Below are positions 1 to 64,000 of a DNA stretch of 64,000 nucleotides, piece after piece (the stretch's first letter is position 1; each line of letters starts with the position of its first letter). The stretch is taken from assembly GCA_001662655.1 (NCBI GenBank), contig KV460216.1; one strand, written 5' to 3'. Origin of the DNA: Pseudogymnoascus verrucosus. Taxonomy: Eukaryota. The notes under the pieces were generated by a model. It made no database searches. It saw nothing but the letters and a program-made list of their open reading frames with translations, and had not been told where the DNA came from. The translations under genes and the position numbers were made by a program.

Positions 1-5
1 CAACT

Positions 6-560
6 ATGTCTTCCTCTAAACATTTGAAAATCAAAGAACGTAAACTGCTCGCTAACTATATAACCTATAAAGGGGTTAAAATGCCTCCCTATTCCTACTA
101 TAAGAAACGAGGTCTCTACTACCTTGCTTCTGCTTCTTCTAAACGATGTAATGAATGTGTTTGTATAAATTCTTACAACTGTAACGTCTCTAGCCCCTCT
201 GCTAGTAACTAGCAGTCCCTATAAAAGGAAGAGGACTGTCTTTATCTTAAAACTTACATAACTTATAAAGCTATAGCAACTGCTATAGTGTGTCTTAACT
301 GCCTTAAGCAATAGTAGGATCTTCTTAAGACCTAAGGTGCTAAGATGCTTTATTGTGGCTTAAAGACCCTAAACAAGCTAGAGGAGGTAGAGGAACGTAA
401 ACGGCATAAGGCTAAAGCCTACGCTTACCTTACTAGCCCTTCTACTACTAACCCTAGGGGTGTTGCTTCTAAACACAACTACCTATTAGCCCTTTTCCCT
501 AGGTTCTTTAATTGCTAGGGTGTTAATAGTAGAACTCTACTAGCAACTCTAGGCAGCTAA
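6..560 (+). pseudogene. Antisense ORF of family A: Zn2Cys6-like cluster plus coiled coil, RIP-damaged (~184 codons)
   Basis: One frame runs from ATG 6 to TAA 560 with only TAA/TAG interruptions. YSYY-KKRGLY-Y-LASASSKR-CNEC-VCINSYN-C becomes C-x2-C-x6-C-x8-C-x2-C-x7-C if three TAY codons revert to TGY. It is followed by helical KMLYCGLKTLNKLEEVEERKR. Confidence 0.75.
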
Positions 561-3500
561 GGTTTCCCCTTAACTCCTATAAGTTGTCTATAGGTTCATA
601 ACCTTTCTATTTTATTAAAAACTCTTCTTAGTACCCTACTAACCTTCTGTCTAGGATTGCCTTAACCTTATATTTAATAACTTCATTCTTAGGTTAGAGT
701 TTAGTATCTGTTGTAATTAGGGCGTTCCCTCTTACTAGTTCTAATAATAAGATATAAAACACTAGGTAGAGTCTAGAGTTCTTAGGTAGCTATAGCTTAT
801 AATTAACTAAGCTGACTTTTTCTAATATCTTAAATGGTCCTAATTTCTTAAAGTCCAACTTTATACTTAGTTGTTTCGTTTTAATGTGTTTCTAGAGTAG
901 GTATACTTTATCCTCCTCCTTAAAGGTAGGTTCTATACTACACTTCCTATTTATGTATATAATAGATTGTTCATTTAAGAACTAGATGTCCGTTGCAAGT
1001 TGTTTTTAGAAGGAAAGTATCTTTAATACTTCTAACGTTCCTTCTTTAGAACGAAATTTATTTAGTCTTAGCGTTTTATACACCTCTAGTTGCTATCTAT
1101 TGTTAGTAAAGAATAGTAAGACTTTTGTTACCTCTAATAGTACTAAGTTATATGTAAATTCTACTAAATGTAGGTACTAAACCTAGTTGTCCTGTTTAGT
1201 GTTAACATAGCTTTGTAAATATACTTCTAACGTTTAGTTAGTTCGTTCTATCTATCTATCTATCTATAGATGAAAAGCTATAGATAGCTTATAGTTTGTT
1301 CTAAGCTGCGCTATAACTGTTTGCTAGAATTTAAATGTAAAGAGCTTGTCTTAATCTAAAATTATCTCGTCTAGTAGTCTATGTGCTATAACGATAACTT
1401 TTAGGAAGATATAAGCTAATGCCTTTACATCTAATGCTTCTATAAACAGCATAAAGTAGGCTTCCTTTATAAGTTAGTAGTTAGAGACTATAATAGAGTC
1501 TATAACAAATCCTATTATTAGTTCTATTAATAGTAGCAACTTAACAATGAAGTTAATTGCTATTAAGGACTATGCTTGTCCTAGTGTTAGTAGTGACTTT
1601 AAAAGTCCATATAGTACGTGTCTATTTGTTTTTAACTTCTAGCAAATGTTGTATCCTAACACTATTATTTCTACTTACTTCCTTAACCCTAGGAAGTAGT
1701 AGTGTTATACAATTCGTTTAAAGGTTTATGTTACTCCCTAATGACTATGTGCTAGCAACAAGTGTTGTTCTTACACTAGTAGGCATCTTATTTAACTTAG
1801 GACATACACTAATCCTTTAAATTAGATCAACCCTTGTTTATTAATAGAGAAGTTTCCTTTAACTTTGTTTAAGGTTTACTTTGCTATTTTGTCTATTGTA
1901 TAAGCGTTCTTAAGTCTCTGCTTAAGTTCTATATCTTCTATAATAGCAATTGTAGCTAGTAGTTTGTTATATTATATTCCTACGTCTGTTTTCTTTAATA
2001 TTGCTCTAGGTCTTTCTTCCTTTAGGCTGATGTAGTTAGTCCTTCTGCTAAGAGCATCTGCTCTTACATTCTTAGAGCCTTTATAATAGGTTATTGTGAA
2101 GTTGTAGGCTATAAGGGTTTCTGCCTAGCAGACTTGTCTATAGTTTAAAACCTTAGTTGTAGTAAAGTATATAAGGTTCTTATAATCTGTCTATACTTAC
2201 ATAGTATAGGTAGATCCCTTAAGATATACACGCTACTACTTAAAGGTAACGATAATAGCTAGTAGCTCCTTATTGTAGATGTTATAGTTGAGCTCTATAG
2301 GTGACAGTTTCCTAGAGTAGTACGTGATTAGTTTGAACTTACTGTTCTTGCCTAGCTGATTTAGACATGCTCTAATTGCAAAGTTAGAAGCGTCTGTCTT
2401 AAGGACGATCTTCTTTATAGGGTTAAATGTCGTAAGGATAGGTGCCTCTATAAACTTTGTCTTAAGTTCCTAGAAGGCAGCCTCTGCTTTGTCTATCCAT
2501 TTAAACACAAGATCCTTCCTAGTAAGCTCTATGAGTGGTTAAGCTACCTTAGAATATCCTATAATGAACTAACGGTAGAAGTTAGTAAAGCCTAAGAAGG
2601 CTTGTACTTCCTTAACTATAGTTAGTGTTAGCCATTCTAACACTACTGTAACCTTTGCTTAGTCCATCTTAATGCTATGCATTCTGATAATGTAGCCTAA
2701 GAATTCAACTTAGTTTTTATAGAACTTACATTTCTCTAGCTTTAATAGTAGGTTGTATTCCTTTAGCTTCTAGAGGACAAGCTTAATATGTCGAGCATGT
2801 TTGTCCCTATTTGCTAAGTATACTAGTATATCGTCTAAGTAAACGATAGTAAATATATCTAGATATTTATATAAAGCGTCATTCATTAAGCGTTGCATAG
2901 ATGTAGGGGCGTTAGTTAACCTAAAGGGCATAACTTAATATTTAAATAGGCTATAGTAGGTGTAGAATGCTGTTTTCTACTCCTTGCTATTAGCTATCTA
3001 GATTAGGTTGTATACGCTACGTAGATCTAGCTTAGTAAAGATCTTAGCTCCTTAGAATCTATTGTATAACTTATTAATTAACGGTAAGGCGTATTGATCC
3101 TTTATCGTTATGTTGTTTAATGCTTAATAGTCTATACATAGTCGTTTGCTTCCATCCTTCTTAGGAACCTATAACATTAGGCTTCCTATAGGAGATTTAG
3201 ACAGTCTAATAAATCCTTTCTTAAGGTTATCGTTAATATATTCTTTTAGTAGTTTTAACTCATCTGCTAACATCTAGTATATTAGTCTAAACAGTAGACT
3301 CTTTCCTTCTTCTAAGGGTATTACATGATCCTATAGTTAGTGCTTAGGAAGCGCCTCGTTCTTAGGGCCTTCCTAGAATAGCTGCTTGTATTCCTTATAC
3401 TCTACTAGTATATTTGTTAGTAAGGGTGCCTAGGCTAGGTCACTAGGCTCTATAGAGGTTGCATATACCTTGCGTTAGCCCTAGGAGGGTTTCTCCCGTT

Positions 3501-3975
3501 ATAGCATATCCGTTCGTTGTTTATACACACACTAGCTCATTACAACTTTCTCGTTCTACTAGTTGATCTAGGGGTTGTGTTTCTTAAGCTATAGCACACT
3601 AAGGATATATGTATAGTTGTCTATGTATACAATATTAAATTAGATCGTTTCCTTATGTCTACGTAGCATGACCATTTCTAATAGGGCCGTCTTGTAGGTT
3701 ACTATCCCTTTGTTAGTTAAGATGGGCTCTCTATCTACTACCATTAACGGGTAAGGATTGGTTTTTAATTACGTCTTAAAACCTTAAGTGTCTGCTACTT
3801 TCTTTGTTATAAAGTTGCCTGTTGCTCCTAAGTTAATTATAGCTTAGAGGTGTTGCTGTTATATCTTAGTAACTACATATAGTTGCGTGCTGCCTTCTAT
3901 AGCGCATAGCTACTTTATACTAGGCCTCTCTTTGTTACTTGCTAGTGGCCTACTGTTAAGGACTCCTAGTTTTTT
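480..3975 (-). pseudogene. pol: pol (PR-RT-RH-IN-chromodomain) of family A, many TAA/TAG stops
   Basis: Domain order is Gypsy-type. It begins at slippery A AAA AAC (3969-3975, minus strand) just before the gag TAG. The 3' end is approximate. Confidence 0.88.
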
Positions 3976-5030
3976 AACTTGTCTAAGGAGTAATAGTAAT
4001 GTTTATTATCCTCTATAGGCGGTCCTTAGGAAGATTGTCCTCCCTATCCTTCTGCTTTATCTAGTAGGTGTAGGTATTTCTTATATACCTATTGTAGTTT
4101 CTTTAACAGTAGTTCTCCTTTAGACTGACTTCGTCTAAGGGCATGAATTTAGTCTATATCTATAAAGTAGACCTAAGGTGCAATTTTCGGAAATAGTTGA
4201 TACTAGGTCTTTTTCCATAGGTAACTCTTATAGTTATTGTACTTGTAGTGTTCCTAGAATATATATAGGTGCTAGGGGTGATCAATCCTTAATGCATCTA
4301 ACTTTGTTAATTCCTGTTCCTCCTTTATCTTGCCTATAAGCTTGGATTTTTCTATAGTTATACGTAACCTTTCTACGTCTCTATTAGTAGGTTTGTAGTC
4401 TATAGCAGCTTAGTCTACTTGTAGTTCCTAGGGTTTAGGTCCCTAAGTGTTCTCCTACTGTTCGTCTTATGTGTTGTATTCTATAAGCTTATATTTTAAC
4501 CACATCGTGGCCTTACTTAAGGTGTGATTTACTCCCTTAGGTTCTTGTCTAAACGGGTACCTAGGGTAGCACCTTATTATACAGATTACAACTTCCTAGT
4601 CTTATTAGGTACCTTGCTAGCTAGTTAGGGGTAGTAGTATAGGAATTGCTCTTAGAGTTCCCTTTTAGAGCATAGCCTATCTATAGACGTCGACTACTCC
4701 TAGTAGATTCTCCTTAAATGCAATCTCCTTTACGTCTTCTTTAAACTCCTTTAGCTAGAGTTTCTAGGATTCCGTTAATCCCCTATTTAGGAGTTCGTTC
4801 TCCTTCTTAAGCAATGCATTAAACCCTACGGCCCCTAAGCTAGACATAATAGGCTGCGTGCAGACTACTATGCCAGCTATGTCTAGGAACTGTTTTAAGT
4901 GCGGAAAGCTAGGCCATTCCTAAGACAAATGCCTGCTTAACCCTACTGTTAAGGAGATTAACCGCAAAGCCCCTAAGGACGAAGAGTAGTAGGAGGAAGT
5001 AGTTGCCTACTAGTCGGATGCGTCCCTAGA

Positions 5031-8000
5031 GGAAAACGATGAGGCCTAGGGAAAGGCTCCTTCCTAGGTCTATGCAAATGTAATCTATAAGGACTAGATT
5101 TACAAGAGCTCTTAGGAGGCTCCTAATTTCTCGTTGATACAACCCTAAGTATAAACGGACTTAGGGTGCAAACGAAGTCACTTATAGACATAGGAGCAAA
5201 TGGCTACCTTGTCATTAATAAGCCTTTTGCATAACGGTTGTCGAAAGCGCTTTAGAGCCCTATATAGAAACTGCCCTACTCTATACCTATACGTAGATTT
5301 TAGCAAAATATCTAAAGCTACGTATTAGAGTATATTTGGTTACACTTAACAGTTAAAGGACACTGAATATATAACTGCCCCTTTGTGCTCCTAGATCTTA
5401 GAGCGCAAGATGTAATAATTAGGAAGAAGCTTTTTAGCTGCTTCTAAATCCTACTCGACTCTATAAAGAGCTAGCTAGTATGGCTAAAGGAGTACCCGCC
5501 TACTCCTAGCTAGAGCAAAGAGATCACCTTGCCCTACTACTTACGTGAACTGTCTATACGTTACCCTACCTATTAATCGGATGCAAACTGGCAGGACGAT
5601 GCTATTGACTATGACAATAGATAACGTAAGGGCGGACGCTTGATACTAATGAAAGTAATAACGGCCTATCGTAACGCTATTATAATCACCCTACTAAGCT
5701 TAGTACAAGACAAAGGAACAACCTACCTACACTACAAAACCCTAAGGACACGAGCCTCGCCTATAGAAACCTATAAAGACAGACCCTTAGGGCAAGTAGA
5801 GGCGAAACCTCTAAGAAACGGACTATCTACATATAAGAGAAAGAATTATAGGAGGAGCAGAGTCTTCTCTCTTTCCTAACGCTAGACCCTAGTATACAGC
5901 TTTACGCTAGTCTAAATTTACAAGATTAGCGCAAACGCTTTCTACTATAAGATGATGCAAAGCAACTCTAAGTTCTTTATAACAAGTATCTATAAGATTG
6001 ACTAGATCATCTAAGAGAGGGAAGCGGCTAAGGACAAGGAAACGCTCCGCCTCATTTAGGATAAGCTTCTACATATGCACTGTAACTATTCCGATGTCTT
6101 CTTAAAGTTAGAATCTAATTAGCTTCCCCTGCATTATATATACAATTATAAGATATAACTAGAAGCCCCTTTACTAAATGCCTTTTCGCTACTATACTAA
6201 CAAAGCACTAAAGAGCTTAAGGCAACTAAGCAATACCTATTAGAGAATTTAGAAAAGGGATTCATTACTAATAGCAATAGCCCCTTTGCATCCCTTATAC
6301 TGTTCGTAAAGAAAGCGGATAGCAAACTAAGATTCTATATCGACTACTAGAAGTTGAACAGACTGACCTATAACGACCCCTACCCTATCCTACGTATCGA
6401 CGAACTACTAGGACAGGTAGCAAAAGCAAAAATCTTTACAAAGCTAGACATTAGACAAGCCTTCTATTGTATACGAATAGACCCTGACTCTAAAGAGTAC
6501 ACGACCTTTTAGACTTAATATAGATCCTACAAATGTAAAGTGCTGCTGTTTAGCCTAACAAACGGCCCCGCAACCTATTAGAGGTATATAAACGACGTTC
6601 TTATGCAATACTTAGACAACTTCTATACTGCCTACCTAGACAACATCCTAATCTACTCCGAGGACCCTACAGAACACATAGACCATGTACATAAGGTCCT
6701 CTAATAGCTTTAAGAAGTAGGACTATAAGCTGACATTAAGAAATGCGAGTTTAACGTAACCTAGACAAAGTATTTAGGCTATATCCTAACTACTACTAGT
6801 GTTGAAGTAGACCCTAAGAAGATCGAACCCCTCTAGAATTAGATCTAACTAACAACGGTTATAGGCGTAAAGTCTTACCTTAGATTCTACAGCTTCTATC
6901 GCTAATTTATTAGAAATTTTAGGAAAATAGCTAAGCCTCTCACTACTATTACTAGCCCCTTAGAACCGTTCCTTTAGACTAATGAATGTAAGAACGCTTT
7001 TAAGGAAATGCGCTAACAGCTTTTAGCTATGTAGGCGCTCTACTACTTTAACCCCAAATTACCTACAAAGCTAGAAATAGACTCCTCTAACAGAGTTGTA
7101 GCTAGTGTTCTTTCTTAGGAACACCTAGATAAGCAATGGTATCCTATAAGCTTCTATAGTTACATCCTATCTAGGCACAAGATCAATTAGGAGATCTACG
7201 ATAAGGAACTGTTCGCCATTATAAAAGCGTTTGTAAAATGGAGGCTAGAATTAGCATTAGTAAGCCACTGAATTGACGTCTATATAGATCACTAATTGCT
7301 AGAATACTTTATGTTAACGAAGGTTCTTACAGCAAAGTAGGTTTAGTAGATAGAGCTACTCTCTAACTTTAACTTCTATATTACGTATACTGCTAGCAAG
7401 AACAATTAGAAGGCAGATATACTAAGCTGAAGAGAGCAAGACCTAATTACGTAATAGAAGGTTAAACTCAACAGCTATGCGAGGGTGCTGTTAGGCCTAG
7501 CCTAACTACACCCCTAAATTAGTGCTGAATTAGCACAAACGTACATAGCCTTAATTAATGCAATAGACGCCCTAAACACCTAGGTCTGCTTTAACCTAAT
7601 AGAAGCGCTCTACGTAGATAATAGGAGGTCGTTCACTAACACTTGCGCAAAAGACCCCCTACCTAATAGGTTTATAATGAAAGACCAACTCTTGTTATAT
7701 AAAGGTTGACTGTGCGTAAACTAGGACACTAAGTTATGTACGAAACTTATATAGGAAGCATACGATTAAGTATTAGTAGCCTACCCTAGTAGTAGGAAAA
7801 CTTATTAGTTACTAGCCCTAAAGTATCATTAGGTTAGAATAGAAGCGGATTACCTCTGATATGTGCGTAACTATGTAACGTGCCGACTTTCTCACACTAA
7901 CGTAACGAAGTAGTAAGGCTTCTTACACCCCCTACCGGTACCCAAATACCCTATGTAACACCTAACGATGGACTTTAAGGAATTCCTAAAGGATAAACAT

Positions 8001-9158
8001 AGATTCGACAGCATCCTTGTGTTTATAGACTAACTTAGTAAGGGTTTAGTGTCTATACTGTGTTATAAGACTACTAATGCCCGCTAAATGGCGCAGCTAT
8101 TCATCGAATGGATATATTGATTTAGACACACCCTAGAGTCGATCATTAGTAATCGCGGACCCTAATTCATATTAGCTTTCTAGCGAGAGTTCTACTAAAT
8201 CATAAGGGTTAAGATTAAGCTGTTAACAGCCTATTATAAGCAGACTGACGGGTAGACAGAAATCATAAATTGGTATATTGATTAGAGACTAAGGCCCTTC
8301 ATATCACATTACTAGGATAACTAGAGCGAGCTTATTCCCATTATAGATTAGGTACAAATGACCCTTCCCTATGCCTCGATTGGAATGACCCCCTACCGAC
8401 TTAAGTATAGGACTAATCTACGCACTAGTTAGGACTAGGAAACCCTAAAAGCCACGACCCCTAGGGAAGTTATGAACTAGAAGGAAGCTAAAGCAGTAGC
8501 AAACTACATGCACTCTATATAGACTTACGCAAAGGAGAACATAGCTAAAGCACAGGAGGATATGTCTAAATACGCAAATCAACGCTAACGAGCCATTAAC
8601 TAGAACGTAAGAGATAAGGTTTACCTATTAACTAGGAATCTAAGGAATCACTGCCCTAGCTATAAGTTAGGGTAATAATAGGTTGGACCTTATACAGTAC
8701 TAGAACAAATCAGACACGCCTTTCGATTAGACCTACTAAAGGGTTCCTAAATACACGATGTCTTCTCTCTAGACGTACTTATTAAGGCTCTAAATAACCC
8801 GCTACCTAGTTAAGCAGTACCTAAGCTAAGTAGCAAAGTTGTAGACAGCCTAGAGGAGTAGGAGGTTAAAAAGATCCTCGCTATAAGGATCTAGCAAAAA
8901 CAACTTTAATACTAGGTATCCTAGGTTAGATACGATCTAGACCTAGAATGGTACCCTACCTTAAACTTTAAGAACTCCCCCTATAAAATCTAGGAGTTCT
9001 ACGTAGAGTACCTAAACCTACTAGGACTGCTGTAGGACCTACCTAGCTAGATTATAGAATAGGAGATAGGCAAAACAAGCTACGATTATAAGAGGCACGG
9101 CAAAGCAGAGGAAAACAGCGTCGTTGCTACCTACGACACTAAACTAAACACCCTCTAA
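5031..9158 (+). pseudogene. pol: pol of B1, RIP-inactivated
   Basis: In the -1 frame relative to gag, starting from G GAA AAC; Gypsy domain order. Confidence 0.88.
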
Positions 9159-9312
9159 GCTAGGGCACCCTTAGAGCCGTAGCCCTTATAGAAGCCACCC
9201 TTCCTAAACGTCTTACTAGCATTGCAACAAGCAGCTACCACTATAAGAGACAAAGGGTTAAAGTGACCCTACGCAAAAGACTACGCCTAAGTTCCCTCTG
9301 ATATAGGGCCTA

Positions 9313-9886
9313 TCACCTAAGGTCGACGGTCACCCCCTCCTCCTCTACCTCCGCTACCTCCTCTGCCCCCCTCTTCCTCTTCTTCCCCCTACTACTGCCT
9401 ACCTTCGCCACTATAGCAAGGGCGTTGGGGATCCTCTCTACTAACTCCCCTACTGCATCCACCGCAGAAGCCACCCTATTAAGGGCAGCGATCTCCTTCT
9501 CCTAGTTTACTAGGATTAGGGCCAATTTCTAGCCTACGACGGCTACAGCCTAGCGGACCCACTACAGTTGTTAGCACAAGAACTAAAAACACAAGGGAAA
9601 TAGAAAACTTACCTCTAGACTGTCCTCAACAGTAGCGTAGAGGGCGCAACNNNNNNNNNNNNNNNNNNNNNNNNNNNNNNNNNNNNNNNNNNNNNNNNNN
9701 NNNNNNNNNNNNNNNNNNNNNNNNNNNNNNNNNNNNNNNNNNNNNNNNNNNNNNNNNNNNNNNNNNNNNNNNNNNNNNNNNNNNNNNNNNNNNNNNNNNN
9801 NNNNNNNNNNNNNNNNNNNNNNNNNNNNNNNNNNNNNNNNNNNNNNNNNNNNNNNNNNNNNNNNNNNNNNNNGGGGGAACTAGCAT
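9313..9886 (-). pseudogene. Spliced antisense gene of B1 (partly in the N-gap)
   Basis: ATG 9886 (MLVP). Intron 9562-9612 reads GTAAGT..GCTAAC..TAG. The last exon, 9313-9561, ends ..GKKRKRGAEEVAEVEEEGVTVDLR-TGA. Colinear with the B2 copy. Confidence 0.75.
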
Positions 9887-10135
9887 CTTTAAATTGGAAA
9901 TCTACGATTTCCCATTAGCCTAGCCTAGCCCAAGTTATCACTACTACGCCAGCGCAGTCCTAGCACCTACCAAATCGTTCGTTGTGTGTTTATATCTAAA
10001 AACAACCTATTAGTATCTAGCTATACTATTAGAGGGGCCACTTACTAGTCTTAGGAGGGGGGGGTCAGCGTTGTTATAAAGAAAACAACAAGTTGTAGGC
10101 GAAGCTCAAATTTATATTCTAGCTTACAACAAAGC

Positions 10136-10434
10136 TGTAAGGACACAGGGCACCGTATCACGAGGAGTTGCATATGGGAGTGCGAGTCGGATATAAGTCG
10201 GTGCAATCCTATAGGTCTACTACGAAGGATACAAAAAAGATGAAGGTGTAACCCTGTATGGCTGTTCCCTTAAAATACCCGAAACCCCTCTGACTCGACT
10301 AACCCCCTATTTACCTAAGGCTTCCTTACGCTGTGTGCCTGAGGCTCGCAGTCGCGATTGAACCGTAACCGCCCCGAGTCTCAGGGGTTGCACGTGACGA
10401 CCGTAACTAACCCGAGTAAGGAGGCATCCTTACA
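10136..10434 (-). mobile_element. Solo LTR of family B, inverted, 299 bp, TSD AAAGC
   Basis: Reverse complement of LTR 10818-11116, with TGTAAGGA..TCCTTACA ends. AAAGC occurs at 10131-10135 and 10435-10439. B2 has the empty site, a single AAAGC at 16948-16952. Confidence 0.95.
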
Positions 10435-10817
10435 AAAGCTGTCTAAATCGGGTTAGCGCCGAATTTCCCCTTTACATTAAAATTCTATAACGACACACAT
10501 ACTACGCAGACTCTATTCGATACTAATACAGACCCTCGCCTACTAATCGCTATATATACAACAAAGACGCAACCTTACGCAAACGGATTTAGACCACTTC
10601 TACTGCCTATACAGCTGCCTACCATTAGCCTTCTTAACAAACAAAGGGCATTCTAGTCTTTATGCCTACACCTTACCTAGCAACCTACACGAAGGCTTGT
10701 TACAGTCGCTCCTTAGTCTTAATTCCTCCTCTACACCACACAACCTATACAACAACTTATACATAGTATAGGCTTGCGTGCTTTAAGGACAAAGCACCTT
10801 CTAAAGGCAGGGGGTAG

Positions 10818-11116
10818 TGTAAGGATGCCTCCTTACTTAGGGTAGTTATAGCCGTTACATAGTGCTATCGAGACTTAGGGCCGTTATAGGTTAGTTGCAA
10901 CTAACAGCCTTAGGCACATAACGTAAGGAAGCCTTAGGCAAATAGGGAGCTAGCTAAGTTAGAGCAGCTTTAGGTATTTTAAGGGAACAGCTATATAGGG
11001 TTACACCTTCATCTTTTTTATATCCTTTATAGTAGACCTATAGGATTGCACTGACTTCTATCTAACTTGTACTCCTATATGCAACTTCTTATAATACAGT
11101 ACCCTATGTCCTTACA
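10818..11116 (+). repeat. LTR of family B (3' LTR of B1), 299 bp
   Basis: TGTAAGGA...TCCTTACA, preceded by the PPT at 10803-10817; direct repeat of 17275-17573. Confidence 0.95.
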
Positions 11117-14100
11117 CTTCTAAAGTGTAGCTATTATAGGATAGGTTACTAAGTTAGAATAGTTTTAGTATATATAGAATAAGCTAACCCCTTAATTCTA
11201 TAGCTACGTAGCAGTTATTAAAAGTTAATAGAAGGGAGACTACTATACTATAGTCTAAGAACTCACTGCCTTTAATTAGGAGCAGCGCTAGAACAACAAG
11301 TTAAGCTTCATATTTAAGAGCAGCAAGTTAAGCTCCTAAGGACCTACCTACCTAAGCTTATCTAGGTTCACGCCTATAGACCCTAGAAAGGCCTAGCTAC
11401 TAAGGTAGACAAGACGCCCTCTAGTTTCCTTCTAGAGGACTCCCTTTACACCTATAGCCCTTAAGCTAGACATTATAGGCTATATGTAGACTACTGTGCT
11501 AGCTATGTCTAGGAACTGTTTTAAGTGCAGCAAGCTAGGCTATTTCTAAGACAAATGCCTACTTAACCCTACTATTAAGGAGATTAATTACAAAGCCCCT
11601 AAGGACAAAGAGTAGTAAGAGGAAGTAGTTGCCTATTAATTAGATGCATCCCTTAAGGAAAACAATAAGGCCTAGGGAAAGGCTCCTTCCTAGGTCTATG
11701 CAAATGTAATCTATAAGGACTAGATTTACAAGAACTCTTAGGAGGCTCCTAATTTCTCGTTGATACAACCCTAAGTATAAACGGACTTAGGGTGTAAACG
11801 AAGTCACTTATAGACATAGGAGCAAATGGCTACCTTGTTATTAATAAGCCTTTTATGCAATAGTTGTTAAAAGCGCTTTAGAGCCCTATATAGAAACTGC
11901 CCTACTCTATACCTATACGTAGATTTTAGCGAAATATCTAAAGCTATGTATTAGAGTATATTTAGTTGCACTTAATAGTTAAAGGACGCTAAATATATAA
12001 CTGCCCCTTTATGCTCCTAGATCTTAGAGCGTAAGATGTAATAATTAGGAAGAAGCTTTTTAGCTGCTTCTAAATCCTACTTAACTCTATAAAGAGCTAG
12101 CTAGTATAGCTAAAGGAGTACCTGCCTACTCCTAGCTAGAGTAAAGAGATTACCTTACCCTACTACTTATATAAACTGTCTATACATTACCCTGCCTATT
12201 AATTAGATACGAACTAGTAGGACAATGCTATTAACTATAATAACAGACGATGTAAGGGCAGACGCTTAATACTAATAAAAGTAATAACGGCCTATTATAA
12301 CAGCCTATTATAACGCTATTATAATTACCCTACTAAGCTTAGTGTAAGATAAGGGAACAACCTACCTATACCCTAAAACTACAACGCTATAGGCCTTGCC
12401 TATAGCAACCTATAGAGACAAACCCTCTGTATAAGCTAAGGCAAATCCTCTAAGAAACGGACTATCTATATATAAAAGAAAGAATTATAGGAGGAGTAGA
12501 GTTGTCTCTCCCTCCTAACGCTAGACCCTATTACGTAGCTTTACACTAGTCTAAATTTACAAGATTAGCACAAACGCTTTCTACTATAAGATAATGTAAA
12601 GCGACTCTAAGTTCTTTACAATAAGCATCTATAAGATTAACTAGATCATCTAGGAGAGGGAAGTAGCTAAGGACGAAGAAACGCTCTGCCTTATTTAGGA
12701 TAAGCTTCTATATATGCACTACAACTATTCTAATGTCTTTTTGAAGTTAGAATCTAATTAGCTTCCCCTACATTATATATATAATCACTAGATATAGCTA
12801 GAAGCCCCTTTACTAAACACCTTCTTGCTACTATACTAACAAAGCACTAAAGAGCTTAAGGTAACTAAGCAATACCTATTAGAGAACCTTAAGAAGGGCT
12901 TTATAGTTAATAGCAATAGCCTATTTGCCTCCCCTATACTATTTGTAAAGAAGGTAGATAGCAAACTAAGATTTTATATTAACTACTAGAAGCTAAACAG
13001 TTTAACCTATAATGACCCCTACCCTATCCTATATATTAACGAACTACTAGGACAAGTAGCAAAAGCAAAAATCTTTATAAAGCTAGACATTAGACAAGCC
13101 TTCCATTATATATAAATAGACCCTAACTCTAAAGAGTACACGACCTTTTAGACTTAATATAGATCCTATAAATATAAAGTGCTACCGTTTAGCCTAATAA
13201 ACGGCCCTATAACCTATTAGAGGTATATGAATGACATTCTTATATAATACTTAGACAACTTCTATACTACCTACCTAGACAACATCCTAATCTACTCTAA
13301 GGACCCTATAGAATATATAGACTATATATATAAGGTCCTCTAACAGCTTTAAGAAGTAGGACTATAAGCTAACATTAAGAAATGTAAGTTTAACGTAACC
13401 TAAACAAAGTATTTAAGCTATATCCTAACTACTACTAGTGTTAAAGCGGACCCTAAGAAGATTGAACCCCTCTAGAATTAGATCTAACTAACAATGGTTA
13501 TAGGCGTAAAGTCTTACCTTAGATTCTACAGCTTCTATCGCTAATTTATTAGAAATTTTAGGAAAATAGCTAAGCCTCTCACTACTATCACTAGCCCCTT
13601 AGAACCGTTCCTATAGACTAATGAATGTAAGAACGCTTTTAAAGAAATGTACTAACAGCTTTTAGCTATGTAGGCACTCTACTACTTTAACCCTAAATTG
13701 CCTATAAAGCTAGAAACAGACTCTTCTAATAGAGTTGTAGCTAGTGTCCTTTCTTAGGAACACCCTAATAAGTGATAGTATCTTATAAGCTTCTATAGTT
13801 ACATCCTATTTAGGCATAAGATTAATTAGGAGATCTATAACAAGGAACTGTTCGCTATTGTTAAAGCGTTTGTAAAATAGAGGCTAGAATTAGCATTAGT
13901 ACACTACTAAATCAACGTCTATATAGATCACTAATTGCTAGAATACTTTATATTAACAAAGGTTCTTATAGCAAAGTAGGTTTAGTAGATAGAGCTACTC
14001 TCTAACTTTAATTTCTCTATTACATATACTGCTAGCAAGAACAATTAGAAGGTAGATATACTAAGCTGAAGAGAGCAAGACCTAATTACGTAATAGAAGG

Positions 14101-15951
14101 TTAAACTCAACAGCTATATAAGGGTACTGTTAGGCCTAGCCTAACTATACCCCTAAATTAGTACTAAATTAGCACAAACGTACGTAGCCTTAATTAATGT
14201 AATAGACGCCCTAAACACCTAGGTCCCCTTTAACCTAATAGAAGCGCTCTATGTAGATAATAGGAGGTCGTTTACTAACACTTACGTAAAAGACCCCCTA
14301 CCTAATAGGTTTACAATAAAGGACTAACTCTTATTATATAAAGGTTAACTGTATATAAACCAGCATACTAAGTTATATATAAAACTTATATAGGAAGCAC
14401 ACGATTAAGTATTAGTAGCCTACCCTAGTAGTAGGAAAACTTATTAGTTACTTGCCCTAAAGTATTATTAGGTTAGAATGGAAGCAGATTGCCTCTAATA
14501 TCTACGTAACTACGTAATGTACTAACTTTCTTACACTAACGTAATAAAGTAGCAAGGCTTCTTATACCCCCTACTAGTACCTAAATACCCTATGTAACAC
14601 CTAACGATGGACTTTAAGGAATTCCTAAAGGATAAACACAGATTTAACAGCATCCTTATGTTTATAGACTAACTTAGTAAGGCTTTAGTGTCTATACTAT
14701 GTTATAAGACTACTAATGCCTACTAAATGGCGCAGCTATTCATTAAATGGATATATTGATTTAGATACACCCTAGAGTTAATCATTAGTAATTATAGACC
14801 CTAATTCATATTAGCTTTCTAGTAAGAGTTCTACTAAATCATAGGGGTTAAGATTAAGCTGTCGACAGCCTATTATAAGTAGACTAATAGGTAGACAGAA
14901 ATTATAAATTAGTATATTAATTAGAGACTAAGGCCCTTTGTATCACATTACTAGGATAACTAGAGCAAGCTTATTCCTATTATAGATTAGGTACAAATGA
15001 CCCTTCCCTATACCTCGATTAGAATAACCCCCTACTAACTTAAGTATAGAACTAATCTACACACTAGTTAGGACTAGGAAACCCTAAAAGCCATAACCCC
15101 TAAGGAAGTTATAAACTAGAAGGAAGCTAAAGTAGTAGTAAACTACATACACTCTATATAGATTTATGCAAAGGAGAACATAGCTAAAGCATAAGAGGAT
15201 ATGTCTAAATACACGAATCAACGCTAACAAGCTATTAACTAGGACGTAGGAGACAAGGTTTACCTATTAACTAAGAATCTAAAAAATCACTGCCCTAGCT
15301 ATAAGCTAGGGCAACAATAGGTTAGACCCTATATAGTACTAGAACAAATTAGACACACCTTCTAACTAGACCTACTAAAGGGTTCCTAAATACACAATGT
15401 CTTCTCTCTAGACGTACTTATTAAGGGTCTAAATAACCTGCTGCCTAGTTAAGCAGCACCTAAGCTAAGTAGCAAAGTTATAGACAGCTTAGAGGAGTAG
15501 GAGGTTGAAAAGATCCTTACTATAAGGATCTAGCGAAAACAACTTTAATACTAGGTATCCTAGGTTAAATATAATCTAGACCTAGAATAGTACCCTACCT
15601 TAAACTTTAAGAACTCCCCCTATAAAATCTAGGAGTTCTATATAGAGTACCTAAACCTACTAGGACTACTATAGGACCTACCTAGCTAGATTACAGAATA
15701 GGAGATAGGTAAAACAAGCTACAATTATAAGAGGTATAGTAAAGTAGAGGAAAACAGCGTCGTTGCTACCTACAACACTAAACTAAACACCCTCTAAGCT
15801 AGGGCACCCTTAGAGCTGTAGCCCTTATAGAAGCTACCCTTCCTAAACGCCTTACTAGCGTTATAACAAGTAGCTACTACTATAAGAGACAAAGGGTTAA
15901 AGTAACCCTACGTAAAAGACTACGCCTAAGTTCCCTCTAACATAGGGCCTA

Positions 15952-16706
15952 TTACCTAAGGTTGACAGTTACCCCCTCCTCCTCTACCTCTACTACCTCC
16001 TCTACCCCCCTCTTCCTCTTCTTCCCCCTACTACTGCCTACCTTCGCTACTGTAGTAAGGGCGTTAGGGATCCTCTCTACTAACTCCCCTACTGCATCTA
16101 CTATAGAAGCTACCCTATTAAGGGCAGCGATCTCCTTCTCCTAGTTTACTAGGATTAGGGCTAATTTCTAGCCTATAACAGCCATAGCCTAGCAGACCTG
16201 CTACAGTTGTTAGCGTAGGAACTAAAAACATAAGGGAAATAGAAAACTTACCTCTAGACTGTCCTTAACAGTAGCGTAGAGGGCGCAACTCTCTATATAG
16301 GCTGAAAGCTTAGCTAGGGAGCAGAACTTTAGCATATTAGTAGTAGCTAATGTAACTACACACCTAATCTCTGCTACAGCAGCCTTAATGGTAGCGGGGA
16401 CAGGAGGGTTTACTACCTTAGCAGCTAGGAGCTTCTAGTACTCTAAGCTAGCAAACTAGGAGATCTATCTCTAAAGGTTAGCAATAGGCAGCTAAGACAA
16501 ACCATAAAGCTAAAAGCTAAACAAGAACCTACTAGAACACACATTATATGTTAGACTACATAGCGCTTACACTTAGAGCTTTCTAAGCTCTATATACATA
16601 AGACAGCAGGATCTCTGTCCTTCTTACGCCCTTTAGCGCGTACGTAGCATATACACTACTAGTAGAAAGCTATAGTAAGGGCGCTAGGAGGAGGGGGAAC
16701 TAGCAT
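15952..16706 (-). pseudogene. Three-exon antisense gene of B2: Zn-cluster-like, helical region, KKRKR, acidic tail (~211 aa before RIP)
   Basis: Exons 16706-16533, 16464-16252 and 16200-15952 (174, 213 and 249 nt, all multiples of 3). Introns are GTAGGT..GCTAAC..TAG (68 nt) and GTAAGT..GCTAAC..TAG (51 nt). The only stops are TAA/TAG. Confidence 0.8.
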
Positions 16707-17274
16707 CTTTAAATTAGAAATCTACAATTTCCTATTAGCCTAACCTAAGTTATTACTACTACGCTAGCGCAGTTCCGTTACCTACTAAATTGTTAGTTGT
16801 GTTTTTGTATCTAAAAACAACCTATTAGCATCTAGCTATACTATTAGAAGGGCTACTTACTAGTCTTAGGAGGGGGGGTTAGCGTTGTTGTTATAAAGAA
16901 AACAACAAGTTGTAGGCAAAGCTCGAATTTATATTCTAGCTTATAATAAAGCTGTCTAAATTAGGTTAGCGCTAAATTTCCCCTTTACATTAAAATTCTA
17001 TAACAACACATATACTACACAGACTCTATTTAATACTAATATAGACCCTTGCCTACTAATCGCCGTATACATAATAAAGACGCAACTTTGTATAAACGGA
17101 GTTAGACCACTTCTAGTGCCTATACAGCTGCCTACCATTAGCCTTCTAGACAAATAAAGGGCATTCTAGTCTTAGCGCCTACACCTTACCTACTAACCTA
17201 AATAAGGGCTCGTCGCAGCAGCTACTTAGCTTACGTGCTTTAAGGACAAAGCACCTTCTTAAGGCAGGGGGTAG

Positions 17275-17573
17275 TGTAAAGATGCCTCCTTACTTAGGGT
17301 AGTTACAGCCGTTACGTAGCGCCATTAAGACTTAGGGCTGTTATAGGTTAGTTGCAACTAACAGCCTTAGGCACATAACGTAAGGAAGCCTTAGGCAAAT
17401 AGGGAGCTAGCTAAGTTAGAGTAGTTTTAGGTATTTTAAGGGAACAGCTATATAGGGTTACACCTTTATCTTTTTTGTATCCTTTATAGTAGACCTATAG
17501 GATTGCACTGACTACTATCTAACTTACACTCCTATATACAACTTCTTATAATACAGTGCCCTATATCCTTATA
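17275..17573 (+). repeat. 3' LTR of B2, 299 bp
   Basis: Direct repeat of 10818-11116 after the PPT; the terminal CA is mutated to TA. Confidence 0.93.
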
Positions 17574-18100
17574 TTATTTCTATGCTTAGTATAAATATAA
17601 GTCTATATATTCCTAGGTTATAATGCTTTCTACTATAATAAACTATATTAAATATAGTTATAAATAGTTTATACTAGTAGTTAATTTAACTTTCTTTTAC
17701 TTAAACCTCTAATGTAGCTGTTAAATAGCTCTTTCTCTAAAAAACCCTAATTAGGAAAGGTAGTAGGTAATGCATTCTACTAGGCCATTTACTAAATTAG
17801 GTAATTAGGATCTAAACTACAACCTTTCATCTACTATATATTCTGCTATAATGCTCTAATTAGGAAAAGGAAACCTATTTACTATTACTAGACTTAATTC
17901 TAACAAGTTTTATACTAAAAGTTTCGTAAGTTTGTTCTAACCTTCACCCCTATTTTAGTATTCCTAACTAAATTCAGCTAGCTTATCTATAGTAGACTAA
18001 ACCACTCTATTTAATTAAGTTACATATAACGTTATAGTTAAGATGATTAGTCTCTCTCTAGGAGTAGATAATAGTAGAGGCTTACATCTGCCGCTAAATA
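17574..18100. other. AT-rich RIP-mutated sequence of unknown origin
   Basis: TpA-rich, fading into normal composition near 18.1 kb; no motif recognised. Confidence 0.5.
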
Positions 18101-18523
18101 GAGTATAATGCTTTGTTGCCTTGTGCTAGCACGATCTCTAGTGTGAGATCAATCATTAGAATGAACGAGCACAGTTACTCTATACCTCGTTAATTAGCGC
18201 TGCTAGCGCACCGCTCCTAGGCCGTGCATGGTTTAGGAAATGGGGACTTGCCGCTGACCATCTCAACCCACCAATCTCTTAGACAGTCTATTATTTTGAA
18301 ATATCCTATTAACTTGTATGTAATTAAAAGCTCTCCCTCTAATATTCCGCATGATATATTTTTAAGCCACTCTACCGAAAGATTCTTTGCTAGGACACTA
18401 TGACTGAGCCTCTGAGCATCACTGCAGGCATTATAGCAGTCGCTAGCCTTGCCTGTTCTAGCAGTAAAGCAGCTGGAGTAGTGCGCCCAGTCTACCGCCA
18501 ATGTCAGAGCACGAGTCACCACG

Positions 18524-18972
18524 CAGTGTTGGCAGTAGTGCAAACTATCAGTTTTACAGGCTAAACCAACCAACTGTTTATGTTATAATGCCTCCACCAA
18601 CTGTCTTGGTTTTCGTAAGATTTAAAACCAACTAACTACTAAAACTGCAGTGCAAACTGCTATAACTGTATAACACTTCTGTAATTAGTTTTCATCTGCA
18701 TATTAGGTACTGCACTAAAATTTGAAAATATATATATAGAAATTAGTACAAATTGTGCTAATAATTAAGTATATGTTTACTATTATACTAATAAATATCA
18801 CGTGTAATACCTCAGTGCAAACTATCAGTTTGAACTGCATAAACTGTTTACTTTAGTCACACTAATAGTTTAAACTGTAGTGCAGGAAGAACTGCAGTTT
18901 TATGCAATTCGCTAAACCAACTGCAAAAACTGCAGTTTGAACTGTTAAACTGACTCACTACTGCCTACACTG
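18524..18972. mobile_element. Non-autonomous hAT-type element (MITE), 449 bp, 8-bp TSD TCACCACG
   Basis: 17-bp TIR CAGTGT(T/A)GGCAGTAGTG. TCACCACG occurs at 18516-18523 and 18973-18980. Many internal AAACTG/CAGTTT motifs. Confidence 0.9.
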
Positions 18973-19162
18973 TCACCACGCGCTTCACTATCCCAGCCTA
19001 GGCCACGATACCAGAGCAATCAAATTTAGAGAAATGCAAGAGCTCACCTGACATATATACACTTTCAGTTCGCTCCTCTCGGATTTAACTTTACGAGAAG
19101 CTGACACGCCATAGACTGGGAAAATTTCCTCAACCTCCTCCATTTGCAACACAAGCGTCCCC

Positions 19163-19348
19163 TATCGCCGCCAACACAAACCTGCCTGTCTGCCTGACAC
19201 GCGCATCGACCTTCTACAAGAGATATATAGCTGGGCTGATGGACAAGATGAACAATGCATCTTCTGGCTGAACAGCCTGGCTAGACCGGGAAAGTCAAAA
19301 GTTTCCCGCACCGTCGCTCGCAGATACAATAAGCAGAAGCGTCTTGGA
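19163..19348 (+). pseudogene. Fragment of a fungal NLR (HET-E-like) NACHT domain
   Basis: Translates YRRQHKPACLPDTRIDLLQEIYSWADGQDEQCIFWLNSLARPGKSKVSRTVARRYNKQKRLG. This resembles the CLxxTRxxLL..W...IFWLNGxAGTGKSTIARTVA consensus with a decayed Walker A. There is no start codon, and a stop follows soon after. Confidence 0.8.
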
Positions 19349-19476
19349 GAAGTCAATAATACAGGGCAATGGTTGTAATACTAGCTGCACCGTTCCTGAA
19401 CTCGCTAATATCACCTTGACTTGTTTCCCATCAGTTCCCATTTAACTACTGCAACCATTCGTAGCCCAGTTGATGT

Positions 19477-20439
19477 TCATGGGTGCATAGGGCTCATCTC
19501 CGAGTCTCCTTCACCCGAGCTGCCAAATGCCGTCTTATATGACCCCTTCGATTTGACAGTCCCCCCAAACCCATCCAACACAGCCCCAGGATGGAACACC
19601 AACAACAACAGCACCGCAACCACAATCAGTACCCCTTCAAATACCAAAAATGTGTTCTCATCCTTCATAAGCTCACCATCGTAGCCACCAGCCATCTCGG
19701 CGACCCTGTAAATAGAACGTATAAGGATCAACATCGTCGCTGAGCCCAACGACCACAGAAATGCAGTCCACTTCTTCGACTGCGCCAACGAGGCATTTTG
19801 GATACTGGTGCTGACCTTGTGTGATGCGTGGGTGCGCCACAGGAACTCGAGGAAGAGAAACGCGAAGATAGCAATCGTTGCAACCTGGAACGACAGACCG
19901 CTGAGCATAATATTAATACCCTGTTGCCGACCCTCTGCATCATCTGCAATGGATGTGAGAGCTCCGCCTGCACCCTGGAGGCCTAGAGAGGTAGCGTCGC
20001 AGGTCAGGAATATAGGTGTATACCATGCTGGTCGCAGCCTGGACATTTTCGGTCCGCAGATAGCTACGATGCTGCCTAAGCAGATGTAGATGGCAGCGCA
20101 AAACAGAACAGGTGCAGTTGTAAGCACTATGATCTGTAGGAGATAGTAGTCCAGCGGAAATGGGTTGCCGTGGGCGAGGATGCGGCCTACGTAGCCTGCA
20201 AGCTCTAGAGAGATGCCGATTAGGATGGATATTGTGTAGGTCCATGTTTTGTAGCGCCAGCCATAGATTATGTGGCCAACAGCAAGGAGGCCGAAGAGGA
20301 CTAGTGGAACTATTGCCATGGCGAGGTCAGGTTTGTACCTGAAGATTGAGCGGGATATTGGGCATATGTCGAAGTTGCAGTCGGAAACGTCTAAGGGTTG
20401 GTTGGGGAACCTGTCGGATTCAGGGAAAGGAGAAGCCAT
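19477..20439 (-). CDS. RTA1/RSB1-family 7-TM lipid-translocating exporter
   Basis: Motifs YKP, LELAGYVGR, APV..CAAIY..L, F.TCD..SL.LQGAGG, GLSFQV and IRSIYRVAEM..G. Confidence 0.93.
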   Translation of the reverse strand: MASPFPESDRFPNQPLDVSDCNFDICPISRSIFRYKPDLAMAIVPLVLFGLLAVGHIIYGWRYKTWTYTISILIGISLELAGYVGRILAHGNPFPLDYYLLQIIVLTTAPVLFCAAIYICLGSIVAICGPKMSRLRPAWYTPIFLTCDATSLGLQGAGGALTSIADDAEGRQQGINIMLSGLSFQVATIAIFAFLFLEFLWRTHASHKVSTSIQNASLAQSKKWTAFLWSLGSATMLILIRSIYRVAEMAGGYDGELMKDENTFLVFEGVLIVVAVLLLLVFHPGAVLDGFGGTVKSKGSYKTAFGSSGEGDSEMSPMHP

Positions 20440-21470
20440 TGTGATGTTTAATCTAGGTTCTGAGGGTTTCCAAAGGTGTATTGAGAAGGACGTTGCTTAT
20501 ATGTACCCGGATATAGCGAGTGAGGGAAATGGGATGCAGATTTCAAAGTTGCCAAAGAGAATGACTTGAGATGAGTATCTGAATTAAAGCTTACCTCCGT
20601 TGTCTTCCTTTCGGGTCCTTATACTTTGATAGCTAAAGCACGTTACTTTACCAAATGGTGCCAATATCTCACTGAAAAAATAATAAAACGCAGCAATTTC
20701 ACTCACAGCCAATGGAAATGAAACAATATTGCCCGTCATTACATTGTAGAGAGAAATGGCCAGTCACGGTGCGTATTGAGCCAATTGCGTCGCAATCCTC
20801 AGCACGGCCCGGGTCAGTGAGGGTGACCCATGGGAACAGTGTTCGGCACAGATCGTATATGACCTGAGCTGATCAGCATGCTGATCAGCATACTGATCCG
20901 GATATATCCTATCCGCCAGGCGTACAACCTATCCTTGCGATTTTGACGCTTTGCAGCAAACTAGTTAGGTAGGAAGTAAGCCTATTGTTAAAATTAGTAG
21001 TTAGGTAGGAGAATTAGTAGTGGGAAATTGATAATAAGGCTGGGACAGGGGGTCGTCAATTACGGCCTTAAAAAAGGTGGGGAACGGCTATCAGAGCACA
21101 GCACGTCGCGAAATTTTCCGTTTTCGGTCAGCTCTAAGAAACTAGTGTCTCAGTCACAATTTTGATGGCCAGACTATATAACGGATCCTACTTAAGTGGA
21201 ATAGCGTATCTGCAGCTTATACGCCTCCTTTGAACTTATCCTATCCTATCTATAGTTGTCGTGTCCAGGCAGTAAACTCCTACTAACTAGATTCGCATAT
21301 TTTTGCGACAAACTTTTGCGCTTCCACTGGTTAGTGCTTATGTTGCTGTTAACATTTTACAAGGTACTCTGGCCCTATAATGCCTCACCACACTGCGTTC
21401 AGTAGTTTTTCCGAGCATATATGTGTGATTTATTTGCCTCGCCGGCGCTTCACTTTTGTCAATCACAGCC

Positions 21471-23472
21471 ATGGCTCGCCACGTTGGGAGAAGTAAGGGC
21501 TGCAAAATATGCATCCAACGAAAGGTTAAGGTGCGTCCATCAGTTTCGGAGTATATGCTTCAACCCTCGTTAAGACTAGAAGCGGCAGTCTTCCCTTCAG
21601 TGACTGATGAGATACGGTTTAGTGCGATGAGACGCTCCCCGAATGCTCGCAATGCCGTCGGCATCAAAGAAAGTGTCCTGGCCCCACCATCGGGGCTGTC
21701 TTCATTGACATGGATTGGAAGAAGCGTCGGGCTGTGACTACAGAAGAGAGCGTTCCTGCTGCCTTGCAACTTTCCGCCTCCAGCAAACTTAAGTAAATTT
21801 CGCCGATCCTTTCCAGCTTGAACGCGCACTGCTGACTTCTTTGTGTAAGAAACTCAATCACTGCGCGTCCTAGAGAGAACAGGTCTACCCAAACTGCGAC
21901 ATATTATTCAAGGGAAGTGAATGCATACAAGGTTTGTAATTTGCATCCCAATCTATGCGCACACTCACAGTTAAAACCCAGCTGCCGTCCCAACCACCTA
22001 GCCTAGCAAGTGTGAACTTAGTCCAAATAGTCTCTACATATGTTCATAATGGCCCACACAGAACTATGGGATTTTCTGTGCCGAAAGGCTCGTCTGTCAA
22101 CTGGGTTCGCTATCTTCCCGATCTTTCCAACCGAGAGCCCATTCTCGATTCGGCGCTTGCAGCTGTGTGTCTTGCGCACATTGGGAAAACTCAAAAGGAC
22201 GAGCATGTCCTCCGCATGGCTCGACTCTCTTATGGATTTGCGTTAAAGCATTTCCAGGCAGCTCTGATACTGGGACGGCGAGATGCCAATATCTTGTCTG
22301 CCATAAATTGCCTATCCGTGTATGAGGTGAGCAAATCTCCGCAATCCCACGTTTCTCAAATCCTCTCTCTCAGGTTGTCTGTTTTTACAGTTTGAATACT
22401 AGCTAATATTCCTAGCTTTACGACTCTACACTCAGCAACGCCATTGGCTATATCAAGCATATACAGGGCGGACAACTTGTCGCGCTAGATCTGAATCTTA
22501 GTGATCAATCTCCATTGTCTGATACCAACAGTTTTCACATTTTTAGGACCATGATGGTATTGTTCCAAATGCCTTCTCTACACTTCCATCCTAATTTCAA
22601 TATAGCTCTATAACTCATTTGCTTCCCGGAAAGCATGCAGCCTAGCTCACTATCGCCGCCCCTCCTCACAAAAGTTCGGCAAAGGATTTTCTGAATTGGA
22701 AGATCTTGAAGATACCACAGTCCACATACCAGGCCTGGCCGAGCAGTCTGATATTCTGTTACATTCGCCATATACTATTGAATCAATGCACTTGTTTTCA
22801 AATATCTTCAGCCGATGGAGAAACTTGACCTACCAGCTTAACAACTGGTACTTTCGACTCTACCAAAGGCACGAAGCTCCGTTCGACTATGACAAGGTAG
22901 AGCCAGGGCCCCAGGACCCATACCCTGGAATTAATTTTGGGTCACGATTCACGTTTACATCGTATTGGATCGCCGAATCATTGATGCACTACTGGGCTAG
23001 TCGAGTGCTATTATATGATGTCCTAGCGCAGGCTATAACGTGGTCAATCCAGCAAGGTTTAATGCATGCACCAAATAGCCTCACACTAGGGCCACTGCCG
23101 ATGCTTACATCTCCAAGTGAGCAAATATATCAAGACGCATCGATAGAACTTGCATTCCCACATGATATCTCTCTCTGTGCTGCCTTGGTACAACAATGCC
23201 AGGATAAAGCGGCACGTACCGCGTTAAAAGGTGTGCAGTATATTTCAGTTGAGAAATTAGGGATACTGGCCTCTTTGCGAACTTTTATCCCGTTATATAT
23301 TGCAATTCAACATTTTGAGAAAAGGAAGTTGATGGAGGAGTTGAATCTGTGCTGGGCTATGGCGAGGAAGTTAAACAAAAGCGAATTGGCCATATGGAAG
23401 TTGCTCGATCTAAATTCGAACGGGTGGAGGGGTATAATTGAGAGTGGTAGTGGCTATATGAATTGCAGTTGA
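21471..23472 (+). CDS. Zn2Cys6 transcription factor, multi-exon
   Basis: SKGCKICIQRKVK | intron 21531-21622 | CDETLPECSQCRRHQRKC. Later exons (21970-22327, ~22696-23472) look like a fungal TF C-terminal domain. The internal splice sites are approximate. Confidence 0.88.
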
Positions 23473-24759
23473 GATTCGCTTTGTCTCCGAACCGCAGCTG
23501 GAGCCAGTATGTACTATGTCTCAATTAGGTCTTGTCCCTCGTTCCACACCTCGTATATCGGGGTTGTTCGCTCTTGCTGCGCCGTCGACGAATCCTTCGT
23601 CAAAGCCAGCGACGTCGGCCGGCTTCCCATATCTTGGTAGTTTGAAGCAGTTGTTCTCGAGCGTGCGGGGAGCGGCACCTGTTGAGCCGAACTATGTCGC
23701 CGGTTTCCTTGCTTATTGCGCAAACGAGCCTGCGCTCAACCTGTTAGTATCCTTAACGTGGCGCAGCTGATACCGTCTTAGCGCAACCTGTAGACGATCA
23801 TGCGACCGATCTTCCAACTGGCGCAGTTTTATCTGCAGGAGACATTGCGCTATACGTATCTGTTGCAGTGCTTCCGGCTGACAGTGTTCCCGCAGATCTT
23901 GGGGTCGTTCGCGTGGGTATTCGAGCTGGTGCTGGACGAGATGCTCCATCGATTCTAGCAGTGGTTGCCATGGCGGCCCTTCGGCAGAAGTCTAGAGTTC
24001 TGGCTATGTCTTGGTCTTGTTAACTATGTTTGGATTCAGTTGTACATGACTAGTCACGCGAATTTTATTGCCGTGAAAAAAGTGTTAGCTACAAGATAGC
24101 TTCAAGAGCTAAATCTTGCAATTGTACAACATTAGGTAAAAGAGCAAAGGAATAGGGCAACTTCTGCTGTTCCTGTTAGCGACGACTTTTAACCATTAGC
24201 AACTATGAACTTATCATTCCGCTGTTAGCAGTCTCTTCTTCACATTTAAACTAGGTAGATTTCAACATGTGCAAGAGAACAGTCTTAAATTTAATGAACA
24301 GATCTGTCCTATTTTAGGCGAGGATAAGCTGATGCAATAACGAGCGATCGACAGTGACTTAACCGTGTACTAACTAACTATAGGAGCCGACAAATGTAGT
24401 CGGCTCCAATTACGGATCTGTCTTCGACGCAAAATTTATATAACTATATCCGACCTTAGATCTACAATTGTCTCAGTTGTCTTCTTTTAGGAAATGTTTA
24501 TCTCATCATAGTTACGGCCGTAGATAGATCAAGTAAGTTTAACGTTACGGCCGTTCTTTTGACTATCCGTATGACCCGTATCATGAGCCATTATAAATAG
24601 ACCCTTTAGCCACCATCACAGAAATCCAAAAGACATTCAGCTCCAAATCTCAAATACACTACACTTAAATCAGCTCTACGACAAATAGTGAGGATATTGG
24701 TATGTTAGACTACGCTGTCTGTCACTGTTTTCATGCTAAACTGCGCAAATACAGAAACG

Positions 24760-25392
24760 ATGAAATACTCATTAACTACACTCGGCGCTTATGGCTTTTG
24801 TCTACTCATTTCAACAGTTTTTGGTAGCCCATTAACTTCAACATCTGCGCATTCTGTTAATCTCAATACCCTTCTTGCTGCCCCTCTGCCACCAAACGAT
24901 ATCGATATCACAAAAGCCCACCCTCTAAACAATTACAACATGATCGGGAATGAGTCATGGGTCATCACAGAGCACCCTTCACTAGGCCTACACTGGATAT
25001 ACCACAATGAGACGCAGAGTCCTCTCGAGACACGCAATGATCCAACTAGGTTTGGCTTTAGTTATGAGGCGTCAACTCAAATGGACGGCCAAGCACCATC
25101 TAGTTCATCCTGCAACAATTACATCACCTCATTCAGCAACTCGGGCAACTGCTTGAACGTTGGGAGTCAGATCGCGGGCGGTTCCACTAACCCAAATGGA
25201 ATGGGAGCAATTTCTGTTTTCACAGAGTCTGACGACGATCATTACCGAATTAATGTCTATGGTCCGCCATGGTCAGCTCCTGAGACGGGGCAAAGTTTAT
25301 GCCAGCAGTTTATATACGCCCTGAGAGATATTTCGTGCTTTATGGTGCAAGGGGCCACCGTTTACGCAATTCTCCCTTACTATACGTCTTAG
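24760..25392 (+). CDS. Small secreted pre-pro protein, 210 aa, 4 Cys in the C-terminal domain; candidate effector or toxin
   Basis: Signal peptide MKYSLTTLGAYGFCLLISTVFG-SP and a possible processing site LETR. The upstream ATG 24733 falls in a probable 5'-UTR intron (GTATGT 24700..CAG 24754). TATAAA at ~24592. Confidence 0.8.
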   Translation: MKYSLTTLGAYGFCLLISTVFGSPLTSTSAHSVNLNTLLAAPLPPNDIDITKAHPLNNYNMIGNESWVITEHPSLGLHWIYHNETQSPLETRNDPTRFGFSYEASTQMDGQAPSSSSCNNYITSFSNSGNCLNVGSQIAGGSTNPNGMGAISVFTESDDDHYRINVYGPPWSAPETGQSLCQQFIYALRDISCFMVQGATVYAILPYYTS

Positions 25393-25649
25393 GAAGGTGG
25401 ACCGTACGGGCAGTTTAAGTTACGGTTCACATGCGGTGATGCCTAATATCTGGTTTAATGCCTGCTACTATAGGCATCCCTCATGTATTTAGATTCCCTC
25501 CCGCGTACTCTACTTCTTACCTTCCTTATGTTTAGTTGCTTCGTTGAATGTTACTACGTTAGTTGATGTCTGTCTCAACCTAGAGTGGTTGGTAGGTTGG
25601 TTAATGTGATTTACCTCAACCCCTTACACAAAGGAGTTAAGACCTTAGG

Positions 25650-26235
25650 CTGAGATATAAGCGTGATAATCATGCTCTAACTATGTAATGTAATAGTAAA
25701 TTATTAGCAGTTTTGGGTTTCCGAGCTAAAGAACCCTTGCCGTGTCCTAAGTTTAGATTCTTAGCTTAATTAACAATGGTTTGCCATAGAAAGAGATGCA
25801 TCTAGCTATTATCCGTACTTTTCTAGAGGAGCATTAGATCCCTCCTAGTTACTAGTGCGCTATTGCAACAAGGTAAAGAACAGAGTCTTTAAATCTAACG
25901 AATAGAATTATTTAGTTAATTATATAGTTTTACTTCTATGAATTCCCTTATTCTTTATAAATATCTAGACATAATATGTTATAGCTTACCCTACCATTAG
26001 CGCTAGACAAGGGATTAGCTAAGAAGCTATATGTAAGAAACTATAGTTATTAGTTAAGAGGAGGATATAAGAATGTAATTATATAAACCTAATCCTAAGG
26101 GGATCTAGGATTGTCTAAAGAGCTTCTAGGTATTATCTAGGGATTGTCTAAGTAGTAGATAGGTGTTATAGCTATAACGCAACATAATTAGCTGGAAAGT
26201 TATATACACTAGAACACTAGGTTCTAAGAACTAGT
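25650..26235. other. RIP-mutated AT-rich relic
   Basis: Abrupt TpA-rich composition between two normal genes; boundaries approximate. Confidence 0.55.
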
Positions 26236-26843
26236 CAAGCCCAAGTGGGGTAAAGCCGTTCCTAGGTTGCCACATGTGTTTTGTCACGCCTCGCGTGCTG
26301 ACCCAACTGTGCTAGCACGCGAGGTGTTCTAGAGCGGGAGAAGTGCTACAACCTGCGTGCTGCCCCTAATAATCCCGTAGCACATTTGGGTCAAGCCCAG
26401 TCGTGTGCCAGCGATGGTGAACACTACGGGTTTGATCACGTGTTGATCATGGCAAAATTGAATAGCTATGCCACAATGGTGCTATCCTCCGTACATCGCA
26501 AAGAAACCCATGGAGTGCGACCGCTGTAATGCAAGTTGCGTAGAAACACCAGGAAATGGGAAGCAGTTTGTGAGGAAAGGCTTACCATCGGGAGGCAAGA
26601 AGTGGATTGCCTTGTTACGCTCTCAAGCAATGGTCAATACTAGGCATATATATTAAGCTCCCTTTTGTGAGGGTTCTCTCACACTTGCTGTGACTACAAT
26701 AATAAACGTCATGGGCAGTCACACAATAGATCTGTTCCGATCCACCAACAATTTATTAATAGATATGCAAGCTACGCCTCGAATAGATTTCCGCGCTCCA
26801 GGTTTCATCCACCAGAATAGGTCTCCCCAGCCACTAATGAATC

Positions 26844-27452
26844 TTAACGCCTGCCGCCGCTACCGCTGCCAGGGAAGCCTCCATCCTCGCAACTAGGCGA
26901 ATACGAAGGCGGCGCAATCTGATCCGGCTCGACAATATAGACCAGATTCGGCTTCCCCGTGATATACCCCCAGCCGCTATTCTGCGCCAGCGACGAGCAC
27001 GAGCTGAGCGTATCCTCGAGGGCCTTGCCGATCGTGGCGCGGTTCACGCTTTGCGTCTTAACGCCGCAGCCGTCCTCCTGCTGATTGCGGACGGTGAGCT
27101 TGCAGATGCGGTGGCTGGTGTGGAAGTCCTTGCTCTGCTTGGGCGCGAAAGAGATGGTCGTGTGCGAGCGCTCCATGCTGGCGTACAGCACCTCGCAGTC
27201 GTTCTCGTACGCCTCCTGCTTCTGGCGGATGGTGATGTGGTTGTCCCAGCATTCTTCGTGCTGGCGCTTCGACAGCGGCGAGCGCACGCTGGGGAGAAAT
27301 CGCGTCGGGTCGCTCGGCGGGCTGTCGACCATGATTATGTCGAGGTGCGGCTCGAGGGCTTCTGTTGTAGTTGGGGCGGTGGTTGTTGGCGTCGCGATGG
27401 CGAGGGTTGCGAGTGCGGCGGCGGTGCCGAGGAAGATGCTGAGGGCGACCAT
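26844..27452 (-). CDS. Small secreted Cys-rich protein, 202 aa, Ecp2/Hce2- or KP4-like spacing
   Basis: Signal peptide, Thr-rich pro region, Kex2 site SKR and 6 Cys (EEC..NDC..RIC..DGC..SSC..PSC). GC-rich third codon positions. The family is an inference from Cys spacing. Confidence 0.85.
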   Translation of the reverse strand: MVALSIFLGTAAALATLAIATPTTTAPTTTEALEPHLDIIMVDSPPSDPTRFLPSVRSPLSKRQHEECWDNHITIRQKQEAYENDCEVLYASMERSHTTISFAPKQSKDFHTSHRICKLTVRNQQEDGCGVKTQSVNRATIGKALEDTLSSCSSLAQNSGWGYITGKPNLVYIVEPDQIAPPSYSPSCEDGGFPGSGSGGRR

Positions 27453-27738
27453 TTTGGCAATGTAAGACTTTTGGCGGCTTGAGGCGTGTTGGAGGAGGAA
27501 TTCACCGACAGATCTGATTGCTGTTTGGAGATAATTCGAAGGGTATTAGGACGTCTTATATAGCATTCGACAAGCCAACATCTACCTAGAATCCGTCTCG
27601 TGTCCAAATTTCCAGCGATCCACAAGTGTCTCACAATACCATATATGTATATGTATATATATATCCAACGTTTCTTAGGTACACCTCCCTGGTTTGTTCT
27701 ACATATGGTCCAGAGCTTTGACGGGGGTTCAGTCCAAC

Positions 27739-27804
27739 ACGATGCCATATTCGGTTACCGCGTCGTAGACTACGATGCCATATTCGGTTACCGCGTCGTA
27801 GACT
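27739..27804. repeat. Perfect 33-bp tandem duplication
   Basis: ACGATGCCATATTCGGTTACCGCGTCGTAGACT x2. Confidence 0.95.
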
Positions 27805-28235
27805 GCGACAACAAGCTTCCGGGATGCAGTAGCGCCAAGAATATCCCGCAGCAGTCATAATTTCAAGATCGCCATCAGCTTCTTTTGCAGCTAAACTGTG
27901 CCCGTGTATGCTTGTGAGTGGCTTCGACTTGCCGATCGTTATTTGAAACGGTATGCGACGATTCGCTGTCGGATGTTTAGGGCTGTGAATGAAATTTCAG
28001 CTTGCTGTCGGTACAGTCAGGAAGTGACGTTTACGAGTTCATGCTCCGTTGCCTCTCTTGTCCTTAGAGTCAGCTACAATATCGTCCCGTTCAATAAGCA
28101 GCTTTACTACTGCCTCATGCCCTGAGGGCGGGCGACGTGGGCGGAATTAAGATGATCAGCCTGAGGATCGTGTCACTCACTACTTTATCTAAAAGTTGTG
28201 GGCCTGGTTCCTAATGGCCGCGCGGGACCACCCAT

Positions 28236-28500
28236 TTAGGGGTCATTGCAATAGAAATGATGCAGAAAGGCGTACCTCCCGATCCGGGACACGAACTCAT
28301 CCTTAGACACCTAGACCAGTGGTCACTAGAAGAAGCAAACTTTCTAGCTATGGCATCTTAGAGCAGTCTAGATATCCTTGACAATGTGAGCCACTCTAAA
28401 TCTATAACCAGCATACTCTAAAATGCTTGTCGCCAACTGTAATGATCCTACACATAGAGTCTACTTAATAGAACACGATTAAGGAAGGCAGGACAATTTC
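28236..28500 (+). pseudogene. Possible C-terminal fragment of a fungal kinase-like gene
   Basis: LGVIAIEMMQKG...DQWSLEEANFLAMAS*SSLDILDN followed by GTGAGC. This resembles kinase subdomains IX-XI, from recall only. Confidence 0.4.
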
Positions 28501-28613
28501 TTAAGGAAAAGAAACAGAGTAGCAGGCGGTCCTAGAGGACCTCTTATTAGAGTATGCATGAGCTAAAGGACTTAATTTCACGTTAATTTCAAACATAATA
28601 AACTTATGATTTA

Positions 28614-30635
28614 ATCGTCGGAACCGACCCTATTGCATAGGGTCGGGGTAAGCAAAGAGCGTTCGCGGAAGCAAACGGCGTTCGCCGCCAGCGCTCACCG
28701 CCACTTCGTATCGTATCCCCATCCATAACCTCAACATATCTATAGCTTATAATTTGTATACTACAACTATGTAATTGAAATGGAAGACCCTATTTTATCC
28801 GATGCTCGTGAATGGCTTGCGGCAAACCCATCTGAATCCGTTGCTGCCGCAAGCCGGATTTTCAAAGTATCAAAATCAACGCTTCAATCATCAATTACTC
28901 GACTTAATCGCACACGAGTTGGCCGCGGAGGACATAATAAGCTCCTTACAATTGCTCAAACAAAGGCCCTTAAAGAGTGGATAACTACGCAATACAATCA
29001 AGGGCTTAGAGCAACGAAGCAGATGACATTTGCTGCTGTTTGCCATATTCGACGGCTAAAACCACCGCCTTCATATAGTTGGCTTACGAAATTCATAAAG
29101 AATGAGCTTTCTGATTTTCATATTATAAAAACGAAGCCTATTGCTCTACAGCGGGTTCAAGCTCAAGACGAGAGCGTTCTTCAAAAGTGGTTTCATAATT
29201 ATAACGATTATATCACTACTCGGAATATAGGAGTAGATTCTATATGGAACATGGACGAGACTGGCTTTCAGATTGGAATTCCAGGAGGCGAACAAGTGAT
29301 AGTTCCACACGGAGTTACAGAGCTATATACAGGAAGTCCTGAGAATCGAGCTTCAATTACAGTAATCGAAGTTGTGTCTGCAAGTGGAAGAGTTACTCCG
29401 CCAATACTCATTATTCCAGGCAAAGTCCACATGGACTCATAGTACCATCCAAGTCTTGTTGGCACAGAACGGGTTCTATTATCAGAATCAGGATATACGA
29501 ACGACCAACTTGCTATGGAGTGGCTTGATCACTTCATTTTCCACACGCAAAGCACCCCTACTTCTGACGTTAAGCTACTATTATTAGACTCTCATAGTAG
29601 TCACCGAACGCCAGAGTTTACAATATATGCAGCAGAGCATAATATTATCACTTACGCCTTCCCTTCGCATCTTACCCATATTCTACAGCCATTAGATGTT
29701 GGTATTTTCCAGCCTTACAAGCACTGGCACCGCGAAGCAGTCCATTCTGCGATACGGAACCTTGATCTCTAGTATAATATACGCTCGTTTATGAGAGATC
29801 TCTCTACTATACGAGAGCAGACTTTTAAAGAGCTTACTATTATTCACGCATTTAAAAAGGCAGGAGTATGGCCTATTAATTATGATAATGCACTTGCGAA
29901 GCTACGGAAATACTCAAAACCAGCTCCTACTTTACCATCTATTATACCAGCCTCTTTTCAAGAGTCTGAAGAGCAACTACAGCATTGGAAAGTTACGCTT
30001 CCAGTCCTACTTAGTAGCCCCTCTCAACAGCAGTATAATAATTGGGTTGTTGGAACGGAAGTGGTATTAGCTCATGGCCAACTTCAAGAGCTTAACGTCT
30101 CAATTCTACAACGTCAGGTTGACGGCCATAAGAATAGGGGGCGTGGTAGCCGCAAACGCCTACAAATTGGAGGAGCTCTTACTGTAGAGGATGCGCGAGC
30201 TCAGCAGGCTGAAAAGGCAGAGCGAGAAGCAGAGAAAGAGGCTTCTAAAGAAGCCCGGATAGCCCGTCAGGCTACCAACCAGGCCCGTAAGCAACTCTAT
30301 AGGGCAGGAGTTGATGCCCGGAAGCAAGAACGCCTCCGGAAGAAGAGGGTAAAAGCCTGTCAAAAAGCTGGCAATTCAATTCCTATAGAGGACCAAGACC
30401 CAATTCCGGATCCAGAGGCAGAGAGCGAAGGTGAGAGTGGGAGTGGGAGTGGGAGCGAGCATGAATTTGAGTGGGATGGACATGAGAATTACGAGTAGTT
30501 ATTCAATTGAAGTATCTTTTCATATAAATTACTATGTAATGGTACCTACAAATTTTGGTGGTTGCGAACGCCGTTTGCTTCCGCGAACGCTCTTTGCTTA
30601 CCCCGGCCCTATGCAATAGGGTCGGTTCCGACGAT
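28614..30635 (+). mobile_element. Tc1/mariner pogo/Fot1-type DNA transposon, 2022 bp, 72-bp TIRs, TA TSD
   Basis: TIRs at 28614-28685 and 30564-30635 (one mismatch); TA at 28612-13 and 30636-37. Confidence 0.95.
28780..30498 (+). pseudogene. DDE_1 (pogo/Fot1) transposase with two in-frame TAG stops
   Basis: N-terminal HTH region and motifs WNMDETG, LLLLDSHSSH and HILQPLDVG in one frame; stops at 29440-42 and 29770-72. Confidence 0.93.
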
Positions 30636-30637
30636 TA

Positions 30638-31060
30638 GCACTTTATACTATTTATTAAAGTCTTCTTCTCCCTAGTACTTATAGCCACCATTCCGCCCTA
30701 CGCTACTTAATAAGTTCAGGAACTAATGTTCTCCTAATAGTACTGTACTTATTTACAGTGCTATGTCCGTTTATAGTACTATAGCTATTTATAGTATGTT
30801 ATATATAGTATATAGTTAATATACTATATCTTTAATAATAGATAACTATGGAGGAAACCCTACCCTAGCTAAGTTAAGTATATATTAAATAAGCACTAAT
30901 TCCTCTAGGTTAGTTAATTTCTATAAATTAGTAGGAATATTATGTTATATAAGTATACTATAGTTCTAGTAATAGAGCTTCTTATAGTTAACTTTATAGA
31001 GCTTACCTATAGCTCTTACGCTTAGCTTTAAGTTAGTTTTCATAGCCTAGGGGGCTAACA
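30638..31060. other. RIP-mutated AT-rich relic flanking the pogo element
   Basis: Extreme TpA content; no recognisable motif. Confidence 0.5.
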
Positions 31061-31369
31061 TAACGTCTCTTTCATCATTTTTTTAAGGCATCGTTTATAG
31101 TAGAGAAATGTAGTGTTTTATGTAGTTGTTGCATTAGCGCATCTAAGTGGGACTTTCGCTTGTCTAGGACTTTCGCTATACATGTACGTTATATTGTTCT
31201 ATTTACTATATTCTACTGTTAAAGCCTCTGCCCTGCTGCCCGTAGAGAGTTATTACGGAAGCCAGAGATTTTCACACGATTTTGTGTGTGGTTCTCCGTA
31301 TTCCTCAACTACTCCCAACACAAAGGTCTCTAGTACTAGCGTATGTGCTGTTATGCGTTGTAGATAGGC

Positions 31370-31635
31370 AGCGACGTAGAGTGGTAACGGTGTTAGGCGA
31401 CGGAAATAGGGACGGGTAATGGCAACGTGGATGGCGATGGGAATATACGACGGCGATGATAATAGGTAGTAGGGAATAGGTATCAGGGGTGGGAATGGAC
31501 GGTAGAGGTAGAGGATGGGCGATGGGATAGGAATGGGTAACGGGATGGGATAGAGATAGGATGGATATAGACGATGGGATGGGTAATAAGATGAGATAGA
31601 GACAGGCAATAGGAATGGGCAACGGGGACAGGCAT
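31370..31635. repeat. Purine-rich low-complexity tract (GGGAT/GGAAT/GGTAA-like units)
   Basis: Degenerate 5-6 bp units with strong purine skew, downstream of the 31693 stop. Confidence 0.7.
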
Positions 31636-31692
31636 ATCTCATTTGTATTCATGTCATCGTTACTATAACTACACTCCCTCTAAACAATACAA

Positions 31693-33748
31693 TCATCTCC
31701 CCTCAACTGCACCTGCGACGCGCTCGAGAAACCCATTAAACTCCTTTAGCCGTCTCAACAATCCTCCCTCCAGACTCTTATTACTTGCCATCGCAGCAAC
31801 CTTATCGATCACGACAGGAAGAGGTGGCTTTGCGAGAGAATCGCCCGATGTAGTGTCCCGACCGAGAGATGCGGCGAGGGCGACGTCGTGGAGTGTTGTC
31901 GACAGCGATATCAAAGTCTAGAAATTAGCAACGAACTGTAACGCTAGAAAATAACATACCTGGTTCTCCTTCCCCTCCTCCTCATGCTGAATCCTCGCGG
32001 CATCCATCTTTAACGCAACCTGCTCCCGCTCAGCCCTCAACCGCATCAACTCCGCCCGCAGCTCCCCCTTCTCCTTCACGACCGCCCGAACGCGCTTTCT
32101 CATGGCATACTCCGCATCGAGGGAGATCGTTAGCTCCATCAGCTTCCACCGCGCCTCCTCCGCAAACGCCTCGACCGCGAGCAGCTTGGTTCGGTACTCG
32201 CGTCTCTCCGCTGTCGAACCTGCTGCCTCCAATCCCCGCCCCAGTGCATCGACAGCGCTCCCAGAGAATTCGTCACAGGCCTGCGCGAGCACGTCGACAG
32301 CATTGACGCCGCTGCGAGATGCGAAGGGAATCGCGCGGTTGAGGATGTCGTCATCCGAGTCTGAATCATGGCGCGTCATCCGGTATGCGGTGACAGGGAC
32401 TGCCCCTCTTCTCTTTGCGCCCGTAGGTTTGCGTGTTTTCGGGGCGCGTTGTTTGGCTGGCGATGCTTTGGTTGGCGGCCCAGACGTCCGACGTTTGCTG
32501 CGGGTTGGTTCTGCCTCTTCAAGACCACTGCGTCGGCGGCGTTGGGATACGAGCTTCTTTGCTGCATCGGCGATGGGGATTTCTTCGGCTTCCTCTTGCT
32601 CGTCCACGTCGGGGATTTCTTCGGCCACCTCTTGACCTTTCGATGTTCGCTCTTCCGGTTCCTCTTCCAAAGCGCTGCGCCGGCGACGTCGAGATTTCTG
32701 CTTCGCCACATCCGTGTCGGGAATTTCCACTGCATTAGGTTCTTTGGGAGCACTTCGACGGCGGCGTTTCTTCGCCGTATCGGCATTGGATATTTCTTCA
32801 CGTTCCGGTTCTTCAAGACCATCTCCACGGCGGCGTTTCTTTGTTGCATCGGCACTGGGAATATCTCCAGCTTCTTCGAGTTCGTCCGGCTCCTCACGAG
32901 AACTTCGACGGCGGCGTTTCTTAGCTGCATCGGTATTGGGGGTCTTTGCAGGTTCGACTGTATCCAGTTCTTTAAGGGCACTTCGTCGGCGTCGAGAACT
33001 CGTCGCATCGCCATCCAATGTTTCCTCCACAATCTGTCGCTTCCCACGTTGAGTCCTTGGTTGATCCGGAGACAGTTCGTCGACCTCTTTCTCTCCAGAT
33101 CGAGTCCTTGGTTGATCCGGGGAGAGCTCATCAATCTCATCAACTACGTCAAGCTCTGGCGATGGTACTGTCAGCATCGACTTCCTCGTCCGTGTCGCAT
33201 CTCGTGGCGTCTTTAACTTAGTCGGAGTCCCTCGCTCAGCTGGATCAGACGAAAGATGCTGTCGCCGGCCACTTCCAGGCGCATTTCTCGGGCTTTCCGT
33301 CACCTCTTCATCAATGCGGAGCGCGACTGGATTGATGGATGAGAGCTCATCTTCTATTTCCCGCTCTGGAGTCTTGGTATCCTGTGGTGGTCGTCTCGCC
33401 GACGTTTTATCCCCACCTGCCACCTCGATCCGCTGTCGCTTCTCTGCCCGATTGTCACTTGGTGTTTTCTGTTCGATCCTCTTCCGCGTACTTCCAGATC
33501 GTCTCGATGAAGATGATCCTCGGCCTCTAGTCGGAATTACCCTCGCAGCTCGCGACGAGCTTGGCGTCACTGCGCTTCTTGTTGTTCGTGGTGCTGGCGG
33601 GGCAGGGGGAAGTGTGAAAGCGAAGTTGATGTCCTGGGGTTCTCGTGTTTGCGCGCCCCGAAGACGCTGTTGGCGCGCGGCCTTGCGATCTATAAAAGTC
33701 AGCAACAGTATATACATAATCGTAGAATAGTAACGTACTTGTCGCCAT
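31693..33748 (-). CDS. Putative inner-kinetochore AME1/CENP-U-like protein
   Basis: ATG 33748; introns 33690-33738 and 31918-31959. A long disordered basic/acidic N-terminus precedes C-terminal VPVTAYR..RSGVNAVDVLAQ.C and a coiled coil. The family is from recall. Confidence 0.65.
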
Positions 33749-34994
33749 GGTTGGTGGTGCATTGATTGTTGAGGCGCAAGTGGTGTGTGGTGGTGTGTTG
33801 GAGACGCGTTTGTTTGCGGGGGACGCGGCGCCGTGTCAAAGGGTCTGGGCGGTTGGAAGTATCACAATAGCTAAATTTGGCTGAGTTGGTACTTTGCCAG
33901 CTTGGTGCTTGTGGAAGGTTAAATGTCTGGCACTTCGGAAGTCACTCCACATACAATTTTGGCTGATTGATACACGGCAAGTTCCAGCAAGGCCAAAGTT
34001 GGCAGCCGCGTGCCTGTAAAGCCAAAATTGTAAGCCCAGCAACATATATACCACCGAACTCATCGGAATACTTTCTTCATTCTCAAACACCCAACGCACT
34101 GAAATTTGAGTTCATGATAATGACAGCTATATCTCAATCTGTAACTATATTTATTTGTATGTTTACTATCCCACCGCTCCGCTAGGACTAGAGGAAACTA
34201 CACCCAAGATGAGCTGCTTCGCAAAAGTCCCAGCGAAGGCATTTTTGGGTTCCCGAATCCTTTGACGGAACAACAAAATCCGTGGAGTCTCAACGAAGCC
34301 AAATTGTACGTGAAATTCCTTACCAAGCAACGCAGGAGCATGGGAAACAGGCGTGTGCATGGACATGGAGCCTCAAGATGGCAACGCGCAGCACGTGACA
34401 TAAGCTTACCCAAGTGAGAGTGGATGTCTCATTCCATGATTTCAGGGGTTCAATGCTGACTTGGGACTGATTCAGCGAAGGAATGGGTTTCATATCTGAA
34501 GAGCTTTGGGTCTCGAAAGCGTTCCCACGCGGTTTCAATCGCCATCAACGTTGAGATAATGGACAGACTCCATGATCAGTCCAAAGGCCTAGCATGCCAA
34601 GGGCCTCATTCCAAAGGCACGCGTTCTCACCGGCAACACAATGGGAACACAGCAATTTTAAACTCAGCCTCAGTTCTGCACTGACCCTGCGGCTTACCCT
34701 CTCATATAGTAGCTTTTTTCCCATTTGTAGGGGTGAGAAATTAGCTCTCATCCAATCCAACGATTGGCTCTGAACCCCAACCCAATCGTTTTTCTCATTT
34801 AAGCGCGGCAGTATCGGGTGTCGAATCCTTCTCAGCCACCTCAGCTTCCCCTTCCTCCTTTAGTGAGGATGGTACCCGACGGACGCTCCCTCTTCTTTAA
34901 AGTTCGACAGGTCCCTCGCTCCACAATTTAATTGATACCACAACTCCCACCCAATTCTTGGCCTGTTGCTTCCACTGCCCGTCTAACCTTCTCC

Positions 34995-35985
34995 ATGGCC
35001 TCAACTCTCCGCGCAGTCACTCTTGTCGCCTGCCTATTGTCGCAGGTTCAACACGTTCAGTCGAAAATATGCTACGAGTCTAATGGCTTTGAAAGTACGA
35101 GTTACTATGATTGTGCACCCGACGCCGCCGTGAGCGCGTGCTGCCGACCGGGTGATATCTGCTACACCAATGGGCTCTGCCATCCTGGCCCCGATGCAGA
35201 GCAAGGAATAACTCCTTGGTACTGGCACGGTTGCACTGATCCCACGTTCCAAGACCCGAGTTGCTTCTCTGCTTGCTTTGCTGGTAAGCCTGTCCAACTG
35301 CGAGGGTGTTCTTGCCTTTATAACCGTCATATCGGCATTGGCGTCCAGCTTTCATAGTCCTGATGCTAACAGTCAAATAGTTACTGGCGACGGCGTGTAT
35401 AGTTGCCCAAATCAAGGCCCGAACAAATGGTGTTGCTACGGCCTTGGAGGATGTGATTGCAATAACTCTACCCAAGTTGTGTCGGCTCTGGCTGGTAGTA
35501 TCATTACTACTATCGATTTTGGGGTCACATCCATCTCAAGTACGAAGACTACGAAGACTACAGCGACAACAACTCCAACCAGCGACTCTACAACCACAAC
35601 AACAACACCCCCAACAACAACCGCCGGAAAGGAAACAACGACGGACGGAGGGGCAGCAGCAGGGGAAACAACAGGGCAAACAGCAGGAACTACGCCCACT
35701 GAAACGCCAACTTCGGAAAAGAGCAAAAGCAATGCTCTCCCAATTGGTGTTGGTGTCGGAGTTGGTGGCGCAGCTGCGATCGCGATAGCCGGCCTAATAT
35801 TCTTCTTCATGCGCCGTCGAAAGCAGCAAGTAGCAGCAGCCCAGATGATTGGCCCAGAACCAAAATACACCGCTGCTGCACAGGTGCCGCAGTATGAAAT
35901 GCCTGCGAGGGGGGGGAATGCTTCTGAACTACCCGCTGCGCCTCATCCAATAGAGTACTACCAGGAATTGCCTGCGGAACGGTGA
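34995..35985 (+). CDS. Single-pass cell-surface protein (Cys-rich ectodomain, Ser/Thr stalk; Mid2-like architecture)
   Basis: Signal peptide, SACC..GDICYTNGLC..GCTD, intron 35284-35380, Thr-rich stalk, TM IGVGVGVGG..FFFMRRRK and a tail with E(L/M)PA repeats. Confidence 0.85.
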
Positions 35986-36503
35986 TTGGTATGATAACGA
36001 AGGACAATTACATGTACATATGGAGTTACGGGTGTGCTTAGCGATTTAGCAACTATTTGGTATTTCCCTGTCTACTTTATATTTATATGCGACCAAGATT
36101 TTATCCGCGTTTCCGTCCATTGGTAGATGTGTCAAAGTCGTGTTTTTTAACCTTAAAAATGTTTAGTTTTGGGGGCTTCGGGCCGATCCGTTCAGCTGCA
36201 TGTGCGCCGTAGATGGAGGAAATGGCACCCAAAGTCTCAGCACCAGCTGCATATCCTTAGCTGATACAGACACATAAAGAAACTCTCATACTTCCCCGAC
36301 GGCAGAGAGCTTGATTGATCCCTTTGATCCAGCCTCCTCGCTATATCCAAGCTGCATACACATGTCATCCTGAACGCGATTGAGGCCGAACCACTTTTCA
36401 CAATACAAAACACGGTTGAGGGCTACAGAGCAGAGTAATTAGCTGCTTCTATGATGCTATGATAGACGGCCTCTTTTGACACGACCTCTGTCCTGATTCA
36501 CAA

Positions 36504-37442
36504 TCAGGCCAACATCGCTCTGACAGTCTCCTGAATCGACCGAGGCTTACACCCCCTTTTCGACAAAAGATCACTGAGAGTAGAATCCGTGACATGACAC
36601 TCATTGCTCTTCAAAGCATCGTAGCTCGTAGACCACCACTCCACGTTTCCCCTCTCCATCCCCATGTCCTCAACATAATATCTGACGTACTCTTCCCTCG
36701 AAACAACTTTCAAGCTCACCTGAGTACCCTTGACCTCAGACACGATCTCAGCTATCTCCGCCAGTGTCGTCGCCGTCGGTGCTGAAAGATTGAATGTTTT
36801 GCCTTCGTATTTCGACGACGAATCTGCAACCACCAAAGCCGTGGTGTATCCCAGGTCTCGTATAGGTGTCCAGTTGATCGGCCCATCCCCAGCAACCACA
36901 ACTTCCTTCCGAGGATCATCTTTCAGTTTGAAATAGTTCCCAAAGTATAGTGGCCATGACTCGTTATATAACCCTTCGCGAATGACTGTGAACTTGACAT
37001 CTTTCAAGCCATAGAGATACTCCTCGGTGCGGTTGTGAGCCCGCATAACTCCAGCCTTGGAGTCCGATCCAAATGCCAGAGATAAATAATAAATGTGGTC
37101 TACACCAGCCTTCCGTGCAGCATCGATCGCATCAAAGTGATGCTTTTCGCGACCCTCCCCATGAGGAGCGTTGTTGAAGTCCATGGAGATACGTGGCGAC
37201 GAGACCAATACGAGCTTGGTGCAGCCCGAATACGCGCTCTCCATAGATGGCTTGTCATCATAGTTGGATTGGCGCACTTGGGCCCCTTGTGATTTAACAG
37301 AGTCCCATTGGGTATCGGAAGGCTTGGATGAGGTGCAAATCACAAGTTGGTCCGCAGGGATGAGGCCATAATTCAGAATTGCCTTGAGGATAGCACCCCC
37401 CAACTTCCCAGAGCAGCCTGTCAAAGCATACATGTCGTACAT
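36504..37442 (-). CDS. NmrA-like / atypical SDR NAD(P)-binding oxidoreductase
   Basis: TGCSGKLG Rossmann motif, AIDAARKAGVDHIYYLS, H..TE..L and IREGLYNE. Confidence 0.9.
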   Translation of the reverse strand: MYDMYALTGCSGKLGGAILKAILNYGLIPADQLVICTSSKPSDTQWDSVKSQGAQVRQSNYDDKPSMESAYSGCTKLVLVSSPRISMDFNNAPHGEGREKHHFDAIDAARKAGVDHIYYLSLAFGSDSKAGVMRAHNRTEEYLYGLKDVKFTVIREGLYNESWPLYFGNYFKLKDDPRKEVVVAGDGPINWTPIRDLGYTTALVVADSSSKYEGKTFNLSAPTATTLAEIAEIVSEVKGTQVSLKVVSREEYVRYYVEDMGMERGNVEWWSTSYDALKSNECHVTDSTLSDLLSKRGCKPRSIQETVRAMLA

Positions 37443-37778
37443 AGACAACTATAGTTCAGCTTGCAAAAGATAGATATAGAGCACGAGGTTGGATTATGTT
37501 TGGATGTTCTCCAACCATTTATATCTTATCTCACGATAACAAAATAGACGTCATTTTGGAGTCCGCTTGGTAATCATTTCATAGTAAAGTCAATGGCTTG
37601 GCTTGGTAATCATTCCATTGTGAAGTCAACTACAGCGCACACATCAATTCCAAACACAATAACTCAGACAGGACCCAGTCGCTCAAATGCAAACTAAGCC
37701 GCGCAAATGTCCTAACTCCGTGTTCTCTCCAACAAAATCCCACTATCCCAAACTCCATCCAATGTAATCCTTGACAAA

Positions 37779-40700
37779 TTATGCAACCCAACTCCGGCGT
37801 CTTCCATTGACGCTGCTTGAGCCGGTCGTATCCTCAATACCTTCCCAGGGAAGGTCAAGCTCGGAGTCCTCCCCAGAATCCTCACCCTCGGGATCTTGCT
37901 CAGACTTATCCTTCTTGAGAGCATCGACGTCAATCCCAATATCCATGAGCGTAACTTCAACTTCCTTCTCACTGAGCTCTTGGCCAGTCTCCTTCTGTCC
38001 CTCAAGAACATCGTAGAGCGCGTAAATTTGATCCGCCTTCGTGTCAATTGCCTTTAACAAACTCTCAATTCTGGCTTTGACAGCCTTGCGTTTGCGCATG
38101 CTGAGCGATGGATCATGTTTGTTGTAAACGGCCTGATACTGGGCCAGTTCAATCTTCAGGTGGGCCAGCTCGTCCTCAAGACCCTTCATGACTGTAGCAA
38201 GTGCAAGGCCTGGGGTGACAGATGGGCGCATTGTCGGCTCATCTTCGTATGGCCCAGCAACGGGCATGCGATCAGAGACGGGGATAGGCTTCTGGATTGA
38301 AACAGTTTGCTTCATCTCGTTATTCTCAAAAGAGGCCACGCGTGTGCAAACCGTGCAGTTACCGCCATCATGGTGGCAGAGCGTGTCAAGGACCTTCTTG
38401 GCTTTGGCGGAGAGGGTTGGGTGGCCGCCGTTCATTGCTACACTCAAAGTGATATCCGGGATAATGAATGCCGAGGTAACCTCCTCCGTCGTAATGTGGC
38501 GGCGTGCTGTGCGGGCCTTGATGGAGGTCTCAGAATGGCGTCGCGTATGAGACATTGAATGGGAGGTATTGTCCTGGTCTTGTTTGGCTGAGTTGCGATT
38601 TTTGAGAATACCAGTGAGTCCCTGGGTGACCGGGGTCGATTTCGCCGATCTACTCGACGCAACTGAATGGGACGTGTGCTCATGGTTTCCCGCACCGGCG
38701 CTGAGTTCTGCGTTTCGGGCTCTCTCATTCGCGAGCATTTCTCGGAGACGATCCATTTCCCCATGGCCCAGAATGCTTGAATAGTTTGAGCCCTGGGTCG
38801 CGTCTTCTGCATTGACATTGAGGTCCTTGTGAACAGTCTTTGTAACATCATCAAAGGATCCTTCATCGCTGGCGTCGTCAAAGTCTTCATTGGTGGTTCC
38901 TGCTGGAGGGATATCGAAGGTCTCCTCCTCGGCATACGACTTGACATTTCTTGATTGGGTGTGGCGGGATTGCGAACGTGATCGTGATCGCGACTGCAAG
39001 CGTGCTGGCACTTGCTTCCCAACGACTGCCTGGACACGGCCGCGGGTGCTTGACCGAGGGTTGCTTGGCTCTTTCTGAGCCTGTTGCTTTTGGACGACTG
39101 GTTTGCGAGTCTTGACGCTAGCGGTATTCGCCAGGCGAGCTTGTTGGATCTCTTGAGTCATTTCGCGGAGTTCAGCAACGGCAGCTTCACGTCGGCTAAT
39201 CTTCTCACGAAGGCCAGTTTCTTTTTGCCTCCACTGTCGAGTATTCTCCTCCGAGTCGGTGCTGAGTCGCGCCAATTCAAGCTTCAGATCACCATTCTCA
39301 CTCCTGAGGGCATTATTCTCAGACTGCAGCTGCTCCGTCGTATAATACGCCTCAGCAAGCTGTTTAGCCGCCTGGTCGCGCTCGAATGATATAGTCTTGA
39401 GGCGCAACTCCTGGTTGGACGACTTTCTCTCAATCTCGCTGTAACGAACCTGTAAAGACTTGAACTGTGCTTCTATTTCTAAGGCGATGTTAGTGGTTAA
39501 TATATATGAGTCGATGGGGTTTACTAACTGGTCTTCTCAGCTACGAGGTTCTTGTTCCCTTTCCCAAATTCTCCATCACTGCCACTGTCGGCCATTCCTA
39601 AGGCACTATCTGATCGGCGGTGTTTCTGAAGCTGTGCATTCTCTGATTGGAGCTGGAAATTGTCGTCTTGCAGGTTCTGGGCTACTCGCTGCGCGTCTGC
39701 CTTCTCCATCTCGAGCATAGCAACCTTATCTTGGAGGAGCTGCAACGAGATGAAAATAGCCTTTTCCTCATCTGGGACGGGGACAGTGTCCAGCTTCACG
39801 TGGCCTGGCCCAGGTGGGGTTCTCTCAGAGGAATATGTGAATCGGGACTGCACCTTGCCGCTGCGTGTAAACACTGGCGTTCCATCCTTAAATGACCCTG
39901 AGACAAGCTCAGAAAGGTCGGGCATGTTTGGAAGAAGGAACGATTGGTTTGTCTGGTTGGCAGTGTATGAATTTTGCGTGGCATTGTTCTGAGGCCGAGG
40001 AGTTTGTTGGAATTCGTCGCGGTGTCCAGATAGTGCGTCGGCTAAAGCAGTCTTGATTTGTTGTTGAGGAATATTGTGGATGGCAGAAAGAGGTGAGCCC
40101 TTTGGCTGGGCTGCGGAGAATCGCGACTGCTTTGGCTGGAATGTGACTGTGGCCGGTCGCTCATCGCTGATGAAAGATCCATCAGAGTCGTCGGCAACTC
40201 GGGCGTGGATCTCTGCAAGAGTGCGACGTTGTTCTCCGCTGGAGGATCGCGTCGCTCCAGAAACATAGTTCGGCAACTTTGTCGCTGATGGCGGTGGGAT
40301 GTTCTCCTTCTGGGGCGTGCCTTTGCTGCTTTGCCTTCCGTTCCCGACACTGCTTCGGAGAGAGTCTTGTCTGTGCTTTGATTGACCCTTCGATGGCGGT
40401 GTGCTGAGAATCTTAAAATCCCCGATGCTGACAACTGGAGAGTCGATGTTGTCCGAGTATTCTGTTTGTGGGACCCTGCTTGGAACGCGTTGCCTTGTTT
40501 TTGTTCCGCGTCCAACCTCTACATGGAAGCTGCTCTCGTCCGAGCTGCCTCCTTGGGAAAAGTCGGGAAAAGCACGCCCGATCGCCGAGGTGTTGATGAT
40601 GAAGTCGTTTGTTTGTTGCCTGTTACCGTTCCAGCGGCCATACTTCTTCGCGGTATCGCGTAGCTCTGGGAGCCTCTGGGAAATATTGAGGTCCATTTGA

Positions 40701-40873
40701 CGCGTGGACATTATCGCCTCGTTCTCGGGATCAAAGTCGATTGTGGAGTCGTCGCTCACGGTGCCATGGTGGGAACCGGTCGAGGAAGCACATGAGTGAT
40801 CGTGTCTGTTGAGATCTCGGGCCATTTCTCGAATCAATCGAGAGCGATGTCTCAAGTCAGCCGAGGCAGCCAT
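37779..40873 (-). CDS. Spindle-pole-body protein, Ppc89/Cep57-like
   Basis: Two exons (intron ~39479-39528). FPDF, QSFLLP.MPDLSELVSG, coiled coils, TSAFIIPDIT, H...NCTVC and EDEPTMRPS..PGLALA.V.K.LEDEL.HLK. Confidence 0.82.
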
Positions 40874-42193
40874 TAAAGCGGCTCACTTTGTGCAATGTGG
40901 ACGTTGGTGGAGGTGCTATCCGGCACTGTTGTTTATGCCGGTTGTGGATGGATGTTTGGGCGGCGTCGCGTCGAGTTCTTGGAGCAGACAGGAAAGCTAA
41001 AGAGTACAAAAGAATCTTCTTGGACTACGATATGCGCCGTAAGAATTGAAATGGTTAGGTTTGTTGTCGAATAATTGGCGTATGAGTTATTGTCGTATCG
41101 GAAGAAATGATGGGTTATGGGAATGAGGTTGGCAGAGGTTTGTTTACTTTTGGGTGACGCACGGACTCATTGACAATGGCACCCACGCGCCAAGGTTTCT
41201 GATCGAGAAGGGAAGGACCGCACCACGGCAGAGGAGGTTAAAAAATGGATTTGACTTCAACATCAGGGCTTGTTTTTAATTGAAGGCTTTTTATATATGG
41301 TATTAATGGGTATAGGTCTGCAATCGCCCTTTTACTATGTCAGTGAGGTTTGGCGGGGTTGGTTGGCACATATTATTTATTTGTCGGTTTCGAATTTTAA
41401 AACCTCAAATTAATCCGATTATCATTATTTTAGTTTATATGGAGGATACGTATTTGAGTCCGCTGTGCAGTGACAGAGAGCCAAGATAATTTAGAGATAG
41501 TATCCGCCGAAGGAAATCATATTACTGCTTCGTCGAATCTTGTGCTTCTAATTATAGCCATTGCGATTTACTTATTTGTTTGCTGTGATAAGCCCGTTCA
41601 TGGACGTTGTCCACCATGCCAAGAATATCCAACTCGACATCAACGGGGCCTTGAGGGGAATTTAGCTGGACCCCCACAAACATGAAGCTGGAATAAGCTG
41701 GGCCACTTGAGTTACTACATATTGGTTCACCAAATCAATAAACTTTTAAGTAAAACGCTTCCATCGTGTCTGCGCTGTTGGTGTTCTCCCTTCTGTCCCA
41801 GGCTTGAAAGCGGGATGCGTCAAAAACATGTGACATTAGTGGCGACAACTAATAGGAGAAGGAACGAGAAAACTTCATATTTCTCACTTGGATCCGGATC
41901 TGACTGATGAATACCGGCCTGTTAATAATTACTTTTGGACATCTATAGAAAGTTCAACACCTCCAATTATATAGATATTGTGGGCTGTCAACCCGTTGAC
42001 GTTGAATATCATCCAAATCTGTCTGAACGGCAACCCTACAATTCGAAGCTAGCAAATTTCCACCCCTGGAAAACCGCAAAACCCACCCCGCACAAGGCTA
42101 CGAGTAGAGGAGTTAGTAGAAGGCTCCGTGACTTGGGAATTACTTCATAGCTCTCATAAGTCAGTATTTCCTCTGCCCCTGAACCAATACGCC

Positions 42194-43869
42194 ATGGACA
42201 ACCCATGGAGGGACGATGACTTTTCCGCATCATCAGCTTGCGAAGTGGCGCCATATGAAATCCTCGAGCCAGAGGTAGCTACTACCTCTCTTTTCCCAAA
42301 GGTTCAATACTCATTGCATCTCCGCGTCAGCGTCTAGCAGCAGAATCATCTGATCTCCAAACTTTCACCCAAAACATTGCGGAACAGCCGTATGACCCAG
42401 AGTCCTGGCTGCTCCGCGCGCGCTGCCTCCGGCTTCTGGGATTCCCAGAGCTGGCACTCGGTGATGCGTACAAAGCGCGACTGCTAGTTGAAGCCAGCCA
42501 GGAAAAAAGCACTCCACTCGGGAAGAAAGCTTTTCTGGCTTTGTGCGATAAAACCAGGCTCCTGCACGAGACAGACCCGAGATTAGCGGCATGGAAGCAC
42601 CTCGTTTCAACGACAGCGCTCCTTGAGAAGCGCGTCGTTGCAGAACTGCAAGAGCTCGAGCTCCAGGTTTGGTCAGAGCTCATGGAAGGCTTGATGGCTT
42701 CAAATGCGTGTAGTGACTACCTGACCCTCAGCCAAGAAGCGGTGCTTCGATTCCCGCAAGATGCTGTATTTCCATCGGAGGTGCTGAACGCGAAGTCGTG
42801 GTTCAAGCAGAGGGATGACATCCTGCGGGAGCAGGTAAACGCCGGCGAGATGAGCGAAGAGAAAATGCAGGCAACTCTTCATAACGGCGGCGTCTACCCT
42901 GTGGCTTATCCGTGGATGCGAGAGGATTTTGTGTCGAGAGAGGATTCTTTCCTCGACGGGTGTAAAAAAGAGTTCAGCGTGCGATCTACCAATAGCACTG
43001 TTTCTCGCAGTGCTATTAGGGACGTTGACGAAGACGACGACGCCCCAAGCTCAGGAGACGTTCTTGGCGCCTTCGCGACGAAGAGTATCGCTCCAGCAGA
43101 TACCGTGCTCGTGGACAGCACTGTGGCAGGCGTCACAAGTAGCGCTGAACGCTGCCCGACGTGCTGTGGCCGAATCATGGAAGAGATTCTCAACGATTGC
43201 TGCAGCGTCCCGTACTGTAGTACAGACTGCTCCAAGACGGCCCTGGATACCTTCCACGCCTCCGTCTGCGGCAAAGATTTCGGCTTCTTAACATCTGCAG
43301 CAGAGTCAGCGCAACTAACAACCGACCTCTCTCTGGACTCAGTACTCCTCCTCCGAGTCCTGGCTCTCTCTATGCAAGAACCGACGCTTCACCCCTTGAA
43401 GACATCTCTCCTCAATCGACTGACGCCCACGTATAAAAACGACGAGTTGATAATTTTCAACTTCCCAGACCACATCGTAACACCTATTCGGGTGCTGGGC
43501 GAGCTGGGCATTGATGTTTTCGCAAACGCCGCTTATGACACCTGGGTCCTGCATACAATAAGATGTCGGCTGCAGAATAACAAGCACGGGCAGACTCTCG
43601 ATGGGTTCCCTGGGACGGCCGTGAACCCATTGTACTCAATGTTCAATCATAGCTGTGCACCGAATGTGGACTGGGAGCACGGAGATAGTAATAGCACATT
43701 GAGAATGTTTGCTCTACGAGACGTAGAGGAAGGAGAGGAGCTATTTATCTCGTATATAAGGCCGTTGACGATGGACTATGCGGAGAGGCAAGAGAGCCTA
43801 TTGCCCTGGTTGGGAATGGAGTGCGAATGTGAGCGGTGTAAAGCCGAAAGGCCGCCAACTGAGGCTTGA
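42194..43869 (+). CDS. SET-domain protein with MYND-like insert (SMYD-type)
   Basis: CPTC..CCSVPYCSTDC..FH..VC, SMFNHSCAPNV, GEELFISY and post-SET CECERC. The first exon and intron (~42275-42340) are approximate. Confidence 0.88.
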
Positions 43870-44326
43870 CATATTTGGTGGCATTTGGATATACAGCAGG
43901 AGACATGATCGAGGATAAAAGCATATTTAAGTCGATTTAGCCATTGAAGGGATTGAAAACGATTGTTTCCCATAGTTGCCGAAGTGCCAAGTAACAAGCC
44001 GAGACTTGATAGCCATAAATTTAGATAATAGCGTCTCGGCCTGTCATCTCCTTATGAGAGGCGGCCAACACCACACCCACCAAAGCTGCGACGTTGATTG
44101 ACTTACTGTGTGTCACAAATATTGATGGTTGTCTCAATCGCCCGTGAGCATTGAACAGAACGACACATTCTCCCGCGACTCGAGCATCGCAATGCCCCCT
44201 CCCTAAAGCCAGATGACACTAAATATGTATATGAAAGTCTAAATTATGCTGTTTGTTAAATGAGGTATCTATATGGGTTACGCACTGTGCAATAAACCGT
44301 TCCAAACGCCATGGGGTAATTGACAA

Positions 44327-45796
44327 TTACGACTTATCAACACATTTCTCCTCCAGCCACCTGGCCAGATTCGTGGAGGGCATATCCACAGCCCTCATGA
44401 ACATGTCGGCGAGCCATAAGCTTAGCGACACGTAGAACACCAGTCCAAATACATATCCAAAATGGTACATCACTCCAGTTTTTCCAAGAAGCGCCCATCC
44501 CGCGTTTCTAATTCCCTTCCCAATAAGCATATTAACAAGTTCGTGAACGAGATATAGAGCATAGCTCACGCGACCCAGATAGCGTGCCGCCGGGGCGACT
44601 AACGGGCGTTGTAGAATAGGCAGATACAAAATCCCGACAATGATAAGGAAACTGCCAGGCAATGCGATGTAGCGCCACTTCTCCCCATGCCAGGTGAGCT
44701 TGCAGAGCGTGGCATAGCCTGGTGTTTCGCAGGTGTGCTCTGTGGGCACGGAGCCCAGGTACATGCCTGCAATGAAGCAAGCCCAGAGGCCCAACTTTTT
44801 GAGGATGCGGCGGCGGCGTTGATTGGTAGCGTTTCCATTTCTACCGTCGTCGTATTGAAAAGAGGAGTCGGTAGCGTCCGCATTATGCAGGAGACCCTCC
44901 TCTTTGCTGCGTTGCGATGCGGCTTCTTGCGTGCCGACGTGGATCTCAGCAGCGAGGAGGCCGAGAACGAAACAGCCCAGGTCCCAGCGGTCATGTAGCA
45001 TCGTGTCAACGAAGACAAGCGCCTCAATGAGCAGCCGCGGGCCTGTCCGGCAACGCGCAATTCCCAAGAGAAGGAGGAAAAGGATCATCGAGCAGCGGAA
45101 CTCGACGGCAATTGTCCACAGCGGCGGCAGGTAGTAGATATGGAACTGGTTCCAGTTGTAGAACGTGAAGAGGTCGCGGAGATTCTCAAAATAGAACCTG
45201 ATATCACCCCACAGTCCTGGAACATAGTGTGGCCACGGTTTATCGAGTAACTGGGCGCGCTGGCACAGAAAGCTGATGAAGGACATGACGAGACTCGGCA
45301 GGCCGAGACGCACAACTCGGCGAAAGGTCATGCTGGATAGGACTGGAAGGATCCGATCACGGTCTCGTCGAAGCATAAGCCGAACGGCTCGGGCTGAGAG
45401 CACATATCCGGAGATGACGAAGAAGAGAAAGACCATGAAGCCACCGCTGTACCATATCTTCACAAACGGCAGCTTCAAGAGGTTTGTGTTGCCGTTGTAG
45501 CCATACGCGGTTCGGATATTGGGATAGGCGAATGAACTGTAGTGAAAGATCATGACAGCAAAGGCTGCCACCCCTCGAAGGCCATCGAGGCAGTCGGTGC
45601 TTGCGCGCTGGGCGGCTATTTGTGGGTCTATAGGGCGCAACGAGACGGGTTTGGCGGGACTGGGAGAGAGGACGCTGGGGACGGCGAAGGAGAGGAGGCC
45701 ACGGGCGGCCGAGGGGAAGGAAAATTTGGAGGCGGCATGGACGAGGACCAGAGGTAAAGTCCAAAGTAGAGCTGTTGGCGTGGTGGCGGGCGACAT
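44327..45796 (-). CDS. Acyltransferase-3 (OafA-like) membrane O-acyltransferase
   Basis: LDGLRGVAA..V...H, FFVISGYVL, RRVVRL, LWTIAVEF and YLGRVSYALYLVH. An upstream in-frame ATG at 45961 is possible. Confidence 0.92.
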   Translation of the reverse strand: MSPATTPTALLWTLPLVLVHAASKFSFPSAARGLLSFAVPSVLSPSPAKPVSLRPIDPQIAAQRASTDCLDGLRGVAAFAVMIFHYSSFAYPNIRTAYGYNGNTNLLKLPFVKIWYSGGFMVFLFFVISGYVLSARAVRLMLRRDRDRILPVLSSMTFRRVVRLGLPSLVMSFISFLCQRAQLLDKPWPHYVPGLWGDIRFYFENLRDLFTFYNWNQFHIYYLPPLWTIAVEFRCSMILFLLLLGIARCRTGPRLLIEALVFVDTMLHDRWDLGCFVLGLLAAEIHVGTQEAASQRSKEEGLLHNADATDSSFQYDDGRNGNATNQRRRRILKKLGLWACFIAGMYLGSVPTEHTCETPGYATLCKLTWHGEKWRYIALPGSFLIIVGILYLPILQRPLVAPAARYLGRVSYALYLVHELVNMLIGKGIRNAGWALLGKTGVMYHFGYVFGLVFYVSLSLWLADMFMRAVDMPSTNLARWLEEKCVDKS

Positions 45797-46968
45797 ATCG
45801 TCCCTCGTTCGTGGCTTGACTGTTCGCTCCAAAACAGGTGCGATCAGTAGGACAAGGGAAGAAAGAAGAGAGAGAAAGGAGAGGAATGGAAAGTAGGTAG
45901 GGGAGATTCCACATCCACCAGGAGCCGCCTCCAGGAGCCAGCCTGGTGAGGGAGGGTGCATCGGTAACCCTCCTACCTAACGCCGCTGTTCCCAGGCAGC
46001 CCCCACATCGATGATCCCCCCATTCCACCTGGGGTACTCCAGCGGGTAGATTATCTAGGGGTCCAACGCCAGTGCGAAGAAGGTGCTGTCAGCTTCGGAG
46101 CCAGCATAGTTCATTGGCGCCAACACCGTCTTGGAGTGGACCGGGTGTGCTATAGCCACTGCTCGTATGCCTCATACGGGCCTCTTGCTGGTTTTCTTTC
46201 GTTGACTCCATGGACCTCAATTCGCCGAGTCAGCCGGGGATAGAGAGAAACTTACCTGGCAAAAAAGAACATCTCTGACATGTGTCCGCACCAACCGATA
46301 TTGTTTTGGCGCTCCTTCATCCCCATAAATTGGTGTTGGGTCTGTGGACACCACACCACTCGATGGCGGAGTACTTTCGATAATTTCATGGCGGAGGTCT
46401 TGGCGGTGCTGCATTGGCGATGGATAATCCCCTTATACGTGCTGCAATCAGCCAGAAGGATCAGAATAGCGTTTCATTTGCTCCGGCCGTCTTGGCACGG
46501 CCGGTTTAGGCAGTTTTGAACGCCTCCAACGATAAGTGGGTTGGGTTATTGATCCATTTTTTCCAAGCCTGAAAAGAGCATAAGTATATCATGGAATTGT
46601 GTGATCATCAAGGGGTAGCTAAATGCAATATATAGACGCGACAGTTTCGCCTCTGAATCTATGTGGTTGAGTGGAGATGGAAGAAGATCGAGATACTACG
46701 TAGTGGATGATGTTCACAGTCGTCGGTCTTGGCGGCTAATCTGTTCCTCGTTTAGCCTTGACCGGTATATCACGTGATATATTTCACAACAGAATGATAC
46801 GATGGAAGGGCGATCCATGTGGGCCTAAGAAATGATGATCACGAAACACGACAAGACGAGCAGTGATTAACACCATGATCAGAGTGTACAGTTTCATTTT
46901 CTTCTGTCTCCCAGCCGCGAGTAGACGAGGCGAGACACTACACTACATAAAGAGATGGAGCCGAGCCC

Positions 46969-48891
<1,923 letters not shown>

Positions 48892-50506
48892 TTAGTACTG
48901 TGGAGTGGAAGTCACACCGGAATGTCTTATCTGGGAAATGATAACCCCGGACGCGAATGACCTCAATGTGCAGAGTAACCAGTAGCAACACCATGTCTTG
49001 GAAAGTAAGTTCCCCGCACCTTGCTAGTAGTGGTGACCAGCAGGCCACATCTTGGACGTGCAACCTTGGAAGGCTAAGATGATGGTTATAGTAGCATTTT
49101 GATGGTCCGTGGAGGAGCCGAAGCAGTCACAATGTTTACATGGAGAGTGGAGAGTGGAGAGCGGAGAGCGGGCAGAGGAGAGCAAATGAAGTATACTGCT
49201 CCGTACGTTCTTGTCCAACTTGTGCGACAGCTTGTATGGCAAACAAAGCTCTGTATTTGCCGTGAAGGACCCCTACTCCTGTACCGAGTAGGGCTATGAA
49301 CGGCGTAGGGGAGCTGCTGTGTGCGGTCGTCGGTGTTGTTACATCGGAGAAGGTCCCCCTGGCTAAAGCCAACGGAACGTTACGCTCTCGGCGTTGGCGT
49401 TGAAGAAAGCTCGATAAGGTCGCTCGCACGGACCTTTATGTGGCGCGTCGTCGCGCTCTTTCTGTCCTTCGCCGGAGCTATCCTCGTGATTTCCCCGAGT
49501 CGCCGCTGTCCTTGTGTTGTGCAAAGCAGATCTTCTCGCCGAGCTGTCACTGTAGACGTCGATCCTCGCGTCGGGCCATTAGCCGCCGTAATACGATAGG
49601 TAGGCTGCTTGACGCCGGACCTGGACTCCTGTCAGATCGTATAGGGACAAGTGCCGTCCTGTACGATATACGATACGAAGGACAAACCTCGGTCTGTGCA
49701 CTCTGCCAAGCTAGTGGCAGATGCCACAGCGGGAAGATGTGGGGAACAACCTTGTACTGTCACCTTGACTTGACGCCGCTGGTGCGGACTCGCGGAGGTT
49801 CGGATGAGGGCATCGCGTGAGGGGGTAGGAAAGATAGATTACACGCACTATCTGGTGAAGAATTTCAAGAACGGTGAGAGGGCACGACATGACAGGATGG
49901 TACGTGCGATCCAAGCCACTGTCACGTACCATGCCCAAAGGTAACATCGGACAAGCCTCACTGATGTCGAGTTCCCGTGGGCGCCAGGGAAGCTGTCATC
50001 CCAGGGACTTCAATTTCAGACGGAATCCAAAGCTTCTAGATTACAACCCCTCTCGCAAGTCACACCTTTCGAGGATCCGGGCGCTTGTGGTCGGGTCAAA
50101 GACGTACCGCATTGATGTGGTCTTACTTTAGACGCACTCAAGGGAGCAGCGGTGGGGCTGAGGAATACTTAATTTGTGATGCATCGTATCATATGTAACA
50201 AGCAGGGAGACCTTAGACGTATTTCAATGTTTATAGTGCACGTGGAGGTCTCAGTCAAGTTCAACGTGCCGTGGTTCAATCATAAGCTACAAGCGCGCTC
50301 ACTTGACGTTGAAAGTCCCTGACCGTCACCCATAAGCAGAGTCATGAACTCATCAATATTCACTCCATCTGCCAAAGCCCACATGCAGATATTTTCCCTG
50401 AAACCACCACCCCGTCCGCCCTTCAAACTGCTCCCAATAACAAACTCACGCCGAATAGACACGCCAAAGACGCCGCTTGCTTTTGAAAATCACACCTATC
50501 CCCCTC

Positions 50507-52623
50507 TCAAAGATCTCGCCTATTCACAGCCGCTTCCCACTCCCACATATCCCTGCCTGACGCGCACAAGCTCCCATATCGGCTAGCTACCAATAATGCT
50601 ACTACGTGGGCTAGTAGTAGCAGGGTCGTCATACGTCTCTCCATCCTGCCTACAAGGACCAGGTCCATAGCAGCGAGTATGAGCAGGGGTGCTGAGACGA
50701 GCGGATTGGTTGCCCATGGCAGGCATGGTTTCGTGAGGGTGTATGCTTTGAAGAGGAAGATGATGAACTTGGCCACATATGTCAACAGACGCCCGTTAGA
50801 CTGCATCCAGGATCGTGCACTGTGCGAAGCCAGTGCAAGATGTTGGTTGAATCTGCCAATGCGACCAGATGGTGGGGGCATCAGTAGTGGCGTCGTCACC
50901 TCGGGCTGTGAATCAAGGTGATTCGACAATGTTTTCCGCAGTGCATGAACCCTCTCGCCATCTTCATCTTCAATATACGCGGCCGAGACCGACCGGGTGC
51001 CGCCAATGGGCTTCGCTCCTGGGGCGGGAGAATCAACCGGTTGTATCCTCTTGCCGACATTCAGGTTATTTTTCGATCTGGACAAGCTCGATACCCCCTC
51101 CAAACCTGAACCGGAGCTGATGGCCTGTAATATATCGGTTGCGCCCGGCCTGTCGGCAGGGTTGAGGCTGAGAAGTCGCTTCAAGAAGGTATATAGCTGG
51201 TCTGGGAGATCCGGTCGCTCCTGCCTCTCATCCCGGAAACCCTGCCACGAGCTGATTTCCGCGCGAAGCTGGTCTAGGTCCTCAAACTCCTCCTGGATGT
51301 TCTCGGCGCTGAGATATGGCAATCGCCCAAAGCACATGAAATAGAGGATCATGCCGAGGGAGAAGATGTCACTCTTCGCCGTGAAGTTCCCATATCGACC
51401 CGACGCATCTTGTCGTAGAACTTCAGGCGCACAGTAAGATATCGTTCCAGTAGCTCCCGTTGACTTCCTATATACGTTATCGGCTTGCACTTCGCCAAAA
51501 TCGCTGATGAGGCACCGAAGATCCTTTTCGCCACGATGTAACAAGCAGTTACTGGGCTTCAGATCCCGGTGGATGTAGTTCGAAGCATGCAGGTGCGCGA
51601 GTCCAGATGTGATGTCTTTGAAAAAGGAATAGATCTCGTCAAACGCCAGCTTCTTCTGAGGCGATTTGAGTCCTTGCGGCCGATCCAACTGCCCCTTCGA
51701 TCTCCTTCTCATCTGTGCCTTGAGTTCTTCGTTGGTGCTTGTCGCAGACGCACCTTTACCAATCACGTAATGGAGTAGATCACCCGAATTGCAGTATTGC
51801 TGCAGAATAAATGCGCATGGTACCGATGGCCCGAAGCGATTCAGCTTGTAATCTTCCAGCCAGACGTGACGATAAGAGACGAGGTTGGGATGCGACAGCT
51901 GCTGCAACAGCTGGACCTCAATAAGCACCTTTTCCAACCACTCGTGATCGTCCCCAACGGGAACCCTTTTGCAAGCAAAGTGGCCCAGGAACACACCATC
52001 AAGCTCGTGCCTGACCAGCAAGACTACTCCCTTGCCACCCCTTCCCAACTCACTCTCCACAGTAAAGAACTTCTGAAAGTAATTGGGGCTGAAGGCGTCC
52101 TTCTTTATGCCTAGCGCTTCTCGTCCGCTCTGGCCTCCCGGAGCACTAGTCACAAACTCTGCGTCGTCGGATTCTTCAAGCCCCTCGGTATCAGCCCTAT
52201 GCCCACCAGCACTCGGAGCTCGATAAGGCTCGCTCCTGGGGACCGGTTGTGTAAGCCGTCGTATCGGGCTGCTCGGTGGTTCTCTCTCATCTTCGCTTCC
52301 TGGCTCAGAGGCAAGGCGCAGCATGCGAAAGTATTCAGGGTTGACGAAGCTCTGTCCGTGGATCGGGCCGCTCGAGAGCGGGTGGCTCTCGTCGGTAGAG
52401 GCGCTGCGGATGGATTGATGGCAGTAGGGACATTCTGTCAGCTTTTGGGCGGCAGAGGCACCGCGGAGTATCAACTGGCGTGTCTGGGGGTCGCGCACAA
52501 CAATGGCGTCGTCATGTTGACTGTAAAGTCAGTCATCGGCGGACAGTGAAATGAAGGTGGGGTAGGAGAGGCGTACAGAACAATCTCACGGCTATCGCGA
52601 GAGGAATATGGAACGAGGGACAT
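50507..52623 (-). CDS. IKS1: IKS1-family Ser/Thr protein kinase
   Basis: Exon 1 MSLVPYSSRDSREIVL, intron ~52523-52575. Motifs LGRGGKGVV, FACKRVPVGDDH.WL, HRDLKPSN, DFGE, TGT.SYCAPE; C-terminal hydrophobic segments. Confidence 0.92.
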
Positions 52624-53154
52624 TGAGACTCAGAGATGCCGCATTTGTATGACTGTTGAAGTGATGAATGCTAGAAGCAAACACTTTTATCTTCACGTTA
52701 CTTCAGTGTACATTGCTATTCCACAATCGAGGTTTGTTTATGGAAGCTGGACTCAATAGTTGGCTTGTGCTCAGCACTGTAACACAGTGTGACGTAAGGT
52801 CATGTGACGCCAAAATATGTCCGAGAAATCTCTCTTATTTTGCTGTTATGAAAATAGCTAAATTCCCATTGGAAATATGCCTTATCTAGGACTGTTGACC
52901 TGCAGTTTATACCCCCTTTCTATCGTTCACAGCTTGTGTGGTACCGCCAAATTCGAATTCCAAATTTCGGTAAGGATCGTTTAGTTTCCGCCCCCCGCAA
53001 ATCCCGTTGTCCCCCCATTCCCTACCCCGTACCCTGTGTCACGCCATGTTCAACCTTTGAACCCTTAATTAATAAGCTTAATTATATAATACAAGCAGCT
53101 GGTGTGTTATCCCAAACTCCACGGGACAGCAGAAATGCTTCCTGCGCAATGCTT

Positions 53155-55500
53155 TTAGTTCAACGGGAGACTAAGCTCTTTCGTCAACACGTGTATGTTG
53201 TTAATAAGCCCTTCCACAAGCGCGTCGTATCTATGCGGCTGCGAAGATTGGAGTCGCTGTCCTTGCTCAACAAGAGTTTTCGTGTCTATCTCAATCTCGA
53301 GCTCATGCTCCTTATCGCCCTGGACAACATGTTAGCTAGGTTCTGCAATGAAAGTAATAACAACACTCACTGAAGCTGAGGTAACCTGCGTGAGATCGAT
53401 CTGATAGTGTGATTGAGTGTAGCTCAAGCGGTCCTTGTTCCGGTCTGGCTGATTCTTCTTGTCAGAGCCGCGGGCCAGAGCCTCACTGTCACCGTCATAT
53501 CTCATTTCGAGGTTGACGCTTATACGACAATCCAGAGGAGAGTTCGGTATGTAGATATCCAAATCTTTAACACGAGTCTTTATAATCTGTGCAAGTGGAG
53601 CACCTGTCTTTTGGTCATGAGTAATCCGGACCTTCGGGGCGTGGTGACTGCTCTGCTTCAAGAAGTGCTGGATACTGGGCGGTAGTGTCTGCACTATTGC
53701 TTTGGGCAATTCGAAGAAGCTATCCCGCTCCCGCCTGTGCGCATATCGAATTGGTACCCGCGGCTTGGGCCTATTCACGTTGCTCGGATGGGTCTGTGTC
53801 ACAAGACCATTCAAAAACTCGTTCATTCTCTTGTGTTGTTCCTAGAGTTGTTAGTTTAACTTCGGGGACAGTGGATTAAGGGGACATACCTCTGTCATGG
53901 AGCTTCTGAACGAAATACGGTTGCTCGGAGCTAGGACACACTCTGAAAGGACAGGCAGATAGTACCTTTGGTTTGTCTCTTTGTCAATGAGCTGTCCCAG
54001 TTTCGCTTCGATTTCCACCGCTACTCCTCGGCTCTCTAGCTCGCCCCAGTCGTTCCTGTTGACAACTTCGAGATATAAGAAGTCGGCAATGGCTTTGGTA
54101 AGGTCGTTAACTGGCGTAGTATCCGAAATGCTTGGCTCCCAGGGCCCAAGAATATCGTCATACTTGGTGGCAGTAGGAGTAACGCCAGCTTCTTGTTTGG
54201 GGGTTTGCGGCAGGGAAATCTCGGGTGACGTATGGGCGGCAGGCTTTCCATTCGCCTGGCCAGAAGGTGCTGGAAACTGCTTGTTCTTCTTGTAGAGCAT
54301 CCAGCTTTGAGCCCAGATCGGTGGTTCATTATATCGTCTGCGCTTCCTTGGCTCTTGCGGGGATTGACTCTTACTACTCATCGGTTGATCGCCGTTTGGA
54401 GCGCTCGAGGGAGCCCTTGCATCCGAACTGCGTCTATCGTCAATTTTCCTCTTGGCAGGTGTTGGCGCAGGATCTGGTGCAGGTGTACGTTGTCGGGCCT
54501 GGTTGGCCGCTTCGCTCTTGGGTTGTCCAAACACCGTTGTCTTTGGGCTCACGCTCATACTGTTCTCTCTTTCGCTTTGGGAGTTCCTCTTTGACGCTGG
54601 CGCAGAGGCTGGGTTGTGATTATAGGGAGCCGGCGTCGTGGGAGCTGCTGACACTGATGGCGATGGAGATATGCGTTCGACTTTTGTGTTATCTTGCTGA
54701 ACTCCTAACGATGGAGCGCGTTGTTGATATGGGCTCGTTGGGAAGGGATAGCTTCCAGTTGATTGGCGCTGTACAGTCGCGGGTTGGCGAAATGGGGTGC
54801 CTGGCTGTGATCGCTGCGCCTGGTCTTGTGGAAAGGGCGTTGGCGGGAACGCGGTATTGGCAACTGGGCTTTCTTGAAGCTGTTGCGTATATAAGTTTTG
54901 CTGACTTTGAGCTGAGGTAGGTGTGGGACTCGAGTGAGATGACTGTGGCCGCTGATGTGGCGGGAAAGGGTAGGACGTGTTCGAACTTCCAATTGGAGGT
55001 GTGAGCGGAACAGGAGACGCTTGTGGGTAGTTCATATGCTGAGATTGAGGTTGAGCCTCGTTTTGTGAGTAGCTTTCGCGATGGCGGAGTGCTGGTGGGT
55101 ATTGTTGAGGTTGACCAGGACTTTGAGGTGCTGCGTTTTGTGGGAAGGGGAAAGCTCCTCCGCTTGTCGATGAAGAGGGAGTATGGCGAAATGGAGATTG
55201 GCCGGAATAATGCGACGAAGTAGCTGGGGATCGGAGGTCGTTACTCGGGGGCTGAAGGGGAGGAGGCGGAGGTGGTCGTCCTTGAAAGGACCCTTGGTAT
55301 GCTGTTGGAGAGGTGAATCGTTGAGCTTGCGCGCCATAATCTTGCGACGCTTGTCTACTCGGCGGCGCGGGCTGGCTGTGCTGGCTATATTCTCGGTACA
55401 AACCTGGCGATGGTCCAGTTTGCGCGGGAGTCGCAGGTTGTGCTTTGTCCTGCCTCGAGGTGTCTCCCCCTTCGTTGTTAATGATCGATCTCAGATCCAT
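53155..55500 (-). CDS. CET1: mRNA-capping enzyme beta subunit (RNA 5'-triphosphatase)
   Basis: PPIWAQ, PWEPSI, EIEAKLG, DCRISVNLE, R.KDRLSY, IDLTQV and EHELEIE; introns near 53843-53889 and 53325-53370. Confidence 0.95.
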
Positions 55501-56352
55501 TGTTCCGACAAGTCCGTAGTCCCGTTCACTCAGCGGCCACGGCCTCCCAGTATGTCCGTCAACAGTTTGGTATACAATATGCCTTCATTGAAGTTCAGCC
55601 ACAATTGCCGTTCCAGCTGAAGTCTATCGGATTCAGGATAGGCCGGTGGTTCATGAGTCTGCCCAAAGTCGGATCGGTTGGAGTTGCGCCAACGCCGTCA
55701 GCACAGAACTGGCACTATCGAGGTTGTCGATTTTATCAGCGTCGCACTACGAACAGTCGCGCGAAGCTATGCGCAACGTTTTCGCTGCAGCTTGACGCTC
55801 GGTTGCTGGTGATTTGAGATGTTGTAAAATAATTACACAGTTCGTCCCCCCTGTGGTCAACGACGATCTGCCTCCGTTTGCTAAACGAAACAAATGTCGC
55901 GACCTGTCTACAAGACACGCAAGCGTCATCACACATAACTATATGATTTTTTACTCATCACTGGGATCTCTATGAGGCTTCAAATAATATATAGCTATGT
56001 AGTGTCATTTGTAAGAAAAATGCTACATTTATTTGCGATTTTCTCTACTTAATTAATTTATTTTTCGATGGCGGCGACAGAAGAGACGCGTGCCATTGTG
56101 CTGCCTCAGGCATGACTGCTTTGCATTTCACTATCCGGTTTTGGTTAAGCGTCAATAGCTGCGTAGCTCCAGGCTGTCGCGCTTAGGTGTTGCTGAAGTT
56201 GAGGCTCAGGCATCATCGTGTGTGTGTAATCAACAAACCAATTCCATCGCCATCAACCACTTTCGCCCATCAACATCTCAATATACCCATTTACAATTGT
56301 GCGCATCTAAGACCTCACCCGCTCCTATCAACAACACACATAAATCGACGAT

Positions 56353-59300
56353 ATGCCCGGGCTCGTGTCCGCCACAGGCGTCCTCGGGTTCCTTTCCGAC
56401 GAGGAACCCGAGCTCAAGATCTTCGCCCTACAGACCTTGAACGATGATATCGATACTCTCTGGACGGAGGTAGCGGGATCTGTTGGGCAGATGTGAGTTA
56501 CAACTGCAGTTTGAGATCCCATCAGTGGCTCAACCCCCCCGTGCGTAGGAATTGGTTTACTGACAGCTGGCGTTCACAGCGAGGCTCTCTATGAAGACGA
56601 CACATTCCCGGAGCGCCGACTTGCGGCACTTGTGCTGGCAAAGGTGTACTACCATTTACAAGAATACAACGAGAGCATGGCGTTTGCTCTAGGCGCTGGG
56701 GACCTCTTCAAGCTCGACAACGGGGGGGAATTCGAAGAGACCATCATCTCGAAGTGCGTGGATCAGTACATTGCCCTCTCGGCATCACATCGTCCACGTG
56801 CATCGGATGCTGGCACCGGCGCTATTCCTACTCTCGCAACATCATTTGCGAATACTGCTGGCGACAGCAACGTGTCGGGAGCCCTATCTTCCCCAACGAC
56901 TCCATTCTCTCAGTCGACTCTGCCATCCAAGTCGCTGTTATCTCGCCAATCCACCGATATCTCCGCCGATTATCCAACCATCAGCACAGGAGCACTGTCA
57001 TTATCTGTTGCGGACCGCAAGACTCAGGTAGCACTTGAGAACGTCATCGAGAGGTTGTTCGAGAGCTGCCTGCGCGAGGGGAGATACAGGCAAGTGGTTG
57101 GGATAGCAATTGAAGCTCGCAACTTGGAAGTCCTGCGAAGGGTAATCAAGCGTGCAAGCGACGATGAAAAGAAGGCCGGAAAGCCAACAGACAATGGTTC
57201 CGGCCCCACCGAGGAGCTGATGGAGTACGTTCTGAACATCTGTATGGATGTTGTCCAGGAGCGTGCCTTGCGAACAGAGATCTTGAAGATGATCCTCGAC
57301 TTACTAAACGACATACCAACGCCCGACTTTTTCGCAATCGCAAAGTGCGTCGTCTACCTAAACCTGGACGGAGAAGCCTCTGCGATGCTCCGGAAGCTGG
57401 TGGAGAAGGGAGACGACTCTTCTCGGGCAGTGGCATACCAAATCGCCTTCGATCTGTACGATAACGGCACACAAGAGTTCTTGGGAAATGTACAAAAAGC
57501 TCTGCCGACTGAGAAGAAGGCCGAGGAGCCTGTTGCGGAAGGAGAAAGCGAGCCACTCTTGGGAGAGAACAAGGACCAATCCGGCGACTCCTCCAACGCC
57601 GATAACTTCTCCGCCGAGCAGATCCAGATCTTCACCAACATCAGATCCATTCTCGATGGCTCCAAGAGCATCAAGCTGAACTTGGAGTTCCTCTACCGAA
57701 ACAACCACACCGACATCAGCATTCTCAACAAGGTACGGGACAGCCTTGAGGGAAGGAACTCGATATTCCACACCGCAGTGACCTTTTGCAATGCCTTCAT
57801 GAACCAGGGTACTACCAACGACCAGTTCTTCAGGGACAACTTGGAGTGGCTCGGCAAGGCGGTCAACTGGTCGAAGTTCTCCGCCACTGCTGCGCTGGGA
57901 GTCATCCACAAGGGTAACCTGAGCCAGTGCCGGAAGCTCCTCGAGCCATATCTTCCCCGACCATCTTCCGTTGGAGGATCCATCTTCAGCCAAGGTGGTG
58001 CCCTTTACGCGTATGGTTTGATATATGCAAACCACGGAGCGGAGGCGCTCGACTACCTCCGCCAATCATTCAACGACACCCAGGAGGAGGTCGTGCAGCA
58101 CGGTGGTGCCCTGGGTCTTGGTCTTGCTGGCATGGCTACGGGATCGGAGGAGATTTACGAGAACCTTAGAGCCATCCTCTATACCGACTCTGCGCTCAAC
58201 GGAGAGGCTGTCGGTCTCGCAATGGGACTGATTATGCTCGGCACTGGAAATATCAAAGCGCTCGAGGATATGATCCAGTACGCACACGACACCCAGCACG
58301 AGAAGATTGTTCGCGGAGTGGCCATGGGCATGGCTCTTATCATGTTCGGACGCCAAGAGGGTGCGGACGAGCTGATTGAAGGCCTTCTCAACGAAGCAGA
58401 CCCAACTCTTCGTTATGGTGGAATTATGACCGTTGCCATGGCGTACTGTGGTACTGGAAGCAACAAGGCTGTTCGCAAGCTACTCCATGTCGCCGTCAGC
58501 GACGTGAACGACGATGTCAGGCGTATTGCCGTCATGAGCTTGGGATTCATCCTTTTCCGTAAGCCAAGCAGCGTCCCCCGCATGGTCGAGCTTCTGTCGG
58601 AATCCTACAACCCCCACGTTCGCTACGGTGCTGCAATGGCTCTCGGTATCTCATGCGCAGGCACTGGCCTGGATGAGGCAGTCGACCTGCTGGAGCCTAT
58701 GATGAAGGATCCGACCGACTTTGTCAGGCAAGGTGCCCTTATTGCGTTGGCTATGATTATGGTCCAGCAAAATGAGGCCATGAACCCCAAGGTTGCCGCT
58801 ATCCGCAAGACCTTGAAGAAGATTGTTGGCGACAGACACGAGGATGCGATGACCAAGTTCGGATGCTCTCTCGCGTTGGGCATCATCGACGCGGGTGGCA
58901 GAAACTGCACCATCGGTCTCCAAACACAGAGTGGCAACCTCAACATGCCAGGTATCGTCGGTATGGCGGTATTCACGCAGTACTGGTACTGGTTCCCATT
59001 CACCCATTTCCTCTCGCTCAGCTTTACGCCAACCTCCATGATCGGACTCGACCACGACCTGGAGATCCCCAACTTCAAGTTCCACAGCGCCACTCGCCCA
59101 AGTCTATTCGACTACCCTCCTGAGCAGGAGGTCAAGACTGATGAGGCGCCCACTCTTATCGCCACCGCAGTCCTATCGACCACTGCCCAGGCTAGACGCC
59201 GTGCTCAGAAGAAGGAGCGTGCTCAACGCCACGAGAGCATGGATATCGACCAGACACCCACCACACCCAAGGTTTCTGCACCAGACGCCGAGAAGATGGA

Positions 59301-59865
59301 TGTCGATGAGGAGGCTAAGGAAGGCGGAAAGAAGGAAGGAGAGGAGGATAAGGAGGCCGGTGCTCAAGGCACACCCAAGAAGAAGCTCGAGAAGGAGAAG
59401 GTCGGATACGAAATCGAGAACATGTCACGTGTTCTTCCTGCCCAGTTGAAGTTTATTAGCTTCCCAGCTGGGCGATACGAGCCAGTCAAGAAGGTAAGCC
59501 GATTCCCCTCTGTTTTTGGGAGATATATATTAACGAAAATACAGCCAACTGGAGGTGTGATCATGCTCTTGGACAGCCAGCCTGACGAGCCCAAGTCTCT
59601 GATTGAGGAGAAGATGAAGAAGGCCTCGGTCGAGCGCGCCGCCGCACTCCCAACACTCGAGGACCTCAGACAGGAGTCGTTCAGTCTGCGCCGCTTGGCC
59701 GATGCACAAGGCGAAGCTGCGGGTGCATTGTCCGGGGCAGGTGCTGCAGCCGGGGCAGGTGTATTAACAGCCGTGGACGAAGATGGGGAAGGTGGGGAGG
59801 AAGCTGCCGTGCCCAACGAGTTCGAATACTTCTCTGATGATGAGGAGGAGGAGGAGGATAATTAG
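56353..59865 (+). CDS. RPN2: 26S proteasome regulatory subunit Rpn2
   Basis: PC repeats, NWSKFSATAALGVIH, LLHVAVSDVNDDVRR, SYNPHVRYG and QYWYWFP; introns 56494-56579 and 59494-59544. Confidence 0.97.
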
Positions 59866-60115
59866 ACGCATGGGAAGTAATTGGGGCGTCTGTATTACTA
59901 TTTCTTTGAGTTTTTTTTGCACTGGAGCATAGATGGCGGTGGTGGTACGATAGTGAGAGCATAATGCAGAATATTACTTGAGCTTTATTATTTATCGGGG
60001 TTTGTGAAGGTTATGTTTGCTTGTAATAGAGGGATGCGGGAGAGATGTTTATAGCTGGACGGCGAAAAACGAGGCATTCTCATATCAGTACTCGCGAGGA
60101 GCAGCCATCAAACCC

Positions 60116-60212
60116 GCCTGGGTAGCTCAATCGGTAGAGCGTGTGACTCTTACTTCCTATCTTAGGATACGAGATCATCTCAAGGTCGCGGGTTCGAGCC
60201 CCGCCTCGGGCT
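60116..60212 (+). tRNA. tRNA-Lys(CTT) with a ~24-nt intron
   Basis: Acceptor stem GCCTGGG/CTCGGGC, D arm TAGCTCAATCGGTAGAGC, CT-CTT-A then the intron, T arm GCGGGTTCGAGCCCCGC, and a T6 terminator at ~60247. Confidence 0.93.
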
Positions 60213-62307
60213 CAAATCCCGAGTGCTCTCTTGAGGAGTCCTCAACTTTTTTGCTGTTTGCTGTTTGCAGTTTGTGGTGGTGGTAGTGGGGCGTGGAGGA
60301 GATTTTTTTTAGGTGGGGGTTGACATACGCTTGGCGGCTTGTTTAATCGAATCTTTAATATTCATTTTTTGATGTTTCTATTTACCCTGGGTTATGAGAG
60401 CAAATATAGCTTTTCAATGTATAAAATCGTCTATTATTGTTGTCGTTTTGCTCTTGTTAGACGGTGATATTCCCATGATGCGGCGGCGGGCTAAAAATAA
60501 GTTTTCTGATGTCGAGTTTTCCAACGTCGGCGATAGTCAAAAAATCTCCCCAAAAGCTTCCAAATCCTAAATATTAACGGAACGCCTCGTAATTTTCGGA
60601 GTCACTCTACAGGACCGTGAAGGCATTCTACAGGTCGAGTCTACGTAAATCCACCTCTCCAACAGGCCAGCCAGCGACTTTCGCGCCGAAGCTCTTTTCC
60701 CAAATCGACCAAAATTATAAAACAGCATTCTGCTAACAAGCCAGGCCGATTGATCTTTATTTCGGTATATGAGGAGATAAACCATTGGGCTTTTTTCAGG
60801 TCGATTTCTCCAATCGAGACCTGCAGCCTAGCCTGCATCTATATAAAATGCAAGTCCAAGCACTGCAAAAGACGGGTAAGAGATGCCTGAGTACCCATTT
60901 CCAACCCACAAAGCCTAGCACAAACAAAATATACAGCGAGAGAAGCCCAAGCTCCCATTTTAAGCTCTTCAAACTCACCATAGTCGCAAATCAACTCGTG
61001 TTTATCGCCGTGCGCATACGTGGGAGTGGGACGGCGGATATCATTGCTCATGCACCCCCTTCTCCCCCCCTGACATTTAGAACAACGTTAACCTAGAGCA
61101 TATCGCAATAGACGAGGTTGGACGTTTCAACCGTGCTGAGTACCTGATGGCAATGACTCAAGGTTGGAGGCCGCACCATCCCAGCCGGGACCAGCTCTGC
61201 CGAGATGCGTGCTCTTGCCACTCGTAGGCCACGCTGCAGCGTAGCTGAGGTGATAGATGGATTCCGGGCCATTTTAATACAGAGCAGTACATGTTACTCG
61301 TCGATCTGTGGGAAGAGAGCGGCTGTCGTGGGGTGTCGCTGGCGACAGCGACAGCGCTCATCGACAGTAACAGCACCAGGGCAACGAGAATAACCACAGC
61401 AACAGGATAGCAACGACGGCAAGAAGGAGCTGCCAAATTTCTCCGAACACGATGAACGTACGCCGAATAGAGGAGAGAAACTACTGGAAGCTTTATGCGA
61501 CTTCTCACGTATGGCAGCTCTCATCTTTCAGCGGCAAATTAAAAATTTCACCAATTCGCGAGTCCCAAGGGCTTTTTGACGGTTTCTCCTCTTGCGTCTC
61601 TTCGATGCCTCTATGGTGGGTTCCTTTACCTCTTCTGCGCTGTCGGCTTCTCCTCCCCTCCTGCGCCTTTTTGCTGGATTATCTGCTGCTGGTGTTTTCT
61701 TTTCTCACTTCTACAGCTCCAGCTTTCTTTTGTGCGGTAGCTGATGCTTCTTTTGCATTCTGCAGGTGGGAGGGGTAATGAGTGAGCTGTTTTGTTTGCT
61801 GCGGTCTCGGTCATGTCGGTATGGGACGGGGGACTGAGTTGATCTGGGAGATGCGCGGGTTGGCGTCTCCAGGAGCACATATAACAGATTGGTGAATGGG
61901 ATTGGAAAGCAATGGGGTTAAATGACAAGTTTTAAAGTAAGCCCAGCAGCAGGGCAAGTTCAAGAATAAAGATTTGGAGCAAGTTCTTCAAGAGTAAGCT
62001 AAACAGAAAGTCCAAGAGCAAGTTCTTCATACGTTCAAATAGAAGCAAGCCTCAGAAGTAAGTTCTTCATAAAGATCAGCTGTGAGTTCAGCTGCGAATT
62101 CAACAGCATGTTATTTCAAGGCGTGAATAGAATGTACACCAAGACCTCACTCTCTATCATCTCATCTCATTTAAAATCCCACATCCCACATCTCATATCC
62201 ATAATCCATATCCCTCTCACCCACAACTCGCTGCAGAGGATACAAGCACCTCCCCCCTTCTCAATCCCACCTGCCGCGTTGTCAACCATCCAGTATCCAA
62301 CAGCCAG

Positions 62308-62351
62308 CCAGCACTCATCCAGCACTCGTCCAGCACTCATCCAGCACTCAT
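62308..62351. repeat. 11-bp minisatellite x4
   Basis: CCAGCACTC(A/G)T x4. Confidence 0.9.
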
Positions 62352-63185
62352 CAAGCCTCCTCCATCACCCGGCCCATCAGTCAGCAAGCAAGCAAGCAAC
62401 AGCTCCGATCATATCAGATCAACACATTACACCTCAGATCAGACTAAAACAAGAACGTAAGTCAGCACGAACTGACACCTAGAACGGCAAACCCCAAAGC
62501 CAATGACGACATACCGCCGTTCTCGTCACGGGTCTCGGGCCGAGAGCGAGTGAGTGTCTCGGGGGAGATAGGACGGGATGGAAGGTGAGCGGATTTACGT
62601 TTGCGGCCTTGGTGGTATAGTATAGTTTGGAAAGGGGATGAGGTAAGTGGGAGGTGAGAGGAGGGCGGAGGATGGGAGGTGGGAGTTGAGGGAATTGCGA
62701 GTAAAAATAAAACCCCAAGATCTCAGGGTTCTTCAGTTGTTGACAGATAGGACCAGCAAAGCAGACTTCATATTCACCATCAAATCCAATACAATTCACA
62801 CCCCAAAGATCGAAAGGTGGTTAAAAAGATATTAAGAAATACCATTCATCTATATCCCCCCAACCCCTCTAAATATTCCCCCCAGTAATACAGAAACCCC
62901 GCCCATCCACTTGCACACGCACACACACAATGGTATGATGTTGCCTCTCTCGTGCTTCTACCCCTTCCGAAAATCAGATCAGGTCCAATTTATCGGTTTT
63001 TCTCCCTTCCATCCGCGTAATTACCTCCTCCACCCTTCTTCCCCTTCTTTCGTCCCCGTTCAACTCACAAAGTTCACCTGAGACGCGCTGATGAGGCACT
63101 CCTGAAAGCGCAACCCGAACGCGCACTCAAGATCACCCATCCACTGACTTTCTCACCAAGCAGTCCAACACTAACAGACCGCTCC

Positions 63186-63951
63186 TTACAACAGCATAGC
63201 CGCAACAGCCATAACAGCCGCCGCCGCACCGCTGCCTCCCATCCTGCTAGCCGCACCACTCGCATTCGGCGCCGGGGTCTGGGTGAACGCGCCCGTTGGC
63301 TCCTGCTGTGGAGCTCCGCTGCTGGTGCCGGCGGCGGCGCCGGTGGTGGTGGCAACGGCGGAGGTGGCAGCGGCGGATGTGGCAGCGGCGGAGGTGGCGG
63401 CAGAGGTAGGGGGGAAGGAGGAACCGCCGAACGATCCCTCGTCGGCGGAGGAGGGCGCGGTGACGAGGGTGGTGGGGGTTGCGGCACCGCCTGCTGCTTG
63501 GGTGGTGACTGCGCCGCCGGCTGCGGCGGAGGAGGAGCCGGAGCCAGAGCCGACTACTTTGCAGAGCTCGCCGGTTAGGGAGAGGACCTCTGTGGGTGTG
63601 TTAGTGATTATTATTTGCATTGAGTTTTGTGATGGATGTGAGAAATGGATAGGTGTCTTGGCAGTGAAATTGAAATTGGATATGAGAAATCCAGGACAAA
63701 AAGAAAAACGTACTAATAGCATCAGCAGCCTGGCACTTGGTGGTGACACAAGGAGTAGCCGAAGTCTGGATAGCAGACATCTTGCCGCACTGGCACGCAT
63801 AGTCGGTGATGGCGCAGTTCTGTCCCGCGGATGCGGTGGCGATGCAGGTCAGCGCGCACGAGGGGATCTGGGACACGATGCTCGCGACGTCCTGGGCGGC
63901 GACGGAGGTTGCTGCTGCGACGGCAGCGATGAGGGCGAGTGAGAAGCGCAT
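63186..63951 (-). CDS. CFEM-domain GPI-anchored cell-wall protein
   Basis: Signal peptide, IPSCALTC..C..TDYACQC..C...C, intron ~63589-63713, Ala/Ser/Thr-rich stalk and a hydrophobic GPI signal. Confidence 0.95.
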
Positions 63952-64000
63952 GGTGAAGTTTTTTTTGAGGTGAGAAGAATTTGACTTGGCTTTTGGCTTT

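Follow-up and report, generated by a model that had tools for sequence, protein, structure and literature searches.

In living elements of chromovirus lineage A, the antisense frame that faces the end of pol is an accessory gene of long standing, passed on with the element. A sequence-only reading of the window (the whole stretch of DNA analyzed here, 64,000 nucleotides of Pseudogymnoascus verrucosus contig KV460216.1) had claimed that two chromovirus lineages each carry a convergent antisense Cys6 gene, and such genes are present at 6-560 (A) and 16706-15952 (B). The further proposal, that this is an old third gene, fits lineage A, in which the phase of the overlap with pol and the distance to the LTR are fixed and the trees of the two genes are compatible. 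Judging from its sequence and a structural model, we lean slightly towards the view that the A gene encodes an element-borne, Gal4-shaped dimeric regulator of the element's own LTR.

Two Chromovirus Lineages in the Window

Positions 1-17573 consist of Gypsy chromoviruses destroyed by RIP, which belong to two distant lineages with RTs that are 35-41% identical. Positions 1-18000 are RIP-mutated, with a composite RIP index per kb of 1.1-2.5, but 0.43 in the final kb; beyond 19 kb the index is mostly negative. The element copies within the window are dead. The two lineages had been described as having no obvious nucleotide similarity and different slippery sites, and this is correct: the window comparison found a single 158-nt RT patch of 68% identity and otherwise no likeness in DNA, and the heptamers are AAAAAAC in A and GGGAAAG in B. 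The order of pol domains identified by Pfam (RVT_1, RT_RNaseH, Integrase_H2C2, SH3_Tf2-1) is found in both A and B1, and the RT, RNase H, integrase and SH3 matches place element A on the minus strand. Pfam Chromo gave no matches on the RIP-degraded frames of A and B1. A chromodomain-like motif at the integrase end was read directly from the frames and aligned to the pol ends of intact relatives. Family B is a tandem (B1-LTR-B2-LTR) in which B1 and B2 are 90% identical over 4863 nt, and its LTRs have TG..CA ends, a purine tract and a 5-bp target duplication. The A LTRs fall outside the window, and LTR features are present in intact A relatives. The features are:

6-560, plus strand: antisense Cys6 gene of element A, intronless, RIP-dead (from family relatives and a model)
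448-560, unstranded: 113 nt in which the A antisense gene and the convergent pol end (chromodomain end and basic tail) overlap
448-4002, minus strand: A pol, RIP-degraded, with protease, RT, RNase H, integrase, SH3 and chromodomain (at ~680-510)
3969-3975, minus strand: A gag-pol slippery site AAAAAAC (identical heptamer in intact L002)
4003-4780, minus strand: 3' part of A gag, interrupted by the start of B1 (six-frame reading; boundary approximate)
4801-9040, plus strand: element B1, from gag end with zinc knuckle and slippery site GGGAAAG (5049) through pol to chromodomain (~8853-9030)
9313-9886, minus strand: B1 antisense gene, with intron 2 at 9612-9562
10136-10434, minus strand: solo B-type LTR, inverted insertion in the B1 3' region, flanked by an AAAGC target-site duplication
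10818-11116, plus strand: B LTR common to B1 (3' LTR, preceded by purine tract) and B2 (5' LTR)
11117-15680, plus strand: element B2, from gag remnant and slippery site (11675) through pol to chromodomain (~15492-15675)
15952-16706, minus strand: B2 antisense gene, ~209 codons, RIP-dead, ATG at 16706 and stop at 15952 (from P0011 and P0177 matches)
16706-~16539, minus strand: its exon 1, Cys6 with 15-residue second loop
Between exons 1 and 2, minus strand: its intron 1, ~70 nt, exact ends unsure
~16467-16252, minus strand: its exon 2
16251-16201, minus strand: its intron 2, GTAAGT..CTAAC..TAG
16200-15952, minus strand: its exon 3, with long helix, KKRKR and acidic end
16707-17274, unstranded: B2 3' internal region, comprising the upstream flank of the antisense gene and a purine tract
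17275-17573, plus strand: B2 3' LTR

The A frame at 6-560 has 184 codons with six internal stops, and matches intact P0002 at 64% identity across 99% of its length. C>T or G>A accounts for 114 of the 150 differences from the P0002 gene, and three of the six Cys codons now read Tyr. A TAG at 448-450 marks the end of A pol in the window; earlier RIP-type stops interrupt the pol frame, and we infer the 113-nt overlap of this copy from intact relatives. The description of the Cys6 gene as downstream of the chromodomain is accurate for B and only partly so for A, in which the gene overlaps the pol end.

The A-Type Gene Is Inherited with pol

The metagenome scan for intact loci concerned the A family. 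Its 19 loci with a Cys protein were selected by the Cys gene itself, not by chromovirus pol, and include L019, a match that is probably spurious (E 5e-4, cysteine part unmatched). The A-type gene faces chromovirus pol in 15 of these loci, as convergent pol in 14 (tblastn) and as a chromodomain in L011. In L017 the downstream DNA is too short, yet a purine tract and LTR lie upstream of the Cys gene; in L010 there are 500 nt of non-pol DNA behind the gene; and pol was not seen in L018 and L019. The 3' ends of the two genes overlap by 113 nt in seven of 11 intact loci, representing four distinct families, and by 116, 125, 194 and 200 nt in the remaining four, in identical phase throughout (L011 and the broken frames of L004, L015 and L016 were left out of this count). 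The elements having this fixed-phase overlap have RTs that are only 51-66% identical.

Outside the overlap, L001 and L002 differ at 54 synonymous vs. five non-synonymous positions (dN/dS 0.017) and L006 and L008 at 18 vs. three (dN/dS 0.047), values comparable to those of pol (0.05-0.07). The integrase and Cys trees have two starred clades in common, a third that is compatible and no conflicts, the deep nodes of the Cys tree not being resolved (the second RT of L004 is absent from the tree). A Mantel test, which left out L007, L008 and the window copy, gave rho 0.43 (p 0.0125) with seven rows, but 0.32 (p 0.11) after removal of the near-duplicate L002. The Cys protein can also diverge faster than pol, as L003 and L001 are 87% identical at the integrase end and just 53% in the Cys protein.

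It is very improbable, in our estimation, that these genes represent repeated recent captures of host transcription-factor exons without use to the element, or that their function is purely at the level of antisense RNA. The absence of pol behind the gene in L010 would fit capture. For lineage A, however, repeated capture is ruled out by the dN/dS values of 0.02-0.05, the invariant cysteines of 116 proteins, the single overlap phase and the finding of no host-type transcription-factor domain among the A-family matches. Sporadic, unconserved or neutrally evolving Cys6 ORFs, the outcome that the sequence-only reading had named as refuting its proposal, are not what lineage A contains: its genes are conserved, element-borne and under purifying selection.

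Anatomy of the A-Type Protein

The A-type gene belongs to a large ascomycete family of 774 clusters at 50% identity. Its named members come from Pseudogymnoascus, one Xylariaceae species and Cytospora, and every named relative seen is annotated as "hypothetical" or "uncharacterized." Zn(II)2Cys6 clusters follow the pattern C-x2-C-x6-C-x5/12-C-x2-C-x6/8-C. All six cysteines are invariant across the 116 aligned A-type proteins (alignment A1), and 114 of 151 proteins have the spacing C-x2-C-x6-C-x8/10-C-x2-C-x6/8-C; in B the second loop has 15 residues instead of the canonical six. Scores for the cluster are low, with P0002 (13.7 bits) and P0003 (10) under the curated Pfam PF00172 cut-off of 21 bits and 23 of 116 members reaching E 0.01 for Zn_clus. 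With such scores and such annotations, the expected inflation of Zn2Cys6 counts in fungal genomes looks small.

In the A product the cluster is followed by a long coiled coil ending in EMLRRGLxxLDEL and by an acidic-aromatic tail. The A-type model (pLDDT 88) has a 52-residue helix, with helices 79-130 and 135-156 at pLDDT above 90; linker and long helix come in the order seen in Gal4, and a coiled-coil dimer is predicted. Sequence matches to solved structures were best for Put3, Lac9 and Gal4 (E 0.013-0.1, top four of seven). In Foldseek, Zn2Cys6 proteins made up 15 of the 18 listed rows (E 0.4-4, each match insignificant alone) and all of ranks 1-10 (E 0.37-1.2). A wide structural search, which did not probe the cluster, returned generic coiled coils only (Z at most 6.1). 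The tails (n = 78) are 14% D/E, 2% K/R and 9% aromatic, a make-up that may stem from pol, as they are partly the antisense reading of the chromodomain end and basic tail.

Basic residues are fixed at two places in the A-type cluster, K/R occurring in 92% of proteins before Cys4 and in 78% two residues after Cys5. At the site matching the base-contacting Lys18 of Gal4, K/R occurs in only 7%, and at the counterpart of Pro26, two before Cys4, Pro occurs in 0 of 114. The absence of both residues, together with a chain that is mostly helix, could mean that the protein does not bind DNA in a sequence-specific way. The cysteines would then form a structural zinc module, and the coiled coil would serve to hold Gag, integrase or a host factor, aiding particle assembly, nuclear entry or integration. 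The KKRKR and non-canonical loop of B would suit such a role, and roles of this kind have been raised for antisense ORFs in a review (PMC7264820). We nevertheless regard it as decidedly unlikely, given the basic residues at fixed positions in the cluster and the canonical spacing, with linker and coiled coil following as they do in Gal4.

A Putative Regulator of the Element's Own LTR

Our preferred reading of the A product is that of a miniature Gal4-shaped protein, with a two-zinc six-cysteine head, short linker, long coiled coil and acidic-aromatic low-complexity tail; zinc binding and dimerization are predicted from spacing and the model. The A-type ATG lies ~100 nt from the purine tract, and a candidate antisense promoter motif, TACTTAAGYG, occurs ~50 nt ahead of it in 10 of 19 loci. 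The antisense transcript would likely arise ~100 nt from the ATG, at a promoter that lies within the 3' LTR or just internal to it. The dimer would then bind short repeats, particular to each family, that precede the TATA box in the element's own LTR, and thereby switch transcription of the element, probably on. Short repeats are over-represented in five of seven LTR U3 regions (p < 0.01 vs. shuffles). GGA/GGAT ranks top in the pooled regions, a weak and post hoc signal, and CGG triplets showed no enrichment across the seven U3 regions. From this anatomy, the suggestion that retroelements possess an under-annotated regulatory system is plausible. Since the two genes are convergent, dsRNA would form if both strands are transcribed.

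A protein of this kind might bind its own element for other ends. In plants, the VANC proteins of VANDAL transposons counter silencing, and the antisense HBZ of HTLV-1 represses its LTR. The A protein could similarly act as an anti-silencing shield against heterochromatin or RNAi-directed marks, or as a brake on the LTR that limits copy number. Anatomy and linkage are equally compatible with this; family-specific U3 repeats and a Cys protein that evolves faster than pol are as expected of an element-specific factor under conflict; and the conserved EMLRRGLxxLDEL helix resembles a partner-binding surface. However, the acidic-aromatic tail is better suited to an activator and domain searches of the A-type proteins found no chromatin-binding motif, and we consider a shield or brake unlikely.

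A broader proposal, which we put forward as possible but somewhat short of probable, is that fungal chromoviruses are "complex": a large clade would carry its own Gal4-like trans-regulator, tied to the chromodomain through 113 nt of dual-coding overlap, reading non-CGG element-specific LTR repeats, and either present before the Leotiomycetes/Sordariomycetes split or spread between the two, with a second lineage having the same layout and a different spliced Cys6 protein. If true, these genes would supply zinc-cluster domains of new specificity in mobile form, which could be exchanged together with the LTR as a unit and passed to the host. Textbooks present LTR retrotransposons as gag-pol elements that depend on transcription factors of the host, and the field still asks what their antisense extra genes do. 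The A gene combines a DNA-binding anatomy that can be recognized with a family of hundreds of diverse proteins, strong purifying selection and, 100-300 nt away, candidate target repeats, which makes antisense-gene function directly testable. With it, a class of fungal genes listed as "hypothetical" can be understood as parts of transposons, and antiparallel dual coding gains a further conserved example.

The Antisense Gene of Lineage B

The B gene lies between the chromodomain and the 3' LTR, as had been stated, ~270 nt past the former and 569 nt ahead of the latter in B2. P0011 (208 aa, independently annotated) matches its exons at 62-67% (E 7e-57); in B1, an N stretch (9651-9871) conceals the Cys exon and the greater part of exon 2. 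The gene is present in B1 as well as B2, and four other runs cover 27-30 of its 30 bins (30 of 30 in three of the four). The upstream flank in P. destructans is the same as in B2, and both element-derived flanks are retained in other genomes. The spacing is C-x2-C-x15-C-x8-C-x2-C-x6-C, the 15-residue second loop being found in P0011 and P0013. In the searches made, the B protein, with its non-canonical loop, is distinct from that of A and confined to Pseudogymnoascus: all seven relatives are from that genus, and there was no Pfam match at E 10. The model has pLDDT 54, and below 50 in the Cys region. Acetyltransferase matches from the ESM Atlas (query P0010) were rejected, as the P0010 gene model is chimeric and its N-terminus unrelated.

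BLASTP between the A and B proteins gave E 0.005 over 41 aa, and the A profile matched P0011 at E 0.035 over Cys3-Cys6 only. The hhalign match (45%) is a 24-column cysteine stretch, with just two B sequences spanning the cluster, and the case for one old third gene is made for A, not for A and B jointly. Loop length, introns, tail and geometry are not the same in the two genes. Their homology is unproven and, on these comparisons, separate origins remain as likely; the B gene more likely was acquired separately or diverged past recognition than is demonstrably the same gene as that of A. The spliceosomal introns of B, its restriction to one genus in the searches and the lack of demonstrable homology with A would favor capture from the host, whereas the element-derived flanks kept in other genomes and the full bin coverage in three of four runs speak against it. 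The spliced Cys6/long-helix protein, with its KKRKR resembling a nuclear localization signal and its location in the same place, probably has a nuclear job comparable to that proposed for A. Searches of viral contigs with P0002, intact A pol and P0011 confirmed none of 40, 14 and 58 pattern matches, respectively.

Comparison with Known Systems

Antisense genes at this position are already known from Botrytis (brtn) and plants (aORF-3R); in the literature within reach, which covered few subscription titles, we found no report of a zinc cluster in them, nor any account of fungal Gypsy elements that carry a zinc-cluster gene. A term look-up in PMC3248453, PMC3441728, PMC10799480 and PMC13159263 gave no passage on an antisense or third ORF. 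These genes are indeed under-annotated, as had been claimed, though brtn was described in 2011 (PMID 21802103) as an extra antisense gene of a fungal Gypsy element, between pol and the 3' LTR (PMC7264820, PMC8365987, PMC5987419). It has the same placement and orientation as the A type, and a Monilinia 802-nt transcript that resembles both a truncated chromodomain Pol and BRTN (PMC5987419) fits the tight pol overlap of A. By these descriptions brtn may belong to the A family, and the portions of the accounts available to us do not mention a zinc cluster, coiled coil, fixed overlap, selection or occurrence outside Sclerotiniaceae. The extra ORFs of BcGypsy families are charted in a supplementary figure of PMC8365987, which could affect how new the present genes are.

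The plant aORF-3R genes (maize Grande gene23, rice RIRE2, Silene Retand, bean PvRetro13) resemble the window genes in position, antisense orientation between pol and the 3' LTR and conservation within families; they have their own antisense promoter, a nuclear product and a proposed regulatory role, but belong to plant elements, lack a Cys6 cluster and have no clear similarity to known proteins (PMC7264820). The A type is like the Gal4-type factors (Gal4, Put3, Lac9, Hap1, Ppr1, Pho7; PF00172) in its six-cysteine spacing, short linker, coiled coil and acidic tail. Factors of that type typically bind CGG triplets and two zinc ions. The window-type proteins differ from them in being 185-210 aa long, without a middle homology region, and encoded by a retroelement; in addition, the A type lacks the recognition Lys and Pro and scores under the Pfam cut-off, and the B type has its 15-residue loop. 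Retroviruses have accessory regulators such as HBZ of HTLV-1 (antisense, from the 3' LTR, with a coiled coil), Tas of foamy virus and Tat of HIV. A general comparison of antisense ORFs with such regulators has been drawn before (PMC7264820). The A type would resemble them in being a regulator coded near the 3' LTR, by analogy only, as a relationship in sequence is not expected.

Repeat elements of the window

The window is AT-rich and RIP-mutated over bases 1–18 kb, with ordinary fungal genes beyond. The closest proteins that have a name are from Pseudogymnoascus, and the host probably belongs to this genus or near it. The Gypsy chromoviruses in this region are element A and two tandem copies of lineage B (B1 and B2):

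~4780 to 448, minus strand: element A, with matches to RT, RNase H, integrase and SH3 domains and a chromodomain-like end
10818–11116: LTR common to the B1–B2 tandem
17275–17573: final LTR of the tandem
Inside the 3' region of B1: inverted solo LTR, flanked by an AAAGC duplication

RT-RNase H identity is 35–41% between A-type elements and B, against 51–66% among A-type families, and the split between the two has full support in the RT-RNase H tree. The claim of the sequence-only reading that A and B differ in their slippery sites was borne out by direct reading of the sequence.

Beyond the Gypsy cluster, 79-nt terminal inverted repeats (96%) at 28612–30637 flank a broken transposase-like frame (28753–30498); RIP damage is lighter here than in the cluster, and we take the element to be of the pogo/Tc1-mariner type. 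The first intact gene adjoining the repeat cluster (19477–20496, minus strand) encodes a multi-pass membrane protein which, we assume, resembles the RTA1 family. An 81-nt coding repeat is present four times at 32725–33033, within a basic/acidic low-complexity protein.

The A gene and its protein family

The antisense Cys6 (zinc-cluster) gene facing the A pol (A gene; plus strand, 6–560), translated with its stops as X, is 64% identical to the intact 197-aa protein P0002, and 114 of the 150 nucleotide differences from the intact relative are RIP-type changes. HMMER searches of 1.84 billion representatives returned 774 clusters of this family at E 0.001 and 274 at 1e-10. The spacing C-x2-C-x6-C-x8/10-C-x2-C-x6/8-C fits 114 proteins among the P0002-family query and its best 150 matches, and all six cysteines are invariant in 116 near-full-length proteins. 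The majority of the 21 proteins looked up had no name; those with one are annotated as "hypothetical" and come from Pseudogymnoascus, Cytospora mali and a species of Xylariaceae. In the ESM Atlas, 30 of 30 matches lie in clusters without a common Pfam family, mostly Ascomycota among the three clusters listed.

In the model of the A protein (pLDDT 88), a helix at the N-terminus comes before the cluster, which a short linker joins to a helix of 52 residues; a further helix and an unstructured tail follow. By sequence, the closest solved structures are Put3, Lac9 and Gal4 (top 4 of 7, E 0.013–0.1; each weak), and by fold Gal4, Put3, Hap1 and Pho7 (ranks 1–10, E 0.37–1.2; each weak); these matches are consistent with a Gal4-like protein. 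Pfam Zn_clus scored P0002 below the family cut-off and matched 23/116 family members at E 0.01. In what we take to be Gal4 numbering, the residue at the Lys18 position is basic in 7% of the family and a counterpart of Pro26 is missing in 114/114 proteins. DNA binding by the A protein, if any, therefore differs from that of Gal4.

Linkage, selection and probable inheritance of the A gene

A subset of 22 A-family sequences, all having the EMLRRGLxxLDEL motif, was used to scan metagenomes and gave 64 pattern matches and from these 19 loci (L001–L019), which were picked by presence of the Cys gene and so give no share among chromoviruses. The A gene is linked to its element: a convergent pol was found by tblastn at 14/19 loci, and a chromodomain additionally in L011. 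The L017 contig stops 40 nt behind the match, with a purine tract and LTR in front, and no pol was found beside the matched gene in L018 and L019. The true exception is L010, in which the A-type Cys6 gene (142–705) is followed by ~500 nt of unrelated non-pol DNA, making it a candidate gene copy freed from its element. Adapter-like sequence is present at the L010 contig end.

The A gene is also under selection, with dN/dS outside the overlap with pol of 0.017 (L001/L002) and 0.047 (L006/L008); near-saturated pairs gave 0.17–0.25, and pol 0.03–0.12. At all 11 loci with intact frames the A gene and pol overlap at their 3' ends in an identical phase; the overlap is 113 nt long in seven, which represent four distinct families, and 116, 125, 194 and 200 nt long in the others. 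The A gene stop sits antisense to the L-x-C motif of the chromodomain, and in the window copy too a stop is found at the 113-nt position. Between the ATG and the purine tract lie ~100 nt, and in 10/19 loci TACTTAAGYG is found ~50 nt ahead of the ATG.

Separate captures would not be expected to hit one phase on one motif, and we therefore read the A gene as an inherited element gene. With the overlap excluded, the integrase-end tree and the Cys-protein tree have two starred clades in common, a third compatible and no starred conflicts, and the deep nodes of the latter tree lack resolution. The Mantel test of integrase against Cys protein gave p 0.0125 with seven rows and 0.11 with six, a near-duplicate having been dropped. 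L003 and L001 are 87% identical in integrase and just 53% in the Cys protein, reflecting either faster change of the latter or a module swap.

Recoding and contig form in relatives

An in-frame TAG CAA CCA lies inside RNase H at L005:4525, L006:3130, L008:2466, L012:659 and L014:4343 (minus), in elements of two families (66% RT-RNase H identity) that are otherwise intact and non-RIPped and whose gag and pol share a frame; L013 has Trp at this position. The context presumably fits the UAG-CAR-YYA readthrough motif. Readthrough at this unusual place would, as predicted from the sequence, govern how much Gag-PR-RT is made relative to full polyprotein; no description of it was found in the portions of the literature covered by our search. 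In the intact element L013, protease and RT are separated by an in-frame TGA CTA G (L013:2860, minus), which we take to be the known readthrough context UGA-CUAG. In its place L002 and the window A element have an AAAAAAC frameshift, so the clade has kept its antisense gene but not one mode of recoding.

The contigs of L005, L006, L012, L013 and L014 (6.3–6.6 kb) are self-closing with a single LTR, and may be shared-LTR tandem arrays like B1–B2, one-LTR circles or collapsed assemblies.

The B gene

The antisense Cys6 gene of lineage B, predicted to be spliced, is present on B2 (16706 to 15952, minus strand), where its exons match the annotated 208-aa protein P0011 at 62–67%. Its second intron is clean (16251–16201) and its first is ~70 nt, as judged from gene prediction rather than from transcripts. 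Minus-strand stretches at 15797–15907 and 9158–9268 match the C-terminus of another annotated relative, P0012, which hints that the gene may have a third intron and a last exon reaching nearer the pol end. The second loop of the B protein counts 15 residues; the protein also has a long helix, a KKRKR stretch and, at its end, a short acidic segment.

Word-index searches found seven B-type relatives, in every case from Pseudogymnoascus. The P. destructans model P0177 continues into B sequence reaching the purine tract, and that of P0012 into a B stretch toward the chromodomain, which places the B gene in element DNA elsewhere too. Another model, P0010 (VE02_07898), joins an acetyltransferase-like N-terminus to B gene exons 2–3, probably through a prediction artefact and possibly as a host-element fusion.

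Contigs of four other runs covered 30, 30, 30 and 27 of 30 bins of 15200–17600. In the X2 run, 348/394 differing places were opposite to the RIP direction, and a single contig extended from exon 3 of the B gene through the purine tract.

The similarity of the A and B proteins is limited to Cys3–Cys6. Of the two-lineage claim in the sequence-only reading, the common layout of an antisense Cys6 gene stands, common ancestry so far does not. As the B gene differs in its introns, geometry and tail, a common origin is possible rather than established, and we regard it as somewhat doubtful.

Possible function of the A protein

We propose that the A gene would be transcribed antisense from the 3' LTR side and that its product would bind zinc, dimerize through its coiled coil and bind the LTR of its own element, where its acidic-aromatic tail may activate. 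Short family-specific repeats lie ahead of the TATA box in 5/7 U3 regions of the LTRs. No CGG enrichment was found in the U3s; in a pool of six of them GGA and GGAT ranked top, a signal that is weak and was picked out post hoc. Part of the tail is dual-coded, sharing its DNA with the basic end of pol, which weakens the argument for an activator; the rival roles are an anti-silencing or repressing one and that of a protein-binding helper, and for the B gene the rival is a passive capture.

CACGTG palindromes occur in several U3s. Directly after the TATA box, TAGATAGGAGCTTCGTGCT is exact in 9/19 loci, the rest of the LTR being unalignable:

L003, L004, L005, L006, L007, L012, L013, L014 and L017 LTRs: exact TAGATAGGAGCTTCGTGCT

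Comparison with known antisense genes

The antisense Cys6 gene is a real, conserved feature. Conserved antisense ORFs of unknown function between pol and the 3' LTR have been described in plants and in the Botrytis element Boty, and regulatory and dsRNA roles were proposed for them (PMC7264820). The Botrytis gene brtn is mentioned in PMC8365987 and in PMC5987419. The latter has a short transcript that resembles BRTN as well as chromodomain Pol, a hint that brtn may be an A-type gene. No antisense Cys6-type gene was found in the accessible parts of PMC3248453, PMC3441728, PMC10799480 and PMC13159263, and no naming of a zinc cluster in antisense genes of fungal Gypsy elements in the searchable literature. 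In that literature the Gal4-like identity of the A gene, the selection on it, its breadth and its dual-coded overlap seem not to have been described, while its position is already known from the antisense ORFs of plants and Boty.
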